From contig JAHILF010000053.1 in NCBI GenBank assembly GCA_018897105.1, positions 62,056 to 126,055 of the forward strand: a stretch of DNA of 64,000 bases, in the 5' to 3' direction. Under the pieces are notes generated by a model that saw only the letters and a program-made list of their open reading frames with translations, had not been told where the DNA came from and searched no databases. Positions 1 through 64,000 of this stretch are shown here, one piece after another. Position numbers and translations under genes: made by a program. The stretch is from Pseudomonadota bacterium. GTDB taxonomy: Bacteria; Desulfobacterota; Desulfobulbia; Desulfobulbales; SURF-16. Numbering within the stretch: the first letter of the stretch is position 1; every line of letters begins with the position of its first letter.

Positions 1-397
1 CAGCAAGCATCATCAGCTTATTGACATCCTTGATTTCATGGGGAGTTTCTCCCTTGGCAGTGGCAATGAAACCCTTCACCATTTCCCGGGCATGGTCCGT
101 GTGGGCTGCCGATCCGCCGGCAATGGTGCGGGCAAAATTTCGAGCTACCACCGTGTCCGCTGTGGCGCCGCAGATGCCTATCATTTCGTCCACCCCATCA
201 ATGATCTGACATGGTCCCATATTGCAGTTACGGCAACAGGTTCCGGTGGAACCGAAGAGACAGGCCGACATGCCGCGCATTCTTACCCGGTCGTAGGCGG
301 TAATGACATTTTTTGCCAAGTCCTGGGAGAGGACACTTTTGGTGGAGGTGCAGGTTATCTCTGTACAGCTTTCACATCCGTTTCTTGAGATTGCCAT
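1..397 (-). CDS. cooS: Anaerobic carbon-monoxide dehydrogenase catalytic subunit (CooS/AcsA), 5' part; runs off the window start
   Basis: Not in the ORF track. Manual minus-strand translation from ATG at 397 gives MAISRNGCESC...ACLFGSTGTCCRNCNMGPCQI...GICGATADTVVARNFARTIAGGSAAHTDHARE, which contains the Ni,Fe-CODH D/B-cluster Cys pattern and the AAHxDH motif. It starts 19 bp after the folD stop. Confidence 0.93.
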   Translation of the reverse strand, partial: MAISRNGCESCTEITCTSTKSVLSQDLAKNVITAYDRVRMRGMSACLFGSTGTCCRNCNMGPCQIIDGVDEMIGICGATADTVVARNFARTIAGGSAAHTDHAREMVKGFIATAKGETPHEIKDVNKLMMLA

Positions 398-416
398 ATT
401 TTTTCTCCCTCAAGTG

Positions 417-1304
417 TTATATCAGGCCTGCAGCCTGCTTGGCCGCCTGCAAGGTATTTTTCATTAACATGGTTATGGTCATGGGTCCTACGCCGCCCGG
501 GACAGGGGTAATTGCTGCAGCCTTTTCCTTGACCGCATCAAAATCAACATCACCGGCAAGTATCGCCTTGCCATCCGCTGTTTTACCTATCCGATTGACG
601 CCAACATCGATAACCACCACCCCGTCTTTGACCATATCAGCGGTGACCATTTTAGGCACACCCACTGCGGCGATGATGATGTCGGCGCGTTTGGTATGGG
701 CCGCCATGTCTTTAGTGCGGGTATGGCAGATAGTGACCGTGGCGTTGCCGCCGTCCCGTTTCTGCAGCATGAGGTTACTGATCGGTTTACCGACGATATT
801 GCTGCGGCCGATGACAACCACCTCGGCCCCACTTGTATTGACACCGCTGCGGGTCAGAAGTTCAAGGATGCCATGGGGTGTACAGGGAAGATAGCATTGT
901 TCCCCCAACACCATCTTGCCGACATTGACAGGATGAAAGCCGTCCACATCCTTATCCGGGTTGATGGTATAAAGAACCTTCGCTTCATTGATATGTTTCG
1001 GCAGGGGAAGCTGGACCAGAATGCCATGAATTTTATCATCATTATTGTATTTCTCAATCAGATTGAGAAGTTCCTGCTCACTCGTATCTGCGGCAAGTGT
1101 CACCTGCTCCGAGTGAATACCCAGGGCATGAGCGGTTTTATTTTTGGCGGACACGTAAGACTGGGAAGCCGGGTCCTCACCGACAAGAATGGTCACCAGT
1201 CCTGGCACCACATTGTGCTTTTCCTTCAACTCGGCAATTTCTATTTTGAGTTCCTCGCGAATGGCTTTAGCGGTCTCGGTCCCGCTGATAATTTTTGCTG
1301 TCAT
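417..1304 (-). CDS. folD: Bifunctional methylene-THF dehydrogenase/cyclohydrolase
   Basis: Motifs YVSAKNK, HGILVQLPLP, KDVDGFHPVN, PCTPHG, VVIGRSNIVGKP, TPVPGGVGPMT. The ATG at 1304 follows AAGGAG. Confidence 0.97.
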   Translation of the reverse strand: MTAKIISGTETAKAIREELKIEIAELKEKHNVVPGLVTILVGEDPASQSYVSAKNKTAHALGIHSEQVTLAADTSEQELLNLIEKYNNDDKIHGILVQLPLPKHINEAKVLYTINPDKDVDGFHPVNVGKMVLGEQCYLPCTPHGILELLTRSGVNTSGAEVVVIGRSNIVGKPISNLMLQKRDGGNATVTICHTRTKDMAAHTKRADIIIAAVGVPKMVTADMVKDGVVVIDVGVNRIGKTADGKAILAGDVDFDAVKEKAAAITPVPGGVGPMTITMLMKNTLQAAKQAAGLI

Positions 1305-1531
1305 TATCACTCCTTAGTGGAAAAGAAACATAAATGAAAAAAAAATGAATATGGAAAAAGTGTTGTGTCCGCTGTGATTTGCCTGGGGAAAGCAGAAAGA
1401 TTAGCTAAACTGAGTTAAATATCTTAGTGAACTCAAGCCGGTTTTGCAAGGGATTTATGGCTATTTTAAGAAGAATACGACAAAATAAAGGTTTAAATTC
1501 CAAATAGTTAGGTAATACTACCTAGTGGATA

Positions 1532-3748
1532 TTACCTGCCCCGGCTCTCGGCAAGCTTAACGATGATATCATTGGCCTGACCGAGGCGGGTGACAAGTGT
1601 CTTGAAGAAATGTTTGGCAACCTGGGGATGTTTTTCAATGATCTCCATAATTTTATCGCCGGGGAAACGTTTGATGGCAGATCTTCCTTTGGAGAGGATG
1701 GATGCGGAACGAGCCACTCCCGAAATCGCCGACATCTCCCCGAAATATTCGTTGGGCTCAGTGATTTCAGCAATTTTTTTTCCATCCTTGACCACCATCA
1801 GTGCCCCCTGGATCAACTGGAAAAAATCAATGTCGGTATTGCCCTGGCGGATAATGACATCGCCGTCCTCATATCTTTCCATATCCGGGTTGACGAGATA
1901 GGCAGGCAGACTCTCTTCGGTTATGACGGTTTTCTTCAGTACCTCATCAAGACTGGTTACCCCCTGAATCGCCTTGAGTATGGCGGCATTGCGCAGAGGA
2001 ATCATGCCTTCCTGGATAGCCACCTTGCGCAGCTGATCCTCAGGCACCTCTGCACTGATGGCCTTGGCAACCTCATCGGTAATCTCCATCAGCTCAAAAA
2101 AACCGACCCTGCCTTTATATCCGCCTCCCCGGCAGACAGGACATCCCTTGGGGCCATAGAGCTTAAGATTCTTAAGCTGATCTTCCGTGAAACCGATAGC
2201 AAGCAGTTCCTTCGCGTCCGGCAAAGGCACCTCCACCTTGCATTCCTTGCACAGACGGCGTCCCAGCCTCTGGGACTGCACCATGGTAATGGCCGAGGCA
2301 AGCATATAGGGTGGAATGCCGATATCAACCAGACGGCCGATGGTGGCGGCGCAGTCATTGGTATGCAGGGTGGAAAAAACGAGATGTCCCGTCATGGCCG
2401 CCTTGATGGCAATCTCAGCGGTTTCCATGTCACGGATCTCACCAACCATGATGATGTCAGGGTCCTGCCGCAAAAAGGCCTTCAGGGCGGCGGCAAAGGT
2501 CATCCCCACCTCCTGATGGACATTGACCTGGTTAATCCCCCTGAAGTTGAACTCCACCGGATCCTCGGCCGTCAGAATCTTGGTGTCTTCACTGTTGAGC
2601 GAATTCAGGGCGGAATAAAGGGTAACCGTCTTACCGCTACCGGTGGGTCCGGTAACCAGCAGCAGTCCCTGCGGGCGGTTCAGGCAGCGCTTTAAGGTTG
2701 CATAGACATTCGACTCAAAGCCGAGTTTGGTCAGATCGACGTTGAGCGAATCTTTATCCAGAATACGGAGAACGATACTTTCGCCAAAAAGGGTGGGCAG
2801 GGTTGAGACACGGAAATCAACCACCTTGTTTTTGCCGATCCGCATTTTGATTCTGCCGTCCTGGGGAACACGGCGTTCAGTGATATCGAGGCTTGAAAGG
2901 ATTTTCACCCTCGAGTTCAAGGCGTTCTTGATACTTAACGGCAGATTCATCGATTTATAGAGGGAGCCATCCAGACGGTAACGGACCTGCAGCGACTTCT
3001 CGTAGGGTTCGATATGGATATCGCTGACCCCGTCCTTAACCGCCTTGATGAGGATACCGTTTACCAGCTTGATAATCGGCGCGTCGGAGGCGGAGAACTC
3101 TTCAGCCTCCCTGCCCCCGTCACTCTCGATGGCCATATCTTCGGCGGCTTCCGAGGCCAGTGTACCAAAGTCATCAATACTGGTGACATCGTCCTCTTCC
3201 TCGTCTATTTGATCATCAGCACCGGTCAGCTTGCTGAATTCCTCATCACTGATCTTGTAATATTTCTTATACGCATCGAAAATATCGTTTTCCGTGGAGA
3301 CACAGACGGACAAAACCATTTTCATTTCCGACTGGAGCTCTTCTACAGCACTGGTGTCTGTCGGCTCAGCCATGGTAATCTGCAGCGTCTTACCGGTAAG
3401 ACGGAGAGGAAGGGCGCAATATTTTTTGACGATATCAAACGGGATGGTTTTGAAAATTTCCGGGTTAGGGGGGTCCTTTTTGATATCGACGGATGGAAAA
3501 TTATGGATTCGACTCAGAACATTGAGGATCGTCGAGTCTTCTATGTAGCCGAGCTTGATGAGAATACTACCCAGCCGCTGGCCGGATTTCTTCTGGATGG
3601 CAAGGGCTTCCTCGAGCTGGGTATTGAGAATATGCCCTTCTCTTCTAAGCACCTCGCCGATCTTGGTCTTGCCTGCTCCGGACTGGTCTTTGACCGTTGT
3701 TCTGAAGCCGGCTTTTTTATCAATTATTTTCTGTGCGGGAAGCGCCAT
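1532..3748 (-). CDS. pilB: PilB/GspE-family pilus assembly ATPase with N-terminal MshEN repeats and C-terminal cyclic-nucleotide-binding domain
   Basis: Walker A GPTGSGKT, Asp box AEDPVE, LRQDPDIIMVGEIRD, His box STLHTND, Zn motif CKEC...CPVC. The N-terminus has KIGEVL..G/RLGSIL..LG and the C-terminus has FGEMSAISGVARSAS. Confidence 0.9.
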   Translation of the reverse strand: MALPAQKIIDKKAGFRTTVKDQSGAGKTKIGEVLRREGHILNTQLEEALAIQKKSGQRLGSILIKLGYIEDSTILNVLSRIHNFPSVDIKKDPPNPEIFKTIPFDIVKKYCALPLRLTGKTLQITMAEPTDTSAVEELQSEMKMVLSVCVSTENDIFDAYKKYYKISDEEFSKLTGADDQIDEEEDDVTSIDDFGTLASEAAEDMAIESDGGREAEEFSASDAPIIKLVNGILIKAVKDGVSDIHIEPYEKSLQVRYRLDGSLYKSMNLPLSIKNALNSRVKILSSLDITERRVPQDGRIKMRIGKNKVVDFRVSTLPTLFGESIVLRILDKDSLNVDLTKLGFESNVYATLKRCLNRPQGLLLVTGPTGSGKTVTLYSALNSLNSEDTKILTAEDPVEFNFRGINQVNVHQEVGMTFAAALKAFLRQDPDIIMVGEIRDMETAEIAIKAAMTGHLVFSTLHTNDCAATIGRLVDIGIPPYMLASAITMVQSQRLGRRLCKECKVEVPLPDAKELLAIGFTEDQLKNLKLYGPKGCPVCRGGGYKGRVGFFELMEITDEVAKAISAEVPEDQLRKVAIQEGMIPLRNAAILKAIQGVTSLDEVLKKTVITEESLPAYLVNPDMERYEDGDVIIRQGNTDIDFFQLIQGALMVVKDGKKIAEITEPNEYFGEMSAISGVARSASILSKGRSAIKRFPGDKIMEIIEKHPQVAKHFFKTLVTRLGQANDIIVKLAESRGR

Positions 3749-3844
3749 ATGTCAAAAGTGGTGGAGGTTATTTGAAAGTATTTTTTATATTAGCTTATTA
3801 TAGTGGGCATAACAACTTTTTCACATATTGATCCGCTGGGAAGT

Positions 3845-3893
3845 AACAAAAAAGGCGATACCGGGGAGCGCAAACTCCCGTCAGTATCGCCTT
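3845..3893 (-). terminator. Rho-independent terminator downstream of fhs
   Basis: 10-bp stem AAGGCGATAC/GTATCGCCTT encloses an inner GGGAG/CTCCC hairpin and is followed by a T-tract on the minus strand, 23 bp after the fhs stop. Confidence 0.75.
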
Positions 3894-3916
3894 GGTTGCC
3901 TTTAGTAACTTTTCTA

Positions 3917-5680
3917 TCAGAAAACGCCTTTCACCTTTCCGGTTTCCACGTCCACGTCAATACGACGATAGGCAGGATCTGATGCCGTACCGGGCATCAG
4001 ACTGATGGCCCCGGCAACAGGAACGACAAAACCGGCACCTTTATAGGTGAGAATATCACGGATCGGCAGGGTCCAGCCTTTGGGCACACCTTTCAGTCTC
4101 GGCTCATGGGACAGGGAAAGATGGGTCTTCACCATGCAGGTGCCCATCTCCTTCATCTCAGGATCAGCCTCCATTCGTTTCAGCTTGTCCTGGGCCTCAG
4201 GAGTGTAGCTGACACCATCGGCACCATATACATCCTTGGCGATCAACTCAATGCGCTTGCTGAGCGGGGTGTCGAGCTCATAAAGGAACTTGAAGTCATT
4301 TTTTTCCTCGCAGGCGTCCACCACCGCATCGGCAAATTCAAGGGCTCCGTCACCGCCGTGCTCCCAATGGCGCGACAGGGCAACCCTGGCGCCTGCCGCC
4401 TCGCCGAGGCGGCGTACCGCTTTGATCTCTTCGTCCGTATCGGCATAGAAGGCATTGATACAGACAACAGGATTGATGCCGGCCTTTTTCACTGTCTGGA
4501 TATGGTGGATGAGATTTTGGCAGCCGTCCTCAACCCAGCCGACATTTTCTTTCTTGTATTCTTCGGGCATGGGCTTGCCGGGAACCGGAATCGGTGCCCC
4601 GCCATGGCATTTGAGCGCCCTGATGGTGGCAACAATCACCGCGCAATTGGGTTTCAGCTTGCTATACCGACATTTAAGGTTCCAGAATTTCTCAAAACCG
4701 ATGTCTGCGCCGAAGCCGCTTTCGGTCACGTTGTAATCCGCGATTTTCAAGGCAACCCGGTCAGCGATAACGGATGACTGACCGATGGCGATGTTGGCAA
4801 AGGGACCCGCATGCACGATAACAGGCTGCCCTTCTATGGTCTGCAGCATATTGGGATTTATGGCCTCAACCATCCAGGCAGTCATGGCGCCGTCCACCTC
4901 AAGGTCAGCTGTGGTGACGGGCCGGTCCTGCCGATCATAGGCGACGACGATCTTACCGATTCTCTCGCGCATGTCTTTCAGGTCGGTGGCGATGGACAGG
5001 ATGGCCATGATCTCGGAACTGACGGCAATGGCGAATTTGGACTGCATGGTAAAGCCATCCATTTTGCCGCCCAGACCGATGGTGATATTTCTCAGCGCCT
5101 GGGCGCAGAAATCGATGATCCAGCCGAATTCAACCTTTTTGGGATGGATATCAAGCCTTCTGAGATTTCTCTTGGCCAACTGCTCATCGGTGTAGTTTGC
5201 CTCATGCTGCATGCGAGAGGTGAGGGCCACCATGCCGAGATTGTGGGCGTTCATAATGGCGTTGATGTCGCCGGTGAGCCCGAGGGAAAACGGCGTCAGC
5301 GGAATACACTGGGCCAGACCGCCGCCGGCGGCGCTGCCCTTGATATTCATGGTGGGACCCCCGGAAGGCTGGCGGATGGCGCCGACAACGCTTTTGTTTC
5401 TTTTGCCGAGCCCCTGAACCAGACCCATGGCGCAGGTGCTCTTACCCTCTCCGAGAGGCGTGGGAGTAATGGCCGTTACGTCAACATATTTTCCGTCAGG
5501 TTTGTCTTTCAACCGGTCAAGAATCTTGCGGTAGTCGAGCTTTGCCACATAATGGCCATGGGGCAGAAGTTCTTCCTTTTCAAGTCCGAGCTTTTCCGCG
5601 AGTTCGTAAACCGTCTTCATATTCTTTTCAGCATCTTCGGCAATTTCCCAATCTGCGTGCTTTGTTGGATCAAGAACCAT
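3917..5680 (-). CDS. fhs: Formate-tetrahydrofolate ligase
   Basis: Motifs [53 protein letters not shown]. The start is placed at ATG 5680 after GGAGG; the longer ORF-track N-terminus runs into a repeat element. Confidence 0.97.
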
Positions 5681-5715
5681 CACTTCCTCCTTCTCATGAC
5701 AATTTAATAAATGAT

Positions 5716-5828
5716 AAGCCTCTTGCAAAAGTTTCATTTTGTCATTCCCGAGGCGGTTGTCGGGAATCCAGCTCAAAGTACTCTACACTCCCGAAAATCC
5801 TGGCATGAACGAATTTTGCAATAAGCTC
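5716..5828. mobile_element. 113-bp MITE-like element with a REP-like core
   Basis: Imperfect terminal inverted repeats AAGCCTCTTGCAAAA / TTTTGCAATAAGCTC are flanked on both sides by TGAT (4-bp duplication). The interior has a GTCATTCCCG...CGGGAATCC hairpin, and the terminus matches the element at 42159. Confidence 0.7.
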
Positions 5829-5935
5829 TGATATTTGGCAATTACGGCAATTTTTGGACGCACGTCTCCCGTGGTACCGGCTGGAGACAATAGTCAATAC
5901 TACATTATTTTTGTTAAAACAATCGGCAGAAATAC

Positions 5936-6889
5936 TTATTTTTCAGGAGTCAAGTACGCAAAAACAGAAGGAAAGACAATTTTGAAATCTTCGAGCAGTG
6001 GTATCATCACTTCCCGCATGGAGGGATCGGCACCCTTGGAAGTGCGCAGTTTAAACATATGGAGCCATTGGAGAAGATTCCCATAGACGATCAGCTCGGT
6101 TTTACAGGAATTGGGCAGGACGGTTCTGGCGGCTTGGGGGGTTGATGTTTCAAGCAGCTTGACATACAATTTTTCAGTCTCAAGCATGGCGGTTTCCCAG
6201 AGTTGGTACTCAGCACTGCCTTCCTCGTAAAAAAGAGGTTTGATGAATGTCACCTGGCTGCCGAATTTACTGTCACTATAGCGGCAGTAACGCTGACTCT
6301 CCTGAAGAAAGCTGCAGGGGCGATGCCTTACCATTTCATGGGTGACGGCCCGATTAACGATAAATCTTACCGCAATATAGCGATGCTTGGCCAGCAGATC
6401 ACTTGACAGGGCATCAACCTCGTCCAGCGGCAATTTTTCCACCAGCACCCCTTCCTGCAGCAGCAAGCCCCTTTTCGGCAGAATATCTTCAAAAAAAAGA
6501 GGATGCCTTTCCGCCAGATAATGGGTGATACCCTTGACGATCTTGAGGTTGGCGTGCCCCTGAAAAAGCTCACGGAAGGCCCGGACTGAACCGCTGACCA
6601 GCAGGATCTTTTTTTCCATTCGGTCAATCTGCAGAAATTTGGGCAGCACGGAAAAAAGCTGGGCCACATGCGATTCACGATCAACATCAATTTTTAACGT
6701 CAAAACAGCCATTTCGGCCACAGAGTTATGGCCGTGCTTTAATATCCTGCGGATAAAGGGAGGTGCGGAATCGGCGCTGATCTTATCTTCGCTTTTATAG
6801 CAGAGACGCCCGCAGGCCTCAATGCGCACGGCCAGGCTTTGCTGATCAAGATCCGTAAGAATTTCATAGGATGGAGGAATGACTTTCAT
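5936..6889 (-). CDS. thyX: FAD-dependent thymidylate synthase with a long internal insertion
   Basis: GRLCYKSE, HGHNSVAE, ThyX motif RHRPCSFLQESQRY, QAARTVLPN, LRT..ADPSMRE. Confidence 0.92.
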   Translation of the reverse strand: MKVIPPSYEILTDLDQQSLAVRIEACGRLCYKSEDKISADSAPPFIRRILKHGHNSVAEMAVLTLKIDVDRESHVAQLFSVLPKFLQIDRMEKKILLVSGSVRAFRELFQGHANLKIVKGITHYLAERHPLFFEDILPKRGLLLQEGVLVEKLPLDEVDALSSDLLAKHRYIAVRFIVNRAVTHEMVRHRPCSFLQESQRYCRYSDSKFGSQVTFIKPLFYEEGSAEYQLWETAMLETEKLYVKLLETSTPQAARTVLPNSCKTELIVYGNLLQWLHMFKLRTSKGADPSMREVMIPLLEDFKIVFPSVFAYLTPEK

Positions 6890-6908
6890 GGCTGTTAATA
6901 CCTTCTGT

Positions 6909-6975
6909 GGGGCGGTTCCGAACCGCCCTTATCTCAAAAAAAATGTTTCTCTGTGATCTCTGCGTGCTCCGTGGT
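6909..6975. repeat. Intergenic REP-like hairpin plus a CTCTGTG-type repeat arm
   Basis: GGGCGGTT-ccg-AACCGCCC perfect 8-bp stem, followed by CTCTGTGATCTCTGCGTGCTCCGTGG, which resembles the arm at 14522-14547. Confidence 0.55.
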
Positions 6976-7004
6976 GAAAAATAAACTTTTCAGGAGTGGA
7001 TCAA

Positions 7005-8186
7005 TTATTTGCTCTGCCAGAAAGGCGACATCTCCCGCAGGTTGGCGATGATGGCCGGCATTTTATCCAGCACGAAATCCACCTCTTCCTCATTATTATA
7101 GACACTGAGGCTGTAACGGATCGAACCGTGGGCGGCAGTAAACGGCACCCCCATGGCACGCAGGACGTGGGACGGCTCAAGCGAGCCGGAAGTACAGGCA
7201 GAGCCTGATGAGGCACAGATGCCGAATCTGTCCATATGCAGCAGGATCGCCTCCCCTTCCACATACTCAAAACTGACATTTGCGGTATTGGGCAGGCGCT
7301 GGGTTTTGTGGCCGTTGAGTAAGGCATTGGGAATATTTTCAAGGAGCCCTTTTTCCAGCTTGTCGCGCAGAGCCCTGACCGTGGTGTTTTCTTCGGTAAT
7401 ATGGCGGGCGGCAAGCTCACAGGCCCTACCCAGTCCGATGAGGGACGCGACATTTTCCGTACCGCCCCTGCGGCCATGCTCCTGGTGTCCACCGATAAGA
7501 AAGGGCACAAAAGGCGTTCTCTTTCTGACATAAAGCACCCCTATGCCTTTGGGGGCATGCAATTTATGGCCTGACAGGGAGAGGAAATCAACCGGGACCG
7601 TGGACAGATCAATAGGGATTTTCCCCACCGCCTGGACAGCATCGGTATGAAAGAGTACTCCCCGGTTTTTGGCAATCTTCGCCATTTCTTCAATGGGGAA
7701 AATCACCCCGGTTTCATTATTGGCCCACATGACGCTGACAATTGCCGTTTCATCTCCCAGGCTGTCCTCATATCTCTGCAGATCAAGGGTGCCGTCACTC
7801 TCCACCGGCAGTTCGGTAATCCGGTGTTTATGGCCCGTAAGGGAATCAAGGCCCCGGCACAGGTTTTTTACGGCCGGGTGCTCGACCCTGGTGGTGACGA
7901 TGTGCCTTTTCTCCGGTTGGGCCTGAAGCGCGGCAAGTATTGCCGTGGAATCGCTTTCCGTACCACAGCTGGTAAAGATAATTTCTTCAGAATCCGCATT
8001 AATCAACTCGGCAATCTGCTCCCGGGCAGTCCGCACCGCCCTGCCGACCTGTCCACCGAAAGTGTGCATACTGGAAGGATTGCCATACAGTTCCGAAAAA
8101 TAGGGCAGCATGGCCTCAAGAACCTCAGGGGCAACCATGGTGGTTGCATTATTATCCATGTAGATGATTCTGTCCGCACCGCTCAT
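7005..8186 (-). CDS. nifS: Cysteine desulfurase, NifS type
   Basis: YMDNNATT, GNPSSMH, HTDAVQ, PLP lysine in SLSGHKLHAPKG, catalytic SSGSACTS. Confidence 0.95.
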   Translation of the reverse strand: MSGADRIIYMDNNATTMVAPEVLEAMLPYFSELYGNPSSMHTFGGQVGRAVRTAREQIAELINADSEEIIFTSCGTESDSTAILAALQAQPEKRHIVTTRVEHPAVKNLCRGLDSLTGHKHRITELPVESDGTLDLQRYEDSLGDETAIVSVMWANNETGVIFPIEEMAKIAKNRGVLFHTDAVQAVGKIPIDLSTVPVDFLSLSGHKLHAPKGIGVLYVRKRTPFVPFLIGGHQEHGRRGGTENVASLIGLGRACELAARHITEENTTVRALRDKLEKGLLENIPNALLNGHKTQRLPNTANVSFEYVEGEAILLHMDRFGICASSGSACTSGSLEPSHVLRAMGVPFTAAHGSIRYSLSVYNNEEEVDFVLDKMPAIIANLREMSPFWQSK

Positions 8187-9025
8187 ATCTTGCTCTCCTC
8201 AACTATCAAGGTGTCAAGCACCTGCTCCCTGAGTTTTTTCTCGATATATTCCTTCAAGGTCGTCTGGGACTTGCTACAGCTGGCACAGGAGCCCCGCAGC
8301 GAAACAATGACATAATCACCATCCACATCGAGCAACTCCACATCCCCGCCATCCTTTTTCAGGGTCGGCCTGACCTCTCTTTCAAAAACATCCTCGATCA
8401 TCTTGATCTTCTGGATATTGGTCAGCCGCTTGGGCCCGCTCATGGGAATGATCTTCGGCACCCCGGTCTTTCTGACCTCGTTGATCAATTCCTGGATGCG
8501 CTCTTCGCATTTGCCGCAGCCGCCGCCCGCCTTGGTGAAGTTGGTCACCTCCTCCACCGTGCGCAGATTGCTCTCCTCAATGGCCCGTTTGATTTCCAGA
8601 TCGGTGACGCCAAAGCATTCGCAGACAACCTCCCCTTCAGCCATGGGCAGGGCGACTCCCCGGTAGTTGGCGATGGCTGCCTCAAGGGCCTCACGTCCCA
8701 TGACGGAACAGTGCATCTTCTCTTTAGGCAGGCTGCCGAGATAGTCGGCGATATCCTCATTGGTTATCTTGGCGGCCTCTTCCAGATCGAGTCCCTTAAT
8801 CATCTCCGTCAGAGCGGAGGATGAAGCAATGGCACTGGCGCAGCCAAAGGTCTTGAATTTGGCATCAATAATTTTTTGTTTTGCCTCATCAAGTTTGAAG
8901 GTGAGTTTCAAGGCATCGCCACAGGACAGGGAACCAACCTCTCCAATCCCGTCCGGATTTTCGATTTCACCTACATTTCTCGGGTTTAAGAAGTGTTCTT
9001 TGACTTTATCCGAATATTCCCACAT
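8183..9025 (-). CDS. nifU: Fe-S cluster scaffold NifU (IscU-like + BFD-like 2Fe-2S + Nfu domains)
   Basis: CGDALKL/FGCASA/KMHC scaffold cysteines, VCECFGV...GGGCGKC central domain, GGDVEL...GSCASC C-terminal domain. It overlaps nifS by 4 bp. Confidence 0.94.
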   Translation of the reverse strand: MWEYSDKVKEHFLNPRNVGEIENPDGIGEVGSLSCGDALKLTFKLDEAKQKIIDAKFKTFGCASAIASSSALTEMIKGLDLEEAAKITNEDIADYLGSLPKEKMHCSVMGREALEAAIANYRGVALPMAEGEVVCECFGVTDLEIKRAIEESNLRTVEEVTNFTKAGGGCGKCEERIQELINEVRKTGVPKIIPMSGPKRLTNIQKIKMIEDVFEREVRPTLKKDGGDVELLDVDGDYVIVSLRGSCASCSKSQTTLKEYIEKKLREQVLDTLIVEESKI

Positions 9026-9161
9026 AGTTCAAATTCCCTTTCATATGGTAACAATATAATTGTGATTCATACACTGAGACACATCACAGGAGATTATAAG
9101 ATAGAAGAAACAAACATAGTGATTTGCCACACAAAAAGCAACAAATATATGGCCGGGCGGC

Positions 9162-10997
9162 TTACCCATCCTCCCTGAAAAAACGGGCAATCACATCGGC
9201 CAGATCAGGGCCGATTCCTGAAACAGCGGCAAGTTCGACAGTTGAGGCATCCTTCAGCTTTGTCAGGCTGCCGAACACCTGCAGCAATTTCTTTTTCCGC
9301 ATGGGGCCGACCCCGGGAATCTTATCGATCTCCGAAGAAAAGGCTGATTTGTGGCGCAATTTTCGGTGGAAGGTGATGCCGTAACGGTGGGATTCATCCC
9401 TGATACGCATGAGAAAAAGCAGCAGGGAGGAATGGCGGGGCAGAAGAATGGGATTCTTGCGACCCGGCCGGAACAGTTTTTCACCCTCCTGTCCTTTTCC
9501 CTTGGCAATGCCCACCAGCTCTATCCTGTCCTGCAGGGCAAAGCGCCTGGCCATGTCGATGCCCACATGCAGCTGTCCCTTACCACCGTCAAGCATCAGC
9601 AGATCAGGCAGATCACCCTCATCAATACCCCGCGTGAATCTTCGTTCCAGCACCTCAGCTATCATCCGGTAATCATCCGGCCCGGGAACCGTCTTGATCT
9701 TATAATGGCGGTAGCGTTTGCCTGACTTTTCCCCTTTTTCAAAACAGACCAGTGAGCCCACCGCCTGCTGGCCGCTGATATTGGAGATATCAAGGCATTC
9801 GATCCGGTCCGGACGGCGCTGCAGATGCAGCGTTTCCATCAGGGAAGCGGCCAGGACATCCCAGCTCTTTTCCTTTTTGTCCTTTTCTGCAAAAACCTGT
9901 CCGGCATTGGCCTGGGCCATGTCTAGCAAACGGGTCTTGTCACCCCGCACCGGCACCTTGAAAATCACCTTCTGTTTTTTTCTTTCCGAGAGCCATTCGC
10001 TGAGCAACTGATGATCATCCGGCAACAAGGGAAACAGCAGTTCCCTGGGGATAAAATCCGCCTCTTCATAATACCTTTTGACGCTTTCCGCCAGCACCTC
10101 GGCATCTTCGCCAACCGGCTCGGCAAGAAAGAAAACCTGTTGCCCCAGCACCCGGCCATGACGGACGGTCATGATGGATATGGCCACGGACGGGCCTTGC
10201 CGCACGAAACCGAACACGTCAAGCTCAAGAGCGCCCTCCCCTGCCACGATCTGTTTTTCCAGGGTTTCCGCGAGAGCCCGGAGCTGGTCCCGGTAGAGCG
10301 CCGCCTCCTCAAACTGCAGCCGGGAAACGGCAAGGGACATCTTCTCCTTGAGCTTATGGGCCAGTTCCCTGTTTCTGCCCTCAAGAACCATCAGCACATC
10401 CCGCACCATTTCCTGATAGAGGGCTGCATCCACCTTGCCCATGCAGGGGGCCGGACATCTCTTCATCTGAAAATTGAGACAGGGGCGTGACCGCTTTTCC
10501 AATTCCGCGCCCTTACAGCGCCGCAACGGGAAAAGGGACTGCAGAAGTTTGATGGTCGACCACATGGCGCCAACCGAACTGAACGGCCCGAAGTAACGGG
10601 ACTTATCCTTGATCTTGCGCCGGGTCATCATGACCCGCGGCCAGGTTTCGCCAACGGTTACCTTGATCAGCGGGTAATTTTTGTCATCGCGCAGAATGAC
10701 ATTGTACTTGGGGCGATGTTCTTTGATCAGAGAGGACTCAAGGATGAGCGCCTCCTTTTCCGTGCGGGTGAGTATGGTTTCCACCCTGGCAATACGGCTG
10801 ACCATGACCCCGGTTTTCGAATGGGCCGCCCCCTGAAAGCGGGCATAGGAGGCCAGCCGCTTGCGCAGATCAAGGGCCTTGCCCGCGTAGATCACCTTCC
10901 CGACCTTGTTTATCATCAGATAAACTCCGGGACTGTTGGGGATGGTTTTCAGGAAATCGGGGCTCAAAATGTGATGATCCTGTCTGGTATGTGACAT
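9162..10997 (-). CDS. uvrC: Excinuclease ABC subunit C
   Basis: GIY-YIG PGVYLM...YAGKA, ECLDISNISG, LMLDGGKGQL, RIRDESHRY, HhH IPGVG. Confidence 0.97.
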   Translation of the reverse strand: MSHTRQDHHILSPDFLKTIPNSPGVYLMINKVGKVIYAGKALDLRKRLASYARFQGAAHSKTGVMVSRIARVETILTRTEKEALILESSLIKEHRPKYNVILRDDKNYPLIKVTVGETWPRVMMTRRKIKDKSRYFGPFSSVGAMWSTIKLLQSLFPLRRCKGAELEKRSRPCLNFQMKRCPAPCMGKVDAALYQEMVRDVLMVLEGRNRELAHKLKEKMSLAVSRLQFEEAALYRDQLRALAETLEKQIVAGEGALELDVFGFVRQGPSVAISIMTVRHGRVLGQQVFFLAEPVGEDAEVLAESVKRYYEEADFIPRELLFPLLPDDHQLLSEWLSERKKQKVIFKVPVRGDKTRLLDMAQANAGQVFAEKDKKEKSWDVLAASLMETLHLQRRPDRIECLDISNISGQQAVGSLVCFEKGEKSGKRYRHYKIKTVPGPDDYRMIAEVLERRFTRGIDEGDLPDLLMLDGGKGQLHVGIDMARRFALQDRIELVGIAKGKGQEGEKLFRPGRKNPILLPRHSSLLLFLMRIRDESHRYGITFHRKLRHKSAFSSEIDKIPGVGPMRKKKLLQVFGSLTKLKDASTVELAAVSGIGPDLADVIARFFREDG

Positions 10998-11289
10998 GGA
11001 CTTTTCTTACCATAATGTTCAAGAAGATCACGATTTTTTTCTCGCCTTCAATCCTGTATTCTAGTAAATTCAATGATCTTCGAAGTTGTGGACCTTTCCC
11101 GGCAAGGGGTCGACAACCATCACATCTTTGCTGCTGACGCGGAACTGTTCGAAAAGATCGGCGGACACGACCATACAATTGAGCCTGTTCGGCCTGTACG
11201 CGACCGCCAGTTCAAGGGCTGATCAACAAGCTCGCCTAGCTTTAACGGACACAAGAACCGCATTTCTTCTCCATGGAGGCAATACGTGC

Positions 11290-12555
11290 ATGATCACTCT
11301 CATTGAGGCAAAAAACTTTCGCTGCCTGCGGTATATCCGCCAGCAATTAGGGCCGTTTCACGTTCTGGTCGGCCCTAATGCCAGTGGCAAAACAACATTC
11401 CTCGATGTGGTGGCTTTTCTGGGAAGTCTGGTTTCCAATGGCCTGGAGACTGCTGTGGGTGAGAGAACCAAGAATTTTCAGGATTTATTGTGGCAAAGGT
11501 CCGGCTCTGAGTTTGAGTTGGCCATTGAGGCGGCTATTCCCAAGGAGCTTCGAGGCCGGCTGCGGGATAAGGAGTTTGACACGGTTCGTTACGAGGTCTC
11601 TTTCGGCATTGATGCCGAAACTGAAGAAGTTGTCATCCAAACGGAAAAGGTGCTGTTGAAAAAATCTTCGTCTGGTGCAACACAGCCTCAGCAGCTTTCG
11701 CTTTTCCCCATAACGCGTGTGCCACCGAAGACCATCATGACGGGAAAAGTAGTCCACGGGACAAAAACAGTCATTAATAAGGTTGCCGGCGGCAATGATA
11801 ATTTCTACTCTGAGGTTTATCCTAAAAAGGGAAAGGGCTGGGCGCCGGCTTTCAAGCTTGGTCCCCGAAAGTCGGCCCTTGGTAATCTGCCGGAAGACGA
11901 ATCGAAGTTTCCCGTGGCAACCTGGCTGAAAAGGTTGTTGACGGAAGGCGTTCAACAATTTGTCTTGAACAGCCTGCTGATCCGTAAAGCCAGTCCACCC
12001 GGACAGATACGCGGCTTTAAGCCGGACGGCTCCAACCTCCCATGGGTTCTGGATGCTCTGCAGAAAATTCATCCTGATAATTTTCAAAGCTGGCTTGAGC
12101 ACCTGCAAACCGCCCTGCCTGATCTGGAAAATGTTCGTATCATCGAACGGGCCGACGACAGGCATCGCTATCTGGTCATCTGTTATCGCGGCGGGCTGGA
12201 GATTCCTTCCTGGATGGCTTCTGACGGCACCCTCCGCCTGCTGGCATTGACCTTGCCCGCTTACCTGCCGGATTTTACCGGGGTTTATCTGATCGAAGAA
12301 CCGGAAAACGGCATCCATCCCCGGGCGGTGGAAACCATGTTTCAGTCTCTCTCTTCGGTTTATGATGCGCAGATCCTGCTGGCCTCCCATTCCCCTGTCA
12401 TCCTCAGTATGGTCAAAGTGGAAGATGTGCTTTGCTTTGCCAAAACCCAGGAAGGATCAACTGATATTGTGCTGGGGAGTCGGCATCCGGCCCTCAAGGA
12501 TTGGCAGGGGACAACAAGCCTTGGAGTTCTTTTTGCCGGAGGGGTACTGGGATGA
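11290..12555 (+). CDS. ABC/AAA_21-type ATPase (MADS MAD3-like)
   Basis: Walker A GPNASGKT, signature ASDGT, Walker B/D-loop LIEEPENGIHP, H-switch ASHSP. The ATG at 11290 follows GGAGG. The family label comes from recalled similarity, not a search. Confidence 0.8.
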   Translation: MITLIEAKNFRCLRYIRQQLGPFHVLVGPNASGKTTFLDVVAFLGSLVSNGLETAVGERTKNFQDLLWQRSGSEFELAIEAAIPKELRGRLRDKEFDTVRYEVSFGIDAETEEVVIQTEKVLLKKSSSGATQPQQLSLFPITRVPPKTIMTGKVVHGTKTVINKVAGGNDNFYSEVYPKKGKGWAPAFKLGPRKSALGNLPEDESKFPVATWLKRLLTEGVQQFVLNSLLIRKASPPGQIRGFKPDGSNLPWVLDALQKIHPDNFQSWLEHLQTALPDLENVRIIERADDRHRYLVICYRGGLEIPSWMASDGTLRLLALTLPAYLPDFTGVYLIEEPENGIHPRAVETMFQSLSSVYDAQILLASHSPVILSMVKVEDVLCFAKTQEGSTDIVLGSRHPALKDWQGTTSLGVLFAGGVLG

Positions 12556-13193
12556 CAACCGGACAATATCCCCATGAGCTTGTTGTTCTGGTTGCTGACA
12601 AAGATATGGAATTAGCAATCAAAGGCATTCTCGGCCGCACGCAGGCCATGGGAATACGCGAACCAATGCCAGTTGTTCATGTGCATCCGGAAAGAGATCC
12701 GGGCTGTTTGTTGCGCGGTCACGATTTTCTCAGTCTCTTTCGAAATCAGTTTGCCCATGCCCTGATCCTGCTCGACCGTGAAGGATGCGGACAGGAAAGA
12801 TCTGCCAGAGAGATATTGGAAGCGATGATTGAAAAACGATTATCAGAATCGGGATGGGGCGAACGAGCCGCCGCCGTGGTCATCGATCCTGAGCTTGAAA
12901 TGTGGGTTTGGAGCGACTCGCCACAAGTTGATGTGGTATTGGGCTGGCATGGGAGGAGCCCGGACTTGAGAAGTTGGCTGAAATCAAAGAACTTTTTACA
13001 GGAAGGACAGGCCAAGCCGGAAAGACCCAAAGAAGCGATGGAGCTTGCCCTGCGAACGGCTCGAAAATCTCGATCATCCTCCCTCTATGACCAATTAGCC
13101 CGGCAGGTTAGCTTGGGGCGGTGCGTTGATCCAGCCTTTATCAAATTGAAAACCACCTTGCAGACATGGTTTCCGAGAGCTGGGAGTGATTGA
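12552..13193 (+). CDS. TOPRIM-like hypothetical protein coupled to the ATPase (DUF4276/MAD4-like)
   Basis: ATGA 4-bp overlap with the ATPase. Acidic motifs LVADKDME, LLDREG and PELEMW are typical of TOPRIM-like partners of ABC-ATPase defence modules. Confidence 0.65.
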   Translation: MTTGQYPHELVVLVADKDMELAIKGILGRTQAMGIREPMPVVHVHPERDPGCLLRGHDFLSLFRNQFAHALILLDREGCGQERSAREILEAMIEKRLSESGWGERAAAVVIDPELEMWVWSDSPQVDVVLGWHGRSPDLRSWLKSKNFLQEGQAKPERPKEAMELALRTARKSRSSSLYDQLARQVSLGRCVDPAFIKLKTTLQTWFPRAGSD

Positions 13194-13327
13194 ATGGCGC
13201 AAGGCATACGCCGGACACGAATAAACGGGCAAGTTGCTCAAGCAGTTCAATGAAAAATACGGAAATATAACAAATCACTACCGGCGGAAATTTAGTACGC
13301 TCCATTGCCGTTGGTCAGTTTTGCTAA

Positions 13328-14437
<1,110 letters not shown>

Positions 14438-14469
14438 ATGAGACGAACTCGCAACAATTCTATTCTTCA

Positions 14470-14547
14470 CCACAGAGCATACGGAGAGCACAGAGAAATA
14501 CTATTTATTATAGATAGTTACCTCTGCGTACTCTGTGCGCTCCGTGG
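14470..14547. repeat. Intergenic inverted repeat of CACAGAG-like heptad/nonad units
   Basis: CCACAGAGCATACGGAGAGCACAGAG and CTCTGCGTACTCTGTGCGCTCCGTGG are imperfect reverse complements around an AT-rich spacer. Confidence 0.65.
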
Positions 14548-14567
14548 GTAATTCCAGGAGTTCTTAA

Positions 14568-15296
14568 ATGCCACCCCCTACCGTCAGTGTGGTCCTGGTC
14601 CAACCCCAGGGCGCGCTCAATATCGGCTCCGTCTGCCGGGTGATGATGAATTTCGGTTTTGCTGATCTGCGCCTGGTCAAACCCCGGGCGGATCATCTCA
14701 GCAAACAGGCCAGGGACATGGCGGTCAGTGCCCGAGACCTGCTGAGGCAGGCCAGGATGTTCGGTACTCTTGCCGACGCCCTGGCCGACTGCAGTCTCTG
14801 CCTGGGAACCACCCGCCGCTTCGGCAAATACCGGCAGGATTTTCTCGAACCCCATGAGATTGCCCCCCTGTTTGCCCGACATGATTCCAGCGTAAAAACC
14901 GCCCTGGTCTTCGGCCGGGAAGACAGCGGCCTGACCACGGCGGAACTGGATCTGTGCCAGTTCTTTGTAACCATCCCCACCGACCCTGCCCTGCCCTCCC
15001 TCAACCTGGCCCAGGCGGTAACCATCTGCCTTTATGAGCTGAACCGGGGACGCCATGCCCAGCAGGACCAACCCCAAGGAACCGAGCGGGCCGACAGCAG
15101 CATCCAGGAAAGCATGTACCAGCACATGCGCCGGACTCTGGTCGAGGCAGAGTATCTTGATCCGCAGAACCCCGACCATATCCTGCGCACCTTCCGCCGC
15201 ATATTCGGCCGGGCCGGCCTGGATGATCAGGAGGTCAGCATCATTCATGGTCTCTGGAACCGTATCGACTGGTTGAACAGCCAACGAAAACAGTAG
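14568..15296 (+). CDS. TrmJ/YjtD-family SPOUT tRNA methyltransferase
   Basis: PQGALNIGSVCRVMMNFG, LVFGREDSGL, SLNLAQAV. Confidence 0.9.
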   Translation: MPPPTVSVVLVQPQGALNIGSVCRVMMNFGFADLRLVKPRADHLSKQARDMAVSARDLLRQARMFGTLADALADCSLCLGTTRRFGKYRQDFLEPHEIAPLFARHDSSVKTALVFGREDSGLTTAELDLCQFFVTIPTDPALPSLNLAQAVTICLYELNRGRHAQQDQPQGTERADSSIQESMYQHMRRTLVEAEYLDPQNPDHILRTFRRIFGRAGLDDQEVSIIHGLWNRIDWLNSQRKQ

Positions 15297-15301
15297 CAGA
15301 C

Positions 15302-16384
15302 ATGCCTTTTGACCGCCACTTTATCGACCAACTTCTTAACTGGTTTAACATCCACAGCCGGGATCTGCCATGGCGGCACACCTATGAACCCTATCATGTC
15401 TGGATTTCCGAAATCATGCTGCAGCAGACCCAGATGGACAGGGTTGTCTTCTATTTCACCAGATGGCTTGAGCGTTTCCCGGATATAGCCACCCTTGCCT
15501 TTGCCGAGGAGGACGAGGTGCTCAGCTGCTGGGAAGGTCTCGGCTACTACTCCCGGGCCAGAAATCTGCACCGTACCGCCAAACTCCTGGCTGAGCAGGG
15601 CAATATGCTGCCTGCTTGCTATGAGAGCCTGGTCAAACTGCCGGGCATAGGCCCGTATACGGCCGGCGCCATCATGAGCATTGCCTTTAACCAGGATTTT
15701 CCGGTGGTTGACGCCAATATTGAACGCCTCTTCGCCCGCCTGTTTGATATCGCCACCCCGATCAAAAGCAGAGAAAATAAAAAGCTGGTCTGGCAGAAGG
15801 CCGCGGAAATGCTGCCGGCCGGTAAATCACGCATTTTCAACCAGGCACTGATGGAACTAGGCGCCCTGGTCTGCCTACCCAAGAAACCCCTGTGCAGCCA
15901 GTGCCCCGTTATCCACTGGTGCAAGGCGCACCGTCTGGATATGATCCATGAGCGCCCGGTGCTGCTGCCAAAAAAAAAGATCGTTTTTATCGAGATGGCC
16001 ACCGGCATTCTGGTGAGAGGCGGCAAGATCTTAATCCAGAAAAGACAGACGAATGATGTGTGGGCAAATCTGTGGGAGTTCCCGGGTGGACGTCTGAAAG
16101 AGGGAGAAACGCCGCAACAGGCGGTGGTGCGGGAGTTTCTGGAAGAAACAGGGCTGCATGTGGGCATGACAGAAGAAATCACCAGCGTCCGGCACAGCTA
16201 CATGCATTACCGGGTGATTCTGCATGGCTTTTTCTGTGATGTCGTTGCTGAGGAAGAGAAAGAGCCGGCCTTACACGCGGCCCAGGAAAACAGATGGGTC
16301 AGTTTCAGTGAACTGCACAGGTTCGCCTTCCCGGCCGGCCACAGGAAACTGATCGATTATCTTCGGAACAACTCAGGGATTTAA
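15302..16384 (+). CDS. mutY: A/G-specific adenine glycosylase with an intact C-terminal Nudix domain
   Basis: RDLPWR, SEIMLQQTQ, GLGYYSRARNL, LPGIGPYTAGA, Fe-S motif CLPKKPLCSQCPVIHWC, Nudix box FPGGRLKEGETPQQAVVREFLEETG. Confidence 0.95.
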   Translation: MPFDRHFIDQLLNWFNIHSRDLPWRHTYEPYHVWISEIMLQQTQMDRVVFYFTRWLERFPDIATLAFAEEDEVLSCWEGLGYYSRARNLHRTAKLLAEQGNMLPACYESLVKLPGIGPYTAGAIMSIAFNQDFPVVDANIERLFARLFDIATPIKSRENKKLVWQKAAEMLPAGKSRIFNQALMELGALVCLPKKPLCSQCPVIHWCKAHRLDMIHERPVLLPKKKIVFIEMATGILVRGGKILIQKRQTNDVWANLWEFPGGRLKEGETPQQAVVREFLEETGLHVGMTEEITSVRHSYMHYRVILHGFFCDVVAEEEKEPALHAAQENRWVSFSELHRFAFPAGHRKLIDYLRNNSGI

Positions 16385-16483
16385 GGTAATGAGGCTTTTA
16401 GTCTGTTAGCAAAAGAAGTCGAGGCAAATCCTCATCCGCTACCAACCTAAATACCTACAGACTATCCACCTGTATTCGTTTTT

Positions 16484-16894
16484 CTAAAACGAATACGATA
16501 CAACCAGACCAAGCTTCTTTATCTGCTGCAGCAGCTGATCCATCTTGACCGGTTTGGTCATATAGGCCTCACAGCGGCCTTCTTCCTTAGCCTTTCTGAT
16601 GTTTTCCGGATCACTCAGGGCGGTTATCATGATCACCTTCACCTGGTATTCCGGGATGACGCCCAGATCCTCTTCGATTTTCCTGATCTGCACCAGAGCA
16701 TCCTGGCCGTTCATCTCAGGCATCATGATATCCAGACAGACGAGATCAAAAGGGTCCCTGTCCTGCAAAGCCTGGGTAAAAACTTCAATTGCCTCCCTAC
16801 CATTTTCAGCCCCATAGGTTGAACCTACATCAGCCAGCATCTCCTGAAGGATGACCCGGGTCATCACATCATCTTCAGCAATCAAAATTTTCAT
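16484..16894 (-). CDS. Single-domain response regulator (CheY-like)
   Basis: ILIAEDD, CLDIMMPEMNG, MITA, YMTKP. Confidence 0.9.
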   Translation of the reverse strand: MKILIAEDDVMTRVILQEMLADVGSTYGAENGREAIEVFTQALQDRDPFDLVCLDIMMPEMNGQDALVQIRKIEEDLGVIPEYQVKVIMITALSDPENIRKAKEEGRCEAYMTKPVKMDQLLQQIKKLGLVVSYSF

Positions 16895-16982
16895 GGATAA
16901 CCTTTAATATTATTATGCCGTTTTCCTTCCCGAAAAAATACTTACCAGGCAACAGAATTTTTTTCACCTGTTTTTTGCATCC

Positions 16983-18116
16983 TCAGCTGGCTGTGGCCAG
17001 GGCCAGCCGCGCAGCCCGCATCGAGGCCCCTTCGCCGCCCAGTTTTCTCCTCACCTCTGCCAGATCGTGCAGCATTTCCTGCCTTTTTACACTGCCGGGT
17101 AAGATATCCTGCAAAGCCGCACAAATTTTTTCCGGGGTGGCCTCATGCTGCATCAATTCTTTGACCACCTCACGGCTGGCGATGAGGTTGACCAGCGAGG
17201 CATAGTCAACCTTGACCAGCATTTTGCCCACCAACCAGGTCAGGGGTGACACCTTATAGGCAACCACCATGGGCACATCGAGAATGGCAAGCTCCAGAGT
17301 CACCGTGCCTGATGCGGCAATGACCAGATCGCAGGAGGCCATGAGATCGTACCGATCCTCGGAGATGACCTTGATCTCGAGCCCTTGCCTGTCTAAGCCG
17401 CATGCCAGCAGATCTTCCATGGTGAGACTCGGGGCCAGGGGAAGCAGGATGGTCAGGTTGCCATGGGTTTCCCGCAACCTTGCAGCGGTCTCCAGAAAAA
17501 CGGGCAGCATGGCGCGTATCTCTTTTTTTCTGCTGCCCGGCAGAATCCCCAGCAGAATGTTGTCCGGCTTGATCTGATGGAGCCGGCAGAAATCGCTTCT
17601 TTCCATGGTGCGCCGGACCGAATCAAGCAGAGGATGGCCCACATACTCAACTTCAACCCCGCGCTTCTGGTAAAACTCTTTTTCAAAGGGCAGGATGACC
17701 GCCATCCGGTCAATGATTCTGCCGATTTTTTTGACCCGGCCGCTGCGCCAGGCCCAGACCTGCGGGCTGATATAATAAAAAATGGGAATACCGAACTGCC
17801 TGGCCTTCTGCGCCAGCAGCAGATTGAAATCAGGGTAATCGATGAGAATGAGCAGGTTGGGCGGGTTGTTCCGCAGTTCATCAGCAAGTATATTCCTGGC
17901 GGCGCGGATATCTTTGAGATGGGCGATAACCTCAACCAGGCCGACAACCGCCATTTTGGCGGCATCATATAAAATATCAACGCCCTGCCTGCGCAATTCC
18001 ACACCCCCCATGCCGCACAGGGAAAGATCCGGGGCAAGCTGCTTCATGGCGGCAACCAGATGCGCCCCATGCAGGTCGCCTGAGGCCTCACCGGCAACAA
18101 TCATTATCCGCAGCAT
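16983..18116 (-). CDS. lpxB: Lipid-A-disaccharide synthase
   Basis: AGEASGDLHGA, IDYPDFN, YISPQVWAWR, ILPFE, PGSRKKEI, SGTVTLE. Confidence 0.96.
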   Translation of the reverse strand: MLRIMIVAGEASGDLHGAHLVAAMKQLAPDLSLCGMGGVELRRQGVDILYDAAKMAVVGLVEVIAHLKDIRAARNILADELRNNPPNLLILIDYPDFNLLLAQKARQFGIPIFYYISPQVWAWRSGRVKKIGRIIDRMAVILPFEKEFYQKRGVEVEYVGHPLLDSVRRTMERSDFCRLHQIKPDNILLGILPGSRKKEIRAMLPVFLETAARLRETHGNLTILLPLAPSLTMEDLLACGLDRQGLEIKVISEDRYDLMASCDLVIAASGTVTLELAILDVPMVVAYKVSPLTWLVGKMLVKVDYASLVNLIASREVVKELMQHEATPEKICAALQDILPGSVKRQEMLHDLAEVRRKLGGEGASMRAARLALATAS

Positions 18117-19075
18117 AAAACGTCTTTATGCTTGTTGATATGGTCCCTGATCTGGCTGATAATCTGCAATGCCACTTCAAGAGCCCGCCGTCCTTCACTG
18201 CCGGAGACCTTCGGCCTCTGCCTCAGACGAACATTGCGGACAAAATCCGTCAGTTCCGCCGCCAGGGCATCCTGCTCGGTAAAACAGAAATGCGCTGTCT
18301 TTTCATTGGGGTAACCTTCCGGGGTCGAGCCGGGGAGCCGCTCAATGATTTTTATTTCCTTGGTGGCATAATTTACCGTAAGCGAACTGCCGGGTTGGTA
18401 TATGCGCAGGCTGCGCACATTGTCATGAGCCACACGGCTCACCGAGACATTTGCGGTGCAGCCGTTGGCAAAGATTAATTGGGCGGCGGCAACATCGGTT
18501 TCCTTGGTCACCACCGGCACGCCGATGGTGGAGATTGATTCAAGGGGAGATGGAACAACAGTGAGGATAATATCAATGTCGTGGATCATCAAATCAAGGA
18601 TCACATCCACCTCAACGCCCCGGGGCTTGAAAGAATGAACCCTCTGTGATTCGATAAAAACCGGGCAGGTCAGATAATCCTGCATGGCGACGATTGCCGG
18701 GTTAAACCTCTCCAGATGGCCTACCTGGAGAATACGCTTGCCCTTTTCCGCCTTGTCGATCAGATCATCAGCCTCGGCCAGGGTAACGGTCATGGGTTTT
18801 TCCAGCATCACATCGACATTTGCCGCAAAGCAGTCACTGGCCACCTGATGATGCAGCGGCGTCGGCACCACCACGCTCACCGCATCAACATGCCGGAGAA
18901 GTTCCCGGTAATCCGCAAACGGTTTCGTCTTGTTTGTCTGGGCAACCTGGTGGGCAGCCTCGCCTGAAACATCCGCCACGCCGACCAGTTCCACATCATC
19001 CATTGCGGCATATTTCTGAGCGTGGAATTTGCCGAGATACCCCACACCGATCACACCAATTTTAATTTTCTGCAT
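18104..19075 (-). CDS. Gfo/Idh/MocA oxidoreductase, GnnA-like
   Basis: GVIGVGYLG, EKPM, GHLERFNP, DLMIHDID. It overlaps the lpxB start by 13 bp. Confidence 0.8.
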   Translation of the reverse strand: MQKIKIGVIGVGYLGKFHAQKYAAMDDVELVGVADVSGEAAHQVAQTNKTKPFADYRELLRHVDAVSVVVPTPLHHQVASDCFAANVDVMLEKPMTVTLAEADDLIDKAEKGKRILQVGHLERFNPAIVAMQDYLTCPVFIESQRVHSFKPRGVEVDVILDLMIHDIDIILTVVPSPLESISTIGVPVVTKETDVAAAQLIFANGCTANVSVSRVAHDNVRSLRIYQPGSSLTVNYATKEIKIIERLPGSTPEGYPNEKTAHFCFTEQDALAAELTDFVRNVRLRQRPKVSGSEGRRALEVALQIISQIRDHINKHKDVLCCG

Positions 19076-19091
19076 AATACCTCTTATATTT

Positions 19092-19616
19092 TTACAGGTC
19101 AGCCGACAAAAAAATCGCTGACTTGTTCAGCATATCTTCCAAGGTGGAATCAAGAAGTTGACGAATCGGCGAGTGCTCAGGGACGGGCTTGTCCAGCACA
19201 TTACCCAAAAAGCCCTCTACCAGGCAGGGAAAGAGACGGACACGGTCGGCCTCCCTCTGACCAAGGTCAGCTTGGAAAAACTCACGGTAACTGGAAAATC
19301 TATCGACAAAAACATTGGTAATTGCCTGGGAGAGAGAATCAATCTGCTCGTCTTCAAGCTCCTGCGAACGGGAGGCGATAATCCTGTCGACAATAGTGAC
19401 AACCACCGACCGGTTGAAATTTTCCACCTCCCTCTCCTGCGGCTTGCTGATGCTGCGCAGATAGCAGGCTGTTACCCAGAAGGCACAGAACACATCAAAT
19501 TCATTAGCCCGAATACCATATTCGTCAATGCTCCCCCTCTTTAAAAAATCCGTCAGATGTTCCGAACTGACGCGGTAAAGGGCAAAAAGTTTCTCCTGAA
19601 TGGGCTCTTTAGTCAT
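19092..19616 (-). CDS. Hypothetical protein (174 aa)
   Basis: Fills the gap between co-oriented genes with 16-24 bp spacing and has a protein-like composition. No motif recognised. Confidence 0.7.
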   Translation of the reverse strand: MTKEPIQEKLFALYRVSSEHLTDFLKRGSIDEYGIRANEFDVFCAFWVTACYLRSISKPQEREVENFNRSVVVTIVDRIIASRSQELEDEQIDSLSQAITNVFVDRFSSYREFFQADLGQREADRVRLFPCLVEGFLGNVLDKPVPEHSPIRQLLDSTLEDMLNKSAIFLSADL

Positions 19617-19640
19617 TTGCAGTCTGTTTTTCCTTACGGA

Positions 19641-21200
19641 TCAGGTTAAAAGTTGGTCTTCTGCCACATGATGGCGTTTTTTCAGTTTCTCCCTTTCCCA
19701 GGGATAAAATGTAAAAAGAACGGATACGACAACGGTCAGCAGCAGCCAATCTACGCCGAAGAGGATCAGCGCATCTGCTGAATAACCGCCGTAGGCCTGG
19801 CGCAGTTCACCCAGGAAAGCCTGCAGCATGATAACCAGAAGAACGAGAGGGGTAAAATAGCGAATGCAGATATCCCAGATAACGTGCAGCGACACCCCCC
19901 CGCTCCTGTTTACGTGGCTTCTTGCCACATGGGCCTTCAGTAGCCAGCCCACGATATAACATTCAAAAATGCCGCCCATCAATAGGCCATAATTGGTGAT
20001 GAAATGATCGGTGATATCAAGCAGAAGCATACCGCTTCTGGTGGTGAAAATAATGCTTCCCAGAAAACCGAGCAGGCAGAGGCCGCTGACCACCGCCTTT
20101 CTCGACCAGGAAAACTTGTCTGTAATGGAACAGGTGAAGGCCTCAATGAGAGAAATGCCGGAGGAAAGACCGGCAAAAATAAGCACCAGGAAGAACATGG
20201 CCCCAAAAAGAGACTGGCCGAAAGGCAACTGACGGATCGCCTCAGGGTACACCACAAAAGCCAGCTGGGGGCCGCCCTTGATCACCTCATTGAACGCCAC
20301 CCCCTTGGCCTTTGCCATGAACCCGACGATACCGAAGACAGCAAATCCGGCTATGAAAGAATAGGCGCAATTGATGATGGATGTCCACAGGGCATTACCG
20401 ACGATATCCGTCTTTTTCGGCAGATAACTGGCAAAGGTTATCATGATGCCGAAGCCCAGGGACAAGGTGAAAAAGATCTGGCCAAAGGCGGCAATCCACA
20501 CCGACCAGACATCGGGATCATTAAAATGACTGAAGATATTGATTTTATCCCAATCGGCCTTCAGATAATAGTCTCTGATGGCATCTGTCGCCCCGTCAAG
20601 GGTAATGGTCCAACCGACAAGAATCAGGGTCAGTAGAAAAAGAATCGGCATGAAGACTGTACATGCCTTTTCAATGCCGTGATTCACCTCCCGGTAGCAG
20701 ATGATCCAGCAGATAAACCAGACAAAAAACGTGCCGGAAAGAATGGGAATTCGTATGCCGCCGAGTTCGAAGGGTGAAGCGGAAAGCTGTAGAAAGGTAT
20801 TAAAGAAAAAATCCTGGGGATCAGCCCCCCAGGCGAGATTAAAGGAGAAAAAGAAATAATTGATGCACCAGCTGATGATAACAGCATAATAAAGCATGAT
20901 GCCGAAAAGGGCCACAGTGGGCATCCACCAACCGGCCCATTCCCATTTGGGTGACACACGGGTAAAAGCCAGCGGCGACGAACCTTTCTCTCGATGACCC
21001 AGGGTATACTCCAGAATCATCAGCGGAATACCGGCCAGCAGCAGGGCGCACACATAGGGAACGAGAAATGCGCCACCACCATGTTCAAAGGCCATGTAGC
21101 TGAAACGCCAGATATTACCAAGCCCGACGGCGGAGCCGACAGCGGCCAGAAGAAAGCCGATCTTGCTGCCCCAGATGGCTCGCTGTGGTGTTTCATTCAT
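19641..21200 (-). CDS. Sodium-dependent transporter, NSS/SNF family
   Basis: GSAVGLGNIWRF, GGGAFLVPY, QIFFTLSLGFG, many TM segments. Confidence 0.95.
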   Translation of the reverse strand: MNETPQRAIWGSKIGFLLAAVGSAVGLGNIWRFSYMAFEHGGGAFLVPYVCALLLAGIPLMILEYTLGHREKGSSPLAFTRVSPKWEWAGWWMPTVALFGIMLYYAVIISWCINYFFFSFNLAWGADPQDFFFNTFLQLSASPFELGGIRIPILSGTFFVWFICWIICYREVNHGIEKACTVFMPILFLLTLILVGWTITLDGATDAIRDYYLKADWDKINIFSHFNDPDVWSVWIAAFGQIFFTLSLGFGIMITFASYLPKKTDIVGNALWTSIINCAYSFIAGFAVFGIVGFMAKAKGVAFNEVIKGGPQLAFVVYPEAIRQLPFGQSLFGAMFFLVLIFAGLSSGISLIEAFTCSITDKFSWSRKAVVSGLCLLGFLGSIIFTTRSGMLLLDITDHFITNYGLLMGGIFECYIVGWLLKAHVARSHVNRSGGVSLHVIWDICIRYFTPLVLLVIMLQAFLGELRQAYGGYSADALILFGVDWLLLTVVVSVLFTFYPWEREKLKKRHHVAEDQLLT

Positions 21201-21417
21201 CTTATCAGTCCGATCCTTAATTTATTTTTCATGCAGGAACATGCGTTTGTCCGGTCTTATCCGCCCCGTAGTTTCGAATTTTCCTGCAGCCAGTCTAAAT
21301 GAAAATAAATCTTTGTCAATAAACTAAGGAATCAGGTAAGATGAATTCATAAAAACATCTCAGCATGAGCGCAATTTCATTTCCAAAAACTGTAATCCTT
21401 TATAATAGTTAAAAAAT

Positions 21418-22413
21418 ATGACGCAGCAGCTGTTTCAGGCCATGGTTGTCAGGGAAGAACCTGGCAATGTCTTTCTCAGAGAAATAAAAAAAAGAGACAT
21501 TTCTGAACTTCCGGATCACGATGTGCTCATTGCCGTACATTTTTCTTCCCTGAACTACAAAGATGCCCTGTCCGCATCCGGCAACAAGGGCGTTACCCGC
21601 CGCTACCCGCATACACCCGGCGTGGATGCGGCAGGAATTGTCGTGGAAAGCCGAGACGAAAAGTTCAAAGCCGGAGACGAGGTCATTGTCTGCGGTTATG
21701 ACCTGGGCACAAAAATACCGGGGGGTTTCGGCCAGTTTATCAGGGTCCCGGCGGAATGGATCGTGCCCCTTCCCCACGGTATGAGCCTTTACGAGAGCAT
21801 GATCTACGGCACGGCAGGCTTTACGGCCGCCCAGTCAGTGCTTAAAATAGTTGATCACGGCATCAAACCGGAAGACGGCAAAATCCTGGTCAGCGGCTCC
21901 ACAGGCGGAGTGGGCAGCGTCTCGGTGGCCATTCTGGCCAAACTGGGCTACCAGGTGACAGCGGTGACGGGCAAGAGCGAGGAGCATGGACTGCTGACGC
22001 GACTTGGCGCAGCAAACATCCTCACCCGCCAGCAAGCCTCTGACACAACCGGCAAAATGTTATTGAGAGAGAAATGGGCCGGTGTTATTGATACTGTCGG
22101 TGGCGACATTCTGACAACCGCCATCAGAACCACTCGCTATGGCGGCATCGTAACCTGTTGCGGCAATGTGGCCTCGCCGAACCTCAACATCTCTGTGTAT
22201 CCGTTTATCCTCCGGGGAGTTACCTTGAGCGGTATCGACTCGGCAAGCTGCTCTCTTTCCGTACGTCAGCGGATATGGCATAAGCTCGCCGCAGAGTGGA
22301 AAATAGGCCAACTGCACGATCTTGCACGAGACATCGACTTGTATCATTTAAACAATGAGATAGACAATATACTCAAAGGGAAAATAAAGGGAAGGATTGT
22401 TGTCCGGCTGTAA
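21418..22413 (+). CDS. YhdH/AcuI-family (MDR) oxidoreductase
   Basis: SSLNYKDAL, PGVDAAG, GTAGFTAA, VSGSTGGVGS, PFILRGV...GIDS. Confidence 0.9.
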   Translation: MTQQLFQAMVVREEPGNVFLREIKKRDISELPDHDVLIAVHFSSLNYKDALSASGNKGVTRRYPHTPGVDAAGIVVESRDEKFKAGDEVIVCGYDLGTKIPGGFGQFIRVPAEWIVPLPHGMSLYESMIYGTAGFTAAQSVLKIVDHGIKPEDGKILVSGSTGGVGSVSVAILAKLGYQVTAVTGKSEEHGLLTRLGAANILTRQQASDTTGKMLLREKWAGVIDTVGGDILTTAIRTTRYGGIVTCCGNVASPNLNISVYPFILRGVTLSGIDSASCSLSVRQRIWHKLAAEWKIGQLHDLARDIDLYHLNNEIDNILKGKIKGRIVVRL

Positions 22414-22467
22414 CCTGACCGCTGCGGCAATCCGCTAAGAATATCGCATTTATTACGGCATGAGCGT

Positions 22468-23319
22468 ATGGAAACGGAAAATAAATATATCAAGGATGTC
22501 GACAGACTGGTTCCCAGGCCGGACATCGCCCTGGAGGTCTTGCAGATGGCCTACGACAATCAGGTCAGTATCCCGGCAATGGCCAACAAGATCGAGATGG
22601 ATCCCAACCTGACGGCCAACATGCTGCGGCTGGCGAATTCGGCTTATTTCGGCCATATGCGTGAAATTACATCAATCAAGGATATCATTATCCGACTCGG
22701 GCTGGAAACGGTGAAAATTATCGCCATTACCGGCGCGTCTGCCGGTTTAATGCGATCTCCCCAGCAGGCCTACAATCTTGAACCGGGCACCTTATGGCAT
22801 CACTCCCATGCCACAGCAGTGCTGTCATCGGTCATAGTAAAATATGCAAAAGTTGAGGAGGCCGGTGCCATTTATACCGCCTCTCTGCTCCACGATATCG
22901 GCAAGGTGATTTTGAACAGACCTTTGCAGATTGCCATCTCAAACAATAAAAATCTGGGCAGAAAATTCAACTCTCTCGTTGAACTGGAGCAATTCCTGCT
23001 GCAAACGGATCATGCCAGGGTCGGTATGGCACTGCTGCAGAAGTGGGGACTGCCGGACAATATCACCATCCCGGTTGGCTTCCACCACAGACATAACAGC
23101 CAGGAGGCTGAACAGCTGAACGTCAGAATCGTCAGTCTGGCGAATTTTCTGGTGGAAAGCATTGGTATCCGTTCGGTTCTGCCGGAAAATTTCACCTTTA
23201 ATGTGCAGGATTTCATTGATCAGAACCAGCAGCTGCCGGATGTGCCCAACTTCCAGGACAACATGGAAAGAATTATTGATGAATTTTTCTATCAATTTAA
23301 CGAAACGGCAAAGTTATAA
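22468..23319 (+). CDS. HDOD-domain protein
   Basis: IEMDPNLTANMLRLANSAYF, LWHHS, LLHDIGK, DHARVG...W.LP. Confidence 0.9.
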   Translation: METENKYIKDVDRLVPRPDIALEVLQMAYDNQVSIPAMANKIEMDPNLTANMLRLANSAYFGHMREITSIKDIIIRLGLETVKIIAITGASAGLMRSPQQAYNLEPGTLWHHSHATAVLSSVIVKYAKVEEAGAIYTASLLHDIGKVILNRPLQIAISNNKNLGRKFNSLVELEQFLLQTDHARVGMALLQKWGLPDNITIPVGFHHRHNSQEAEQLNVRIVSLANFLVESIGIRSVLPENFTFNVQDFIDQNQQLPDVPNFQDNMERIIDEFFYQFNETAKL

Positions 23320-23328
23320 AACTTAAGC

Positions 23329-24354
23329 ATGACTGACAAAGGAATTCCTTCCTCTTCATCCTTAACAGACAAAAAACTGTTTAACCGGCTGCTCGATAAG
23401 AAAGGTATTGCAGAAGATTCTGACTGGCGTGCCTTCTTCAACTGTCTCTTCAGTCAACAGTACTATGAACAACTGACCGACCTGCAAAAAAACGACCTGC
23501 GGCAATTGGCCGACGAACTTCTTGAACAAAACGACTTTTCAGCCGACCATCTGAAAAATGCTTTTGCACGTCAAAGCAGAGTGTTAAATGAGCCATGTCT
23601 CAAACAGTTACAAGAGGCAATTGTCGAATCGGAAGATCTTCTGCAGGAATTTCGGCTACTCTCCATTAAAAGAACCGGCGAGGTGGCTCGACTTGAGAAC
23701 TCAGCTATAACGACTATCCAAAACAATGCGGAGCCGAGCATCATGATCAAGCAGCTCCGCATCGCCTTCCGCTCTCTCATTGACATGATGAAAACGGACA
23801 CTGACAATCTGGAAAGATTGTGCAAGACCGATCAGCTTACCGGACTTGGCAACCGCCGTTATTTCGACCAGTTTCTCCAGAGAAAAATTGACTTACTCTC
23901 GGCATTGCGCCCCCTTTCTCTGCTGATGCTCGACATCGATTATTTCAAAAAATTCAACGATAGCTATGGTCACAGAATCGGCGATCAGGCCTTAAGTACC
24001 GTTGCCAAGATCATCGGTGCTCATATGCAGCAGGAGAAGCTGGGAGAATCCGGTTTAGACTACCTTGTCGCCAGATACGGCGGAGAAGAATTTGCTATTG
24101 TGCTGTACGGGGTAAAACTCGAAGAGGCAGTCAGGCAGGCTGAAATCATCAGAGACAAGATCGAAAGCTATTCCTTTGTCATCCGCAATATAAAAGGGAA
24201 AATCATTCATCGCGACATAAACATTAGTGTCTGTATCGGCGTGTCGACATTCAATTCTTCCTGGACCGACGCTACGGCAGAGCGTTTAGTCGAGGCTGCC
24301 GACCGCGCCCTCTACCAGGCAAAAGCGGACGGTCGGAATCTGGTCCGGTTTTAA
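23329..24354 (+). CDS. Diguanylate cyclase with a helical N-terminus
   Basis: DQLTGLGNRR, MLDIDYFKKFND.YGH..GD, ARYGGEEF, ADRALYQAK. Confidence 0.9.
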   Translation: MTDKGIPSSSSLTDKKLFNRLLDKKGIAEDSDWRAFFNCLFSQQYYEQLTDLQKNDLRQLADELLEQNDFSADHLKNAFARQSRVLNEPCLKQLQEAIVESEDLLQEFRLLSIKRTGEVARLENSAITTIQNNAEPSIMIKQLRIAFRSLIDMMKTDTDNLERLCKTDQLTGLGNRRYFDQFLQRKIDLLSALRPLSLLMLDIDYFKKFNDSYGHRIGDQALSTVAKIIGAHMQQEKLGESGLDYLVARYGGEEFAIVLYGVKLEEAVRQAEIIRDKIESYSFVIRNIKGKIIHRDINISVCIGVSTFNSSWTDATAERLVEAADRALYQAKADGRNLVRF

Positions 24355-24373
24355 TCGGCATCAAATCCCCATA

Positions 24374-25381
24374 TTATTGCAAATCACTATCCATGAGCAA
24401 CACAACCTTGTTGCCGCCCTCGCTTTTGGCCACATGCATCGCTTTGTCCGCCAGAGAAAAGAAATCCTCATGGTTTTCCAGATTCATCGCATTATTTGCC
24501 ACAACCCCGACACTTATTGAAATCTGACGGCCTATCTCACCATCATCAAAAACAAACTGGCACATCTGGGAATGGATATTGCGGGCAATGATCTGCCCTT
24601 CAACAGCATCAGCATCAGGCAGAAGCACGCCGAATTCATCTGCGCCGATGCGGCCGCAAATATCGGTATTACGTACATTGCTAACCAGGACTGTGGAGAT
24701 TTCCTTTAACAGAAAATCTCCGAATTTTCTGCCGCAGGAGGAATTGATCTCTTTAAATTTATCTACGGTGAAGAGCATGAAAACAAGACCGCTGCCACGA
24801 CGGGCGGCAAGTCTGAATTCACGGGCAAGCACCTCGATAAAATGACGACGGTTGATGAGGCCGGTCAGATCATCCTTGATGGCAAGCTCATTGAGCTTGT
24901 TTATCATTTTTTTGCTGTCGGTGATGTCCCGGTAGACAACAAGACATTGCCAGACAAAGCCATGATCATCTTTGATGGGATATGCCGAAACGGCAAACCA
25001 TCTATTCTCCAGGAATGGCTCCTGGCGTTCGACATGATAAGGTTTGCCGGAATGAAAGACCTTGCAGGCGGGGCAGTGATTTGCAGGGTTATTGAGTTGA
25101 TGGAAAAACTGAAAACATTTTTTACCCAACAATTCTGCAGGAGCGAAATTGTCGCAGGTTGCCTTATTAGCCCGGACAATTTTAAATTCACGGTCAACGA
25201 TATACATCAGATCGTCAACAACATCAAAGGTTTCCTGCCAGAGACGATTATGATCAAGATGCCGGTCCAGACTGTTTTCGGTCATGCCTGAACCTGCGAC
25301 TTGCTCAAGCTCCTCGACCCTCTTGCGTAATCTGGCCACATCTTCGGCTAGTTCTTCTCGCGATTTATTACAATAATTCAT
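24374..25381 (-). CDS. PAS-GGDEF protein with a degenerate active site
   Basis: PAS with a Cys motif, DDLTGLINRR, FTVDKFK in place of DxD, RNTD I-site, GRIGADEF. Confidence 0.85.
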   Translation of the reverse strand: MNYCNKSREELAEDVARLRKRVEELEQVAGSGMTENSLDRHLDHNRLWQETFDVVDDLMYIVDREFKIVRANKATCDNFAPAELLGKKCFQFFHQLNNPANHCPACKVFHSGKPYHVERQEPFLENRWFAVSAYPIKDDHGFVWQCLVVYRDITDSKKMINKLNELAIKDDLTGLINRRHFIEVLAREFRLAARRGSGLVFMLFTVDKFKEINSSCGRKFGDFLLKEISTVLVSNVRNTDICGRIGADEFGVLLPDADAVEGQIIARNIHSQMCQFVFDDGEIGRQISISVGVVANNAMNLENHEDFFSLADKAMHVAKSEGGNKVVLLMDSDLQ

Positions 25382-25548
25382 GCCAGCTTATGCCCCTTCC
25401 CTCGAATGCGTTGCAACGACTTTTAAGCAATAGCCAGAATTTCTGAATCCCGCCACTTAAAAAAAATTTCTGTCGCGGATCAAAGAAAATGTTACAAAAT
25501 AAAACAACCTGTTGGAAAATTCCAGAAATAATTTATAATCATTACCCA

Positions 25549-26217
25549 ATGCAATTTCAACAACGATGTCAGAGATGCGGCACATGCTGCAAAAATGGTG
25601 GTCCAATTCTTCACAGAGGGGATCTGCCCTTGCTCCGCAAAGGGATCTTTTCGCTGCAGAATCTGGTGACCATCAGAAAAGGGGAGCCGTCCTTTAACCC
25701 TTTTACGGGAAAGGTAGAACCGGCCTCTTATGAAATGATCAAGATTGCCGGCAAGGGAGCAAGCTGGGAGTGTATTTTTTATGATGCAGCTCAGTCCGCA
25801 TGCATTATCCATGCAGACCGGCCACTTGAGTGCAGTCTGCTGCAATGCTGGGACACCAGGGGAATTGAAGCGGTCTATGGCCGGGATTGCCTCAGTCGTT
25901 TCGATCTCCTTGCAGACCAAGACCCCATCAGGGACCATATCAGAAGGCACGAACAGCAATGTTCCTACGCCCAGGCCCTGCCGTTTCTGGGCCACCTCTC
26001 CTCGCCAACGCCGGATAAGGCAAGCATAGGGAAATTGCAAGGCCTCATGCGGCAGGATCTGTCACTGCGCGAACAGGCTGTCTCCGCGTTCAGCCTCAGC
26101 CTGCAGCAGGAGCTTTTTTATTTCGGTAGACCCCTCTTCCAGTCTCTGCAACACCCGCGTCTCCGCGTCACGATGACAGGCGCCTCAATAAGGCTGGAGT
26201 TGGCCGCGGCTGCTTGA
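25549..26217 (+). CDS. YkgJ-family cysteine-cluster protein
   Basis: CQRCGTCC, CIFYD...CIIHADRPLEC. The start is uncertain (25489 or 25549). Confidence 0.85.
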   Translation: MQFQQRCQRCGTCCKNGGPILHRGDLPLLRKGIFSLQNLVTIRKGEPSFNPFTGKVEPASYEMIKIAGKGASWECIFYDAAQSACIIHADRPLECSLLQCWDTRGIEAVYGRDCLSRFDLLADQDPIRDHIRRHEQQCSYAQALPFLGHLSSPTPDKASIGKLQGLMRQDLSLREQAVSAFSLSLQQELFYFGRPLFQSLQHPRLRVTMTGASIRLELAAAA

Positions 26218-26274
26218 ACAGCGGGCAGGTAATGCCCGGATCTCTGTTCATGCCCAACTCTCCATGGACACCCC

Positions 26275-27927
26275 TCATAAACCGGCCTTGGCAAAAGAGG
26301 CGGCGACAATCTCCTTGGCCTCTTTCTGGATCAGTTTCAGGTGAGATTCGCCCTTGAAACTTTCCGTGTAAATCTTGTAAACATCCTCGGTGCCCGAAGG
26401 TCGAGCGGCAAACCAGCCGTTTTCGGTGACGACTTTTAATCCTCCGATTGCCGCCCCGTTGCCTGGTGCATGGGTTAGTTTGGCCAGCACCGACTCGCCG
26501 GCAAGGGTCTTTGCCTCGACATCTTCAGCGGAAAGATTGGAAAGCACCTTTTTCTGCTCAGCCGTGGCCGGCGCCTCGATCCGCTCATAAAGCGGGGAGC
26601 CGAACTGCTGCACCAGCTCCTGGTAATGCAGGCCGGGGTCTTTCCCCGTGACCGCGGTAATCTCAGCCGCCAGCAGGGCCATGATGATGCCATCCTTGTC
26701 AGTGGTCCAGACGCTGCCGTCCTTACGCAGAAATGTGGCGCCAGCGCTTTCCTCACCGCCAAACCCGTATTCGCCCTTAAACAGTCCCTGGACAAACCAT
26801 TTAAAACCCACCGGCACTTCCGACAATTTCCTCTTTATCCCTAAGGCAACCCGATCAATCATCGAGCTTGAAACAAGAGTTTTGCCCACGCTGAGCCCCG
26901 CACCCCATCCGGGACGATGGGTAAAGAGGTAATTGATGGACACGGCCAGATAGTGATTGGGATTGAGCAGGCCTGTCTCACGGGTGACAATGCCATGCCG
27001 ATCGTAATCAGGGTCGTTGCTCACGGCAATGTCGAAACGATCCTTGAGGGCGATAAGCGAGGCCATGGCGTAGGGTGAGGAGCAATCCATACGAATCTTG
27101 CCGTCCTTATCAAGGGTCATGAAGGAAAAGGTCGGATCAACCCGGTTATTCACCACCTCAATATTCAGACCGTATCTCTCGGCAATAACCGGCCAGAAGG
27201 CGATGCCGGAGCCGCCCAGGGGATCAACGCCGATTTTGATGCCGGCCTTGCGGATGGCTTCCATGTCAATGACCTGCTGCAGGTCATCCACATAGGGACG
27301 CACAAAGTCATGGGCCACGGCCTGGGCCGAGGCAAAGGCCTCGGTGAACGGCAGAAAGCGAACCCCTTGCAAGCCCCTGGCGAGCAGCTCATTGGCGCTT
27401 TGCTCGATCACCTTGGTGGCATCACTGTCAGCCGGTCCGCCATGGGGAGGATTGTACTTGAAACCACCATCTTCAGGAGGATTGTGCGAGGGGGTGATCA
27501 CCACCCCGTCGGCTTTATTGTCGGGATATTTTTTGTTCCAACAGAGTATGGCATGGGACACCACCGGCGTGGGCGTGTATCCCCTGCCCTGCTGATAGCG
27601 AACCTCCAGCCCGTTAGCGATAAAGACCTGCAGGGCGGTGGCAAAGGCAGGTTCGGACAGGCCATGGGTGTCCATGCCGACAAAAATGGGACCGGTGATG
27701 CCCTGGGAGAGGCGGTACTCAACTATCGCCTGGGAGATCGCCTTGATATGAGGCTCGTTGAAGCTGCTCTTGAAGGAGCTGCCCCGGTGTCCCGAAGTGC
27801 CGAAACTGACCTTCTGCTCATCCAGACTGACGTCCGGCGCATACTGATAATAGGCGGCAATCAGCCGGGGGATATTGCATAAATCTTCTAGTGCAGCGGG
27901 TTTTCCTGCCCGTGGGTGCAGAGCCAT
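26275..27927 (-). CDS. pgm: Phosphoglucomutase
   Basis: [37 protein letters not shown]. Confidence 0.97.
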
Positions 27928-28298
27928 TGGTTCCCTCCTGTGACAGTTTCACATCATATTGGTGTAAGACAGTATAAAAAAAGTGGCTGACTGCATGACA
28001 GGCAGACATCCGGACGCTTCAGTGATCAATAAACAATATAACCGGCCGGAATTCAAGCATTACATCCGTCAGACAGGAAAAAGCTGTTTGATTAATGGAG
28101 CATGGGCAACCGGCTTTTATTAAGGAAAGCAAGAGGGAGAATTTCCGGGGTGCAGAGATCGGTATCCATGATCCGGCAGATGAGATGGGAGTGCTATATG
28201 CCCCCAATAGGGAAGGAAATGCTGATTGGGCTTCAGGTTTGCGTCTTAACTGCAACACAAACCTGAAACCGTTGTATGATGTCCGGGACAGTAATCGA

Positions 28299-30116
28299 CT
28301 ATCTCAGACCGGGGATCTGGTAGGTATGGGTAAATTTGATGACCTGCAGATCATCATCCGACATAGAGGTGAAACCACCAATATCGGAGGTCAGAGCAGG
28401 GTCGACATTTACATCATCAAATACCCTTCCATTTATGTAATCCTCCGTATGTAGCCAGTTACCGGGCGATATTTCCTCCAGAAACTCAAACATGCCATCG
28501 TATACAGGTTCAATGGCAGGTTGGCCCACCTTTGCCCGACCACGATGCTGACCAAATGTCTCAAGACGATCGTAGACAGGTATTGTGTTGTAATTAAAAT
28601 AAACGGGGTTCTTGGCGTAATTGACGAGAAGCTTGCCGTCATCATCATAGACCTTGCCGACAACCTTGTTGATGCCGAGAATCGAGTTAATATAAACGAT
28701 CTTATCAACGGTGATATTGCCTTTCTTGTCCGCCGCGGCTGAAAAAAAGGAAGCAGCAAGCGGGAAGTCATCACCTGAGCAAACATTACTGTCGGAAGCT
28801 GTCACTATCCCCTCATATTCGACACAGTATTGGTCATCCACCAATTCGCCTTCAGTACAGGTGATATCCATGTTGCCATCACCATCCAGGTAAAGGCTGC
28901 CATCCGCCTTCATTCTTATGGAATAAGTAACAATAGTGCCGGTATCAGTAATAGTACCATCATCATTATAAATTATTCCGGCATCGACCAGATGTCCGAG
29001 TCCAAATAACTTCATCTTCACAATGTCAATGGTAGGCCGCGGGGCATCCGAAGGGCCATCCTCCAATGCAACCAGCTGATCAATGGGGATGCCTCCATTG
29101 AGGGAAAAATCAATGGGAACTCTTTCCTCAGCCGGGGTAATCAAATGCCCGTCCTCCATGAGCTTGACATAAAGGGCAAGATTTTCCTTGGGTGAGTCGA
29201 TGGCCTTTACCACTGTCTCCAGCCACAGAGCATCACCGGCCCCATCGGTGAGGAACTCATCATAGATTTCCGTGGTCACCATCAGACGTCCCGAGGCATC
29301 TATCTTGATGTCATCAGCCGCATTCAGCGAACGAATTGCCTCGTCAAACGAGGCGTCCAATACGGCCTTGGGCGCCCTGGCCAGATTCAGCCGGCCAAAC
29401 TCAACCTCCTGGACCAGATCAGCCCAGTAGATATCCTTATAATAGGTAATTTCATTCCAGGTTTCTCCGTCAGGTTCGCCATCAAGGAACAGTTCGGGCT
29501 TCACCTCACATTCGGTTCTCTTCCAGGTAACATCATAGGTCATCACCAGGGGGATACGGTTGTCGCTGAGCTTTGATTTTGCATAGATATTACCCCAGCG
29601 CACAGCATCGGCCACCGGCTGCACACATTGACTGGGGTACGGGGAGACGATATATTGTTTATGCGAGTTAGAATTTTCGACAACAATCATGTCTGCCTCA
29701 ATAGTTACATCCTCATCAACAAGGACGCAGGCATAATCCTCAGTCAATATTGGTTCGCCTCCCACTGGGAAGATATATTCGCCAGGTGCCGTTTCATTCG
29801 TCAATAGCTGCACAGTTACCTCATGGTCTTCCCCCTCAGGATCAGTCCAGGTAATCGGTCCATAAACGGGTTCGCCATTTGCGCCAAATTTAGGCACTTT
29901 CTTAATTTCATCCCAGCCTTCATAGCGGGCAATCCTGTACAGATCCCCGAAGAGCTCGCCGGAATCAGACATCTTATCAAGCAGCGGGCCGTCTGTATTG
30001 ACCGGTTCCACCACGACAGGCGGCTTGGCAAACAATGGCACAGGGACCGCCAGCAAGGCGAGCACAACGGGGAAACAGGCAAAACTCATCAAACTGTTTC
30101 TCATCATTTTCTTCAT
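28299..30116 (-). CDS. Uncharacterised acidic secreted protein (605 aa)
   Basis: Sec-type signal peptide ending ...AVPVPLFA, Asp/Glu-rich sequence, no family recognised. Confidence 0.85.
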   Translation of the reverse strand: MKKMMRNSLMSFACFPVVLALLAVPVPLFAKPPVVVEPVNTDGPLLDKMSDSGELFGDLYRIARYEGWDEIKKVPKFGANGEPVYGPITWTDPEGEDHEVTVQLLTNETAPGEYIFPVGGEPILTEDYACVLVDEDVTIEADMIVVENSNSHKQYIVSPYPSQCVQPVADAVRWGNIYAKSKLSDNRIPLVMTYDVTWKRTECEVKPELFLDGEPDGETWNEITYYKDIYWADLVQEVEFGRLNLARAPKAVLDASFDEAIRSLNAADDIKIDASGRLMVTTEIYDEFLTDGAGDALWLETVVKAIDSPKENLALYVKLMEDGHLITPAEERVPIDFSLNGGIPIDQLVALEDGPSDAPRPTIDIVKMKLFGLGHLVDAGIIYNDDGTITDTGTIVTYSIRMKADGSLYLDGDGNMDITCTEGELVDDQYCVEYEGIVTASDSNVCSGDDFPLAASFFSAAADKKGNITVDKIVYINSILGINKVVGKVYDDDGKLLVNYAKNPVYFNYNTIPVYDRLETFGQHRGRAKVGQPAIEPVYDGMFEFLEEISPGNWLHTEDYINGRVFDDVNVDPALTSDIGGFTSMSDDDLQVIKFTHTYQIPGLR

Positions 30117-30276
30117 AATACGATTCCTCGCTTATTCATTTTCTAGTCATACTTTTTAAGAGAACTTTATCAATTATTTGCGCTTAATTGTTGAAAGTGA
30201 AAACAGAATGCCTGATGAAATCACAATATCCTGCTGCCATGTCCAAGACCGGTTTTATTACTGTTCCATTCTGTCC

Positions 30277-31344
30277 CTATTCTTCCCCTGTTTCCAGGTG
30301 AATTATGTCAATTTCCACGTACATCTCGGTTGGAGACACATATACCGGTGTATTAACTCCTAATGCGTCTGAGGGATGAAGCGTTTCCAGCAGCATTGTA
30401 TTGCGTTCGACATGACGATCAATTTGCTCCATTTTGCCTTCAAAGGTGGTGTAATCCGCAAAATCATCAAGACTGAAAGTCAGCCGGTACTTTCCTGATC
30501 GATCCACATCAGGGCTGTTCTGGTGCAGAGCCAGATTCCAGTTGTAGAGATAAACGATCTTGCCCGGGCCATCAATCGTTGCTGAGTACCAGGTCGGCCT
30601 GGCATGCACGCCGAAACCCTCATAGACTGCACTGTCGTATACACCCACCCATTGACCAGTAATATCATCATATTTTTGAATGGTAAGCCGGGCGCAGACG
30701 CTATAGACTCCTGCCGTGTCGGATTCCTTGGTGAAGCTGTTTGTTCCCCATTTATCGGCAACCTCTCCTTCCTCTTCCTCCAAGGTCATGAACAGCGAAG
30801 TATCCATATCGCCATCAAGACATATACCGGTTTGAAGGGATAGTCCGGTAAGATCCTTCATCTGATATTCGCTCATGCTCCCGTATCCGGATAGGTCGGT
30901 AGTGAGAGATACACCTATGGGGATAACTGACTTGTCGTTCCACTGTGTGTTAATAACCTCATCGGACCAGTCCACTGTCACGGGCACGAGTCCGAAATCC
31001 GCGCCCAAAAAGCCATCAGCGGTATTCCACTCCGCCTGCCAACTGTTGGTGTCATCCAACTGAAAATAGTACTCTGTATTGTTATAGCAATACACATTTC
31101 CAGTAAAGCTTGCCTCACTGCTGCCCGGTAAACCTGCCCCTCTATCGTCAACAGCCGGCAAGCCCCCCAGGCCATAGCCTTCAGCGAAAATGGCCGGCAC
31201 GGAAAGATAATTTGAGATCTCCTCTTCTTCAACTGGTACTGGCGGTTCTGCAGCTGCTGCATTAAATGCGGTTGCCGACAGGAACAGAAGACTGGTGGAA
31301 GCAACAGCAAAAACGGACGTTTTCAATTTATGTTTTCTCATCAT
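30277..31344 (-). CDS. Uncharacterised acidic secreted protein (355 aa)
   Basis: Signal peptide ending ...ATAFNAAAA, Asp/Glu-, Tyr- and Trp-rich, no family recognised. Confidence 0.85.
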   Translation of the reverse strand: MMRKHKLKTSVFAVASTSLLFLSATAFNAAAAEPPVPVEEEEISNYLSVPAIFAEGYGLGGLPAVDDRGAGLPGSSEASFTGNVYCYNNTEYYFQLDDTNSWQAEWNTADGFLGADFGLVPVTVDWSDEVINTQWNDKSVIPIGVSLTTDLSGYGSMSEYQMKDLTGLSLQTGICLDGDMDTSLFMTLEEEEGEVADKWGTNSFTKESDTAGVYSVCARLTIQKYDDITGQWVGVYDSAVYEGFGVHARPTWYSATIDGPGKIVYLYNWNLALHQNSPDVDRSGKYRLTFSLDDFADYTTFEGKMEQIDRHVERNTMLLETLHPSDALGVNTPVYVSPTEMYVEIDIIHLETGEE

Positions 31345-31943
31345 TCATTCTCCATTTCTTTTCATCATCTCATCTCATTTAACTACAATTTATCGCCATA
31401 CTATTTCTCTCTTTCATTTTCTCTATATCAATGATCACCTCTCTTTCCATTGGTTATACTTGTCGTTTTATGATGCTTCTCTCTTCATTTGTTACGTAGC
31501 ACACCAGACTCTTATTCTCTCCCGCCGTTTCCCAAATAAACACCTCTCACTGATCTTCATAAAATCCGCGTAAGATCCTTTTCTATGGAGAAAAAACTCA
31601 AAAGTCCTTATCCTTAAATAAATAGACCAAAACCATGCGGACGATAATGATCACTCAATATGCCAGGTAAAACCTTACATAGAGCTTACACGAAGAAGAA
31701 AAACTGAAAAAAAATTATTAAAACTGCTAATCATTTGTTATAATAGTATTTTCAATTACCCCTCAGTTGTCGACGGCAACCGGACGCAATGCCTATTTTC
31801 CGGTTTTTAAAAAAATTAGCAGCGGATCTTGATCCGTCCGACGCAGTTATGAACAGATTTTATTTATTTTCTTTTGCAGGGGGCGTATTATACTTAAATG
31901 AAAAGTCCGGGAATAAAATCTACCTGCATGGAAGTTATTGGCA

Positions 31944-32480
31944 ATGAGCTGGAAAATAAACCATGAGTTTGCTGTTCGTTCTGCCCTCCTGCTTTTTCTG
32001 ATCAGTTTTTTTGTTATCAGCTGTGGACAGGAAAAAGGCAAATATCCGGAAAAGGCTACCCTGAATGAACTTGCTCCCAATTTCACCTTGACCGATATTC
32101 AGGGGCAAAAGTGGCAACTTTCCGACCTGCGCGGCAAGCTGGTTTTTATTAATTTCTGGGCTACATGGTGCCCACCCTGCCAGGAGGAATTGCCTTCCAT
32201 GGAAACACTCTACCGGGGCATGGACAAAGGCAGGTTTCAGATGCTGACCATTCTGAGCAATGACAATCCAGACCTAGCGCACATGCTCGCGGGCAGGATA
32301 GGTCTTACCTTCCCTATTCTCATTGACCCAGAATCCAAGGGAGCCGCACGGTATGGGATTACCGGGGTGCCTGAGACTTTTATTATCGATTCGCAGGGAA
32401 TTTTACGGGAAAAAATCATCGGACCCAGAAACTGGAACTCTCCTGCTGCCTGGCAGCTGCTTGGGAAATATCTTCCGTAA
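31944..32480 (+). CDS. TlpA/ResA-family thiol-disulfide oxidoreductase lipoprotein
   Basis: Lipobox-like VISC, FINFWATWCPPCQEELP, GVPETFIID. Confidence 0.9.
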   Translation: MSWKINHEFAVRSALLLFLISFFVISCGQEKGKYPEKATLNELAPNFTLTDIQGQKWQLSDLRGKLVFINFWATWCPPCQEELPSMETLYRGMDKGRFQMLTILSNDNPDLAHMLAGRIGLTFPILIDPESKGAARYGITGVPETFIIDSQGILREKIIGPRNWNSPAAWQLLGKYLP

Positions 32481-33089
32481 CTGAAGGCGCCCACACGAAA
32501 ACTTCGCGATAACGATGGGGGGTAATTACACCTCCCCCCGAAGGCACCTCCGGATAACAAACAACTCTTCAAACAAGAAGCGTTGGATCTTCCTTGTGCT
32601 AATTTTGCCGGTGTCAGCTGCTGTCCATTTTACATTAAATTCCTGCATTAACCATTATTTCACCTCCCATCCTCTGCCTTGCCCTCCGGGTCCTGTCTCA
32701 AAAAAATCAGGCCTGCAACTTTAAACAGTTTTCTTCGCCGCAGCCTACGCAGCAAAGGACAATGCAAAAAAGGAGATACAGGACCGGTTAGGAGAATTTT
32801 TCTGTACCGGACAGCGAAACCGAGCAGAGATGATCAGGGGAAAACGAGCAGAGATAACAAAACAGCAGTTTATACCGCCCAGCACATTGCTGGTTATCGA
32901 AAAAAAAAGAAGACGCCCTGCGGAAACACAGCAGGGACATTCTACCTATTCCAGTCAGGCGGCAGTCAGGGAGTACCAAGCAAACGAAACAAGTAACAAA
33001 AAAAAGTTGCTATTTTACTATTATCTATCGCAATAAATATGTTCTTGAGACCGTTCACGATAATTGATGGCACATTCGTCACATAGTTT

Positions 33090-33132
33090 GATGGATGGAA
33101 ATCGTCCATCCTGGGGCTCTGCCCCAGACCCC
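33090..33132. repeat. Two adjacent short hairpins (REP-like GGGGCTCTGCCCC)
   Basis: GATGGATG-gaaat-CGTCCATC followed by GGGGCTCTGCCCCAGACCCC in a long intergenic region. Confidence 0.35.
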
Positions 33133-33830
33133 GAGGTTTTAAAGGCATGAAGGCTCCTCAAAAATATCACCTACCTTTTAACTTTGATGGAAAATGTGGG
33201 CAACATGAACAAGAATCATGTCATTTTTGCACAATTTTGATCACAAATTATGTGCTCAGGCACATCCATCAATGATTGACATATTTTTTTTAAAATGCGT
33301 AAATTAAATAGCCTGCTGTAATACCTGCAATTCAATAAAATAAAAAGCTTCCTTCATTATCAAGGCGGGGGAAAACAATATGTTTAATGATAGATATTTC
33401 ATGCAGCTTACCCCTGTGAACGTACCCAAACACCTGCCAAATAACAAAGTTCCATTGGGGGGCAAACATGACTGCAGATTTAGGCCGCTCCCCCAAGGCA
33501 GACAAAAAAAGTCGTTCCACCCAGCGCAGACTGAGGAACCTCCTCTGTAACTACCGTTTTTCTAGTTAATGCTTGCTTTCCGTCCAGATACCATAACATC
33601 ATCTGATGTTATCATTTATCGCATGATGGGGTTGATTCGCATGTGTTCCGCTACTTTATTCCTTGTTTTTTCCGTGTTCTTTAAGCGGGTAATAGAGGAA
33701 CGCCCCGGGCTTGTGAAAAATATTTTCGCAATGCGGCTTGACAATATCCGCTGGAAAGTTACCTCGACAAACACATTCTGACTCTGATGAAGGGATACCG
33801 TTGACCAGCAAAATTTCTGCAAAAACATCT

Positions 33831-34292
33831 ATGGATCAGACAAATTGCTATTGTATTTTCAGGATTGACGACCAGTTGTTTGGCGTTGCTGTTTCCAGAG
33901 TGGAAAAGATTATTCGGGCTGCAGCCGTTATCCCTCTGCCCGACGGTCCCGATACTATTGTAGGACTGCTGAATGTGGAAGGCCGCATACTGCCGGTTGT
34001 CAATATCAGAAAAAAATGGCACCTGCCGGAACGCGGCATGGAAGTCGATGATCGCATCATCCTCTTCAAGGCCGGTGTGCTCGTCAGTTTTATCGTTAAT
34101 GGTATCATTGGCGTTGCACAATTTGATCAGCTGAAATTCCATCAGGCAGAAGAAATTCACCCTGGTTTGAAGCACTATATCGAAGGGGTGGGGAAGTTCG
34201 ACAATAACAGCGTGATTATTGTTGATATGGCCCGTTTTTTCAACGACCAGGAATTCAACTATATGGAAAAAATCACGACGGATCATGAATAA
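33831..34292 (+). CDS. cheW: CheW-like coupling protein
   Basis: IFRIDDQLFG...VGLLNVEGRILPVVN; first gene of the chemosensory cluster. The start is uncertain. Confidence 0.88.
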   Translation: MDQTNCYCIFRIDDQLFGVAVSRVEKIIRAAAVIPLPDGPDTIVGLLNVEGRILPVVNIRKKWHLPERGMEVDDRIILFKAGVLVSFIVNGIIGVAQFDQLKFHQAEEIHPGLKHYIEGVGKFDNNSVIIVDMARFFNDQEFNYMEKITTDHE

Positions 34293-35859
34293 AGTTCTTC
34301 CACAGACAGAGAAAGAGATCCCGCATTACCTGATGGTCCGGCTCAATGACGTGATCAGGAAGAGCATTGGCCTCTATTTTCCGGAAAACCGCTGGCCGGA
34401 GCTGCAACGGAAGATCATGATGATGGGACGGGATCTGAACCTTGACAACGCGACAGCTACTGTTCAATGGCTGCTTGATCTCCCCCAGCAGCGGAGGCGT
34501 GAAGATCTGCTGACCAGCTATCTCACCATTGGTGAAACCTTTTTCTTCCGTGACCAGGAGGTATGGAACCTCCTGAAACAGACAATCATTCCCGAAAGAA
34601 TGGCGGCAAAAACAGCAAATGAACGGGCATTAACACTCTGGAGCGCAGCCTGTTCTTCCGGTGAAGAACCTTATTCAATAGCCATGACCGTGTCTCAGAT
34701 TCCCGCTCTTGAAGAATGGGATGTAATCATCCTGGCCACGGATATAAACAAAGCATTCATTGCCAAAGCTAAGAAAGGCGACTACAGCAAATGGTCTTTC
34801 CGCAACATGAGTCCGTGGCTTGTGTCCAAGCACTTCAACAAAAAAAATGACAACTGCTACAGCATTGCATCCTCTCTGAAAAAAACGGTGTCCTTTGTTC
34901 AGCTTAATCTGGCAGGTAATAATTATCCCTCCGACATGAATCATACATCAGGCGTTGATGTCATCTTCTGCCGCAATGTTCTCATGTACTTTCCTCCGAA
35001 ACTTCGACAGCACGTCATCAATCGTCTCTTCATGGCTTTGAACCCAGGTGGATGGCTGCTGCTTGCCGCAAGTGAGATAGGTTTTATCGAACATCCCGGG
35101 CTCAACGGAGAACATATGGACGGGGTGCATGTATTCCGCAAACAGAACGTACCGCATACAGACCGGTGCCGGAAGCATTTTCAGCCTGCCGCGGCAAAGA
35201 CAGTAACGGTTCAGTCGATCAACCATTCGAACAGAAAACAGACACCGATTTCTTCTGCAACTCACGCCCGGACAGGGCAACAGGAGCTGCCGCAAGCAAA
35301 GGTGAAATCTGAAGAGAAAAAAGCGGCTGAAAGAGAAGAATGCGCCTCTCTCATGGAGCAATATCACGCGGCAGATAAACTCTTTCAGGAGAGATGTTAT
35401 GAAGAGGCTCAGACCAAACTGCAGGAACTGCTGGAGGTCAACGAGCTGCAGAATATCTGCTATTTCAAAACTAAAGTGCTGGCGCTATTAGCCAAAACTC
35501 ACGCGAATCAGGGCAACCTGACCGAAGCCAGGAACCTTGGCGAGCAGGCAATTGCCATGGATAAGCTTAATACCGACTATTACCATTTTCTGGCCACGGT
35601 CTGCCAGGAACAGGGGGAAAAGCAGGAGGCGGTCAGACTGCTCAAGCAATCTCTGTATCTTGACCACGACTTTGTGCTGGCCCACTTCCAACTTGCCAGC
35701 CTGGTAATCGATCAGCTAGAGGCAAAAAAATATCTCAAAAACACCCTCTCCCTACTGAGCTCTCTCCCGCCTGATGCGCTACTGCCCGGTTCAGAGGGGC
35801 TGACGGTCGGTCGCTTGAGAGAAACTGCACAGTCAATGCTGGAACGGATAGGTGACTGA
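34285..35859 (+). CDS. cheR: CheR methyltransferase with C-terminal TPRs (WspC-like)
   Basis: TIGETFFFRD, WSAACSSGEEPYS, ATDIN, VIFCRNVLMYF, TPR-like SLYLDHDFVLAHF. Confidence 0.93.
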   Translation: MNKVLPQTEKEIPHYLMVRLNDVIRKSIGLYFPENRWPELQRKIMMMGRDLNLDNATATVQWLLDLPQQRRREDLLTSYLTIGETFFFRDQEVWNLLKQTIIPERMAAKTANERALTLWSAACSSGEEPYSIAMTVSQIPALEEWDVIILATDINKAFIAKAKKGDYSKWSFRNMSPWLVSKHFNKKNDNCYSIASSLKKTVSFVQLNLAGNNYPSDMNHTSGVDVIFCRNVLMYFPPKLRQHVINRLFMALNPGGWLLLAASEIGFIEHPGLNGEHMDGVHVFRKQNVPHTDRCRKHFQPAAAKTVTVQSINHSNRKQTPISSATHARTGQQELPQAKVKSEEKKAAEREECASLMEQYHAADKLFQERCYEEAQTKLQELLEVNELQNICYFKTKVLALLAKTHANQGNLTEARNLGEQAIAMDKLNTDYYHFLATVCQEQGEKQEAVRLLKQSLYLDHDFVLAHFQLASLVIDQLEAKKYLKNTLSLLSSLPPDALLPGSEGLTVGRLRETAQSMLERIGD

Positions 35860-35864
35860 TTAAC

Positions 35865-36383
35865 ATGAACGATCAACATGATATTCTCCTTAACCGGGCG
35901 AGAGAACTTGCCAGACCGTTGAAGGACAAGGAACATGAAAACGATGTCCTGAAAATTGTCGAATTCCAGCTGGGAGGTGAAATCTACGGTCTGGAGCTTG
36001 ACCATATCCTTGAAGTTTACCCGCTGCGGAAACTGACTCCAATGCCGGGAGTACCGTCCTTTGTTAAAGGGATCATTAATGTCAGAGGGCATATTGTTTC
36101 AGTAATCGATTTGCGCATTTTTTTTGAGATGAATTGCCAAGAATTAACTGACAGTACCAGTGTAATTATCCTGCAGTCAAAAAACATGGAATTCGGCATT
36201 CTGGCCGATGCGATTATCGGCATCGATACCATTGCCAAAAAAGAGATTATGCCCTCCCTTCCCACTCTTTCCGGAATCAGGGCTGATTTCCTGAAAGGTG
36301 TAAGCAAGGAACGGTTGGTAATCCTCGATGGGGCTAAACTGCTGGCGGATACCCGGCTGATTGTTGATGAAGAGGTAGTCTGA
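35865..36383 (+). CDS. cheW: CheW-like coupling protein (WspD-like)
   Basis: ILLNRARELA N-terminus, EFQLGGEIYG, GIINVRGHIVSVIDL. Confidence 0.92.
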   Translation: MNDQHDILLNRARELARPLKDKEHENDVLKIVEFQLGGEIYGLELDHILEVYPLRKLTPMPGVPSFVKGIINVRGHIVSVIDLRIFFEMNCQELTDSTSVIILQSKNMEFGILADAIIGIDTIAKKEIMPSLPTLSGIRADFLKGVSKERLVILDGAKLLADTRLIVDEEVV

Positions 36384-36459
36384 AACCGGATTATAGAGGC
36401 TTTCATCCAGTAAATTCGGGGAAAAGCCTTAAAGAGTGTGCTGCACACTGCGGAGTAAA

Positions 36460-36615
36460 CCGTTGTAATAACATAATATCGTCGTTCGGATACCAGAAGA
36501 CGGCATAAGGAGCCATAACGAAATACTCAATAATGAAGAGGTTATTTCGTAACGGCTCCTAAGCCGTTGTAATAAAATGTTATCGTCCTCTGGTTGTCAG
36601 AGACGGCATAAGGAG
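36460..36615 (+). repeat. Duplicated ~53-nt leader unit separated by a long inverted repeat, upstream of the MCP
   Basis: Direct repeats at 36460-36512 and 36564-36615 (CCGTTGTAATAA...ATCGTC...AGACGGCATAAGGAG), and an imperfect inverted repeat at 36500-36525/36543-36567. Confidence 0.7.
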
Positions 36616-36626
36616 GAAAATCAAGT

Positions 36627-38669
36627 ATGAGACAGATGATAAAAGTGAACCTGATGCGGCAGATGATATTCTTTTATATCACTGGGGCAATGTTTGCCAT
36701 CGGAGTTGTTGCTGCCACGACCTTCACTTATTCCAAGAATTGCTTGCAGAACAACTACTTCAGACAACTTTCCGCAGTCAATGAAATCAAAAGAAAGCAG
36801 ATTTCAGACTATCTGCAGGATAGAAGCAACGATCTGAATATTCTGGCTCAATCAGTCGATCTCATTGACTCTTTTGATAAACTTAAAAAATACCATGATG
36901 CCGGCGGCGGTGACCCCACCGGTGAATATGATATCAGCACAGCTGAATACAAAAAGATTTACACCGAAATCGACCCCTATTTCCGCAAATATCTCAATGC
37001 CTATGGCTATGCAGATATGTATTTCATCTGTGCCAGCCACGGACACGTCATGTACACGGTATTGCGCAAGGGGGATCTCGGCACCAATCTCAAAGTAGGT
37101 CCCCTGCATGACTCAGGCCTGGGGCAACTCTGGACCAGAGTCATCAACGAGAAAAGGACCGTTCTTGTTGATTTTTCCCGATATGCTCCATTTAATAACA
37201 AAGCAACCATCTTCATCGGCACACCGGTTTTTAATGAATCCGGATCAATATCCGCTGTTCTGGCTCTGCTGCTCAACACCGAGCAGATCAATCAAATCAT
37301 GCAGGAAAAAACAGGCATGGGCGATACCGGTGAAACCTATCTGGTAGGCAATGATTATCTCATGCGTTCCGACTCCCGTTTGACCGATAATCCGACGATT
37401 CTGCAGCAACTGGTAAAATCAGAAGCGGTCAACAGAGGTCTGCAGCATAATTACGGTGAGGCGGTTCTTACCAATTATCGAGGATTAGAGGTATTAAGTA
37501 GTTACAGTCATGTAGGTCTCAATGAACAGTTTGGTGCAAACTTTGACTGGGTCATCGTATCGGAAATCACCAAAAGCGAAGCTTTTGCGCCCATCAAGCA
37601 CCTTGCCATAAAAACCGCATGGCTAGCCCTGGGCCTGGTTACCCTTTCAAGCCTGGTCGGCTTCTCCATTGCCAAAACAATCGTCAAACCCCTGGCCCAT
37701 ATGTCAGACATATTTTCCCGTGTTTCCAAAGGTGACCTGACCGTCACCGTTGAGCGAACAACACGGCAGGATGAGGTTGGGATGCTGACGAACGCAGCGT
37801 ACCACATGGTCGATACCCTGCGCAATCAGGTGGAGCAGATAAGAGAAGGCACAAACCGCCTTGCCTCATCCATTACCGAAATATCTTCTTCAGTGGCTCA
37901 ACTTGCCACCAGTTCCACGGAAACCTCGACCACCATTGTCGAGGTGGGCAGCACCCTGGAAGAAGTGCGCCATACAGTTCAGCTCTCCGACGCCAAGGCC
38001 AAGCAGGTGGCCGAGCAGGCCAGCCAGGCCAGCCAGATATCCACGGCGGGCAAACGGGCTTCCGAAGAGGCTGTGGAAGGTATGAAAAAGATTAACGAGG
38101 AAATGGAATATGTCGCTGACAGTATCATCCGTCTCAGCGAACAAACCCAGAATATCGGTGAAATCATCGGAGCAGTAAACGATCTCACCGACCAATCCAA
38201 TCTTCTGTCAGTCAACGCCGCTATTGAGGCGGCCAAAGCCGGGGAGTATGGCAAGGGATTTGCCGTTGTCGCCCAGGAGGTAAAAAGTCTGGCTGAACAG
38301 TCCAAAGATGCAACCAGTCAGGTCAGATCCATTCTCAACGACATCCAGAAAGCAACCAGTGCGGCGGTAATGGCCACAGAACGGGGCAGCAAGGCGGTGA
38401 AAGCCGGAATGAATCTGACTGGTGAAGCAGGAGATACCATCGCCACCCTTGAGACCACCATGGCTGAATCCTCCCAGACTGTCGGGCAGATCAACGCCTC
38501 CAGCCATCAGCAACTGATCGGCATGGATCAGCTGGTCCAGGCCATGGAAAACATCAAGGATGCCACGGCGCAAAACGTCGACAGCACCAAACAACTTGAA
38601 AATGCAACCCATGATCTTGATGAGCTTGCCCGCAGTCTCAAAATGATAGCGGAACGGTTTACGGTATAA
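36627..38669 (+). CDS. Methyl-accepting chemotaxis protein (Cache sensor, HAMP)
   Basis: Two TM segments, periplasmic Cache-like domain, HAMP, signalling tip [30 protein letters not shown]. Confidence 0.95.
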
Positions 38670-38720
38670 TCGCCAATGCCGATAAACCTGTTACCTATCA
38701 CCCAACCGGACTGACAGCAT

Positions 38721-41108
38721 ATGGATGAACAAGAACTACTCAGAAGACTCAGGGAAGCATTCAAGATAGAATCAGCGGAGAGGCTTGCTTCCCTCTCCAC
38801 CCGTCTCATGGAGTTGGAAAAAACCGACAATGCTGAACTGTGTCAAGAAATCATTGAAGTGATCTACAGGGAGGCGCACAGCCTGAAAGGGGCCGCACGT
38901 GCCGTCAACCTCACGGAAATTGAGGCGATCAGCCAGTCCATGGAAGGGGTCTTCGGCGCCATGAAACGGGGTGAAATCACACCCTCCTCCACTGTTTTTG
39001 ACACCATGCATGAGGTGGTGAGTTTTATTGAAAATATCCTGGCAACCGAGCAAAAAAGCGCTGGCAAGGATGAGTTGTCTGCCATTTTGCAGCAGTTAGA
39101 AAACCTGCAGGCAGGGCAAACCCCGGCAACTCAGAAAAAGCCGCCCCGTGCAGCTGGACCTCCGGCAGGTAATGATGCCGCACAGCAGATTAAGGATACC
39201 ATGAGCAGCGCTCTGCTGAAAGAGCAGCCGGGCAGGCAGGAGTCGGCCGGAGTGGATGCCGGTGAACAGCCCGCTGCCTCGACAAACGAATCTCCTGACA
39301 AATCATCTCAGAAACTGAAACCGGCGGTGGAAAATCCCCATTTAGGCAGCAGTGTGAGGATTTCTACCGATAGACTTGACAAGCTGCTTCTTAAAGCTGA
39401 AGAGATGATTGCCGTAAAGCTGAGCGCATCCCAGGAAGTTAACGAACTGAAAAAGCTGCGCCACAGCTTTGAAAGCTGGCATAAAAAATGGATGAGGAAG
39501 GATGCCCTGCTCAGGCGCTACCGTAAAGAGTTGGCAATAGAAAATGAACAGGGGGGTACAAGAAGCGCTGAAATTCAAAAATTTCTCGATTGGAATCGTG
39601 ATTTCATTAATACGATGCACAAGGACATCCGCATCCTGGCTAAATCCGCTGAACTGAACCAGCGATTTCTCGACAGGAAGATCACCTATTTTCTGGAGGA
39701 CATGAAACGTGTCATCATGCTGCCCAGCACCACTCTCTTTGCCCCTTTTCCCAGGATGGTGAGAGAACTCGGCAGGAGTCAGGGCAAGGAAATTGATCTG
39801 GAACTCAAAGGCGCAGAAGTCGAAATCGACCGGCGGATTCTGGAGGAGTTGAAAGATCCACTGGTGCATCTGCTGCGCAACTGTGTGGATCACGGCGTGG
39901 AAAAACCCGAGGAACGCCGGCGGTTGAATAAACCGGAACGGGGCCGTATTTTCCTGCATATCGATCAGATCGAAGGGGGCAAGGTTGAGATAACCCTGGG
40001 AGATGACGGCCACGGCATTGATCCGGACATGGTGCGCAACTCAGCAGTGAAAAGAGGCCTTATCTCTGCCGAGGATGCGGCAAGGCTGACGGAAAAAGAG
40101 GCCCAGGGCCTTATTTTTCACTCAGGCATGTCTACCGCCTCAAGCCTCTCCCAACTTTCAGGACGAGGCCTCGGCATGGCTATCTTTCTGGAAAGGGTGG
40201 AAAAATTGGGCGGACAGCTTGATTTTGCCAGCATTCCGGGCAAAGGATCCTCATTCACCGTATGTCTCCCTCTCTCACTGGCAACCTTCCGGGGTACGCT
40301 GGTGCAGGTTGCCGGACAACCCTTTCTCGCCCCCAGTTCCCACCTTGTGGCTGTGCTGCATGTCAACGTTGCTTCCATCCGGACAGTACAGAACAAGGCA
40401 ACTATCAACTATGACGGGGAGCCCCTTTCACTGGTGGGGCTGGCAGACACCTTGCAGCTGGAAAAACCTGTTATTCGGAAAGAATCAAATAAAATCCAGG
40501 TGATGGTTCTTGGTACCTCAAACAGACGAATAGGCTTTGAGGTTGATGAGGTACTGGCGGAGCAGGAAGTACTGTTCAAAGAACTGGGCAAACAACTGCT
40601 GAGGGTAAAAAATATTGCCGGTGCCACCATTCTCGGTACGGGCCAAGTCGTACCCATTCTCAATGTCCATGATCTGCTTAAATCTGCGGTGGGCACTGTG
40701 GGGGAAAGATTTATCAGTGCGCGAACAAAGCAGGAGGAACAGAAACCGAAGTCGATTCTTGTGGTGGAAGATTCCATCACATCACGCACCCTGTTGAAAA
40801 GTATTCTGGAGGCAGCTGGCTATGTGGTTACAACCGCGGTTGATGGGGTCGACGGCTACACGAAACTCAAAATTAACCCCATTGATCTCGTCTTATCGGA
40901 TGTGGAAATGCCACGCATGAGCGGTTTTGAACTGACCGAAAAGATCAGAGCTGATGAAACCCTGGCCAATATACCTTTGATTCTCTGCACCAGCCTCGCC
41001 ACCGATCAAGACCGGGAACGGGGGATCCAGGTAGGAGCAAATGCCTATATCGTCAAAAGCAACTTTGACCAGAGCAATCTCCTCCAGGTGATAGAGAAAC
41101 TGATATGA
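38721..41108 (+). CDS. cheA: Hybrid CheA-REC histidine kinase (WspE-like)
   Basis: Hpt REAHSLKGAA, HLLRNCVDHG, DDGHG, SGRGLG, CheW domain, C-terminal REC (VVEDS, DVEMP). Confidence 0.95.
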   Translation: MDEQELLRRLREAFKIESAERLASLSTRLMELEKTDNAELCQEIIEVIYREAHSLKGAARAVNLTEIEAISQSMEGVFGAMKRGEITPSSTVFDTMHEVVSFIENILATEQKSAGKDELSAILQQLENLQAGQTPATQKKPPRAAGPPAGNDAAQQIKDTMSSALLKEQPGRQESAGVDAGEQPAASTNESPDKSSQKLKPAVENPHLGSSVRISTDRLDKLLLKAEEMIAVKLSASQEVNELKKLRHSFESWHKKWMRKDALLRRYRKELAIENEQGGTRSAEIQKFLDWNRDFINTMHKDIRILAKSAELNQRFLDRKITYFLEDMKRVIMLPSTTLFAPFPRMVRELGRSQGKEIDLELKGAEVEIDRRILEELKDPLVHLLRNCVDHGVEKPEERRRLNKPERGRIFLHIDQIEGGKVEITLGDDGHGIDPDMVRNSAVKRGLISAEDAARLTEKEAQGLIFHSGMSTASSLSQLSGRGLGMAIFLERVEKLGGQLDFASIPGKGSSFTVCLPLSLATFRGTLVQVAGQPFLAPSSHLVAVLHVNVASIRTVQNKATINYDGEPLSLVGLADTLQLEKPVIRKESNKIQVMVLGTSNRRIGFEVDEVLAEQEVLFKELGKQLLRVKNIAGATILGTGQVVPILNVHDLLKSAVGTVGERFISARTKQEEQKPKSILVVEDSITSRTLLKSILEAAGYVVTTAVDGVDGYTKLKINPIDLVLSDVEMPRMSGFELTEKIRADETLANIPLILCTSLATDQDRERGIQVGANAYIVKSNFDQSNLLQVIEKLI

Positions 41109-42154
41109 TCAGAGTACTCCTTGTTGACGACTCAGCCACCACTGCTGCATTTATCTCAGCACTTCTGGATGAGGATGATAAACTTAGTGTAGTGGGCAGG
41201 GCTCAGGATGGAGCGCAGGCAATCCGGATGACGACTATGCTTCAGCCGGATGTCGTGGTGATGGATATCAATATGCCGAATATGAACGGCTACGAGGCCA
41301 CCATGAGGATACTTGCCATCCATCCGGTGCCCATTATCATCTGCAGCAACATCTGGCAGCCCGGGGAGCTAGTCCGCACTTTTGAGGCAATTGAGGCTGG
41401 AGCGGTGACCGCCATCCCTAAACCGCCTGGTCCGGGGCATCCCGATTTTAAAAGGCTGGCCAACCACTTTGTGCAGACCGTCAAAGCCATGGCAGAGGTA
41501 CGGGTGGTGTGTCGAAAGCCATGGCAGCAGATGAAAAAAACCTACCAGCAGGCTCCCTTTTCCCTTGGGGAGATGAAGGTTGTTCCGCAGTTGCTTGCCA
41601 TGGGCGCCTCAACCGGTGGACCGCCCGCCATCAAGGCAATCCTGGAGAGGCTGAACAAAAAATTCCCCTTACCCATTGTTATTGTTCAGCATATTGCCAT
41701 AGGCTTTGTTGAAGGAATGGCTTCCTGGCTGGAAAAGAACATATCTTTACCCGTGAAGATAGCTGAACACGAAGAACGGCTGCAGCCCGGTCATGTCTAT
41801 CTTGCCCCGGCGGATGTACAGATGGGTGTAGCCAAGGGAAAAATCATCATCGATAAAACTGCCTTCCCGGAAAAGGGGCTGCGGCCGGCAATTTCGTTTC
41901 TTTTTCGTTCTGTGGCAGAAGAATACGGGATGTATGCCATAGGGGTACTGCTCACCGGTATGGGCAAGGACGGGGCCGCTGAACTGCAGGCATTACAAAA
42001 AAAAGGCGCCCTTACCATTGCCCAGGACGAGGCAAGCTCAGTGGTCAATGGCATGCCGGGGGAAGCAGTAAAACTGCAGGCAGCAAGCTTTGTTCTGCCG
42101 CCGGTTGAAATATCCAGACTGCTCAACAAAGTAACACAACGTCCAGCTCCATAA
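41105..42154 (+). CDS. cheB: Chemotaxis methylesterase
   Basis: REC domain plus the catalytic triad motifs GASTGGP, VQHI and LTGMGKDG. Confidence 0.95.
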   Translation: MIRVLLVDDSATTAAFISALLDEDDKLSVVGRAQDGAQAIRMTTMLQPDVVVMDINMPNMNGYEATMRILAIHPVPIIICSNIWQPGELVRTFEAIEAGAVTAIPKPPGPGHPDFKRLANHFVQTVKAMAEVRVVCRKPWQQMKKTYQQAPFSLGEMKVVPQLLAMGASTGGPPAIKAILERLNKKFPLPIVIVQHIAIGFVEGMASWLEKNISLPVKIAEHEERLQPGHVYLAPADVQMGVAKGKIIIDKTAFPEKGLRPAISFLFRSVAEEYGMYAIGVLLTGMGKDGAAELQALQKKGALTIAQDEASSVVNGMPGEAVKLQAASFVLPPVEISRLLNKVTQRPAP

Positions 42155-42158
42155 AAAG

Positions 42159-42335
42159 GAGCCTCTTGCAAAATGAACGTCGTAGCGAGATCGAGAGAAA
42201 AACATTCTGTGAAAGAATGAGTTGTGAAATCGCCCGGAAGCATAGCAGTGCTACGTTGAGGACGATTTCACCAGGAAGACGCCGCACAGGATATTTTTAG
42301 CCGATCGGAGTAGATGTTCATTTTGCAAGAGGCTC
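42159..42335. mobile_element. 177-bp MITE
   Basis: Perfect 20-bp terminal inverted repeats GAGCCTCTTGCAAAATGAAC/GTTCATTTTGCAAGAGGCTC, with AAAG duplicated on both flanks (42155-42158, 42336-42339). It has no coding capacity. Confidence 0.85.
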
Positions 42336-42347
42336 AAAGGATACAAT

Positions 42348-44621
42348 ATGCCACTTCCGCAAGATACCAATATCTTAATTGTAGAAGACAGTCTGACTCA
42401 GGCGGTGCAGCTGCAGTTTCTCTTGGAAAAAAACGACTTCAAGGTGACTTGCGCACATAACGGCCGGCAAGCGCTGGAGAAAGCCCGCCAAGAGAAACCG
42501 TCCGTCATTATCAGTGATATTGTCATGCCGGAGATGGATGGTTATGAGTTATGCAGCAATATCAAGGCTGATGAATCCTTAAGAGATGTGCCGGTGATTC
42601 TGCTCACCTCCCTGTCAAACCCCGAGGAGGTGATCAATGCCTTGGCCTGCAGTGCTGACAGCTTTGTCACCAAACCCTATGAAGAAAAATTTCTCCTTTC
42701 CCGCATCAGACATATTTTGATCAACCAGGAGATGCGCCGCAGCTCAACGAGCGAAAACGGCATCTGTATCTTTTTCGCCGGCAAGTCACATTTCATTACA
42801 TCCGACCTGACCCAGATCGTCGACCTCCTGGTTTCCACCTATGAAAACGCAGTAGAGAGAAATGAGGAACTGATGCGGATGCAGTTGCAGTTGAAAAAGG
42901 CCAATGAAAATCTGCATGCGCTTTATCAACAGAATGAACTCCTGCTGTATAATGCCGGTGAGGGAATTATCGGACTCGATGCAAAGGGAGTCATCAGTTA
43001 TGCCAATCCTGCGGCGGAAAAAATTCTGGCCTCCATGGAAAAGGAACTGGTCGGCAGCCACATCAAACGATTCATGTGTCATGACGATACCCCCGCCTCA
43101 GCCTGGGAAGAGTCTCCGGTATACAACGTGCTCAGAACCTGTGGCCAGCACAGGGATGAAGACGCAATATTCCGGAGATTCAACAACGAAAAGTTCCCGG
43201 TTGAATATACCTGCGCCACGGTTCATGAAGGAAATTGTGCCGGAACAGGAGGCGTCATGCTCTTTCAGGATATTTCAAAACGAAAAGCCATGGAGAGAAA
43301 ACTCCGTGAACTCGCCCATTACGACCCCTTGACCGGTCTGGCCAATCGCCGGGTGTATCAGGAATTTCTTGATATGGAACTTGATCGTTCCGTGCGACAT
43401 GGCCTGCGGATGGCCGTCCTGTTCATGGACCTGGACAATTTCAAGCTGATCAATGACACCAAGGGACACGACGTGGGAGATCTTCTGCTGAAGAGTGTCG
43501 CCGATCGGGTCAAAAAATGTGTGCGCAAGGAAGACCTTGTCGCCAGGCTGGGCGGGGATGAGTTTGCCATTGTTCTTGTTGAAATAGAACACCCGGAAAA
43601 TGCGGCTCTCGTGGCCCAGAAAGTCCTGGAAAAGCTGGCGGTTCCCCATCAATTGGCCGGCCATGAAATAATCACCACCTTCAGCATCGGCATCGCCGTA
43701 TACCCCATGAGCGGCAGCACTGTGGAGGACATCTGCAAGGCGGCCGACATTGCCATGTATCACGCCAAGGAGGACGGCAAGAACAACTACAAGTTCTACG
43801 AGCCCGAGATGCAGCGTTTTGCGCTGGAGCGGATGCGGCTGGAAAAGGATCTGCGCAGCAGCCTGCAGAATGAGGAATTGACTGTTCACTACCAGCCCCA
43901 GGTTGAGATCAGCAGCGGAAAAATTGTCCGCCTGCAGGCCCTTGTGCGATGGCATCATACCACCCAGGGGCTGGTCAGCCCGGGCATTTTCATTCCCATC
44001 GCTGAAAAATGCGGCATCATCGGCCCGCTCGGCGAATGGACTCTCCGTACGGCCTGTAGCACCAATGCGCTGTGGCACAGAAAATTCGGTCCCGCCTTTA
44101 AGATGATTGTTGCGGTGAAGGTGTCCATGAAACAGCTGCGGAATAAAAATTTATGGGAAGCCATTGACACCATCCTGACGACCACCGGGCTGGCGCCGAA
44201 TCAGCTTGAAATTGAACTGACTGAAAGCGCGGTCATGAATGATCCGGAAACGACCGTTACCCTGCTCAATAAAATCCATCAACTGGGTGTGCGGGTTGCC
44301 ATCGATGATTTCGGCACCGGATACTCATCGTTGAAATATCTGCAGCGCCTGCCCATCGACACATTGGAAATCGATCTCTCCTTTGTGGCCAATATCGGGC
44401 GCAGCGTGCACGATGAAACAATCATCAAGACCATCATCTCCCTGGCGCACAATATGGACCTGCAGGTCACAGCCAAAGGAGTGGAGACCGAGGCGCAGTA
44501 TCTTTTCCTGAAAGAGCATCAATGCGATCTCATGCAGGGCCATTATTTCATGAAGCCGTTGCCTGCTGAAGAGATGGCAGAGGTGCTGATGAAACTAACT
44601 GAGGAGGATAAGCGCCAATAA
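42348..44621 (+). CDS. REC-PAS-GGDEF-EAL protein; output of the chemosensory operon
   Basis: REC (VEDS, DIVMP), PAS, GGDEF with RKED I-site and RLGGDEF, and an EAL domain with QAL, VKVS, LEID and AKGVE substitutions. Confidence 0.92.
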   Translation: MPLPQDTNILIVEDSLTQAVQLQFLLEKNDFKVTCAHNGRQALEKARQEKPSVIISDIVMPEMDGYELCSNIKADESLRDVPVILLTSLSNPEEVINALACSADSFVTKPYEEKFLLSRIRHILINQEMRRSSTSENGICIFFAGKSHFITSDLTQIVDLLVSTYENAVERNEELMRMQLQLKKANENLHALYQQNELLLYNAGEGIIGLDAKGVISYANPAAEKILASMEKELVGSHIKRFMCHDDTPASAWEESPVYNVLRTCGQHRDEDAIFRRFNNEKFPVEYTCATVHEGNCAGTGGVMLFQDISKRKAMERKLRELAHYDPLTGLANRRVYQEFLDMELDRSVRHGLRMAVLFMDLDNFKLINDTKGHDVGDLLLKSVADRVKKCVRKEDLVARLGGDEFAIVLVEIEHPENAALVAQKVLEKLAVPHQLAGHEIITTFSIGIAVYPMSGSTVEDICKAADIAMYHAKEDGKNNYKFYEPEMQRFALERMRLEKDLRSSLQNEELTVHYQPQVEISSGKIVRLQALVRWHHTTQGLVSPGIFIPIAEKCGIIGPLGEWTLRTACSTNALWHRKFGPAFKMIVAVKVSMKQLRNKNLWEAIDTILTTTGLAPNQLEIELTESAVMNDPETTVTLLNKIHQLGVRVAIDDFGTGYSSLKYLQRLPIDTLEIDLSFVANIGRSVHDETIIKTIISLAHNMDLQVTAKGVETEAQYLFLKEHQCDLMQGHYFMKPLPAEEMAEVLMKLTEEDKRQ

Positions 44622-46355
<1,734 letters not shown>

Positions 46356-46361
46356 CCGGAT

Positions 46362-46760
46362 ATGAACTCCATTTCCCTCGGCATCTATCTGCCCACCAGA
46401 ATTTGCTGGCAGGCTGACTCCGTCAGAAAGGTCATCGCGGAAGGTCTTGAAGGGTATTTCACCTTGCTGCCCCGTCATGTGGACTATATTGCCGTTCTCG
46501 TTCCCGGGGTCCTCACGGTGGTGGATAATGCAGGTCAGACCTTTTACTTTGCCGTTGATCATGGCTCGCTGGTCAAACAGGGTGGCAAGGTAAACATCTC
46601 CACCCGCAACTGCATAGAGGGTAAAGATTTCCGTTCTCTGGTCAATATCGTTGCCACAGAGTTCTACCAGCTCGATGACCTTGAGAAAAAGGCCAGAACC
46701 GCTCTAGCAGGCCTGGAACATTCCATGCTCCGCCGTTTTGCGGAACTGAAAAAAAGATAA
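46362..46760 (+). CDS. atpC: N-ATPase epsilon subunit
   Basis: AEGLEGYFTLLPRHVD...PGVL; second position in the operon. Confidence 0.9.
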   Translation: MNSISLGIYLPTRICWQADSVRKVIAEGLEGYFTLLPRHVDYIAVLVPGVLTVVDNAGQTFYFAVDHGSLVKQGGKVNISTRNCIEGKDFRSLVNIVATEFYQLDDLEKKARTALAGLEHSMLRRFAELKKR

Positions 46761-46765
46761 GCGCC

Positions 46766-47071
46766 ATGACCAAGGAACAGAAGCCACACAAAGAACATCT
46801 GCCGGAAATTGTTGAAAAGAAATACGAGAAAAGGGAGCAGGCCCGGCAGGAAAGACAAAAGCCAATATTTTTCGGACTCGGCATGTTCGGCACCATCGGC
46901 TGGACCATTGCCGTGCCCACCGTTATCGGAACTTTCATCGGCCGCTGGCTTGACACACTCCACCTGATGGACAACCAGGTTTCCTGGACCCTCACGGGCA
47001 TGATCGGCGGCTTGTTTCTCGGGGCGGTGGCGGCCTGGCGCTGGGTTAAAAAAGAAAGCGGAACCCATTAG
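46766..47071 (+). CDS. atpQ: N-ATPase AtpQ (AtpZ/AtpI-like) protein
   Basis: GLGMFGTIGWTIAVP...GRWLD...SWTLT; two TM segments; position in the N-ATPase gene order. Confidence 0.85.
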   Translation: MTKEQKPHKEHLPEIVEKKYEKREQARQERQKPIFFGLGMFGTIGWTIAVPTVIGTFIGRWLDTLHLMDNQVSWTLTGMIGGLFLGAVAAWRWVKKESGTH

Positions 47072-47080
47072 GAGGGTCAC

Positions 47081-47383
47081 GTGCAGATTGACCGTTTGCT
47101 CATTCTTGCTGCCATGCTGGTGATCGGCTTTGCTGTCGGCCTTGTTTATTTCCAGGGGTTGTGGCTGACCTTAAGCAGATACAGCGGCCAAAAAAATCTC
47201 GGCAGCAAACTGCTGTTGAGTTTTCTCATCCGCCTGACCCTGGCCATTGGGATTTTTTATTACTCTATGCAGGACGACTGGCAGAGACTCATCCTGCTGC
47301 TCATCGGTTTTTTGATTGCCCGGCAGGTAATGATTCGCAGATTGCGGGAACCTGCCCCTGCGGCCAAACCCAATATGAATTAA
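47081..47383 (+). CDS. atpR: N-ATPase AtpR protein
   Basis: GLVYFQGLWLT...SFLIRL...GFLIAR; small membrane protein between atpQ and atpB. Confidence 0.85.
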   Translation: MQIDRLLILAAMLVIGFAVGLVYFQGLWLTLSRYSGQKNLGSKLLLSFLIRLTLAIGIFYYSMQDDWQRLILLLIGFLIARQVMIRRLREPAPAAKPNMN

Positions 47384-47387
47384 CGCC

Positions 47388-48086
47388 ATGAAATTTTCAC
47401 CTGACCAGTTTATCATCGTCGATTGGGGCTGGGGTAGCCTCAATGCCACCATTGTCTTCACCTGGTTGGAAATGGTCTTGCTGGTTGCCGGCTCCTGGCT
47501 GATCACCAGAAATTTGTCCAGCGATGTGACCATCAGCCGCTGGCAGAATATATTGGAAATTCTTGTTGCCGGCATCGCCAAACAGATCGAGGAAATCACC
47601 AGGCAAAAACCCGAACCTTTCCTGCCCTTTGTCGGCACCCTCTTCATCTTCATCCTGGTTTCCAACCTGCTGTCGGTTATTCCCTATTACCACCCGCCCA
47701 CCGCCTCTCTTTCCACCACCAGCGCCCTGGCCCTCTGTGTTTTTATCGCCGTGCCGGTATTTGGTCTGTCTTCGAGAAGTCTGGGCAGTTATCTCAGACA
47801 ATATATGGAACCGACATTTTTCATGCTGCCGTTCAATATCCTCGGCGACCTGTCCCGCACCCTGGCCCTGGCTGTCCGATTATATGGTAACGTCTTGAGC
47901 GGCTCGATAATCGGCTTTGTGCTTCTCCTCATCGTGCCGCTCTTTTTACCCGTTGTCATGAGCGCCCTGGGACTGTTGACCGGGACAATTCAGGCATATA
48001 TCTTTGCGCTGCTGGCCATGATCTACATCTCCTCAGTGTTGAAAAATGAAGAACTAGAATCATCATCCAACCGCAAAACAAAATGA
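47388..48086 (+). CDS. atpB: N-ATPase a subunit
   Basis: PPTASLSTT, MLPFNILGDLSRTLALAVRLYGN (essential Arg), IQAYIFALL. Confidence 0.95.
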   Translation: MKFSPDQFIIVDWGWGSLNATIVFTWLEMVLLVAGSWLITRNLSSDVTISRWQNILEILVAGIAKQIEEITRQKPEPFLPFVGTLFIFILVSNLLSVIPYYHPPTASLSTTSALALCVFIAVPVFGLSSRSLGSYLRQYMEPTFFMLPFNILGDLSRTLALAVRLYGNVLSGSIIGFVLLLIVPLFLPVVMSALGLLTGTIQAYIFALLAMIYISSVLKNEELESSSNRKTK

Positions 48087-48138
48087 GACTGCTGAAAATT
48101 TCACCACAATCCCGTCACACAAAATAAAAGGGGGAAAT

Positions 48139-48417
48139 ATGGATGCAATAGAGTTAATCGGTATGATGTCGGTGCTGGCAGCCGGCCTCTGCATGGGCAT
48201 CGGCGCCCTTGGTCCGGCCATCGGCGAAGGGATGGCGGCGGCCGCCGCCCTGCGTTCCATCGCACAGCAGCCGGATGAATCCGCGGCAATAACCCGCACT
48301 CTTTTCGTTGCCATGGCCATGATTGAGTCAACCGGCATCTACGCCTTTGTCATCGCCATTATCCTGATCTTTGCCAATCCCTTCTGGGAATACGCCATTA
48401 AACATGCTGCAGGTTAA
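48139..48417 (+). CDS. atpE: N-ATPase c subunit with a Na+-binding signature
   Basis: GALGPAIGEG in helix 1 and IESTGIY in helix 2. Confidence 0.95.
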   Translation: MDAIELIGMMSVLAAGLCMGIGALGPAIGEGMAAAAALRSIAQQPDESAAITRTLFVAMAMIESTGIYAFVIAIILIFANPFWEYAIKHAAG

Positions 48418-48420
48418 CCA

Positions 48421-49179
48421 ATGGGCATAGACTGGTTTACCTTCTGCGCCCAGATCATCAATTTCCTCATTCTGGTCTGGCTGCTGAAAAAAGTGCTCTA
48501 TCAACCCGTGTTGAACGCCATGGCAGAGCGGGAAGCAAAGATCGCCGCGCGGTTAAACGATGCCACAGAGCAGGCAGCCCAGGCAGAGCAGGAAAAAGGG
48601 AAATTTCTTGACCTGCAGCAGCAGCTCAAATCCTCTGCTGCCGCTGAAATGCAACGGGCAAAAAAGGAAGCTGACCTGTTCCGCGACGAACTGATTGCCT
48701 CGGTGCGCCGGGAGATAGAGCGGAACCGCAGCCAGTGGCTCGCCTCCCTTGCCAGGGAAAAGGAATCTTTTTTGAAAGAAACGAGCCTGACCATTGCCAG
48801 AGGCTTCCATAAACTGGCCAACAACACCCTGCGCGATCTGGCCGGCGAGGATCTTGAGCAAAGGGTACTTGCGGTTTTTCTCTCCGAACTCGGAAAACTC
48901 TCCCAAAAAGACAACGAACATATCAGCCGCCACATTACCGAGACCGGGGACGATGTCATCGTCACCAGCGCCTTTGCCCTCTCCTCTTCATTAAATAATG
49001 AAATCAACAGACGTCTTGGAGCCATGTGGGGGGGAAATCTGCATAGCCGGTTTCTGGTTGACGAGTCCCTGCTGGCCGGCATCCATATCGAGATTGCCGG
49101 CAAAAAAATAGAGTGGGACGCGGGTAACTATCTTGAAAAATTTGAACAGGAACTTGCTGCAAACCTTCACCTAAACTGA
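48421..49179 (+). CDS. atpF: N-ATPase b subunit with a delta-like C-terminal extension
   Basis: IDWFTFCAQIINFLILVWLL..LY.P, coiled coil, C-terminal LLAGIHIEI; no separate atpH gene. Confidence 0.9.
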   Translation: MGIDWFTFCAQIINFLILVWLLKKVLYQPVLNAMAEREAKIAARLNDATEQAAQAEQEKGKFLDLQQQLKSSAAAEMQRAKKEADLFRDELIASVRREIERNRSQWLASLAREKESFLKETSLTIARGFHKLANNTLRDLAGEDLEQRVLAVFLSELGKLSQKDNEHISRHITETGDDVIVTSAFALSSSLNNEINRRLGAMWGGNLHSRFLVDESLLAGIHIEIAGKKIEWDAGNYLEKFEQELAANLHLN

Positions 49180-49188
49180 TCTGACATT

Positions 49189-50709
49189 ATGCTGAAAGCA
49201 TCACTTGAAAAAACCCGTAACGCCCTTGAGCGTACTCTGGACTCCCATGAATTTTCCCTGCAAGCCGAGGATGTGGGCCGGATCATCTCGGTTTCCGGAC
49301 CGGTTGCCTATGCCAGTGGCTTAAACGGTGTTACCTCTGAAGAACTGGTGCAGGCTGAGGACGGCACCCTCGGCATTGTTGCCAGTCTGGACCCGGATAA
49401 GGTCGGCATCATTCTGCTGAGCACAGGCTATTCGCTCAAGGCCGGTCATGAGGTGAAACGGCTCGGCCGGGTGGCCGACGTGATGGTGGGAGAGGCACTG
49501 CTGGGCAGGGTGATCGACGCCACCGGCAAACCCCTTGATGAGAAGGGAACGATCCAGCATCTGGCAAGAAGTCCTCTGGAACACCCGGCCCCGGCAATTA
49601 TGGATCGTCTGCCGGTGGCAAGTCCACTGGAAACAGGTATCAAGGTCATTGACGCCCTGATTCCCATCGGCAAAGGGCAACGGGAGCTGATTCTCGGTGA
49701 CCGCCAGACAGGCAAAACATCCATCGCCCTTGACGCCATCGTCAACCAGAAGGACAAGGAGGTCATCTGCATCTATGCCGCCATCGGCCAACGGGAATCG
49801 GCTGTGGCCAAGGTGCTTCACGAGCTGAAAGAACATGGAGCGCTATCCTACACGGTGGTGGTGGTCTCAAGTGGCCAGGATGCACCGGGACTGCAGTACA
49901 TCACGCCCTACGCCGCCACCAGCATCGGCGAATATTTCATGTCCAGGGGCAAAAATGTCCTCATCGTTTATGATGATCTTACCCGCCACGCCCGTTCTTA
50001 TCGTGAGATATCTCTGCTGCTGGAGAGATCCCCGGGAAGAGAGGCTTATCCCGGCGATATCTTTTATATCCATTCCCGGCTGCTGGAAAGAGCAACCCAT
50101 CTTCGCCAGAACATGGGCGGCGGCAGCCTGACTGCTCTGCCCATTGTGGAAACCGAGGCGCAGAACCTCTCCGCCTATATTCCGACCAATATCATCTCCA
50201 TCACGGACGGTCAGATCTATCTCTCACCTGATCTCTTTTCCAAGGGCATGCTGCCCGCGGTTGATGTGGGAAAATCCGTGTCCAGGGTTGGCGGCAAGGC
50301 GCAGAAAGTTGCCTACCGGGATCTTGTCGGACAGATGCGTCTGTCCTATGCCCAGTTCGAGGAGCTTGAAACCTTTGCCCGTTTCGCCACAAGACTTGAT
50401 GATAATACCAAGAAAGCCCTGGAACGTGGCAAACGAGTAAGGGAAGTCCTGCGGCAGAGCAGATACTCCCCCTTGAAGGACTATGAACAGGTGGCGGTCA
50501 TGCTTGCCCTCACCGAAGGCCTGCTTGACGAAATTGAAGTCAAGGAAATCAAGGCGGCCGAGCAAAAAATTACGGAAAAAATATTCAGGGACCTCCCCCA
50601 CATCTGCCAAAAAATCCGACAGGGAGATAAACTGTCCGAAGATGAAAAAGCCGCCCTGCTCGCCTCCTGCAGACAGGCGGTTGCCCCCATTGCCGGCACC
50701 ATGGAATAG
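49189..50709 (+). CDS. atpA: N-ATPase alpha subunit
   Basis: [49 protein letters not shown]. Confidence 0.96.
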
Positions 50710-50715
50710 AACAGC

Positions 50716-51621
50716 ATGGAGACCTTACAGGATCTGGACAAAAGAATAACAACCACCACCAAGGTGCAGGGTATCGTCAAAAGCATGAAGACCCTGTCTG
50801 CCGTCAATATCCGTCAGTATGAACGGGCACTTGCCTCGTTGGACACCTTTGTCGAAGTCATCGAACTTGGCCTGCAGACGGTGCTCAAGGAAACGGCATT
50901 GCCGCGGCATGCTGCCGCATCGGATCAATTCCCCAGAGGGGTGATCATCTTCGGTTCCGATCAGGGTCTATGCGGCAGATTCAATGAACGTCTGGCCGAT
51001 TTTGTCAGACAGCAGCTTATCGGTATGAAAGTCACTGATTTCTCATCCCTCAAACTGATAGTCATCGGCGCACGGATTGCGGCCCGGCTTGAGGCGGGAG
51101 GTTTTATCATAGACAAACAGTTCTGGGTTCCAGGTTCCGTCAACGGCATTAACGCCAGTATTTATCAGGTGCTTCTCAGCTTGGAAGGCTGGCTTAAAGA
51201 ACACAAAATAGCCCAGGTTGATATCTTCCTTAACAGATATGAAAAATTAACTGCGGCCAGGCCCGATCACCAGGTTTTACTTCCAATTGATAACGACCAT
51301 CTGCGCGCTCTGCGCAAAAAAAAATGGCCGGGCAGGTCACTCCCCAGTTACCGGGTGCCGGCCGAGCAGCTTTTTTCCGGATTAATCCGCCAGTATCTGT
51401 TCGTCAATCTTTTCCGCAGTCAGGCCGAATCCCTGGCCAGTGAGCAGGCAAGCCGCCTGAGGTCTCTGCAGAATGCGGAAAAAAATATTGAAGAACATAT
51501 TGAGGAACTGCGGGGTGCATACAGGATAAAACGGCAGGCCACCATCACCTCGGAATTGCTGGACCTGGTTGCCGGATTCAAAGCAACCGTCAACTCCCAG
51601 CTCAAAACAACTGATCAGTAA
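50716..51621 (+). CDS. atpG: N-ATPase gamma subunit
   Basis: IVKSMKTLSA, GSDQGLCG.FN, SEQASRL, RQATITSELLD. Confidence 0.95.
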   Translation: METLQDLDKRITTTTKVQGIVKSMKTLSAVNIRQYERALASLDTFVEVIELGLQTVLKETALPRHAAASDQFPRGVIIFGSDQGLCGRFNERLADFVRQQLIGMKVTDFSSLKLIVIGARIAARLEAGGFIIDKQFWVPGSVNGINASIYQVLLSLEGWLKEHKIAQVDIFLNRYEKLTAARPDHQVLLPIDNDHLRALRKKKWPGRSLPSYRVPAEQLFSGLIRQYLFVNLFRSQAESLASEQASRLRSLQNAEKNIEEHIEELRGAYRIKRQATITSELLDLVAGFKATVNSQLKTTDQ

Positions 51622-52344
51622 TAATGATACGGGCCTGCAGCAACTCGTCTGCTTTATTCCCATTATTTGATCTGAAAATTTCTCTCGGCAAATATCCAAC
51701 CCAATCAATTAGTTATCAAAACAAAAGCAAGATAATTATTTGCAAATCCGCGACACTGATCCTTCCTCGTCTTACTTCCCATTATTTGATGTACCACAGA
51801 CAACATAACTCGCTGAGATATCGAAAAAATTAAAGTCGAAAAATGTGCCGGAAGGTAAAAAAAAACAATTTCACCACACTTTCTTGCAGCAAAAAAACAA
51901 TCGCATTCTGCTTTCTGCGACAATTTACCACACCGCAAATTTATCGCTAAGTAGTTATATTAGCGCGAGCAAAAATTGAGCATTCATTTTTTTACAAAAT
52001 CTGTTATAAATTTTGCTATAAAATGAATAACCAATTTTATTACTTTTTTTTAAAATAATAAAAATCTTGGTTAATTACTGCTTTCATTTTTTCTCAGAGC
52101 ATGTATATAAAAGAAAAAATAATTTCTTCATACTGAATGAAAGAAGAGAGAATTTATTTTTTTAGGGGCGATTTTTTTTATTAAAACAGACAACTCATAA
52201 TTTCTTAAAATACCGCAAAATTCATATTTGAACAGTGAATCACATCAGGGTCCGCCCCATTTGTCTAGGTGATCCCCGAAATTCACTTTTTTTATGTATT
52301 GTGCGGTGTTTGAACAAACAGAAACACATGATGAGGGAGGGATA

Positions 52345-53547
52345 ATGAAAAATCATTTAAGCAGATGTGTCTGCCTCTTTCTAATGATTTGGATGGTTTC
52401 AACACTGAATGCTCCATCCTTCATTTACGCGGCGGATGAAGAAGCATGTAGCGTATGCCACAAGTACCCGGGTTTGTCCCGGATTGATACCCAGACAGGC
52501 AAATCGCGCCTGTTTTACGTCAGTCAGGACATATACACCAATTCTGTTCATGGTAAGATTCTGTGCAGGAACTGCCATCTGAATCTTGATGTCATCCCCC
52601 ATACAGATGCAAAAAAAGTGGATTGTTCCACCAAATGCCACATCAAGGAACCATCCACGGACAAAGAATTCTCCCACGGCGGCATTTATGCTGAATTCAA
52701 TGTCAGTATCCATGGTCTATACACCCCGGAGATGACGAAAAAATGCACCGAGGATCTGCCGCAGTGCACAGACTGCCATGTAAACGCGGTTTATCAGCCT
52801 GTCAGCGACCTCACTACCATGAAGGCCGGCATTTCAGAAGACGCCTTGCGGCGCTGTCTTGGATGCCATGAGAACAAGGAGTGGACCAACCGCTTCTACC
52901 AGCATTTCGCCCACAGGATGCATCGATCAAAGACTGCTTTACAGACCGTTAAACTCTGTCTCGATTGCCATAAGGACGATAAGAAGATGGCTCGCCATGG
53001 GCTGACTGCCACGTCCAACTATAAGGATACCTTCCACTGGAAAGGCGTCTTGTATGGCGACCCGAATATGCCCGATTGCCTCAGTTGTCATGCCCCGGTA
53101 GGTTTTACGGTTCATTCTATGAAAACGGGGTCCGATCCTGCGTCATCGGTTAGTAAAAATAATCTGCAGAAGACCTGTGCCAATCTCAACGGTACACAGG
53201 TTTGTCATCCTAAAGCCACCGAGAAGTTTGCCACAGGTAAAATTCATCCGACAGGCTCCGGATTTGAAAAACAGGTTACCGAAAATGTTGAGGGTGAAGC
53301 CACTTTGAACGAAATGGAAAGCCTGCAGCAGGAAAGGCGTTTCCGTGACCTGAGCAGCATAACGGCCGAAGATGCTGACATCTCCAAGCTGAATGCACAG
53401 GAGCTTTTCCAACGGAAAGTCTACATAATTGTAAAATATGTGTATACTCTTTTGATCACTGTGGTGATTGGAGGAATGTTGGCACACCAGGTGCTTGATT
53501 TCATAAGAATACTCATAAACAAAAGCAGAAATAATCATCTGGGATAA
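52345..53547 (+). CDS. Membrane-anchored multiheme cytochrome c (6 CxxCH + CX3CH + CX8CH)
   Basis: Signal peptide after ATG 52345 (GGAGG). Motifs CSVCH, CRNCH, CSTKCH, CTDCH, CLGCH, CLDCH, CLSCH, CANLNGTQVCH. The C-terminal TM helix contains a His (GGMLAHQVLDF). Confidence 0.9.
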   Translation: MKNHLSRCVCLFLMIWMVSTLNAPSFIYAADEEACSVCHKYPGLSRIDTQTGKSRLFYVSQDIYTNSVHGKILCRNCHLNLDVIPHTDAKKVDCSTKCHIKEPSTDKEFSHGGIYAEFNVSIHGLYTPEMTKKCTEDLPQCTDCHVNAVYQPVSDLTTMKAGISEDALRRCLGCHENKEWTNRFYQHFAHRMHRSKTALQTVKLCLDCHKDDKKMARHGLTATSNYKDTFHWKGVLYGDPNMPDCLSCHAPVGFTVHSMKTGSDPASSVSKNNLQKTCANLNGTQVCHPKATEKFATGKIHPTGSGFEKQVTENVEGEATLNEMESLQQERRFRDLSSITAEDADISKLNAQELFQRKVYIIVKYVYTLLITVVIGGMLAHQVLDFIRILINKSRNNHLG

Positions 53548-53552
53548 CAACT

Positions 53553-55148
53553 ATGGACTCCGATAAAATAATTGGCAAAGATGGTGAGATGATGCATAAC
53601 AACGACAACCTCCCCAAGGAAATTGTAAGGCTGAATGGCTCAGAGCGCCTTCAGCATCTTATAACCTTTGTAACCTTCTTTATCCTGGTAATAACCGGAT
53701 ACATGCTCAAGATGCCTGAGGCATGGATTCTCAAGTTGGGAACATATGGAACTACCATATTTGACTACCGCGGACTTGTTCACAGGATAGCCGGCGTAAT
53801 CATGATTGTCGGTGGACTTGATCACATCCGCTACTGTATTTTCACCAAGGCCGGGCGGTCTTTCATGTTCGCCATGATTCCTACATTAAAAGATGTAACG
53901 GATATCATCGGCAATATGGCTTACTATTTTGGCCAACGTCCCGAACCGCCGGAATTTGAACGTTTCGATTACAGGGAAAAGGCTGAATATCTGGCACTTG
54001 TAGCCGGTACCATCATCATATCCGTGACCGGTATTTTCCTCTGGTCGGAAGTATACTGGAGTAAATTCGTACTTGATCTCTCGATTATGATTCACGGCAT
54101 GGAGGCCTGTCTGGCCACCATGGCCATTATCGTATGGCACTTTTATCAGGTTCACTTCAAACCCGGCCAGTTCCCCATGAGCAGAGTCTGGATAGATGGC
54201 AAGATGTCTAACCATCATCTGAAAATCGAACATGGCGCCATGTACAACCGCTTAGTTGCAGAAGGAAAACTCGCTCCGGTAGATGAACACGACCATCATG
54301 GCCATCACGGTCCGAAAACCGTCAAACAGGTCTTCGTCGAGATTATGACGTATTGTTCCATTCTTTTCTTTATGGGCGTGATGTTTTTACTTGGCAAGCT
54401 TCTTTATTTTCCACCGACCTATTCAGCCAAGGCCAAAACACCAAGCACCGGTTTTGATAGATTAATCCATAGTGGTGGGGATACGGCGAAGTATACCAGG
54501 CATTTCCACAACGTAGATGATACCGTGAATTTAAAGCTGGCGAACCCGCAATTCTGTGTGACCTGTCATGGCACCTTACCGCACAGCAAGGCTCCTGATA
54601 TCCGTTCTTTCCTTAACATGCATAGTTATTTTATGGCCTGTGAAGTTTGCCATGACCGTGAGGAAAATTTCTCCGGCAAATTCAACTACGTCTGGTTTGA
54701 CAACATGACGGATGAGAAGGTCGATAAAATTGAGGGCAGTAACGGCGTTTACGGGTCAAGACTCATCCCGGTCCTTGTATCAGACAGCAATAACGGCAAT
54801 GAAATTCGCCGCATGGATGAGGCTGAAGATCCCAACTTTATTAAATCCTACATTGCTCAGAAAGATATTCTGACTCCTGAGGAACAGGGTAAGGCAAAAG
54901 TAATCATCCATAAGAACATGGCAAAAAAACCAGTTCAATGTACGGAATGTCACAGTAGCAAACAACCTTATATCGATCTGGCACGGATAGGATATTCACA
55001 AAAACGTGCTGAGAGTCTTTATCGGACAGAGGTTGCTGATATGATTAATAGATACATGCAGTTCTATCTCCCGACCATGTTCGATCCCGATCTGATGAGA
55101 AAGCAGAAAATCAACGAACTGAAAATGGAGAATCGTTCCACTCAATAA
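53553..55148 (+). CDS. Cytochrome b (FdnI/HydC-like) domain fused to a triheme c domain
   Basis: ERLQH, HRIAG, RFDYREKAEY, IHGMEA..WHFY membrane helices, His-rich linker HDHHGHHG, then CVTCH, CEVCH and CTECH. Confidence 0.88.
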   Translation: MDSDKIIGKDGEMMHNNDNLPKEIVRLNGSERLQHLITFVTFFILVITGYMLKMPEAWILKLGTYGTTIFDYRGLVHRIAGVIMIVGGLDHIRYCIFTKAGRSFMFAMIPTLKDVTDIIGNMAYYFGQRPEPPEFERFDYREKAEYLALVAGTIIISVTGIFLWSEVYWSKFVLDLSIMIHGMEACLATMAIIVWHFYQVHFKPGQFPMSRVWIDGKMSNHHLKIEHGAMYNRLVAEGKLAPVDEHDHHGHHGPKTVKQVFVEIMTYCSILFFMGVMFLLGKLLYFPPTYSAKAKTPSTGFDRLIHSGGDTAKYTRHFHNVDDTVNLKLANPQFCVTCHGTLPHSKAPDIRSFLNMHSYFMACEVCHDREENFSGKFNYVWFDNMTDEKVDKIEGSNGVYGSRLIPVLVSDSNNGNEIRRMDEAEDPNFIKSYIAQKDILTPEEQGKAKVIIHKNMAKKPVQCTECHSSKQPYIDLARIGYSQKRAESLYRTEVADMINRYMQFYLPTMFDPDLMRKQKINELKMENRSTQ

Positions 55149-55155
55149 AGAGTAA

Positions 55156-56214
55156 TTGACTAGGACCATGCACCTTTGCCAACAACAACATTCTGTCGAT
55201 ATTCATTGTCACGTTGCCAGCTTAGCCGATCCGGCTCTGTTAAGCAGTCGAGCAGCTTCAGCTGGCAATAAAGACAGTAAAGGAAGACAGGATAGATACA
55301 ACCAAAGGTGCTGGTTGGTATTTTCCCTCCTTATTATATTGCTGATTTTCCCGGGCGCCATCTTTGCTCAAGATGGCGCTCCTCATATCGTCAAGTTCCA
55401 ACCTGTCCTGTCGATCTCAGGTTCAATGAAACTTCCCAGTGATGTTGCAGTTGACCAGAGCGGCAGGATATTCATTTTAGACGGCACAGCAGACATCGTC
55501 AGAGTATATTCCTCCAAGGGAGAACCAATATTTACCCTGGGAGGTGCCGGAATTCTCAAACAACCCCTTGGTATAGATGTTTCACCTGGGGGTGATGTGG
55601 TTGTGGCCGATTCAGGAAATCACCGCTTGGCATTCTTCCCCGCGGAAAATAAAACTCCCCATTACATTGATGTCCCCTCCTCTGTTGACGGCAACCCGAG
55701 CGATCCTACTGATGTCAATTTCGGACCTGACAACACATTTATTGTTGTGGACAACGATAATCACCGGGTTGTTTCACTCACCCGTTCCGGCAAAGTGGTC
55801 TGGACAACAGGGACAATGGGCCGTAATCCCGGTGAATTCCGTTTCCCTTTCCTGATGGATATTGATAGGTTGGGTAGGATCTATATTGTCGAGGCTATCA
55901 ATACACGGGTCCAGGTTCTTGAATCAAATGGTAAGTTTGCCCGTTTTATCGGCGAATGGGGTATTGAACCCGGTCAATTTTTCAGACCAAAGGGTGTGGT
56001 GGTAAACGACAAGAACGAGGTATTCGTCTCAGACAGTTATTTAGGAGTAATTCAGGTTTTCAAACGGGAAGGAGGGCTTATTGGGGTAATCGGAGACGGT
56101 CACGGCAAGATTACAAAATTCAAGACTCCGGTGGGGATGGCTATTTCCGGCAACCGTCTTATTGTCGTTGAAATGTTCAACAACAGGGTACTGATTCTGG
56201 AAAAACAGGATTAG
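55156..56214 (+). CDS. Secreted NHL-repeat beta-propeller protein
   Basis: Repeats PSDVAVDQSGRIFILD, PLGIDVSPGGDVVVAD, FRFPFLMDID, FFRPKGVVV..EVFVSD, FKTPVGMAI. The hydrophobic signal begins near LVFSLLIILL and the true start is uncertain. Confidence 0.9.
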   Translation: MTRTMHLCQQQHSVDIHCHVASLADPALLSSRAASAGNKDSKGRQDRYNQRCWLVFSLLIILLIFPGAIFAQDGAPHIVKFQPVLSISGSMKLPSDVAVDQSGRIFILDGTADIVRVYSSKGEPIFTLGGAGILKQPLGIDVSPGGDVVVADSGNHRLAFFPAENKTPHYIDVPSSVDGNPSDPTDVNFGPDNTFIVVDNDNHRVVSLTRSGKVVWTTGTMGRNPGEFRFPFLMDIDRLGRIYIVEAINTRVQVLESNGKFARFIGEWGIEPGQFFRPKGVVVNDKNEVFVSDSYLGVIQVFKREGGLIGVIGDGHGKITKFKTPVGMAISGNRLIVVEMFNNRVLILEKQD

Positions 56215-58964
56215 TGAAATTAATGCATCGGCTATCACCTTTAACATTTATTTTGATCCTTGCGGTTACACTTTTCCTGCCGCCGGTCACCGACGTGCAG
56301 GCTGCCGGAAATCTGACCCAGAATTCTGCCCGTGAATGTGCCATCTGCCACTTCAGATGGATTGATCAATTTCTCGAAGGTCATGGCACTGCCCTGGTAG
56401 AATATGAAAAAGAAGATATCGCCGGTGATGAAATGATCTGCTTCAGTTGCCATGACGGATCAACCGATGACTCGCGGAGGAAGGTATGGATACTGGACAG
56501 GCATAAAACCGATATGCTCCCTTCGGACAAAGTCAAAATTCCGAAGCTGTTTCCACTTTCTCAAGATGGTAAAGTCGTCTGCGCCACCTGTCACTCCGCG
56601 CACTCCGTTACCACGGATACCAGTATAGAACGCACCATCTTTCTGCGTATCTCCAATAAAGATTCCATAATGTGCGAGATGTGCCATGCCGCCCAGGCGG
56701 TCAAGGATTACAACCATCCCACCCATGAGGGTAAACGCCCTATACCAAATGAGCTCTATGCTGTAGGCGCGGTTCCATCTTCTACTGATCGCAACTTCGT
56801 GATTTGCGAAAGCTGCCATACTGCCCATGGCAGTGTGGAAAGAAATCTTCTTTTTGAAGTCAAGAAGCAATCAACCATCTGCACCCTCTGCCACCCGGGA
56901 GAGTACGATGCTCCCAATGCCCCGGTGAATAAGCAGGTCAATCACCCTCTACTGGTCGAGTTTAAACAAAATCCCAATGTCGGCGGAGTAAAGATTCAGT
57001 TGGGACCGAATAACAATCTCGAGTGTCTTTCGTGCCACAAGGTGCATCAGCATGAAAAGGGAAACAAAGCCCTGATAAAGAACAAAGAAGCACTCTGTCA
57101 GCTCTGTCATGCCGACAAGTCAGACAGATCCTCTGTTCCCGACTGGCAGAAAAGCAATCATCCGCTCTATGTCAAATACAAGCTTGATCCGGCAACCCAT
57201 GTGAAACTTGACGGCGGGCCGCAAAACACTGTTTACTGTTTCACCTGCCATAAGATACACCAGCACGAACCCGGCACCAAGGCCCTTGCCGCCCAGCGTG
57301 ATCCCCTCTGTGCAACATGCCATAAGGACCAGTATATGGTTGATGACACGGATCATGATCTCAGCATCACGGCAAAAGACGAGATCAATGTCCTCAAGCA
57401 AACCATAAAACAGACGGGAGTCTGTTCCGCCTGCCATATTCCTCACAAGGCCACCGGTCCGTATCTCTGGGCACGACAAGTAAAAGATCCAGCTTCACTG
57501 TCTTCACCGTCCAAACTCTGTCTCACCTGCCACAATGACAAGGGAACTGCAGCAAAAAAGACGGTGGGACGGTTTACCCATCCTGTTAATATTGCGATGA
57601 AAGAAGCGGATCAGTTGAAGGACCCGAAAACACTGCCGCTTTATACCATAACGGACGGCACCGAAGTGATGGAGTGTCATACCTGCCATGACCCGCACAG
57701 GTGGGACTCACAGAGCAGCAGGAAGGGCAAGGGCATCAATGATGAAGGTACTCCCTTCACCAGTTTTCTGAGGAAACGTTCCGGCACGGATAGCGCCCTC
57801 TGCGCGTCATGCCATGTGGAGCAGTATTATGTGGAAGGCACTGATCACGACCTCACCGTCACTGCGCCCAAAGAGAACAATATCGCTAAACAAACCGCCG
57901 GTCAATCAGGTGTCTGTTCACCCTGCCATGTGCCGCATCAGGCCAGCGGTCCCTATCTCTGGGCGAGAAAATTTGACAAAAAGCCAACCTCCCCGTCTTC
58001 CCTCTGTCTGAACTGTCACGTCAAAAAAGGACCGGCAGAGAAAAAGACCTTGGGACAGAACACCCATCCGGTGAACGTCAAGATAGAAGACCCCCTCAAT
58101 CTGACACTGCCTCTGCGTAAACTGTCCGACGGCACATCGGTTATGGAGTGCCATACCTGCCATGATCCGCATAAATGGAATTCCCAGATCAGCAAGAAGG
58201 GTAAGGGCTCCAACGTTGAGGGCAATGCTGACAGCAGTTTTCTCAGAAGCGCCAATCTGGAAAAACCGACTTTATGCGCCCAATGCCATCTCCGCAAAAG
58301 CTTTGTCACCGGAACCGATCATGACATGCGGGTAACAGCTCCCACATCACTGAACAAGAGCGGGAAGATGGCCAAGGAAGAGTCAGTCTGCTCTCCTTGC
58401 CATGCCGTTCATAATGCTACTGAGAAAATCCTGCTGTGGAATTACACTCTGGATGATGCCGGGCAGGACTTCATCGAGAAAGCCTGCAACGGTTGCCACT
58501 CCAAGAACGGGGCGGGAAAAGACAAGGTCATTTCTTCAGGTATACATCCGAAACAGTTCTATTTCGGCTATCATAAATCCTACCGGAATATCCTTCTATC
58601 CATCGGACCGGCGCCTGATCCCATTCCATTATATACTAAAGAAGGCACGAAGGCCGTTTCCGGGGAGATAACCTGTTCAACCTGCCATGATCCGCATATC
58701 TGGGACGCAAACGATGAAACCGCCGGGTCAGGGAAAATCATTGAGGGCACCGTTGTAAACAGTTTTCTCAGAAAGGGTGCAAGAAATGAATTGTGTTATG
58801 CGTGCCATGGCATTAAAACCCTTTTACTGTATAGATTTTACCATAACGCCAACGAGAAAAAGAGTATTTTAGGGATTTCGATGCCCTCCGCCGACCAAGT
58901 TGAGTCTGATACCCAAAGACAACCTGCCGGCGGCGAGGACAAAGAGAACAACGGGGTAAAATAA
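56214..58964 (+). CDS. 22-heme cytochrome c with doubled-CxxCH modules and three tandem OmcE-like tetraheme repeats
   Basis: 22 CxxCH counted in the translation, Sec signal peptide, three ~160-aa repeats each starting TDHD[LM]. Confidence 0.92.
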   Translation: MKLMHRLSPLTFILILAVTLFLPPVTDVQAAGNLTQNSARECAICHFRWIDQFLEGHGTALVEYEKEDIAGDEMICFSCHDGSTDDSRRKVWILDRHKTDMLPSDKVKIPKLFPLSQDGKVVCATCHSAHSVTTDTSIERTIFLRISNKDSIMCEMCHAAQAVKDYNHPTHEGKRPIPNELYAVGAVPSSTDRNFVICESCHTAHGSVERNLLFEVKKQSTICTLCHPGEYDAPNAPVNKQVNHPLLVEFKQNPNVGGVKIQLGPNNNLECLSCHKVHQHEKGNKALIKNKEALCQLCHADKSDRSSVPDWQKSNHPLYVKYKLDPATHVKLDGGPQNTVYCFTCHKIHQHEPGTKALAAQRDPLCATCHKDQYMVDDTDHDLSITAKDEINVLKQTIKQTGVCSACHIPHKATGPYLWARQVKDPASLSSPSKLCLTCHNDKGTAAKKTVGRFTHPVNIAMKEADQLKDPKTLPLYTITDGTEVMECHTCHDPHRWDSQSSRKGKGINDEGTPFTSFLRKRSGTDSALCASCHVEQYYVEGTDHDLTVTAPKENNIAKQTAGQSGVCSPCHVPHQASGPYLWARKFDKKPTSPSSLCLNCHVKKGPAEKKTLGQNTHPVNVKIEDPLNLTLPLRKLSDGTSVMECHTCHDPHKWNSQISKKGKGSNVEGNADSSFLRSANLEKPTLCAQCHLRKSFVTGTDHDMRVTAPTSLNKSGKMAKEESVCSPCHAVHNATEKILLWNYTLDDAGQDFIEKACNGCHSKNGAGKDKVISSGIHPKQFYFGYHKSYRNILLSIGPAPDPIPLYTKEGTKAVSGEITCSTCHDPHIWDANDETAGSGKIIEGTVVNSFLRKGARNELCYACHGIKTLLLYRFYHNANEKKSILGISMPSADQVESDTQRQPAGGEDKENNGVK

Positions 58965-58965
58965 A

Positions 58966-60579
58966 ATGGGCCGTTTCTGCATCGCATCGCTCTTTTTTCT
59001 GGCAGTAACACTCATATCTAGTTTTCCAACGGCAATTTCAGCTGAATCTGTAACCATTTCACCCGGCAGAGGATTGCACAGAACAAATGACGGCTTGACC
59101 ATCCCCTCCCCCCCTATTGAAACCATCGACAACCCCCATGTCATGGCCTGCAACAAATGCCATATTCAGGGTAAGGACGGCAAAACCCAAGAGACTCTGA
59201 TTACCGCTGACAGCATCAGTCTCTGCGAGATGTGCCATGCCGGAGCAAATCTTCACCCGCTGGGGATAGAGCCGATTAATCAGTTCGCCGGGCTGGATCA
59301 TTTCACCCTGCCCCTGGGTAATGGCATTTATCAGGGGAAAATTGTCTGCCTGACCTGTCATTACATACACCAGGATAAGTTTACCCCGTATCTTCTCAGA
59401 GGGGACAATACCTCACACCAGACTATCCGCAACAATTTATGCTCCATCTGTCATAAGGAACATTTTGCCGGCATTTCCCCGCATACTTCAGAAACCACAG
59501 CATGTGTTTTCTGTCATATCGCCACCCCGGAGAAAAGAAAGAATAAGGGGAAAATGGCCAAGGACGAAGTTGATGCCGTATGCTTCTTCTGCCACTGGTC
59601 GCTCAGAAAAAACCATTACAAGGATCTCGACCCGTTGCCGGACCCCCTTGTCCAGGAATTGATCGACCCATCAAGCAACCTGAAGCAGGGGCAGATGTAC
59701 TGTTTAAGCTGCCATATGCATCATGGAAAAGCTGCAGAAACCCATCTTATCACCAAGCAGTATCTCCAGCTTGCGGTGGTGTCCAGAAATATCAATCCCC
59801 ACTGGAAAAACCTGATGTGCATTTCCTGCCACAAGAGCGCTCCTTCAAAAGGAAATCCGAGTCTTCTCGGCAGTGGCGATCTCAACGAGCTCTGCAACCG
59901 TTGCCACAAGTCAGAGTTTGCCAGGGCTGATATTCATCCGGTGGGCATTATTCCCTCAAAACACGTGAAGATACCTCTGGACATGCCTCTGCAGAACGGG
60001 AAACTCTCCTGTGAGACCTGTCACCTGTCATCTCTACAGGAAAGTGCTCTGCATATCGATTCTATGGGCAAGGAAAATCCCAAATTCCTGCGTAGAAGCG
60101 GACTGTCGCGCAACGAATTCTGTTTTCTCTGCCACCGGCAGGAGACCTATCGTCGTTTGAATCCGCACCTGCAGGTTGACGAACATGGTCATATCAGGAA
60201 AGAAACGTGCCTTTTATGTCACGCCTCCCTGCCGGATATCTATCTTTTCGGCCCGGAAAATGTTATATTTATTGTTGCTGACCCCAATGAATACTGTATC
60301 GGCTGCCATCCGGGCTTCAGTGAGAATCATCCCGCCGGAGGCCGTCATCTGGTAAAACCTTCAGCAAAAATCTTAAAAGCGCTTGAAACCTCTGTACAAA
60401 GGATCGGCGTCGAGTTACCCTTGTATCAAGGCAAGGTGGTCTGCGCCACCTGCCATAATCCACACGATCTGGGGGTTATCAAATACCCTGCTTCGGCCGA
60501 AGGTTCGCAACGCAAAAACAAATTGAGGTTAATGCCCGGGATAACCCAGTGTACCGGCTGCCACTGGGATAAAGGATAG
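58966..60579 (+). CDS. 15-heme cytochrome c
   Basis: 15 CxxCH counted, signal peptide, repeated NPH..CxxCH..CxxCH..HP..CxxCH..LR..CxxCH modules. Confidence 0.92.
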   Translation: MGRFCIASLFFLAVTLISSFPTAISAESVTISPGRGLHRTNDGLTIPSPPIETIDNPHVMACNKCHIQGKDGKTQETLITADSISLCEMCHAGANLHPLGIEPINQFAGLDHFTLPLGNGIYQGKIVCLTCHYIHQDKFTPYLLRGDNTSHQTIRNNLCSICHKEHFAGISPHTSETTACVFCHIATPEKRKNKGKMAKDEVDAVCFFCHWSLRKNHYKDLDPLPDPLVQELIDPSSNLKQGQMYCLSCHMHHGKAAETHLITKQYLQLAVVSRNINPHWKNLMCISCHKSAPSKGNPSLLGSGDLNELCNRCHKSEFARADIHPVGIIPSKHVKIPLDMPLQNGKLSCETCHLSSLQESALHIDSMGKENPKFLRRSGLSRNEFCFLCHRQETYRRLNPHLQVDEHGHIRKETCLLCHASLPDIYLFGPENVIFIVADPNEYCIGCHPGFSENHPAGGRHLVKPSAKILKALETSVQRIGVELPLYQGKVVCATCHNPHDLGVIKYPASAEGSQRKNKLRLMPGITQCTGCHWDKG

Positions 60580-60598
60580 GAATTGCAGGAGAACGGGC

Positions 60599-61102
60599 AT
60601 GAAATCCCCCTCCGCTGTTAATCTACATATAACGACATTACCATTACTGATCATATCTATGTTCTTCATGGTGAGTGTAGCACCATGTCCCGCAGCAAAA
60701 GAGCCTCCCCCTGCCCTCTCAGTTTATGTTGGTTCCCTCTCCTGCCAGCCCTGCCACGAGAAGGAATATGCCAACTTCTCCATCTATGCAAAAAAAAGCA
60801 ACTCCTATAGAAGCATTGAAAGACTGCAGAAAGGTCTGAACGAACAAAACTTAAAGAAATGCTATTTCTGTCACACTACAGGCTATGGGAAACCGGGCGG
60901 CTTTATCAGCGTTGAAAAAACTCCTCTTTTGAAAAATGCCGGCTGTGAGGTTTGCCACGGCCCGGGGTCGATTCACATAGAGGACGCAAAACCTGAATCG
61001 ATCATTGGCCATCCGACCATACAGATCTGCGATCAGTGCCACACAAGCGAGATGATAAAGGCCTTCAAATTCAGGCCTCTCATTCATGGCGGAGGGCATT
61101 GA
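60599..61102 (+). CDS. Tetraheme cytochrome c554-like protein
   Basis: YVGSLSCQPCH, CYFCHTTG, GCEVCHGPGS, CDQCH; signal peptide. Confidence 0.88.
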   Translation: MKSPSAVNLHITTLPLLIISMFFMVSVAPCPAAKEPPPALSVYVGSLSCQPCHEKEYANFSIYAKKSNSYRSIERLQKGLNEQNLKKCYFCHTTGYGKPGGFISVEKTPLLKNAGCEVCHGPGSIHIEDAKPESIIGHPTIQICDQCHTSEMIKAFKFRPLIHGGGH

Positions 61103-61103
61103 T

Positions 61104-64000
61104 ATGATCAACCTGAATGGAATTATCAAAAAGATCCTTCATCTGGAAACCCTGCTCACCATCGGCGTCACCATCGTCATGGCCGGTGTCATCTATTTCA
61201 GCATCACCAATCAACGGGAGCATATCAGGGAAAGAATGACCACCTATGGCCAGGATATGAAATCATTGGCCTATGCGGGCATCAAACATCCCATGGCGCT
61301 GGGAGACAGCCCCTCGGTTGAAAAACAGCTGCTTGATATCGGCGATGAACTGGAGAACACGGAAATAGTCATCTGCGATTTTAACCAGCGCATTGTTTTT
61401 GCAACCAATAAAGATCGTATCGGGGCCGAGGTATCGACCTTTACCGGCAATCGGGCGACCCTGGCTGCCCTGAAAAATCTGCTGGAAACCGCCGTTCCCC
61501 CACGGATAAGCTATTTTGAAGAGGAGAAGGACGGCGTCAATTATCTGGTTACCATCCACAGCATTTATAATAACGAGGAATGCCATCACTGCCACGGCGA
61601 CTCACGCAAGGTTCTCGGCGGGCTGTTGACGAGACAATCCACTGATGCCACCTATCTGGCCATCGCCACCCTGCGGAATCATACCATTATAGCAAGCCTC
61701 ATCGGCATAGGCCTGCTGATTACCATCATCTATTTCCTGCTGGCCAGACTGGTGACCAAACCCATAACCGAGCTGGCCGCCAAGGCTGAAGAACTGGCCA
61801 AGGGGAATCTTTCCGTATCCGCCCCCGTTCATTCCTCGGACTCCATAGGTATCCTGGCCGGCAGCTTCAACAGCATGGTGAAAAGCATCAAAGATAAGAT
61901 TGAATATGCCAACAGCCTCAAAGAAGCCATTGCCGATCCGCTGGTTATCGTCGACACCAACATGGTTGTGACCTTTATTAACGGCTCATGCGCCAGATTA
62001 ACCGGATACAGCAAACAGGAAACCGAAGGAAAATTAACCTGCCGAGAGATATTAAAAAGCGATATCTGCTGCCAGGATGAGACCTGTGACGCTACCTGCC
62101 CCATCAAAAAATGTCTTGTCTCAGGAGAACCGGTCGAAGATATCAGAATCATCATCGAAAACAAAGAAGGTGCTCTCATTCCCGTCATGGCCAGTGCCAG
62201 CGCCCTGAAAGACGCCCAGGGCAATATCACGGGGGCGGTGCAGATATTCAGGGATATCAGTGATGTTCTCGAAGCTGAACGGCTGCGTTATATCCAGAGT
62301 ATCTCCGAAAGGGAGGAAGAGCAGCGCAAATATCTTGAGTTCAGGGCCGAGAATCTGCTCGTCATCCTGAAACAGGCCTCGGACGGCAATCTGCAGGCGC
62401 GGGCCGAGTACCATGAAAGCAATGAAGTCATGGACAAAATCGCCTGCCATACCAACCAGATGCTGGATAATCTGGAAAAAACGTACGAAAAAATTTCCTC
62501 CTTGAGCAAGGGACTGGAGCATGAGGTGGCGCACCGAACAGTCATGTTGCAGGAAAGAACCCTCATGCTGGAGCGGGCCATCAGAGACCTACGGGAACTC
62601 GACAGACTCAAGTCCGCCTTCCTGGCCAACATGTCCCATGAACTCAGAACCCCCATGAATTCCATCATCGGTTACACACAGCTGCTGCTGGACCGGATTG
62701 ACGGTGAAATAAACGAAGAACAGGAAAAGAGCTTGATGAAGGTAGAAAATAACGCCAAGCATCTCCTGCAATTAATCAACGACATCCTTGATATGTCGAA
62801 AATCGAATCAGGCAAAATAGAACTCGACATTCAAGAGACGGATTTCACCTCCATGCGAGACACCATCAGCACTTTTTTCCAACCGGTGTTGGATGCCAAG
62901 GGTCTCTACCTCTATTTTGATTTCGCCGATGATCTCCCTACCGTCTTCATTGATAAGGATAAAGTAAAACAAATATTTACCAATCTGGTGGGCAATGCCG
63001 TCAAATTTACCGACCATGGCGGCATCACCATTCACGCCAAACCATCGACCCTGGGCATTGCCCCTGATAAAGCCCCCTTGTTTGTCGAGATATGTGTGGA
63101 AGACAGCGGCATCGGCATAAAAAAAGATGATATGACAAAACTTTTTGACAAATTTACCCAGATAAACGTTTCCGCCAGCCGCCCCTATGAAGGAACCGGA
63201 CTTGGTCTCAGCATTGCCAGAGGCCTGGTGGTGCTGCACAAGGGAGTTATCTGGGTGGAGAGTGAATTCGGCAAGGGAAGCAGATTCTACTTTACCCTGC
63301 CGGCGCAAAAGAAGGTTATGGAAAAATCCAATGAACCTATCATAGAGCTGGCCATGGCGGAAAAACTGGCTGAATACTTTGAGAAACCTATCGATCTCTT
63401 TCTTAAGGAGCCATATTATCTCGGCAAACGGGTCAAATGCTGGGAATATGTCCATTGCGGGCAGACAAGCTGCCCCGCCTACGGCAATACGGAAAGACGC
63501 TGCTGGCTGATCTGCGGTGTTCACTGCAAAGGGGTTGAGGTGGCTAAATGGCCTGAAAAGGTGGAGTACTGCAAGACATGTGAAATCATCGAAAATCTCG
63601 TGGTCGGAGAATTTGCCCCGCATAAGAGGAAGGATGAGGACCTGGAAGCTAATGCAGCAGACAGAGGCATCAAAAAGACTATCCTCGTCATTGACGATAA
63701 CCCGGAGGTTATTGAACTGATCAGGAAAAATATCGGGGAGGACTATAACGTCTTAGGCCATTATACCGGTGAGGGCGCGGTTGAAAAGGCCAGGGAGATC
63801 AAGCCTGCGGCCATTACCCTGGATATCATGATGCCAGGCAAAGACGGCTGGGAGGTCCTGCAGGAATTAAAAAAAGATCCTGTTGTGCAGGATATTCCAG
63901 TTATCATCCTGTCCATTGTTGATGAAAAGAAAATAGGGTTTTCCCTGGGGGCGACCGAATATATGGTCAAACCGATTGACAAAAAAATACTGCTGCATAA
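61104..64000 (+). CDS. Hybrid sensor histidine kinase (periplasmic CxxCH, HAMP, Cys-rich PAS, HisKA, HATPase, CW-type Cys domain, REC); 3' end outside the window
   Basis: Not in the ORF track. One open frame from ATG 61104 contains ECHHCHG (61581), MSHELRTPMNSIIG (62631), NLVGNAVKFT, GTGLGL, CWEYVHC..CPAY..CWLICG (63438) and ILVIDD..LDIMMP..KP. Confidence 0.93.
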   Translation, partial: MINLNGIIKKILHLETLLTIGVTIVMAGVIYFSITNQREHIRERMTTYGQDMKSLAYAGIKHPMALGDSPSVEKQLLDIGDELENTEIVICDFNQRIVFATNKDRIGAEVSTFTGNRATLAALKNLLETAVPPRISYFEEEKDGVNYLVTIHSIYNNEECHHCHGDSRKVLGGLLTRQSTDATYLAIATLRNHTIIASLIGIGLLITIIYFLLARLVTKPITELAAKAEELAKGNLSVSAPVHSSDSIGILAGSFNSMVKSIKDKIEYANSLKEAIADPLVIVDTNMVVTFINGSCARLTGYSKQETEGKLTCREILKSDICCQDETCDATCPIKKCLVSGEPVEDIRIIIENKEGALIPVMASASALKDAQGNITGAVQIFRDISDVLEAERLRYIQSISEREEEQRKYLEFRAENLLVILKQASDGNLQARAEYHESNEVMDKIACHTNQMLDNLEKTYEKISSLSKGLEHEVAHRTVMLQERTLMLERAIRDLRELDRLKSAFLANMSHELRTPMNSIIGYTQLLLDRIDGEINEEQEKSLMKVENNAKHLLQLINDILDMSKIESGKIELDIQETDFTSMRDTISTFFQPVLDAKGLYLYFDFADDLPTVFIDKDKVKQIFTNLVGNAVKFTDHGGITIHAKPSTLGIAPDKAPLFVEICVEDSGIGIKKDDMTKLFDKFTQINVSASRPYEGTGLGLSIARGLVVLHKGVIWVESEFGKGSRFYFTLPAQKKVMEKSNEPIIELAMAEKLAEYFEKPIDLFLKEPYYLGKRVKCWEYVHCGQTSCPAYGNTERRCWLICGVHCKGVEVAKWPEKVEYCKTCEIIENLVVGEFAPHKRKDEDLEANAADRGIKKTILVIDDNPEVIELIRKNIGEDYNVLGHYTGEGAVEKAREIKPAAITLDIMMPGKDGWEVLQELKKDPVVQDIPVIILSIVDEKKIGFSLGATEYMVKPIDKKILLH

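Follow-up and report, generated by a model that had tools for sequence, protein, structure and literature searches.

Does a compact cytochrome gene cluster in a groundwater sulfur-cycling bacterium encode the entire electron route from the quinone pool to the cell exterior, or only a part of it? To our knowledge, Shewanella (CymA) is the only case in which the path from the quinone pool to an outer-membrane conduit or filament is well understood. In Geobacter it has been partly worked out and involves ImcH, CbcL and CbcBA together with small soluble cytochromes. The window analysed in this study (the whole stretch of 64,000 nucleotides) stems from a dsrAB-bearing member of the Desulfobulbales, in line with the sulfur-cycling Desulfobacterota host assumed in the original prediction, which had read six co-oriented genes as a complete, self-contained quinone-to-outside conduit. 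The locus is organized as follows:

51625..52344, + strand: upstream region, 720 nt, AT-rich and non-coding, 5' of g1
52345..53547, + strand: g1, 400 aa, predicted periplasmic octahaem cytochrome c with Sec signal and C-terminal transmembrane (TM) helix
53553..55148, + strand: g2, 531 aa, FdnI/HydC-type dihaem cytochrome b plus trihaem c domain
55156..56214, + strand: g3, NHL-repeat six-bladed beta-propeller, ~300-350 aa
56214..58964, + strand: g4, 916 aa, 22-haem cytochrome c with Sec signal
58966..60579, + strand: g5, 537 aa, 15-haem cytochrome c with Sec signal
60599..61102, + strand: g6, 167 aa, c554-family tetrahaem cytochrome (PF13435, E = 2.9e-18)
61086..64000, + strand: g7, hybrid sensor histidine kinase, running past the end of the window

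In the ORF list, g1-g6 (52345-61102) are closely packed on the + strand with spacers of 5, 7, -1, 1 and 19 nt in that order, and both the predicted gaps of about 0-20 bp and the predicted gene contents (an 8-haem anchored cytochrome, a cytochrome b plus three haems, an NHL protein, and 22-, 15- and 4-haem cytochromes) were recovered from ORFs and domains. The ATG of g1 at 52345 is preceded by GGGAGGG, and a longer ORF opens at 52294. The upstream region (51625-52344) is the probable promoter or regulatory region of g1. It contains a block of ~350 nt (~51900-52290) that is nearly invariant in related genomes: in an alignment with three related loci (L015, L005 and L006) it shows long runs at 95-100% identity, whereas the flanking proteins are just 75-97% identical. 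The block had no credible Rfam family match, and consensus scans for promoters and terminators performed no better than on shuffled sequence. At the other end, g7 starts with an overlap of 17 nt with g6, and the unit therefore probably continues beyond 61102. g7 combines a periplasmic domain carrying one CxxCH with HAMP, PAS, HisKA, HATPase and receiver domains, is conserved in the nearest relatives only, and is probably a redox sensor for the operon. g6 is likewise a genus-specific extra, present only in L005, L006 and L015, and g6 and g7 may together constitute a genus-specific redox-sensing add-on to the cassette g1-g5. A groundwater metatranscriptome contained exact-match contigs to g3 (55949-56098) and g4 (57809-57997), which are few and short and may include DNA carry-over.

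The predicted number of about 52 haem c sites proved accurate. We counted 50 CxxCH motifs and two conserved atypical sites in g1-g6 (8 sites in g1, 3 in g2, 22 in g4, 15 in g5 and 4 in g6), where only ~0.02 CxxCH would be expected by chance in the 2903 residues, as computed from the Cys and His frequencies of the window itself. The eight sites of g1 comprise six CxxCH, one CSTKCH (CX3CH) and one C-X8-CH. Both atypical sites are kept in all orthologues, the second one as C-X4-CH in a distant group.

The membrane-bound part of the cassette is formed by g1 and g2. g2 is related to FdnI/HydC-type cytochromes b (PF01292, E = 1.4e-12; formate dehydrogenase gamma TIGR01583, E = 1.7e-11; FdnI 1kqf_C among PDB sequences, E = 1e-5), while a sequence search with g1 against the PDB returned nothing significant. 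In the predicted topology of g2, four TM helices are followed by a His-rich loop on the cytoplasmic side, after which a fifth TM helix leads to the periplasmic trihaem c domain, and H35, H77, H91, H181, H196, H201 and the three CxxCH are invariant in the orthologue alignment. The C-terminal helix of g1 also bears an invariant His (VVIGGMxxHQ). Members of the CbcL/MtrH/MtoC family, which are bc-type quinol oxidases/quinone reductases and whose menaquinol oxidation is needed for low-potential extracellular acceptors, possess six TM helices with a HydC/FdnI-like dihaem b domain and an N-terminal c domain with 3-23 CxxCH; in the published six-TM description of CbcL, His residues are located in TM1-3 and two further ones in TM5 (Zacharoff 2016; PMC6295460). 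The b domain of g2 shares 42-48% identity with that of CbcL-architecture proteins from metagenomes, and the g1 helix (VVIGGMxxH) and the start of g2 (RLNxxERxQH) are collinear with three single-chain proteins of this architecture (P0053, P0058 and P0071), where the g1 helix aligns with TM1, the helix preceding the b domain. Moreover, natural g1-g2 fusions exist (P0049, P0050), and in 15 of 15 orthologous loci g1 ends with its own stop codon and g2 follows after a spacer of 5 nt. In loci L020-L024, g2 itself is represented by two proteins, a b subunit and a separate, anchored trihaem protein. By sequence, g1 thus corresponds to the c-domain and TM1 of CbcL, and g2 to TM2-TM6 with an added trihaem domain. 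The comparison with CbcL made in the original prediction was therefore correct and is sharpened by the collinearity, the b domains and the fusions to a split CbcL-type module. Since g1 and g2 are two polypeptides and not one, we regard them as a split variant of the CbcL/MtrH/MtoC family and not as a canonical member. Coupling to the menaquinone pool is the most likely function of this module.

The gene order and the haem counts of g1-g5 are kept in at least 15 species of Desulfobulbales and Thermodesulfobacteria, among them Thermodesulfatator indicus, Desulfosediminicola flagellatus and Desulforhopalus. Conserved counts of typical motifs are 6+1 for g1, 3 for g2, 22 for g4 and 10-15 for g5, and the b subunit is 51-97% identical across carriers. 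A distant version of the cassette is found in other phyla; five additional genomes carry a version at 32-39% identity. The synteny search proposed along with the original prediction revealed a conserved unit, for which we found no description in the literature, including that on Desulfobulbales, Thermodesulfatator and the T. indicus locus tags. That these genes do not cooperate, having come together by chance or being in decay, is contradicted by the synteny and the fusions, and intact frames, overlaps and spacers of 0-19 nt, identical order and haem counts in two classes and the distant group, and exact transcript matches also speak against it; we consider this reading to be nearly negligible.

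The remaining conserved genes encode the propeller and two large cytochromes. g3 matches NHL repeats (PF01436, E = 2.3e-23) and DUF5128, has one N-terminal hydrophobic segment that is either a signal peptide or a signal anchor, and occupies an identical position in every orthologous locus; its start codon is either TTG 55156 or ATG 55168. In g4, a 4-haem part at the N-terminus is followed by three dihaem repeats and then by three C-terminal tetrahaem repeats of ~160 aa, the latter being mutually 55, 34 and 32% identical. In the orthologue alignment, 21 non-motif His are invariant for 22 haems, and the haems of g4 are apparently all bis-His ligated. A profile of the g4 repeats matched OmcE 7tfs_A (E = 3.2e-9, 40 bits) and, collinearly, 9yuq_N (D. 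soudanensis OmcE; E = 4.4e-6), both matches being weak and partly driven by the haem motifs. The alignment with OmcE spans all four haem sites (HDL...CxxCHxPHNA...LW; lPL...CxxCH; FLR...CxxCH). Full-length g4 reached only a non-significant E = 0.015 against PDB sequences. The AF2 model of g4 has a mean pLDDT of 68, with ~80-90 over residues 320-770 and low confidence in the N-terminal third, and a Foldseek search with it against the PDB gave zero matches, so the relation to OmcE has no structural support. From the profile comparison, the C-terminal tetrahaem units of g4 appear to be distant relatives of OmcE. The haem number of g5 differs among orthologues (10, 11 or 15); the protein is weakly similar to g4, has one match to the g4 repeat profile and gave nothing significant in a sequence search against the PDB. 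A role of g4 or g5 as terminal reductase was considered and rejected, essentially every g4 haem having a conserved distal His.

Where, then, does the route end? An outer-membrane barrel was found in the conserved g1-g5 core of none of 20 loci, and inspection of the Sec signals of g3, g4 and g5 revealed neither a lipobox nor another outer-membrane targeting feature. Pfam annotation detected no recognisable barrel in the rest of the window either, as had been anticipated. Two secreted proteins at 28299-31344 belong to no family. The genome-wide search for porins and export systems suggested earlier located a predicted barrel elsewhere. Contig C79 of the same genome carries an OmcE/Uet-type cluster with an OmcE-like gene, two NHL lipoproteins and a PPIase, together with a 691-aa protein that is confidently predicted to be an MtrB-like barrel (all-beta barrel model, pLDDT 88.7; top PDB match MtrB 6r2q_B). 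Contig C152 harbors a 26-haem lipoprotein cluster. The claim of a complete, self-contained conduit was consequently not upheld. The original prediction had left open whether export is non-porin or encoded elsewhere: with a core lacking an outer-membrane part, g3-g5 lacking a lipobox and a barrel on C79, the latter is the better reading.

Related systems also occur beside the cassette in other genomes. In Desulforhopalus and Desulfosediminicola, an OmcE/Uet-type cluster with a barrel candidate directly adjoins it; the flanks in L008, L010 and L001 contain an OmcE homologue (7tfs match, E = 1.6e-23), an NHL lipoprotein, a tetrahaem lipoprotein and a 674-704-aa barrel candidate. In L020, L022 and L024, the genes directly upstream form a set encoding a PPIase together with a 25-haem lipoprotein and a 16-haem protein. 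A genome search found the Desulforhopalus cassette-adjacent barrel family in only 4 of 12 cassette-bearing genomes and did not detect it in the genome of the window; the sole connection there is a weak BLAST match with the C79 barrel (E = 5e-10, small database). In the order sample, an OmcE-like gene was present in only 7 of 16 cassette-bearing genomes. The corresponding enrichment (p = 0.009) is explained by the window's own genus: after its removal, 2 of 10 cassette-bearing genomes had such a gene versus 43 of 282 others (p = 0.66). We therefore dropped co-occurrence with OmcE as an argument; OmcE-type clusters are no fixed companions of the cassette.

This distribution, with an OmcE-like gene missing in more than half of the cassette-bearing genomes of the order sample, also speaks for a purely periplasmic role. 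The module and the 37-41 soluble haems might then act as a capacitor that stores electrons or distributes them between the quinone pool and enzymes of the periplasm, whose substrates would be soluble ones such as sulfur intermediates, nitrite or H2/formate, with no link to the exterior. The conserved core devoid of an outer-membrane component and of lipoprotein signals fits such a role, as does the position of the T. indicus cassette, which has dsrAB-dsrD within a few kb. We also count in its favour that the carriers in culture are regarded as sulfate reducers or sulfur disproportionators and not as metal reducers. However, the neighbourhood comparison revealed no periplasmic reductase or oxidase gene conserved beside the cassette, and g4 with its apparently all bis-His haems would not itself be catalytic. 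Furthermore, the recurring neighbours are sets for extracellular electron transfer (OmcE, barrels, giant lipoprotein cytochromes, PPIase), and a linear 22-haem protein would be costly for serving diffusible substrates. On balance, we judge a purely periplasmic role to be rather unlikely.

Alternatively, g4 and/or g5 might themselves be exported by type II secretion, a pilus-type or another route and form the extracellular end, in which case the cassette would be a self-contained conduit after all. Nanowire cytochromes such as OmcE likewise carry plain Sec signals and g4 has apparently OmcE-like units; the genome encodes two secretins and the window a T2SS/T4P-type ATPase. The variation of g5 between 10 and 15 haems is reminiscent of the extracellular PCC3 cytochromes of Sideroxydans/Gallionellaceae, whose haem number is likewise reported to vary (He 2017; Hoover 2023). 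Nevertheless, no export gene was found to be conserved with the cassette in the neighbourhood comparison, and the current literature favours a barrel-mounted secretion of OmcE and OmcS, with such barrels being located outside the cassette here. We judge a self-contained conduit with exported g4 or g5 to be quite improbable.

Taken together, we favour, with a probability of roughly 60%, that g1-g5 constitute an unnamed conserved respiratory cassette which connects the menaquinone pool to a long periplasmic chain of c haems, the outer-membrane step being encoded separately. The cassette is thus most likely the inner, quinone-to-periplasm half of an extracellular electron-transfer route and not the complete route. 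We infer that g1 and g2 form one inner-membrane complex in which the octahaem g1 would be held by the helix with the invariant His, whereas g2 would supply an FdnI-like dihaem b site for quinol/quinone and the periplasmic trihaem domain after TM6. The b haems might exchange electrons with the 11 c haems tethered to the membrane, from where the chain would continue along soluble g4 (22 haems) and g5 (10-15 haems), with the g3 propeller possibly serving as a scaffold or assembly factor. The outer membrane would most likely be crossed by separate barrel/cytochrome systems, in this genome the OmcE/Uet-type cluster on C79 and the 26-haem lipoprotein cluster on C152. Both directions are conceivable, outward with quinol oxidation or inward with quinone reduction feeding sulfate reduction. 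It is also attractive, albeit unlikely, to imagine g4 as a covalent OmcE-type stalk reaching from g1/g2 to an outer-membrane barrel, where it might seed or dock an OmcE filament. If true, an unbroken haem chain would lead from menaquinol to a micrometre-long wire, and g4 would be the missing periplasmic link or anchor sought in the nanowire literature.

The cassette suggests a solution other than those of Shewanella and Geobacter, namely a hard-wired one in which the constant partners of a CbcL-type module are giant linear cytochromes, which possibly bridge the periplasm. Its carriers belong to sulfate-reducing and sulfur-disproportionating lineages (Desulfobulbales, Thermodesulfatator), in which electron exchange with minerals, during metal corrosion or between species is suspected and its mechanism is not understood. 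As the cassette is present in several cultured strains, these proposals are testable, and the b subunit with its 51-97% identity could be a practical marker gene for environmental surveys.

In comparison with known systems, porin-cytochrome conduits (MtrCAB, Pcc, Uet, PCC3) combine a barrel with a surface lipoprotein cytochrome, whereas g1-g5 have neither. PCC3, compared by description, contains the porin within the cluster and, unlike the cassette, is found in aerobic iron oxidisers. The clusters DFE_0448-0451 and DFE_0461-0465 of Desulfovibrio ferrophilus and Uet of Ca. Tenderia electrophaga (again compared by description) have been proposed to act in electron uptake. Their hosts are sulfate reducers or electrotrophs, and, as in the cassette, NHL beta-propellers alternate with multihaem cytochromes; the propeller is regarded there as stabilising the complex. 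As published, those clusters lack a cytochrome b/quinone module and include or adjoin a PPIase, lipoproteins and barrels; the clusters on C79 and C152 are nearer to them than the cassette is. OmcE clusters, too, encode multihaem cytochromes together with beta-propeller proteins and a barrel of large size (PMC13712944), and the predicted association of NHL propellers with cytochromes of extracellular electron transfer agrees with the literature on the DFE, Uet and OmcE clusters. In contrast to OmcE clusters, the g3 propeller has no lipobox, g4 is not a stand-alone unit beside a barrel and propeller lipoproteins, and most carriers have the cassette without any OmcE gene. An OmcE-type unit is a tetrahaem unit of ~200 aa with four CxxCH in OmcE-like order and four or five distal His; each C-terminal repeat of g4, with four haems and four extra His, aligns collinearly with OmcE (7tfs; 9yuq) at the profile level and may be such a unit. 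The similarity is remote, and the g4 units are covalently joined in one 916-aa protein instead of being polymerised.

CbcBA of Geobacter sulfurreducens is a two-subunit bc cytochrome with a c subunit and a separate four-helix b subunit; the c subunit has a C-terminal TM anchor whose His was proposed to help bind a b haem. It is regulated, has been proposed to run in both directions in sulfate reducers living syntrophically, and its CbcB has no sequence homology to CbcL (Joshi, Chan & Bond 2021). g1/g2 resemble it as a two-subunit bc cytochrome whose multihaem c subunit has a C-terminal His-bearing TM anchor, but lack the sigma-54/BccR context, and g2 has an extra TM helix and the trihaem domain. 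Membership in CbcBA was rejected, as g2 groups with CbcL/FdnI-type b domains. With CbcL (GSU0274, Geobacter sulfurreducens) the module shares an N-terminal multihaem c domain ahead of six TM helices (one in g1, five in g2), the pattern of TM His and the frequent presence of other cytochrome genes alongside, a likeness based on CbcL-architecture proteins and published descriptions. Unlike CbcL, it is split after TM1, has CX3CH and CX8CH sites in g1 and a trihaem domain after TM6, and belongs to a fixed operon that also encodes an NHL propeller as well as the 22- and 15-haem cytochromes.

In our reading, to which we give a probability of roughly 0.6, the conserved core g1-g5 of the cytochrome cluster is the inner half of a route for extracellular electron transfer, which would lead from the menaquinone pool by way of a split CbcL-type complex to periplasmic wires. 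In such a route, the complex of g1 and g2 would couple the menaquinone pool to giant periplasmic haem wires, the NHL protein g3 might serve as scaffold, and the outer-membrane part would be encoded separately and differ between hosts. The six genes of the original prediction are present as it described them, as open reading frames on the plus strand, and from g1 to g6 they are separated, in order, by 5, 7, -1, 1 and 19 nt.

Genes of the cytochrome cluster with their Pfam and NCBIfam assignments
52345-53547, plus strand: g1, six CxxCH motifs, one CSTKCH (CX3CH) and one C-X8-CH; generic multihaem models only
53553-55148, plus strand: g2, three CxxCH; FdnI/HydC-type cytochrome b
55156-56214, plus strand: g3, no CxxCH; NHL repeats
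56214-58964, plus strand: g4, 22 CxxCH; generic multihaem models only
58966-60579, plus strand: g5, 15 CxxCH; generic multihaem models only
60599-61102, plus strand: g6, four CxxCH; c554 family

Given the amino-acid composition of the window, chance alone would put 0.02 CxxCH motifs into the 2903 residues of the cluster. Both atypical haem sites of g1 are kept in every orthologue, the second one as C-X4-CH in a distant group. Together with the CxxCH counts of 6/3/0/22/15/4, they uphold the eight haems claimed for g1 and the total of about 52. Sec-type signals without a lipobox were found in g3, g4 and g5. The hybrid histidine kinase gene g7 starts at 61086 and overlaps g6 by 17 nt, thus the transcription unit probably runs beyond 61102.

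In the g2 protein, four FdnI-like helices with the invariant histidines H35, H77, H91, H181, H196 and H201 precede a cytoplasmic loop rich in His, after which come a fifth helix and a trihaem domain whose three CxxCH motifs are invariant. g1 encodes a secreted octahaem protein that ends in a single transmembrane helix, whose motif Y..I..V.G.M..HQ..D is invariant even among orthologues at 38% identity. Next closest to g2 are single chains of 640-750 aa that carry 11-13 haems in their N-terminal part and end in a b domain sharing 42-48% identity with g2. In these, the helix directly before the b domain reads ...VVIGGMxxHN... and the b domain starts with R(L/M)NxxERxQH, which is exactly how g1 ends and g2 begins. 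Geobacter CbcL, known here from published descriptions, has nine N-terminal haems and six transmembrane helices, with one histidine each in TM1-3 and two in TM5; its six-helix layout matches the 1+5 helix composite of g1 and g2. Two database proteins (P0049, 898 aa; P0050, 890 aa) are natural fusions of g1 with g2, trihaem tail included, and in the distant loci L020-L024 and in a Desulforhopalus paralogue g2 itself is divided between a b subunit and a separate, anchored trihaem protein. Such fusions and fissions give good grounds for regarding g1 and g2 as parts of a single complex. Judged from their sequences, g1 and g2 are thus a predicted split CbcL-type bc cytochrome; for GSU0274 itself, the comparison draws on published descriptions. 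Where g2 is split, the junction was read in L020, L021, L022 and L024, four of five distant loci. In each, the stop of the b subunit and the ATG of the trihaem gene share a frame and are separated by a single codon (L020:10745-10753, with TGA as stop). This suggests tight translational coupling; a recent fission or read-through could also account for it.

The g4 protein is modular: at the N-terminus is a part with four haems, joined by three dihaem repeats and, in tandem, three tetrahaem repeats of ~160 aa with mutual identities of 55, 34 and 32%. An alignment of 50 sequences shows 21 invariant non-motif histidines for the 22 haems, and therefore g4 looks like a pure bis-His electron wire rather than an enzyme. 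The best PDB match of the tetrahaem-repeat profile is the nanowire cytochrome OmcE (7tfs_A, E = 3.2e-9), collinear across the four haem sites with non-haem motifs included, followed by the OmcE of D. soudanensis (9yuq_N, E = 4.4e-6). By profile comparison, the repeats are probably remote homologues of OmcE; a Foldseek search of the PDB with the g4 AlphaFold model (mean pLDDT 68; ~80-90 across the repeats) gave no match. The kinship between g5 and g4 is weaker.

Loci were retrieved from species-representative genomes with an alignment of g2 orthologues. The synteny that the original prediction had proposed to look for is evident: the order g1-g2-g3-g4-g5 is identical in 15/15 full-length loci, and their haem counts are nearly fixed (g1, 6+1 typical motifs; g2, 3; g4, 22; g5, 10, 11 or 15). 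Named hosts are Desulfosediminicola flagellatus, Desulforhopalus sp. IMCC35007 and Thermodesulfatator indicus; the others are metagenome-assembled genomes of Desulfocapsa, Desulfobulbus, Desulfocapsaceae and one Thermodesulfobacteriales. Five further genomes, unclassified or labelled 'Pseudomonadota', carry the cassette at 32-39% identity, with 28 haems in g4. A metagenome-assembled Desulforhopalus sp. genome has a paralogous second cassette just upstream of the orthologous one (L008:990-8219). It encodes cytochromes with 7, 6 and 18 haems, a separate b subunit of 299 aa, an anchored trihaem protein of 318 aa and an NHL protein. The cassette is patchily distributed in the order (16/301 genomes, in three families), which suggests an accessory, mobile trait; in the window's family it occurs only in the window's own genus.

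The outer-membrane step is absent from the cassette, and the claim of a complete, self-contained conduit is therefore unsupported. Pfam annotation of the whole window found no outer-membrane barrel family, in agreement with what had been noted from the sequence. A self-contained conduit in which g4 or g5 is itself exported would be possible, yet it is likewise unsupported and we consider it improbable. The main rival, a purely periplasmic role in electron distribution or storage, is a somewhat better candidate but still unlikely. Two envelope cytochrome clusters lie on other contigs of the same genome.

Envelope cytochrome clusters elsewhere in the host genome
C79:14000-27800 (L085/L086): OmcE/Uet-type cluster, including 11- and 8-haem cytochromes and a confidently predicted large beta-barrel
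C152:70300-82400 (L087/L088): second envelope cytochrome cluster

In the first are genes for a tetrahaem protein that resembles OmcE (7tfs, E = 4e-15), for two NHL lipoproteins and a PPIase similar to SurA, for the 11-haem cytochrome and for a 691-aa protein without Pfam family. The model of this last protein (62-sequence alignment, pLDDT 88.7) has more than 30 long beta-strands; its closest PDB match is the Mtr complex protein MtrB (6r2q_B, E = 9.5e-11), ahead of LptD, the FimD usher and TonB-dependent receptors. The search for porins in the rest of the genome, advised earlier, hence yields a predicted MtrB-like barrel. Further multihaem genes lie at C79:246-16132. The C152 cluster encodes a 26-haem lipoprotein, 16- and 5-haem cytochromes, an NHL protein, a PPIase, an LpoB-like lipoprotein and a 678-aa barrel candidate without family. 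Both clusters could supply the outer-membrane step. Immediate neighbours of g1-g5 in Desulforhopalus and Desulfosediminicola are an OmcE homologue (7tfs, E = 1.6e-23), a barrel candidate of 674-704 aa and two lipoproteins, one with NHL repeats and one tetrahaem. The cassette of the distant group is immediately preceded by a gene set that comprises a PPIase, a lipoprotein with 25 haems and a 16-haem gene, and homologues of the C152 26-haem protein are found directly upstream in L020, L022 and L024. The tie to OmcE/barrel gene sets is not obligatory: in the order sample only 7/16 cassette-bearing genomes have an OmcE-like gene, the enrichment of such genes among carriers vanishes once the window's genus is removed, and the Desulforhopalus-type barrel was found in 4/12 carriers.

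Immediately upstream of the cluster lies an operon for an N-type (atypical F-type) ATPase with AtpR (PF12966; 44682-51621; order beta...AtpR-a-c-b-alpha-gamma), an adjacency kept in the nearest relatives (atpG in L005, L006 and L015). The 720-nt AT-rich spacer before g1 contains a block of ~350 nt (51900-52290) that is 95-100% identical in three related genomes, above the neighbouring proteins. Rfam gave no match for this block, which could be densely packed regulatory DNA or else a small RNA or leader not yet described. g6 and g7 (60599-64000) are restricted to the window's genus and nearest relatives, and the periplasmic domain of g7 contains a CxxCH motif. It is plausible that they sense redox state by way of haem and control the cassette. 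In T. indicus, the cassette instead has a two-component pair of the OmpR type upstream. Elsewhere, the window encodes on the minus strand a type II/IV secretion ATPase with MshEN (c-di-GMP-binding) and C-terminal cyclic-nucleotide-binding domains (1532-3748) and two adjoining predicted proteins of 605 and 355 aa without Pfam family (28299-31344). The stretch from the secretion ATPase to the cytochrome operon contains several GGDEF/EAL genes and a chemotaxis cluster (33738-44621).

The host genome (4.95 Mb, 177 contigs) comes from groundwater; its nearest public relatives are labelled Thermodesulfobacteriota or Desulfurivibrio sp. It has 61 open reading frames with at least three CxxCH motifs, and dsrAB on another contig. 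Among the assembled contigs of one groundwater metatranscriptome, exact matches to g3 and g4 and ~90% identical matches to g1, g5 and g7 were found, which is weak evidence for in situ transcription of these genes singly, not for co-transcription. Since cultured carriers exist, namely Desulfosediminicola flagellatus IMCC35005, Desulforhopalus sp. IMCC35007, Thermodesulfatator indicus DSM 15286 and Desulfolithobacter dissulfuricans, the cassette is open to testing.

In a host with dsrAB, electrons could as plausibly flow inward, reducing quinone, as outward; an inward direction has been argued in the literature for the CbcBA of syntrophic sulfate reducers. The gene set on C79 matches the minimal OmcE cluster of the literature, which comprises OmcE, further cytochromes, a large barrel and two beta-propeller lipoproteins, and it matches the Uet cluster as well. 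A literature search found no paper that describes the cassette. Its parts belong to known kinds. As far as we found, the novelty lies in the constant combination of five genes, in a CbcL form that is split and has an added trihaem domain, and in the concatenation of putative OmcE-like units in g4.

What the first reader, a model, noticed from the sequence alone, without database searches (positions are those of the whole stretch)
57340..58815. Three OmcE-like nanowire modules concatenated in one 22-heme polypeptide
Seen: the C-terminal half of the 916-aa cytochrome is three tandem ~160-aa repeats starting near nt 57348, 57840 and 58314. Each reads TDHD[LM]..CSxCHxxH..LW..CxxCH..HP[VK]..[LI]PL..CxTCHDPH..SFLR..LCxxCH. 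Established: this motif order matches my recollection of Geobacter OmcE (HDLS..CxxCHTPH..PLWN..CxSCH..HPVN..LPL..ECxSCH..FLR..LCxxCH), a tetraheme that polymerises head-to-tail into a cytochrome filament. Inference: this could be a genetically pre-polymerised 12-heme wire segment extended by 10 further hemes in doubled-CxxCH pairs, or a nucleator/adaptor for such a filament.
Basis: partly seen in the sequence, partly recalled or inferred. Interest (0 to 1): 0.82.

Follow-up and report, generated by a model that had tools for sequence, protein, structure and literature searches.

The report
Fused, capped OmcE-type heme wire
One 916-residue, 22-heme cytochrome contains three end-to-end copies of the building block that Geobacter normally polymerises into OmcE "nanowires", apparently joined in one chain by the filament's own histidine link and sealed by a terminal histidine, so it is probably a fixed-length molecular wire rather than a filament subunit.

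Summary
ORF 56214-58964 (+) encodes 916 aa with 22 CxxCH, and three ~160-aa tetraheme repeats begin at the stated TDHD positions.

The OmcE comparison holds. Each repeat aligns end to end with the whole mature OmcE subunit (hhalign 99.5%, E 4e-22). The two solved OmcE filaments are the best sequence matches in the PDB. OmcE is the only meaningful structural neighbour of a confident single-module model, though the TM-score is only 0.39-0.44.

New here:
- In 699 of 745 junctions, the TxHD histidine lies exactly 11 residues after the previous unit's last CxxCH.
- 194 of 211 proteins carry a capping histidine at +12 after the last module (H877 here).
- All 120 free OmcE homologues examined end 2 residues after their last CxxCH.
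- The protein has 22 conserved distal His for 22 hemes.

It therefore looks like a closed, self-contained wire, not a nucleator: 7 of 12 carrier genomes lack any OmcE subunit.

The family is large (at least 544 loci in species-representative genomes, 1-7 modules per protein). It sits in a conserved cassette of anchored cytochrome, cytochrome b, NHL propeller and modular cytochrome, without a porin. Cellular location and function are inferred, not shown. I rate it a new variant of a known kind.

The parts
56214..58964 (+). Gene for the 916-aa, 22-heme modular cytochrome c (stop codon included)
   Evidence: ORF list; 22 CxxCH; >1100 homologues
56214..56303 (+). Sec-type signal peptide (aa 1-30, ...VTDVQA|AG); no lipobox cysteine
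   Evidence: Read directly from the sequence; cleavage site is inferred
56304..56690 (+). N-terminal unit with hemes 1-4 (aa 31-159); partial resemblance to OmcE hemes 2-4; no His precedes heme 1, so the N-terminal end is closed
   Evidence: hhalign of the N-half: aa ~70-159 match OmcE 97-231 at 97.5%; His inventory
56691..57329 (+). Three diheme 'paired CXXCH' units (hemes 5-10, aa 160-372), each HP..CxxCHxxH..CxxCH
   Evidence: Pfam PF09699 / TIGR01905; partial hits to the OmcE C-terminal diheme part only
57330..57821 (+). OmcE-like tetraheme module 1 (aa 373-536, hemes 11-14); its TDH381D His (nt 57354-57356) lies 11 residues after heme 10's CxxCH
   Evidence: 99.2% to the whole mature OmcE
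57822..58295 (+). OmcE-like tetraheme module 2 (aa 537-694, hemes 15-18); junction His545 (nt 57846-57848)
   Evidence: 99.0%; single-module model pLDDT 89, sole PDB neighbour 7tfs
58296..58808 (+). OmcE-like tetraheme module 3, the specialised terminal module (aa 695-865, hemes 19-22); junction His703 (nt 58320-58322)
   Evidence: 97.5%; M3 forms one ancient clade across species
58809..58844 (+). C-terminal cap GIKTLLLYRFYH: invariant His877 (nt 58842-58844), 12 residues after the last CxxCH; inferred distal ligand of heme 22
   Evidence: His at +12 in 194 of 211 family proteins, motif RYKYYH; invariant in 43 orthologues
58845..58961 (+). Charged, low-confidence C-terminal tail (aa 878-916)
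   Evidence: pLDDT <50 for aa 888-916
52345..53547 (+). Cassette gene A: cytochrome with 6 CxxCH plus CX3CH and CX8CH and a C-terminal TM helix
   Evidence: conserved upstream in 57 of 78 loci
53553..55148 (+). Cassette gene B: cytochrome b (Ni_hydr_CYTB / FdnI-type) fused to a triheme c domain; candidate quinol/quinone site
   Evidence: Pfam PF01292 E 1.4e-12; conserved in 59 of 78 loci
55156..56214 (+). Cassette gene C: secreted NHL-repeat beta-propeller, directly upstream and overlapping the cytochrome gene by one base
   Evidence: Pfam PF01436 E 2e-23; present in 71 of 78 loci
58966..60579 (+). Cassette gene E: 537-aa, 15-heme cytochrome
   Evidence: homologue present in most loci, position varies
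60599..61102 (+). Gene F: tetraheme c554-like cytochrome, only in close relatives
   Evidence: Pfam PF13435; 6 of 78 loci

Best explanation
The gene encodes a self-contained, fixed-length 22-heme wire. The chain runs as follows: a signal peptide, a four-heme N-terminal unit with no donor histidine, three diheme paired-CXXCH units, and three complete tetraheme modules homologous to the OmcE nanowire subunit. Shown: the homology, the module boundaries, the junction spacing, the cap and the conserved gene cassette. Inferred: in the OmcE filament, each subunit's last heme is completed by a histidine from the next subunit. Here the same link is made within one chain, with the TxHD histidine of each module (H381, H545, H703) ligating the last heme of the preceding unit. 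The final heme is closed by a dedicated C-terminal histidine (H877). With 22 conserved distal His for 22 hemes, there is no open site for catalysis and no free end for polymerisation. At the OmcE rise of 34 A per four hemes, the chain would be roughly 19 nm long if it is linear. It is co-transcribed with a membrane-anchored cytochrome, a cytochrome b/c fusion and an NHL propeller, and there is no porin in the cassette. It therefore most likely carries electrons over a long distance between an inner-membrane quinone-linked complex and partners far across the periplasm. Module number (1-7 in relatives) would set the length.
For: Homology: the module profile against the OmcE family gives 99.6%/E 8e-24 and 99.45%/E 4e-22 with 137 aligned columns. 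Each of the three modules matches OmcE residues 24-232 separately (99.2, 99.0, 97.5%). The reversed-profile control gives 0.1%. PDB sequence search with 113 modules: 7tfs 7e-11 and 9yuq 1e-10, against 2.5e-6 for the next hit, NrfA. Single-module AlphaFold model: pLDDT 89.2, pTM 0.84. Its only meaningful PDB neighbour is 7tfs (prob 0.96, TM 0.44/0.39, 200 columns; all other hits at prob <=0.03). Junction and cap: CxxC[H] to TxHD His is 11 residues in 699 of 745 junctions; His at +12 after the last module in 194 of 211 proteins; all 120 stand-alone OmcE homologues end 2 residues after their last CxxCH. About 7 mature residues precede the donor His in OmcE homologues and 2 follow the last CxxCH, making 9, against 10 linker residues in the fusion. 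All 22 candidate distal His are conserved, with H877 invariant. Literature: OmcE has an interface heme completed by a His of the next subunit (PMC9473688; PMC13712944). Closed ends: 189 of 232 complete family proteins have hemes upstream of the first module and a cap. Cassette: NHL in 71, cyt b in 59 and anchored MHC in 57 of 78 loci from several phyla, including a bare five-gene cassette in Thermodesulfatator indicus. The terminal module is a distinct ancient clade while internal modules turn over.
Against: No model with hemes could be inspected, so neither the His-to-heme assignments at the junctions nor the linearity of the chain has been seen directly. No held paper names which OmcE histidine crosses the interface (the OmcE structure paper is not held). 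The TM-score to OmcE is below 0.5, and Foldseek on the full-length model found nothing. The N-terminal half is modelled poorly. Location is inferred only from a Sec signal, the absence of a lipobox and the absence of a barrel gene. In 22 of 78 loci, OmcE-type genes lie within 10 kb, with a barrel homologue in 4, so an outer-membrane or extracellular role in some lineages is possible. There are no expression or biochemical data.
Confidence: 0.6

Rival explanations
1. It is exported across the outer membrane and acts as a surface-exposed or extracellular fixed-length wire, working with an OmcE/Uet-type barrel encoded elsewhere in the genome.
For: Its modules derive from an extracellular filament subunit. 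The same genome has an OmcE/Uet-type cluster with a 691-aa candidate barrel and two propeller lipoproteins on contig C79. In Desulfosediminicola flagellatus the cassette lies between OmcE-like genes and a 704-aa gene without Pfam hits that matches the barrel. 22 of 78 loci have an OmcE-type unit within 10 kb. D. ferrophilus NHL-associated cytochromes were proposed to be outer-membrane associated (PMC5815863).
Against: The conserved core cassette has no barrel. 7 of 12 carrier genomes lack any OmcE-type gene. Tight coupling to a cytochrome b and an inner-membrane-anchored cytochrome points to the inner-membrane side. Localisation of the D. ferrophilus proteins is itself uncertain, and deleting them had no Fe(III) oxide reduction phenotype (PMC9769857).
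Confidence: 0.2
2. It is a periplasmic electron store (capacitor) or redox buffer rather than a directional wire. The many bis-His hemes would hold charge when acceptors are scarce.
For: 22 bis-His hemes with no catalytic site. Capacitor roles have been proposed for large periplasmic cytochromes such as the PCC3 MHC (PMC10734462). Heme number varies widely across the family, from 12 to 48.
Against: The strict preservation of filament-like junction geometry and a specialised end module is more than storage would need. Obligate linkage to a cytochrome b complex suggests through-transfer. The two roles are not mutually exclusive.
Confidence: 0.1
3. It is an anchor, nucleator or adaptor that docks onto an OmcE-type filament.
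For: Its last module has 'four hemes and nine histidines', the property Petersen et al. predicted for a filament anchor (PMC13712944). The genome does encode a stand-alone OmcE homologue.
Against: No His precedes heme 1, so it cannot donate a ligand to a filament end. Its last heme is capped, so it cannot accept one. 7 of 12 carrier genomes have no OmcE subunit, and co-occurrence is not significant (5/12 vs 4/20, Fisher p=0.24). A better anchor candidate exists in the C79 cluster itself.
Confidence: 0.06
4. The resemblance to OmcE is only the generic paired-CXXCH pattern shared by many multiheme cytochromes, not specific homology.
For: The three-sequence profile scored NrfA nearly as well as OmcE. 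Pfam and NCBIfam see only Paired_CXXCH_1 and generic c3/c7 families. The TM-score is below 0.5.
Against: With a deep profile, OmcE separates from NrfA by more than four orders of magnitude. The alignment is collinear over the whole subunit, including the non-heme motifs (TxHDL, LW, HPV, LPL, FLR). The N-terminal paired-CXXCH half of the same protein matches only part of OmcE. The reversed control fails. OmcE is the unique Foldseek hit.
Confidence: 0.04

Closest known systems
OmcE tetraheme nanowire subunit (Geobacter sulfurreducens GSU0618, PDB 7TFS; Desulfuromonas soudanensis OmcE, PDB 9YUQ)
   Same: Each module has the same four CxxCH, the same four extra His and the same non-heme motifs, in the same order, over the full mature length. 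Profile-profile probability is 99.5%. OmcE is the unique structural neighbour. The fold is mostly coil.
   Different: OmcE is a ~230-aa free subunit ending 2 residues after its last CxxCH. It polymerises through an inter-subunit His and is encoded with a barrel and propeller lipoproteins. Here three units are covalently joined with a fixed 10-residue linker, preceded by 10 other hemes and capped by a C-terminal His. The gene sits with a cytochrome b, not a barrel.
GSU1996 dodecaheme 'nanowire' cytochrome (four concatenated c7-type domains)
   Same: One polypeptide built by concatenating a small multiheme module into a periplasmic wire. It is cited as the only characterised example of this design (PMC11492766).
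   Different: The module family differs (c7 triheme-like rather than OmcE tetraheme). GSU1996 did not appear in the PDB sequence searches. Its module is not known to form filaments.
OmcE/Uet-type cluster cytochromes that begin with one OmcE-like unit (UetJ-like undecahemes; the 571-aa protein on contig C79)
   Same: An OmcE-like unit fused to further hemes. The same +11 His follows the unit's fourth heme.
   Different: Those carry a single N-terminal unit with a free donor His and sit beside the barrel. The protein studied here has internal tandem units, closed ends and a cytochrome b context.
PCC3 periplasmic multiheme cytochrome of Fe(II) oxidisers (He et al. 2017; Hoover et al. 2023)
   Same: A long, repeat-rich, 21-27-heme cytochrome proposed to span the periplasm.
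   Different: PCC3 has a porin, an extracellular cytochrome and a ~300-aa 5-TM protein with HX13H motifs. This cassette has none of these and instead has an FdnI-type cytochrome b and an NHL propeller. Sequence relatedness to PCC3 was not tested.
CbcL-type inner-membrane quinol oxidoreductases (cytochrome b fused to multiheme c)
   Same: Cassette genes A and B together resemble this design: an FdnI/HydC-type cytochrome b plus periplasmic c hemes.
   Different: That comparison concerns the partner proteins, not the 916-aa cytochrome. Here the c hemes are split over two genes.

Membership tests
OmcE cytochrome family | Four CxxCH motifs plus four conserved extra His (N-terminal xHDL, CHxPH, HPV, CHxxH) in fixed order | tested here: met
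   All present and invariant in each of the three modules. The same columns are invariant in 40 OmcE homologues.
OmcE cytochrome family | Detectable homology over the whole mature subunit | tested here: met
   hhalign 99.45%, E 4.4e-22, 137 columns. Three separate full-length hits. PDB profile search: 7tfs 7e-11, 9yuq 1e-10.
OmcE cytochrome family | OmcE fold and heme packing | tested here: inconclusive
   Apo AlphaFold model, pLDDT 89. 7tfs is the only hit (prob 0.96), but TM is 0.39-0.44 and rmsd 6.4 A. Heme packing could not be modelled.
OmcE cytochrome family | Free-standing ~200-260-aa secreted subunit whose last heme lacks its own distal His (ends 2 residues after the last CxxCH) | tested here: not met
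   The modules are internal to a 916-aa chain, and the last heme is followed by a conserved His at +12.
OmcE cytochrome family | Head-to-tail polymerisation into a filament through inter-subunit His-heme coordination | not testable with these tools
   The sequence suggests a within-chain equivalent (+11 junction) and no free ends. This needs purification and EM.
OmcE/Uet gene cluster | Neighbouring large beta-barrel, two propeller lipoproteins and a PPIase/SurA-like protein | tested here: not met
   No barrel at this locus; upstream lies an ATPase operon and downstream a sensor kinase. Such a cluster exists separately on contig C79.
Paired_CXXCH_1 (PF09699 / TIGR01905) | Doubled CxxCH domain scoring above the curated cut-off | tested here: met
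   144.5 bits vs 20.6; 116.7 vs 25.2.
DmsE/MtrA decaheme family (TIGR03508) | Whole-protein score above the curated cut-off | tested here: not met
   85.4 bits vs a cut-off of 192.2.
PCC3 porin-cytochrome cluster | Porin, extracellular MHC and 5-TM HX13H inner-membrane protein in the cluster | tested here: not met
   None were seen in the window or in the Sideroxydans/Gallionellaceae loci examined. PCC3 features taken from PMC5566968.
Catalytic multiheme enzymes (NrfA, HAO, MccA, OTR types) | A heme with an open or non-His distal position (CxxCK, missing ligand, Tyr/Lys/Cys ligand) | tested here: not met
   22 CxxCH and 22 conserved candidate distal His; no CxxCK. The PDB hits to NrfA and MccA are partial and weak.

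The most novel reading that the evidence does not exclude
Bacteria from several phyla encode length-tunable, covalently 'pre-polymerised' OmcE wires with 1-7 modules and 12-48 hemes. These keep the filament's own His-swap junction, end in a specialised capped module, and plug into a cytochrome b/NHL inner-membrane complex to bridge the periplasm, with module number acting as a molecular ruler. If so, the same module would be used in two assembly modes, non-covalent open-ended filament and covalent closed wire. The cap and junction would also reveal the polarity and termination logic of OmcE filaments: the last heme of subunit n is closed by the N-terminal His of subunit n+1, and an anchor is an OmcE-like unit with a within-chain His at +11.
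Probability: 0.3. Interest if true: 0.8.

Novelty: new variant of a known kind. Interest (0 to 1): 0.66.

Why it matters
Three reasons.

1. Open questions on OmcE filaments. Cytochrome nanowires are known as non-covalent polymers, and it is unresolved how OmcE filaments start, stop and are anchored (PMC13712944). It is also unclear why evolution sometimes oligomerises a module and sometimes repeats it within one chain (PMC11492766). This family shows the same module in both modes. Its invariant junction and cap make a testable prediction about which histidine bridges OmcE subunits and what a terminator looks like.

2. Natural material for biophysics. These proteins are monodisperse OmcE oligomers of defined length. 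That is what conductivity and redox studies of nanowires lack.

3. An unrecognised electron-transfer module. The conserved cytochrome b / NHL / modular cytochrome cassette occurs in at least 544 loci in species-representative genomes of sulfur- and iron-cycling bacteria, and I found no paper describing it. It may be a widespread way to move electrons across the periplasm.

Tried and rejected
- Foldseek with the full-length 916-residue model against the PDB returned only a chance ribosomal hit. I treat this as uninformative for a coil-rich apo model, not as evidence against OmcE similarity.
- The three-sequence repeat profile could not separate OmcE from NrfA. A 113-sequence profile was needed.
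- The OmcE structure paper (PMC9357133) is not held. Four other papers state that a His crosses the subunit interface but do not name it.
- The Thermodesulfatator indicus genome could not be searched for OmcE subunits.
- PCC3 and the Slit_1321-1324 cluster of Fe oxidisers were considered and set aside because their gene content differs.
- The Uet cluster and the D. ferrophilus DFE_0448-0465 clusters share NHL propellers and cytochromes, but they could not be tied to this cassette by sequence.
- Obligate co-occurrence with OmcE subunits was tested and rejected.
- Two literature searches for tandem or fused OmcE modules found nothing relevant.
- Thermincola CwcA was not compared.
Full report
**Observation.** The ORF at 56214-58964 (+) encodes a 916-aa protein. 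It has a Sec-type signal peptide, exactly 22 CxxCH motifs, and TDHD at aa 379, 543 and 701, which is nt 57348, 57840 and 58314. The three C-terminal repeats (aa 373-536, 537-694, 695-872) share 59% and 38% identity with the first and have 48 invariant columns. Pfam and NCBIfam recognise only the generic doubled-CxxCH domain and c3/c7-like families.

**Is the module OmcE-like?** I recovered OmcE residues 26-232 from PDB entry 7tfs.

- A profile of only the three repeats put OmcE on top (E 1.4e-5), but NrfA was close behind. I therefore built deeper profiles.
- 163 module instances against 120 OmcE homologues gave hhalign probability 99.6%, E 8e-24, with module positions 3-163 aligned to OmcE 25-231.
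- The tool-run comparison of 113 modules from many phyla with 40 OmcE homologues gave 99.45%, E 4.4e-22.
- Cutting the orthologue alignment in two showed three separate, non-overlapping, full-length matches of the C-terminal half to mature OmcE (99.2, 99.0 and 97.5%).
- The N-terminal half matched only OmcE's C-terminal diheme portion, and a reversed OmcE profile matched nothing.
- Against all PDB sequences, the 113-module profile found the two solved OmcE filaments at 7e-11 and 1e-10. The next hit, NrfA, was at 2.5e-6.

**Structure.** The full-length AlphaFold model was confident over the modules (block pLDDT mostly 75-91) and poor in the N-terminal half. Foldseek found nothing with it. A single-module model was confident (pLDDT 89.2, pTM 0.84). 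It had one meaningful neighbour in the PDB, the OmcE nanowire 7tfs: probability 0.96, TM 0.44/0.39, 200 aligned columns, with every other hit at probability 0.03 or less. The TM-score is below the usual same-fold threshold. However, the two solved OmcEs themselves differ by 5.2 A outside the 94-residue heme core (PMC13712944), and the model has no hemes. I count fold similarity as supportive but inconclusive, and homology as established by sequence profiles.

**The junction and the cap.** This is the main new result.

- The literature states that in OmcE filaments one heme at each interface is completed by a histidine from the next subunit (PMC9473688; PMC12954529). Petersen et al. reason that an ideal filament anchor would be an OmcE-like unit with nine histidines and four hemes (PMC13712944).
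- Across 745 full modules in 249 family proteins, the TxHD histidine lies exactly 11 residues after the His of the preceding CxxCH in 699 cases, and 12 residues after in 31.
- In 211 proteins that end with a module, 194 have a histidine exactly 12 residues after the last CxxCH, in a conserved RYKYYH-type tail. In the window this is LLLYRFYH877.
- All 120 stand-alone OmcE homologues examined end exactly two residues after their last CxxCH and have no such histidine.
- In the 916-aa protein no histidine precedes heme 1. Every conserved non-CxxCH histidine lies downstream of a heme motif: +3 after odd-numbered hemes (heme 1 is the exception at +11) and +10 to +17 after even-numbered ones.
- All 22 of these histidines are conserved in 43 orthologues, and H877 is invariant.
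- In OmcE homologues, about 7 mature residues precede the donor His and 2 follow the last CxxCH. That makes 9, against 10 linker residues in the fusion.

The simplest reading is as follows. The N-terminal His of OmcE ligates the last heme of the preceding subunit. The fused modules make this same link within one chain. A dedicated histidine closes the last heme. This step is an inference: no heme-containing model could be inspected, and no held paper names the residue.

**Closed wire, not adaptor.** Of 232 complete family proteins examined, 189 have hemes upstream of the first module and a capped C-terminus. None has a free N-terminal donor His.

The window's genome does encode a classical OmcE/Uet-type cluster, but it is on another contig (C79). 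That cluster has a 278-aa stand-alone OmcE homologue ending CLTCHIK, two propeller lipoproteins, a 691-aa candidate barrel, a SurA-like protein, and a 571-aa cytochrome starting with an OmcE-like unit.

In an even sample of 151 genomes of the phylum, 18 carry the module. OmcE-type subunits occur in 5 of 12 tandem-module carriers and in 4 of 20 non-carriers (Fisher p=0.24). So 7 of 12 carriers have no filament subunit to dock to. The nucleator/adaptor reading is therefore disfavoured.

**Family and context.** The full-length family has more than 1,100 members in the word-indexed search. The module profile finds 997 clusters at 50% identity. At least 544 loci were found in species-representative genomes. 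These span Desulfobulbales, Thermodesulfobacteriales, Nitrospirota, sulfur-oxidising Gammaproteobacteria, Sideroxydans/Gallionellaceae, Sulfuricella and others. The closest relatives are Desulfobulbaceae and Desulfurivibrio MAGs at 86-92% identity.

Module number ranges from 1 to 7 and heme number from 12 to 48. A tree of modules shows the terminal capped module as one ancient clade. The internal modules intermix, and in T. indicus they are nearly identical to each other, indicating recent duplication or gene conversion.

The gene neighbourhood is conserved. An NHL propeller lies directly upstream in 71 of 78 loci. An FdnI-type cytochrome b is present in 59 and a membrane-anchored cytochrome in 57, with most absences on truncated contigs. 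In T. indicus the cassette is just these five genes, with no barrel. In the window it is flanked by an ATPase operon upstream and a sensor kinase downstream. In 22 of 78 loci an OmcE-type unit lies within 10 kb, and in four a barrel homologue does too. Linkage to outer-membrane OmcE systems is therefore recurrent but not obligatory.

**Function.** All hemes appear bis-His, so a catalytic role is unlikely. Taking the OmcE rise of 34 A per tetraheme (PMC12954529), 22 hemes would span about 19 nm if the chain is linear. That is comparable to the width of a periplasm. The protein is also coupled to a quinone-type cytochrome b complex and has no porin partner. I therefore think a long-range periplasmic conduit is most likely. 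An exported surface wire and a charge store are the main rivals. None of this is shown experimentally.

**Novelty.** Several related things are already published:
- concatenation of c7 modules in GSU1996;
- gain of extra hemes in OmcE relatives;
- long repeat-rich PCC3 cytochromes;
- OmcE-like proteins with five hemes.

I found no description of tandem OmcE modules, of their fixed junction and cap, or of this cytochrome b/NHL cassette. Earlier notes of this scan mention larger cytochromes that begin with one OmcE-like unit, which matches what I saw on C79, but they do not mention this architecture. I classify it as a new variant of a known kind.

Noticed in passing
Own genome contig C79 (L097 4770-13524): A classical OmcE/Uet-type cluster: a 278-aa stand-alone OmcE homologue, two propeller lipoproteins (LSGC and LPGC lipoboxes), a 691-aa candidate barrel, a SurA-like protein and a 571-aa cytochrome. 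The 571-aa protein starts with an OmcE-like unit that has a free N-terminal SKHNLS His, and it has a His exactly 11 residues after the unit's fourth CxxCH. That fits the 'nine histidines, four hemes' filament anchor predicted in PMC13712944.
   Followed up: partly
L002 10001-12604 (Thermodesulfatator indicus orthologue, P0031): Internal modules M1 and M2 are almost identical to each other (branch lengths 0.05 and 0.04), while the terminal module is divergent. This indicates recent duplication or gene conversion between internal modules.
   Followed up: partly
window 44682-51621: An ATP synthase operon with gene order beta ... a ... b/delta-like, alpha, gamma directly upstream of the cytochrome cassette. 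The order is reminiscent of N-type ATPase operons. Only Pfam hits were examined.
   Followed up: no
window 61086-63998: A sensor histidine kinase whose gene overlaps the end of the c554-like gene and has a periplasmic CHHCH heme motif (…NNEECHHCHGDS…). It is a possible redox sensor for the cassette. T. indicus also has a two-component system directly upstream of its cassette (L002 4121-5918).
   Followed up: no
L028, L029, L067 (Sideroxydans, Nitrospirae, Gallionellaceae loci): In these lineages the cytochrome b/triheme fusion is split into two genes (about 265-305 aa cytochrome b plus about 300-360 aa TM-anchored triheme). The anchored-cytochrome/cytochrome b/triheme set can be duplicated. 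L029 holds two modular cytochromes (18 and 20 hemes), each behind its own set.
   Followed up: no
L001 1738-21906 (Desulfosediminicola flagellatus): The cassette is embedded in a 20-kb island that also has small OmcE-like cytochromes (207 and 228 aa), extra NHL propellers, a 704-aa protein without Pfam hits that weakly matches the C79 barrel, and further multiheme cytochromes. This cultured organism may be the best place to test how the two systems connect.
   Followed up: partly
window 52345-53547: The anchored cytochrome has two non-canonical motifs, CSTKCH (CX3CH) and CANLNGTQVCH (CX8CH), besides six CxxCH.
   Followed up: no
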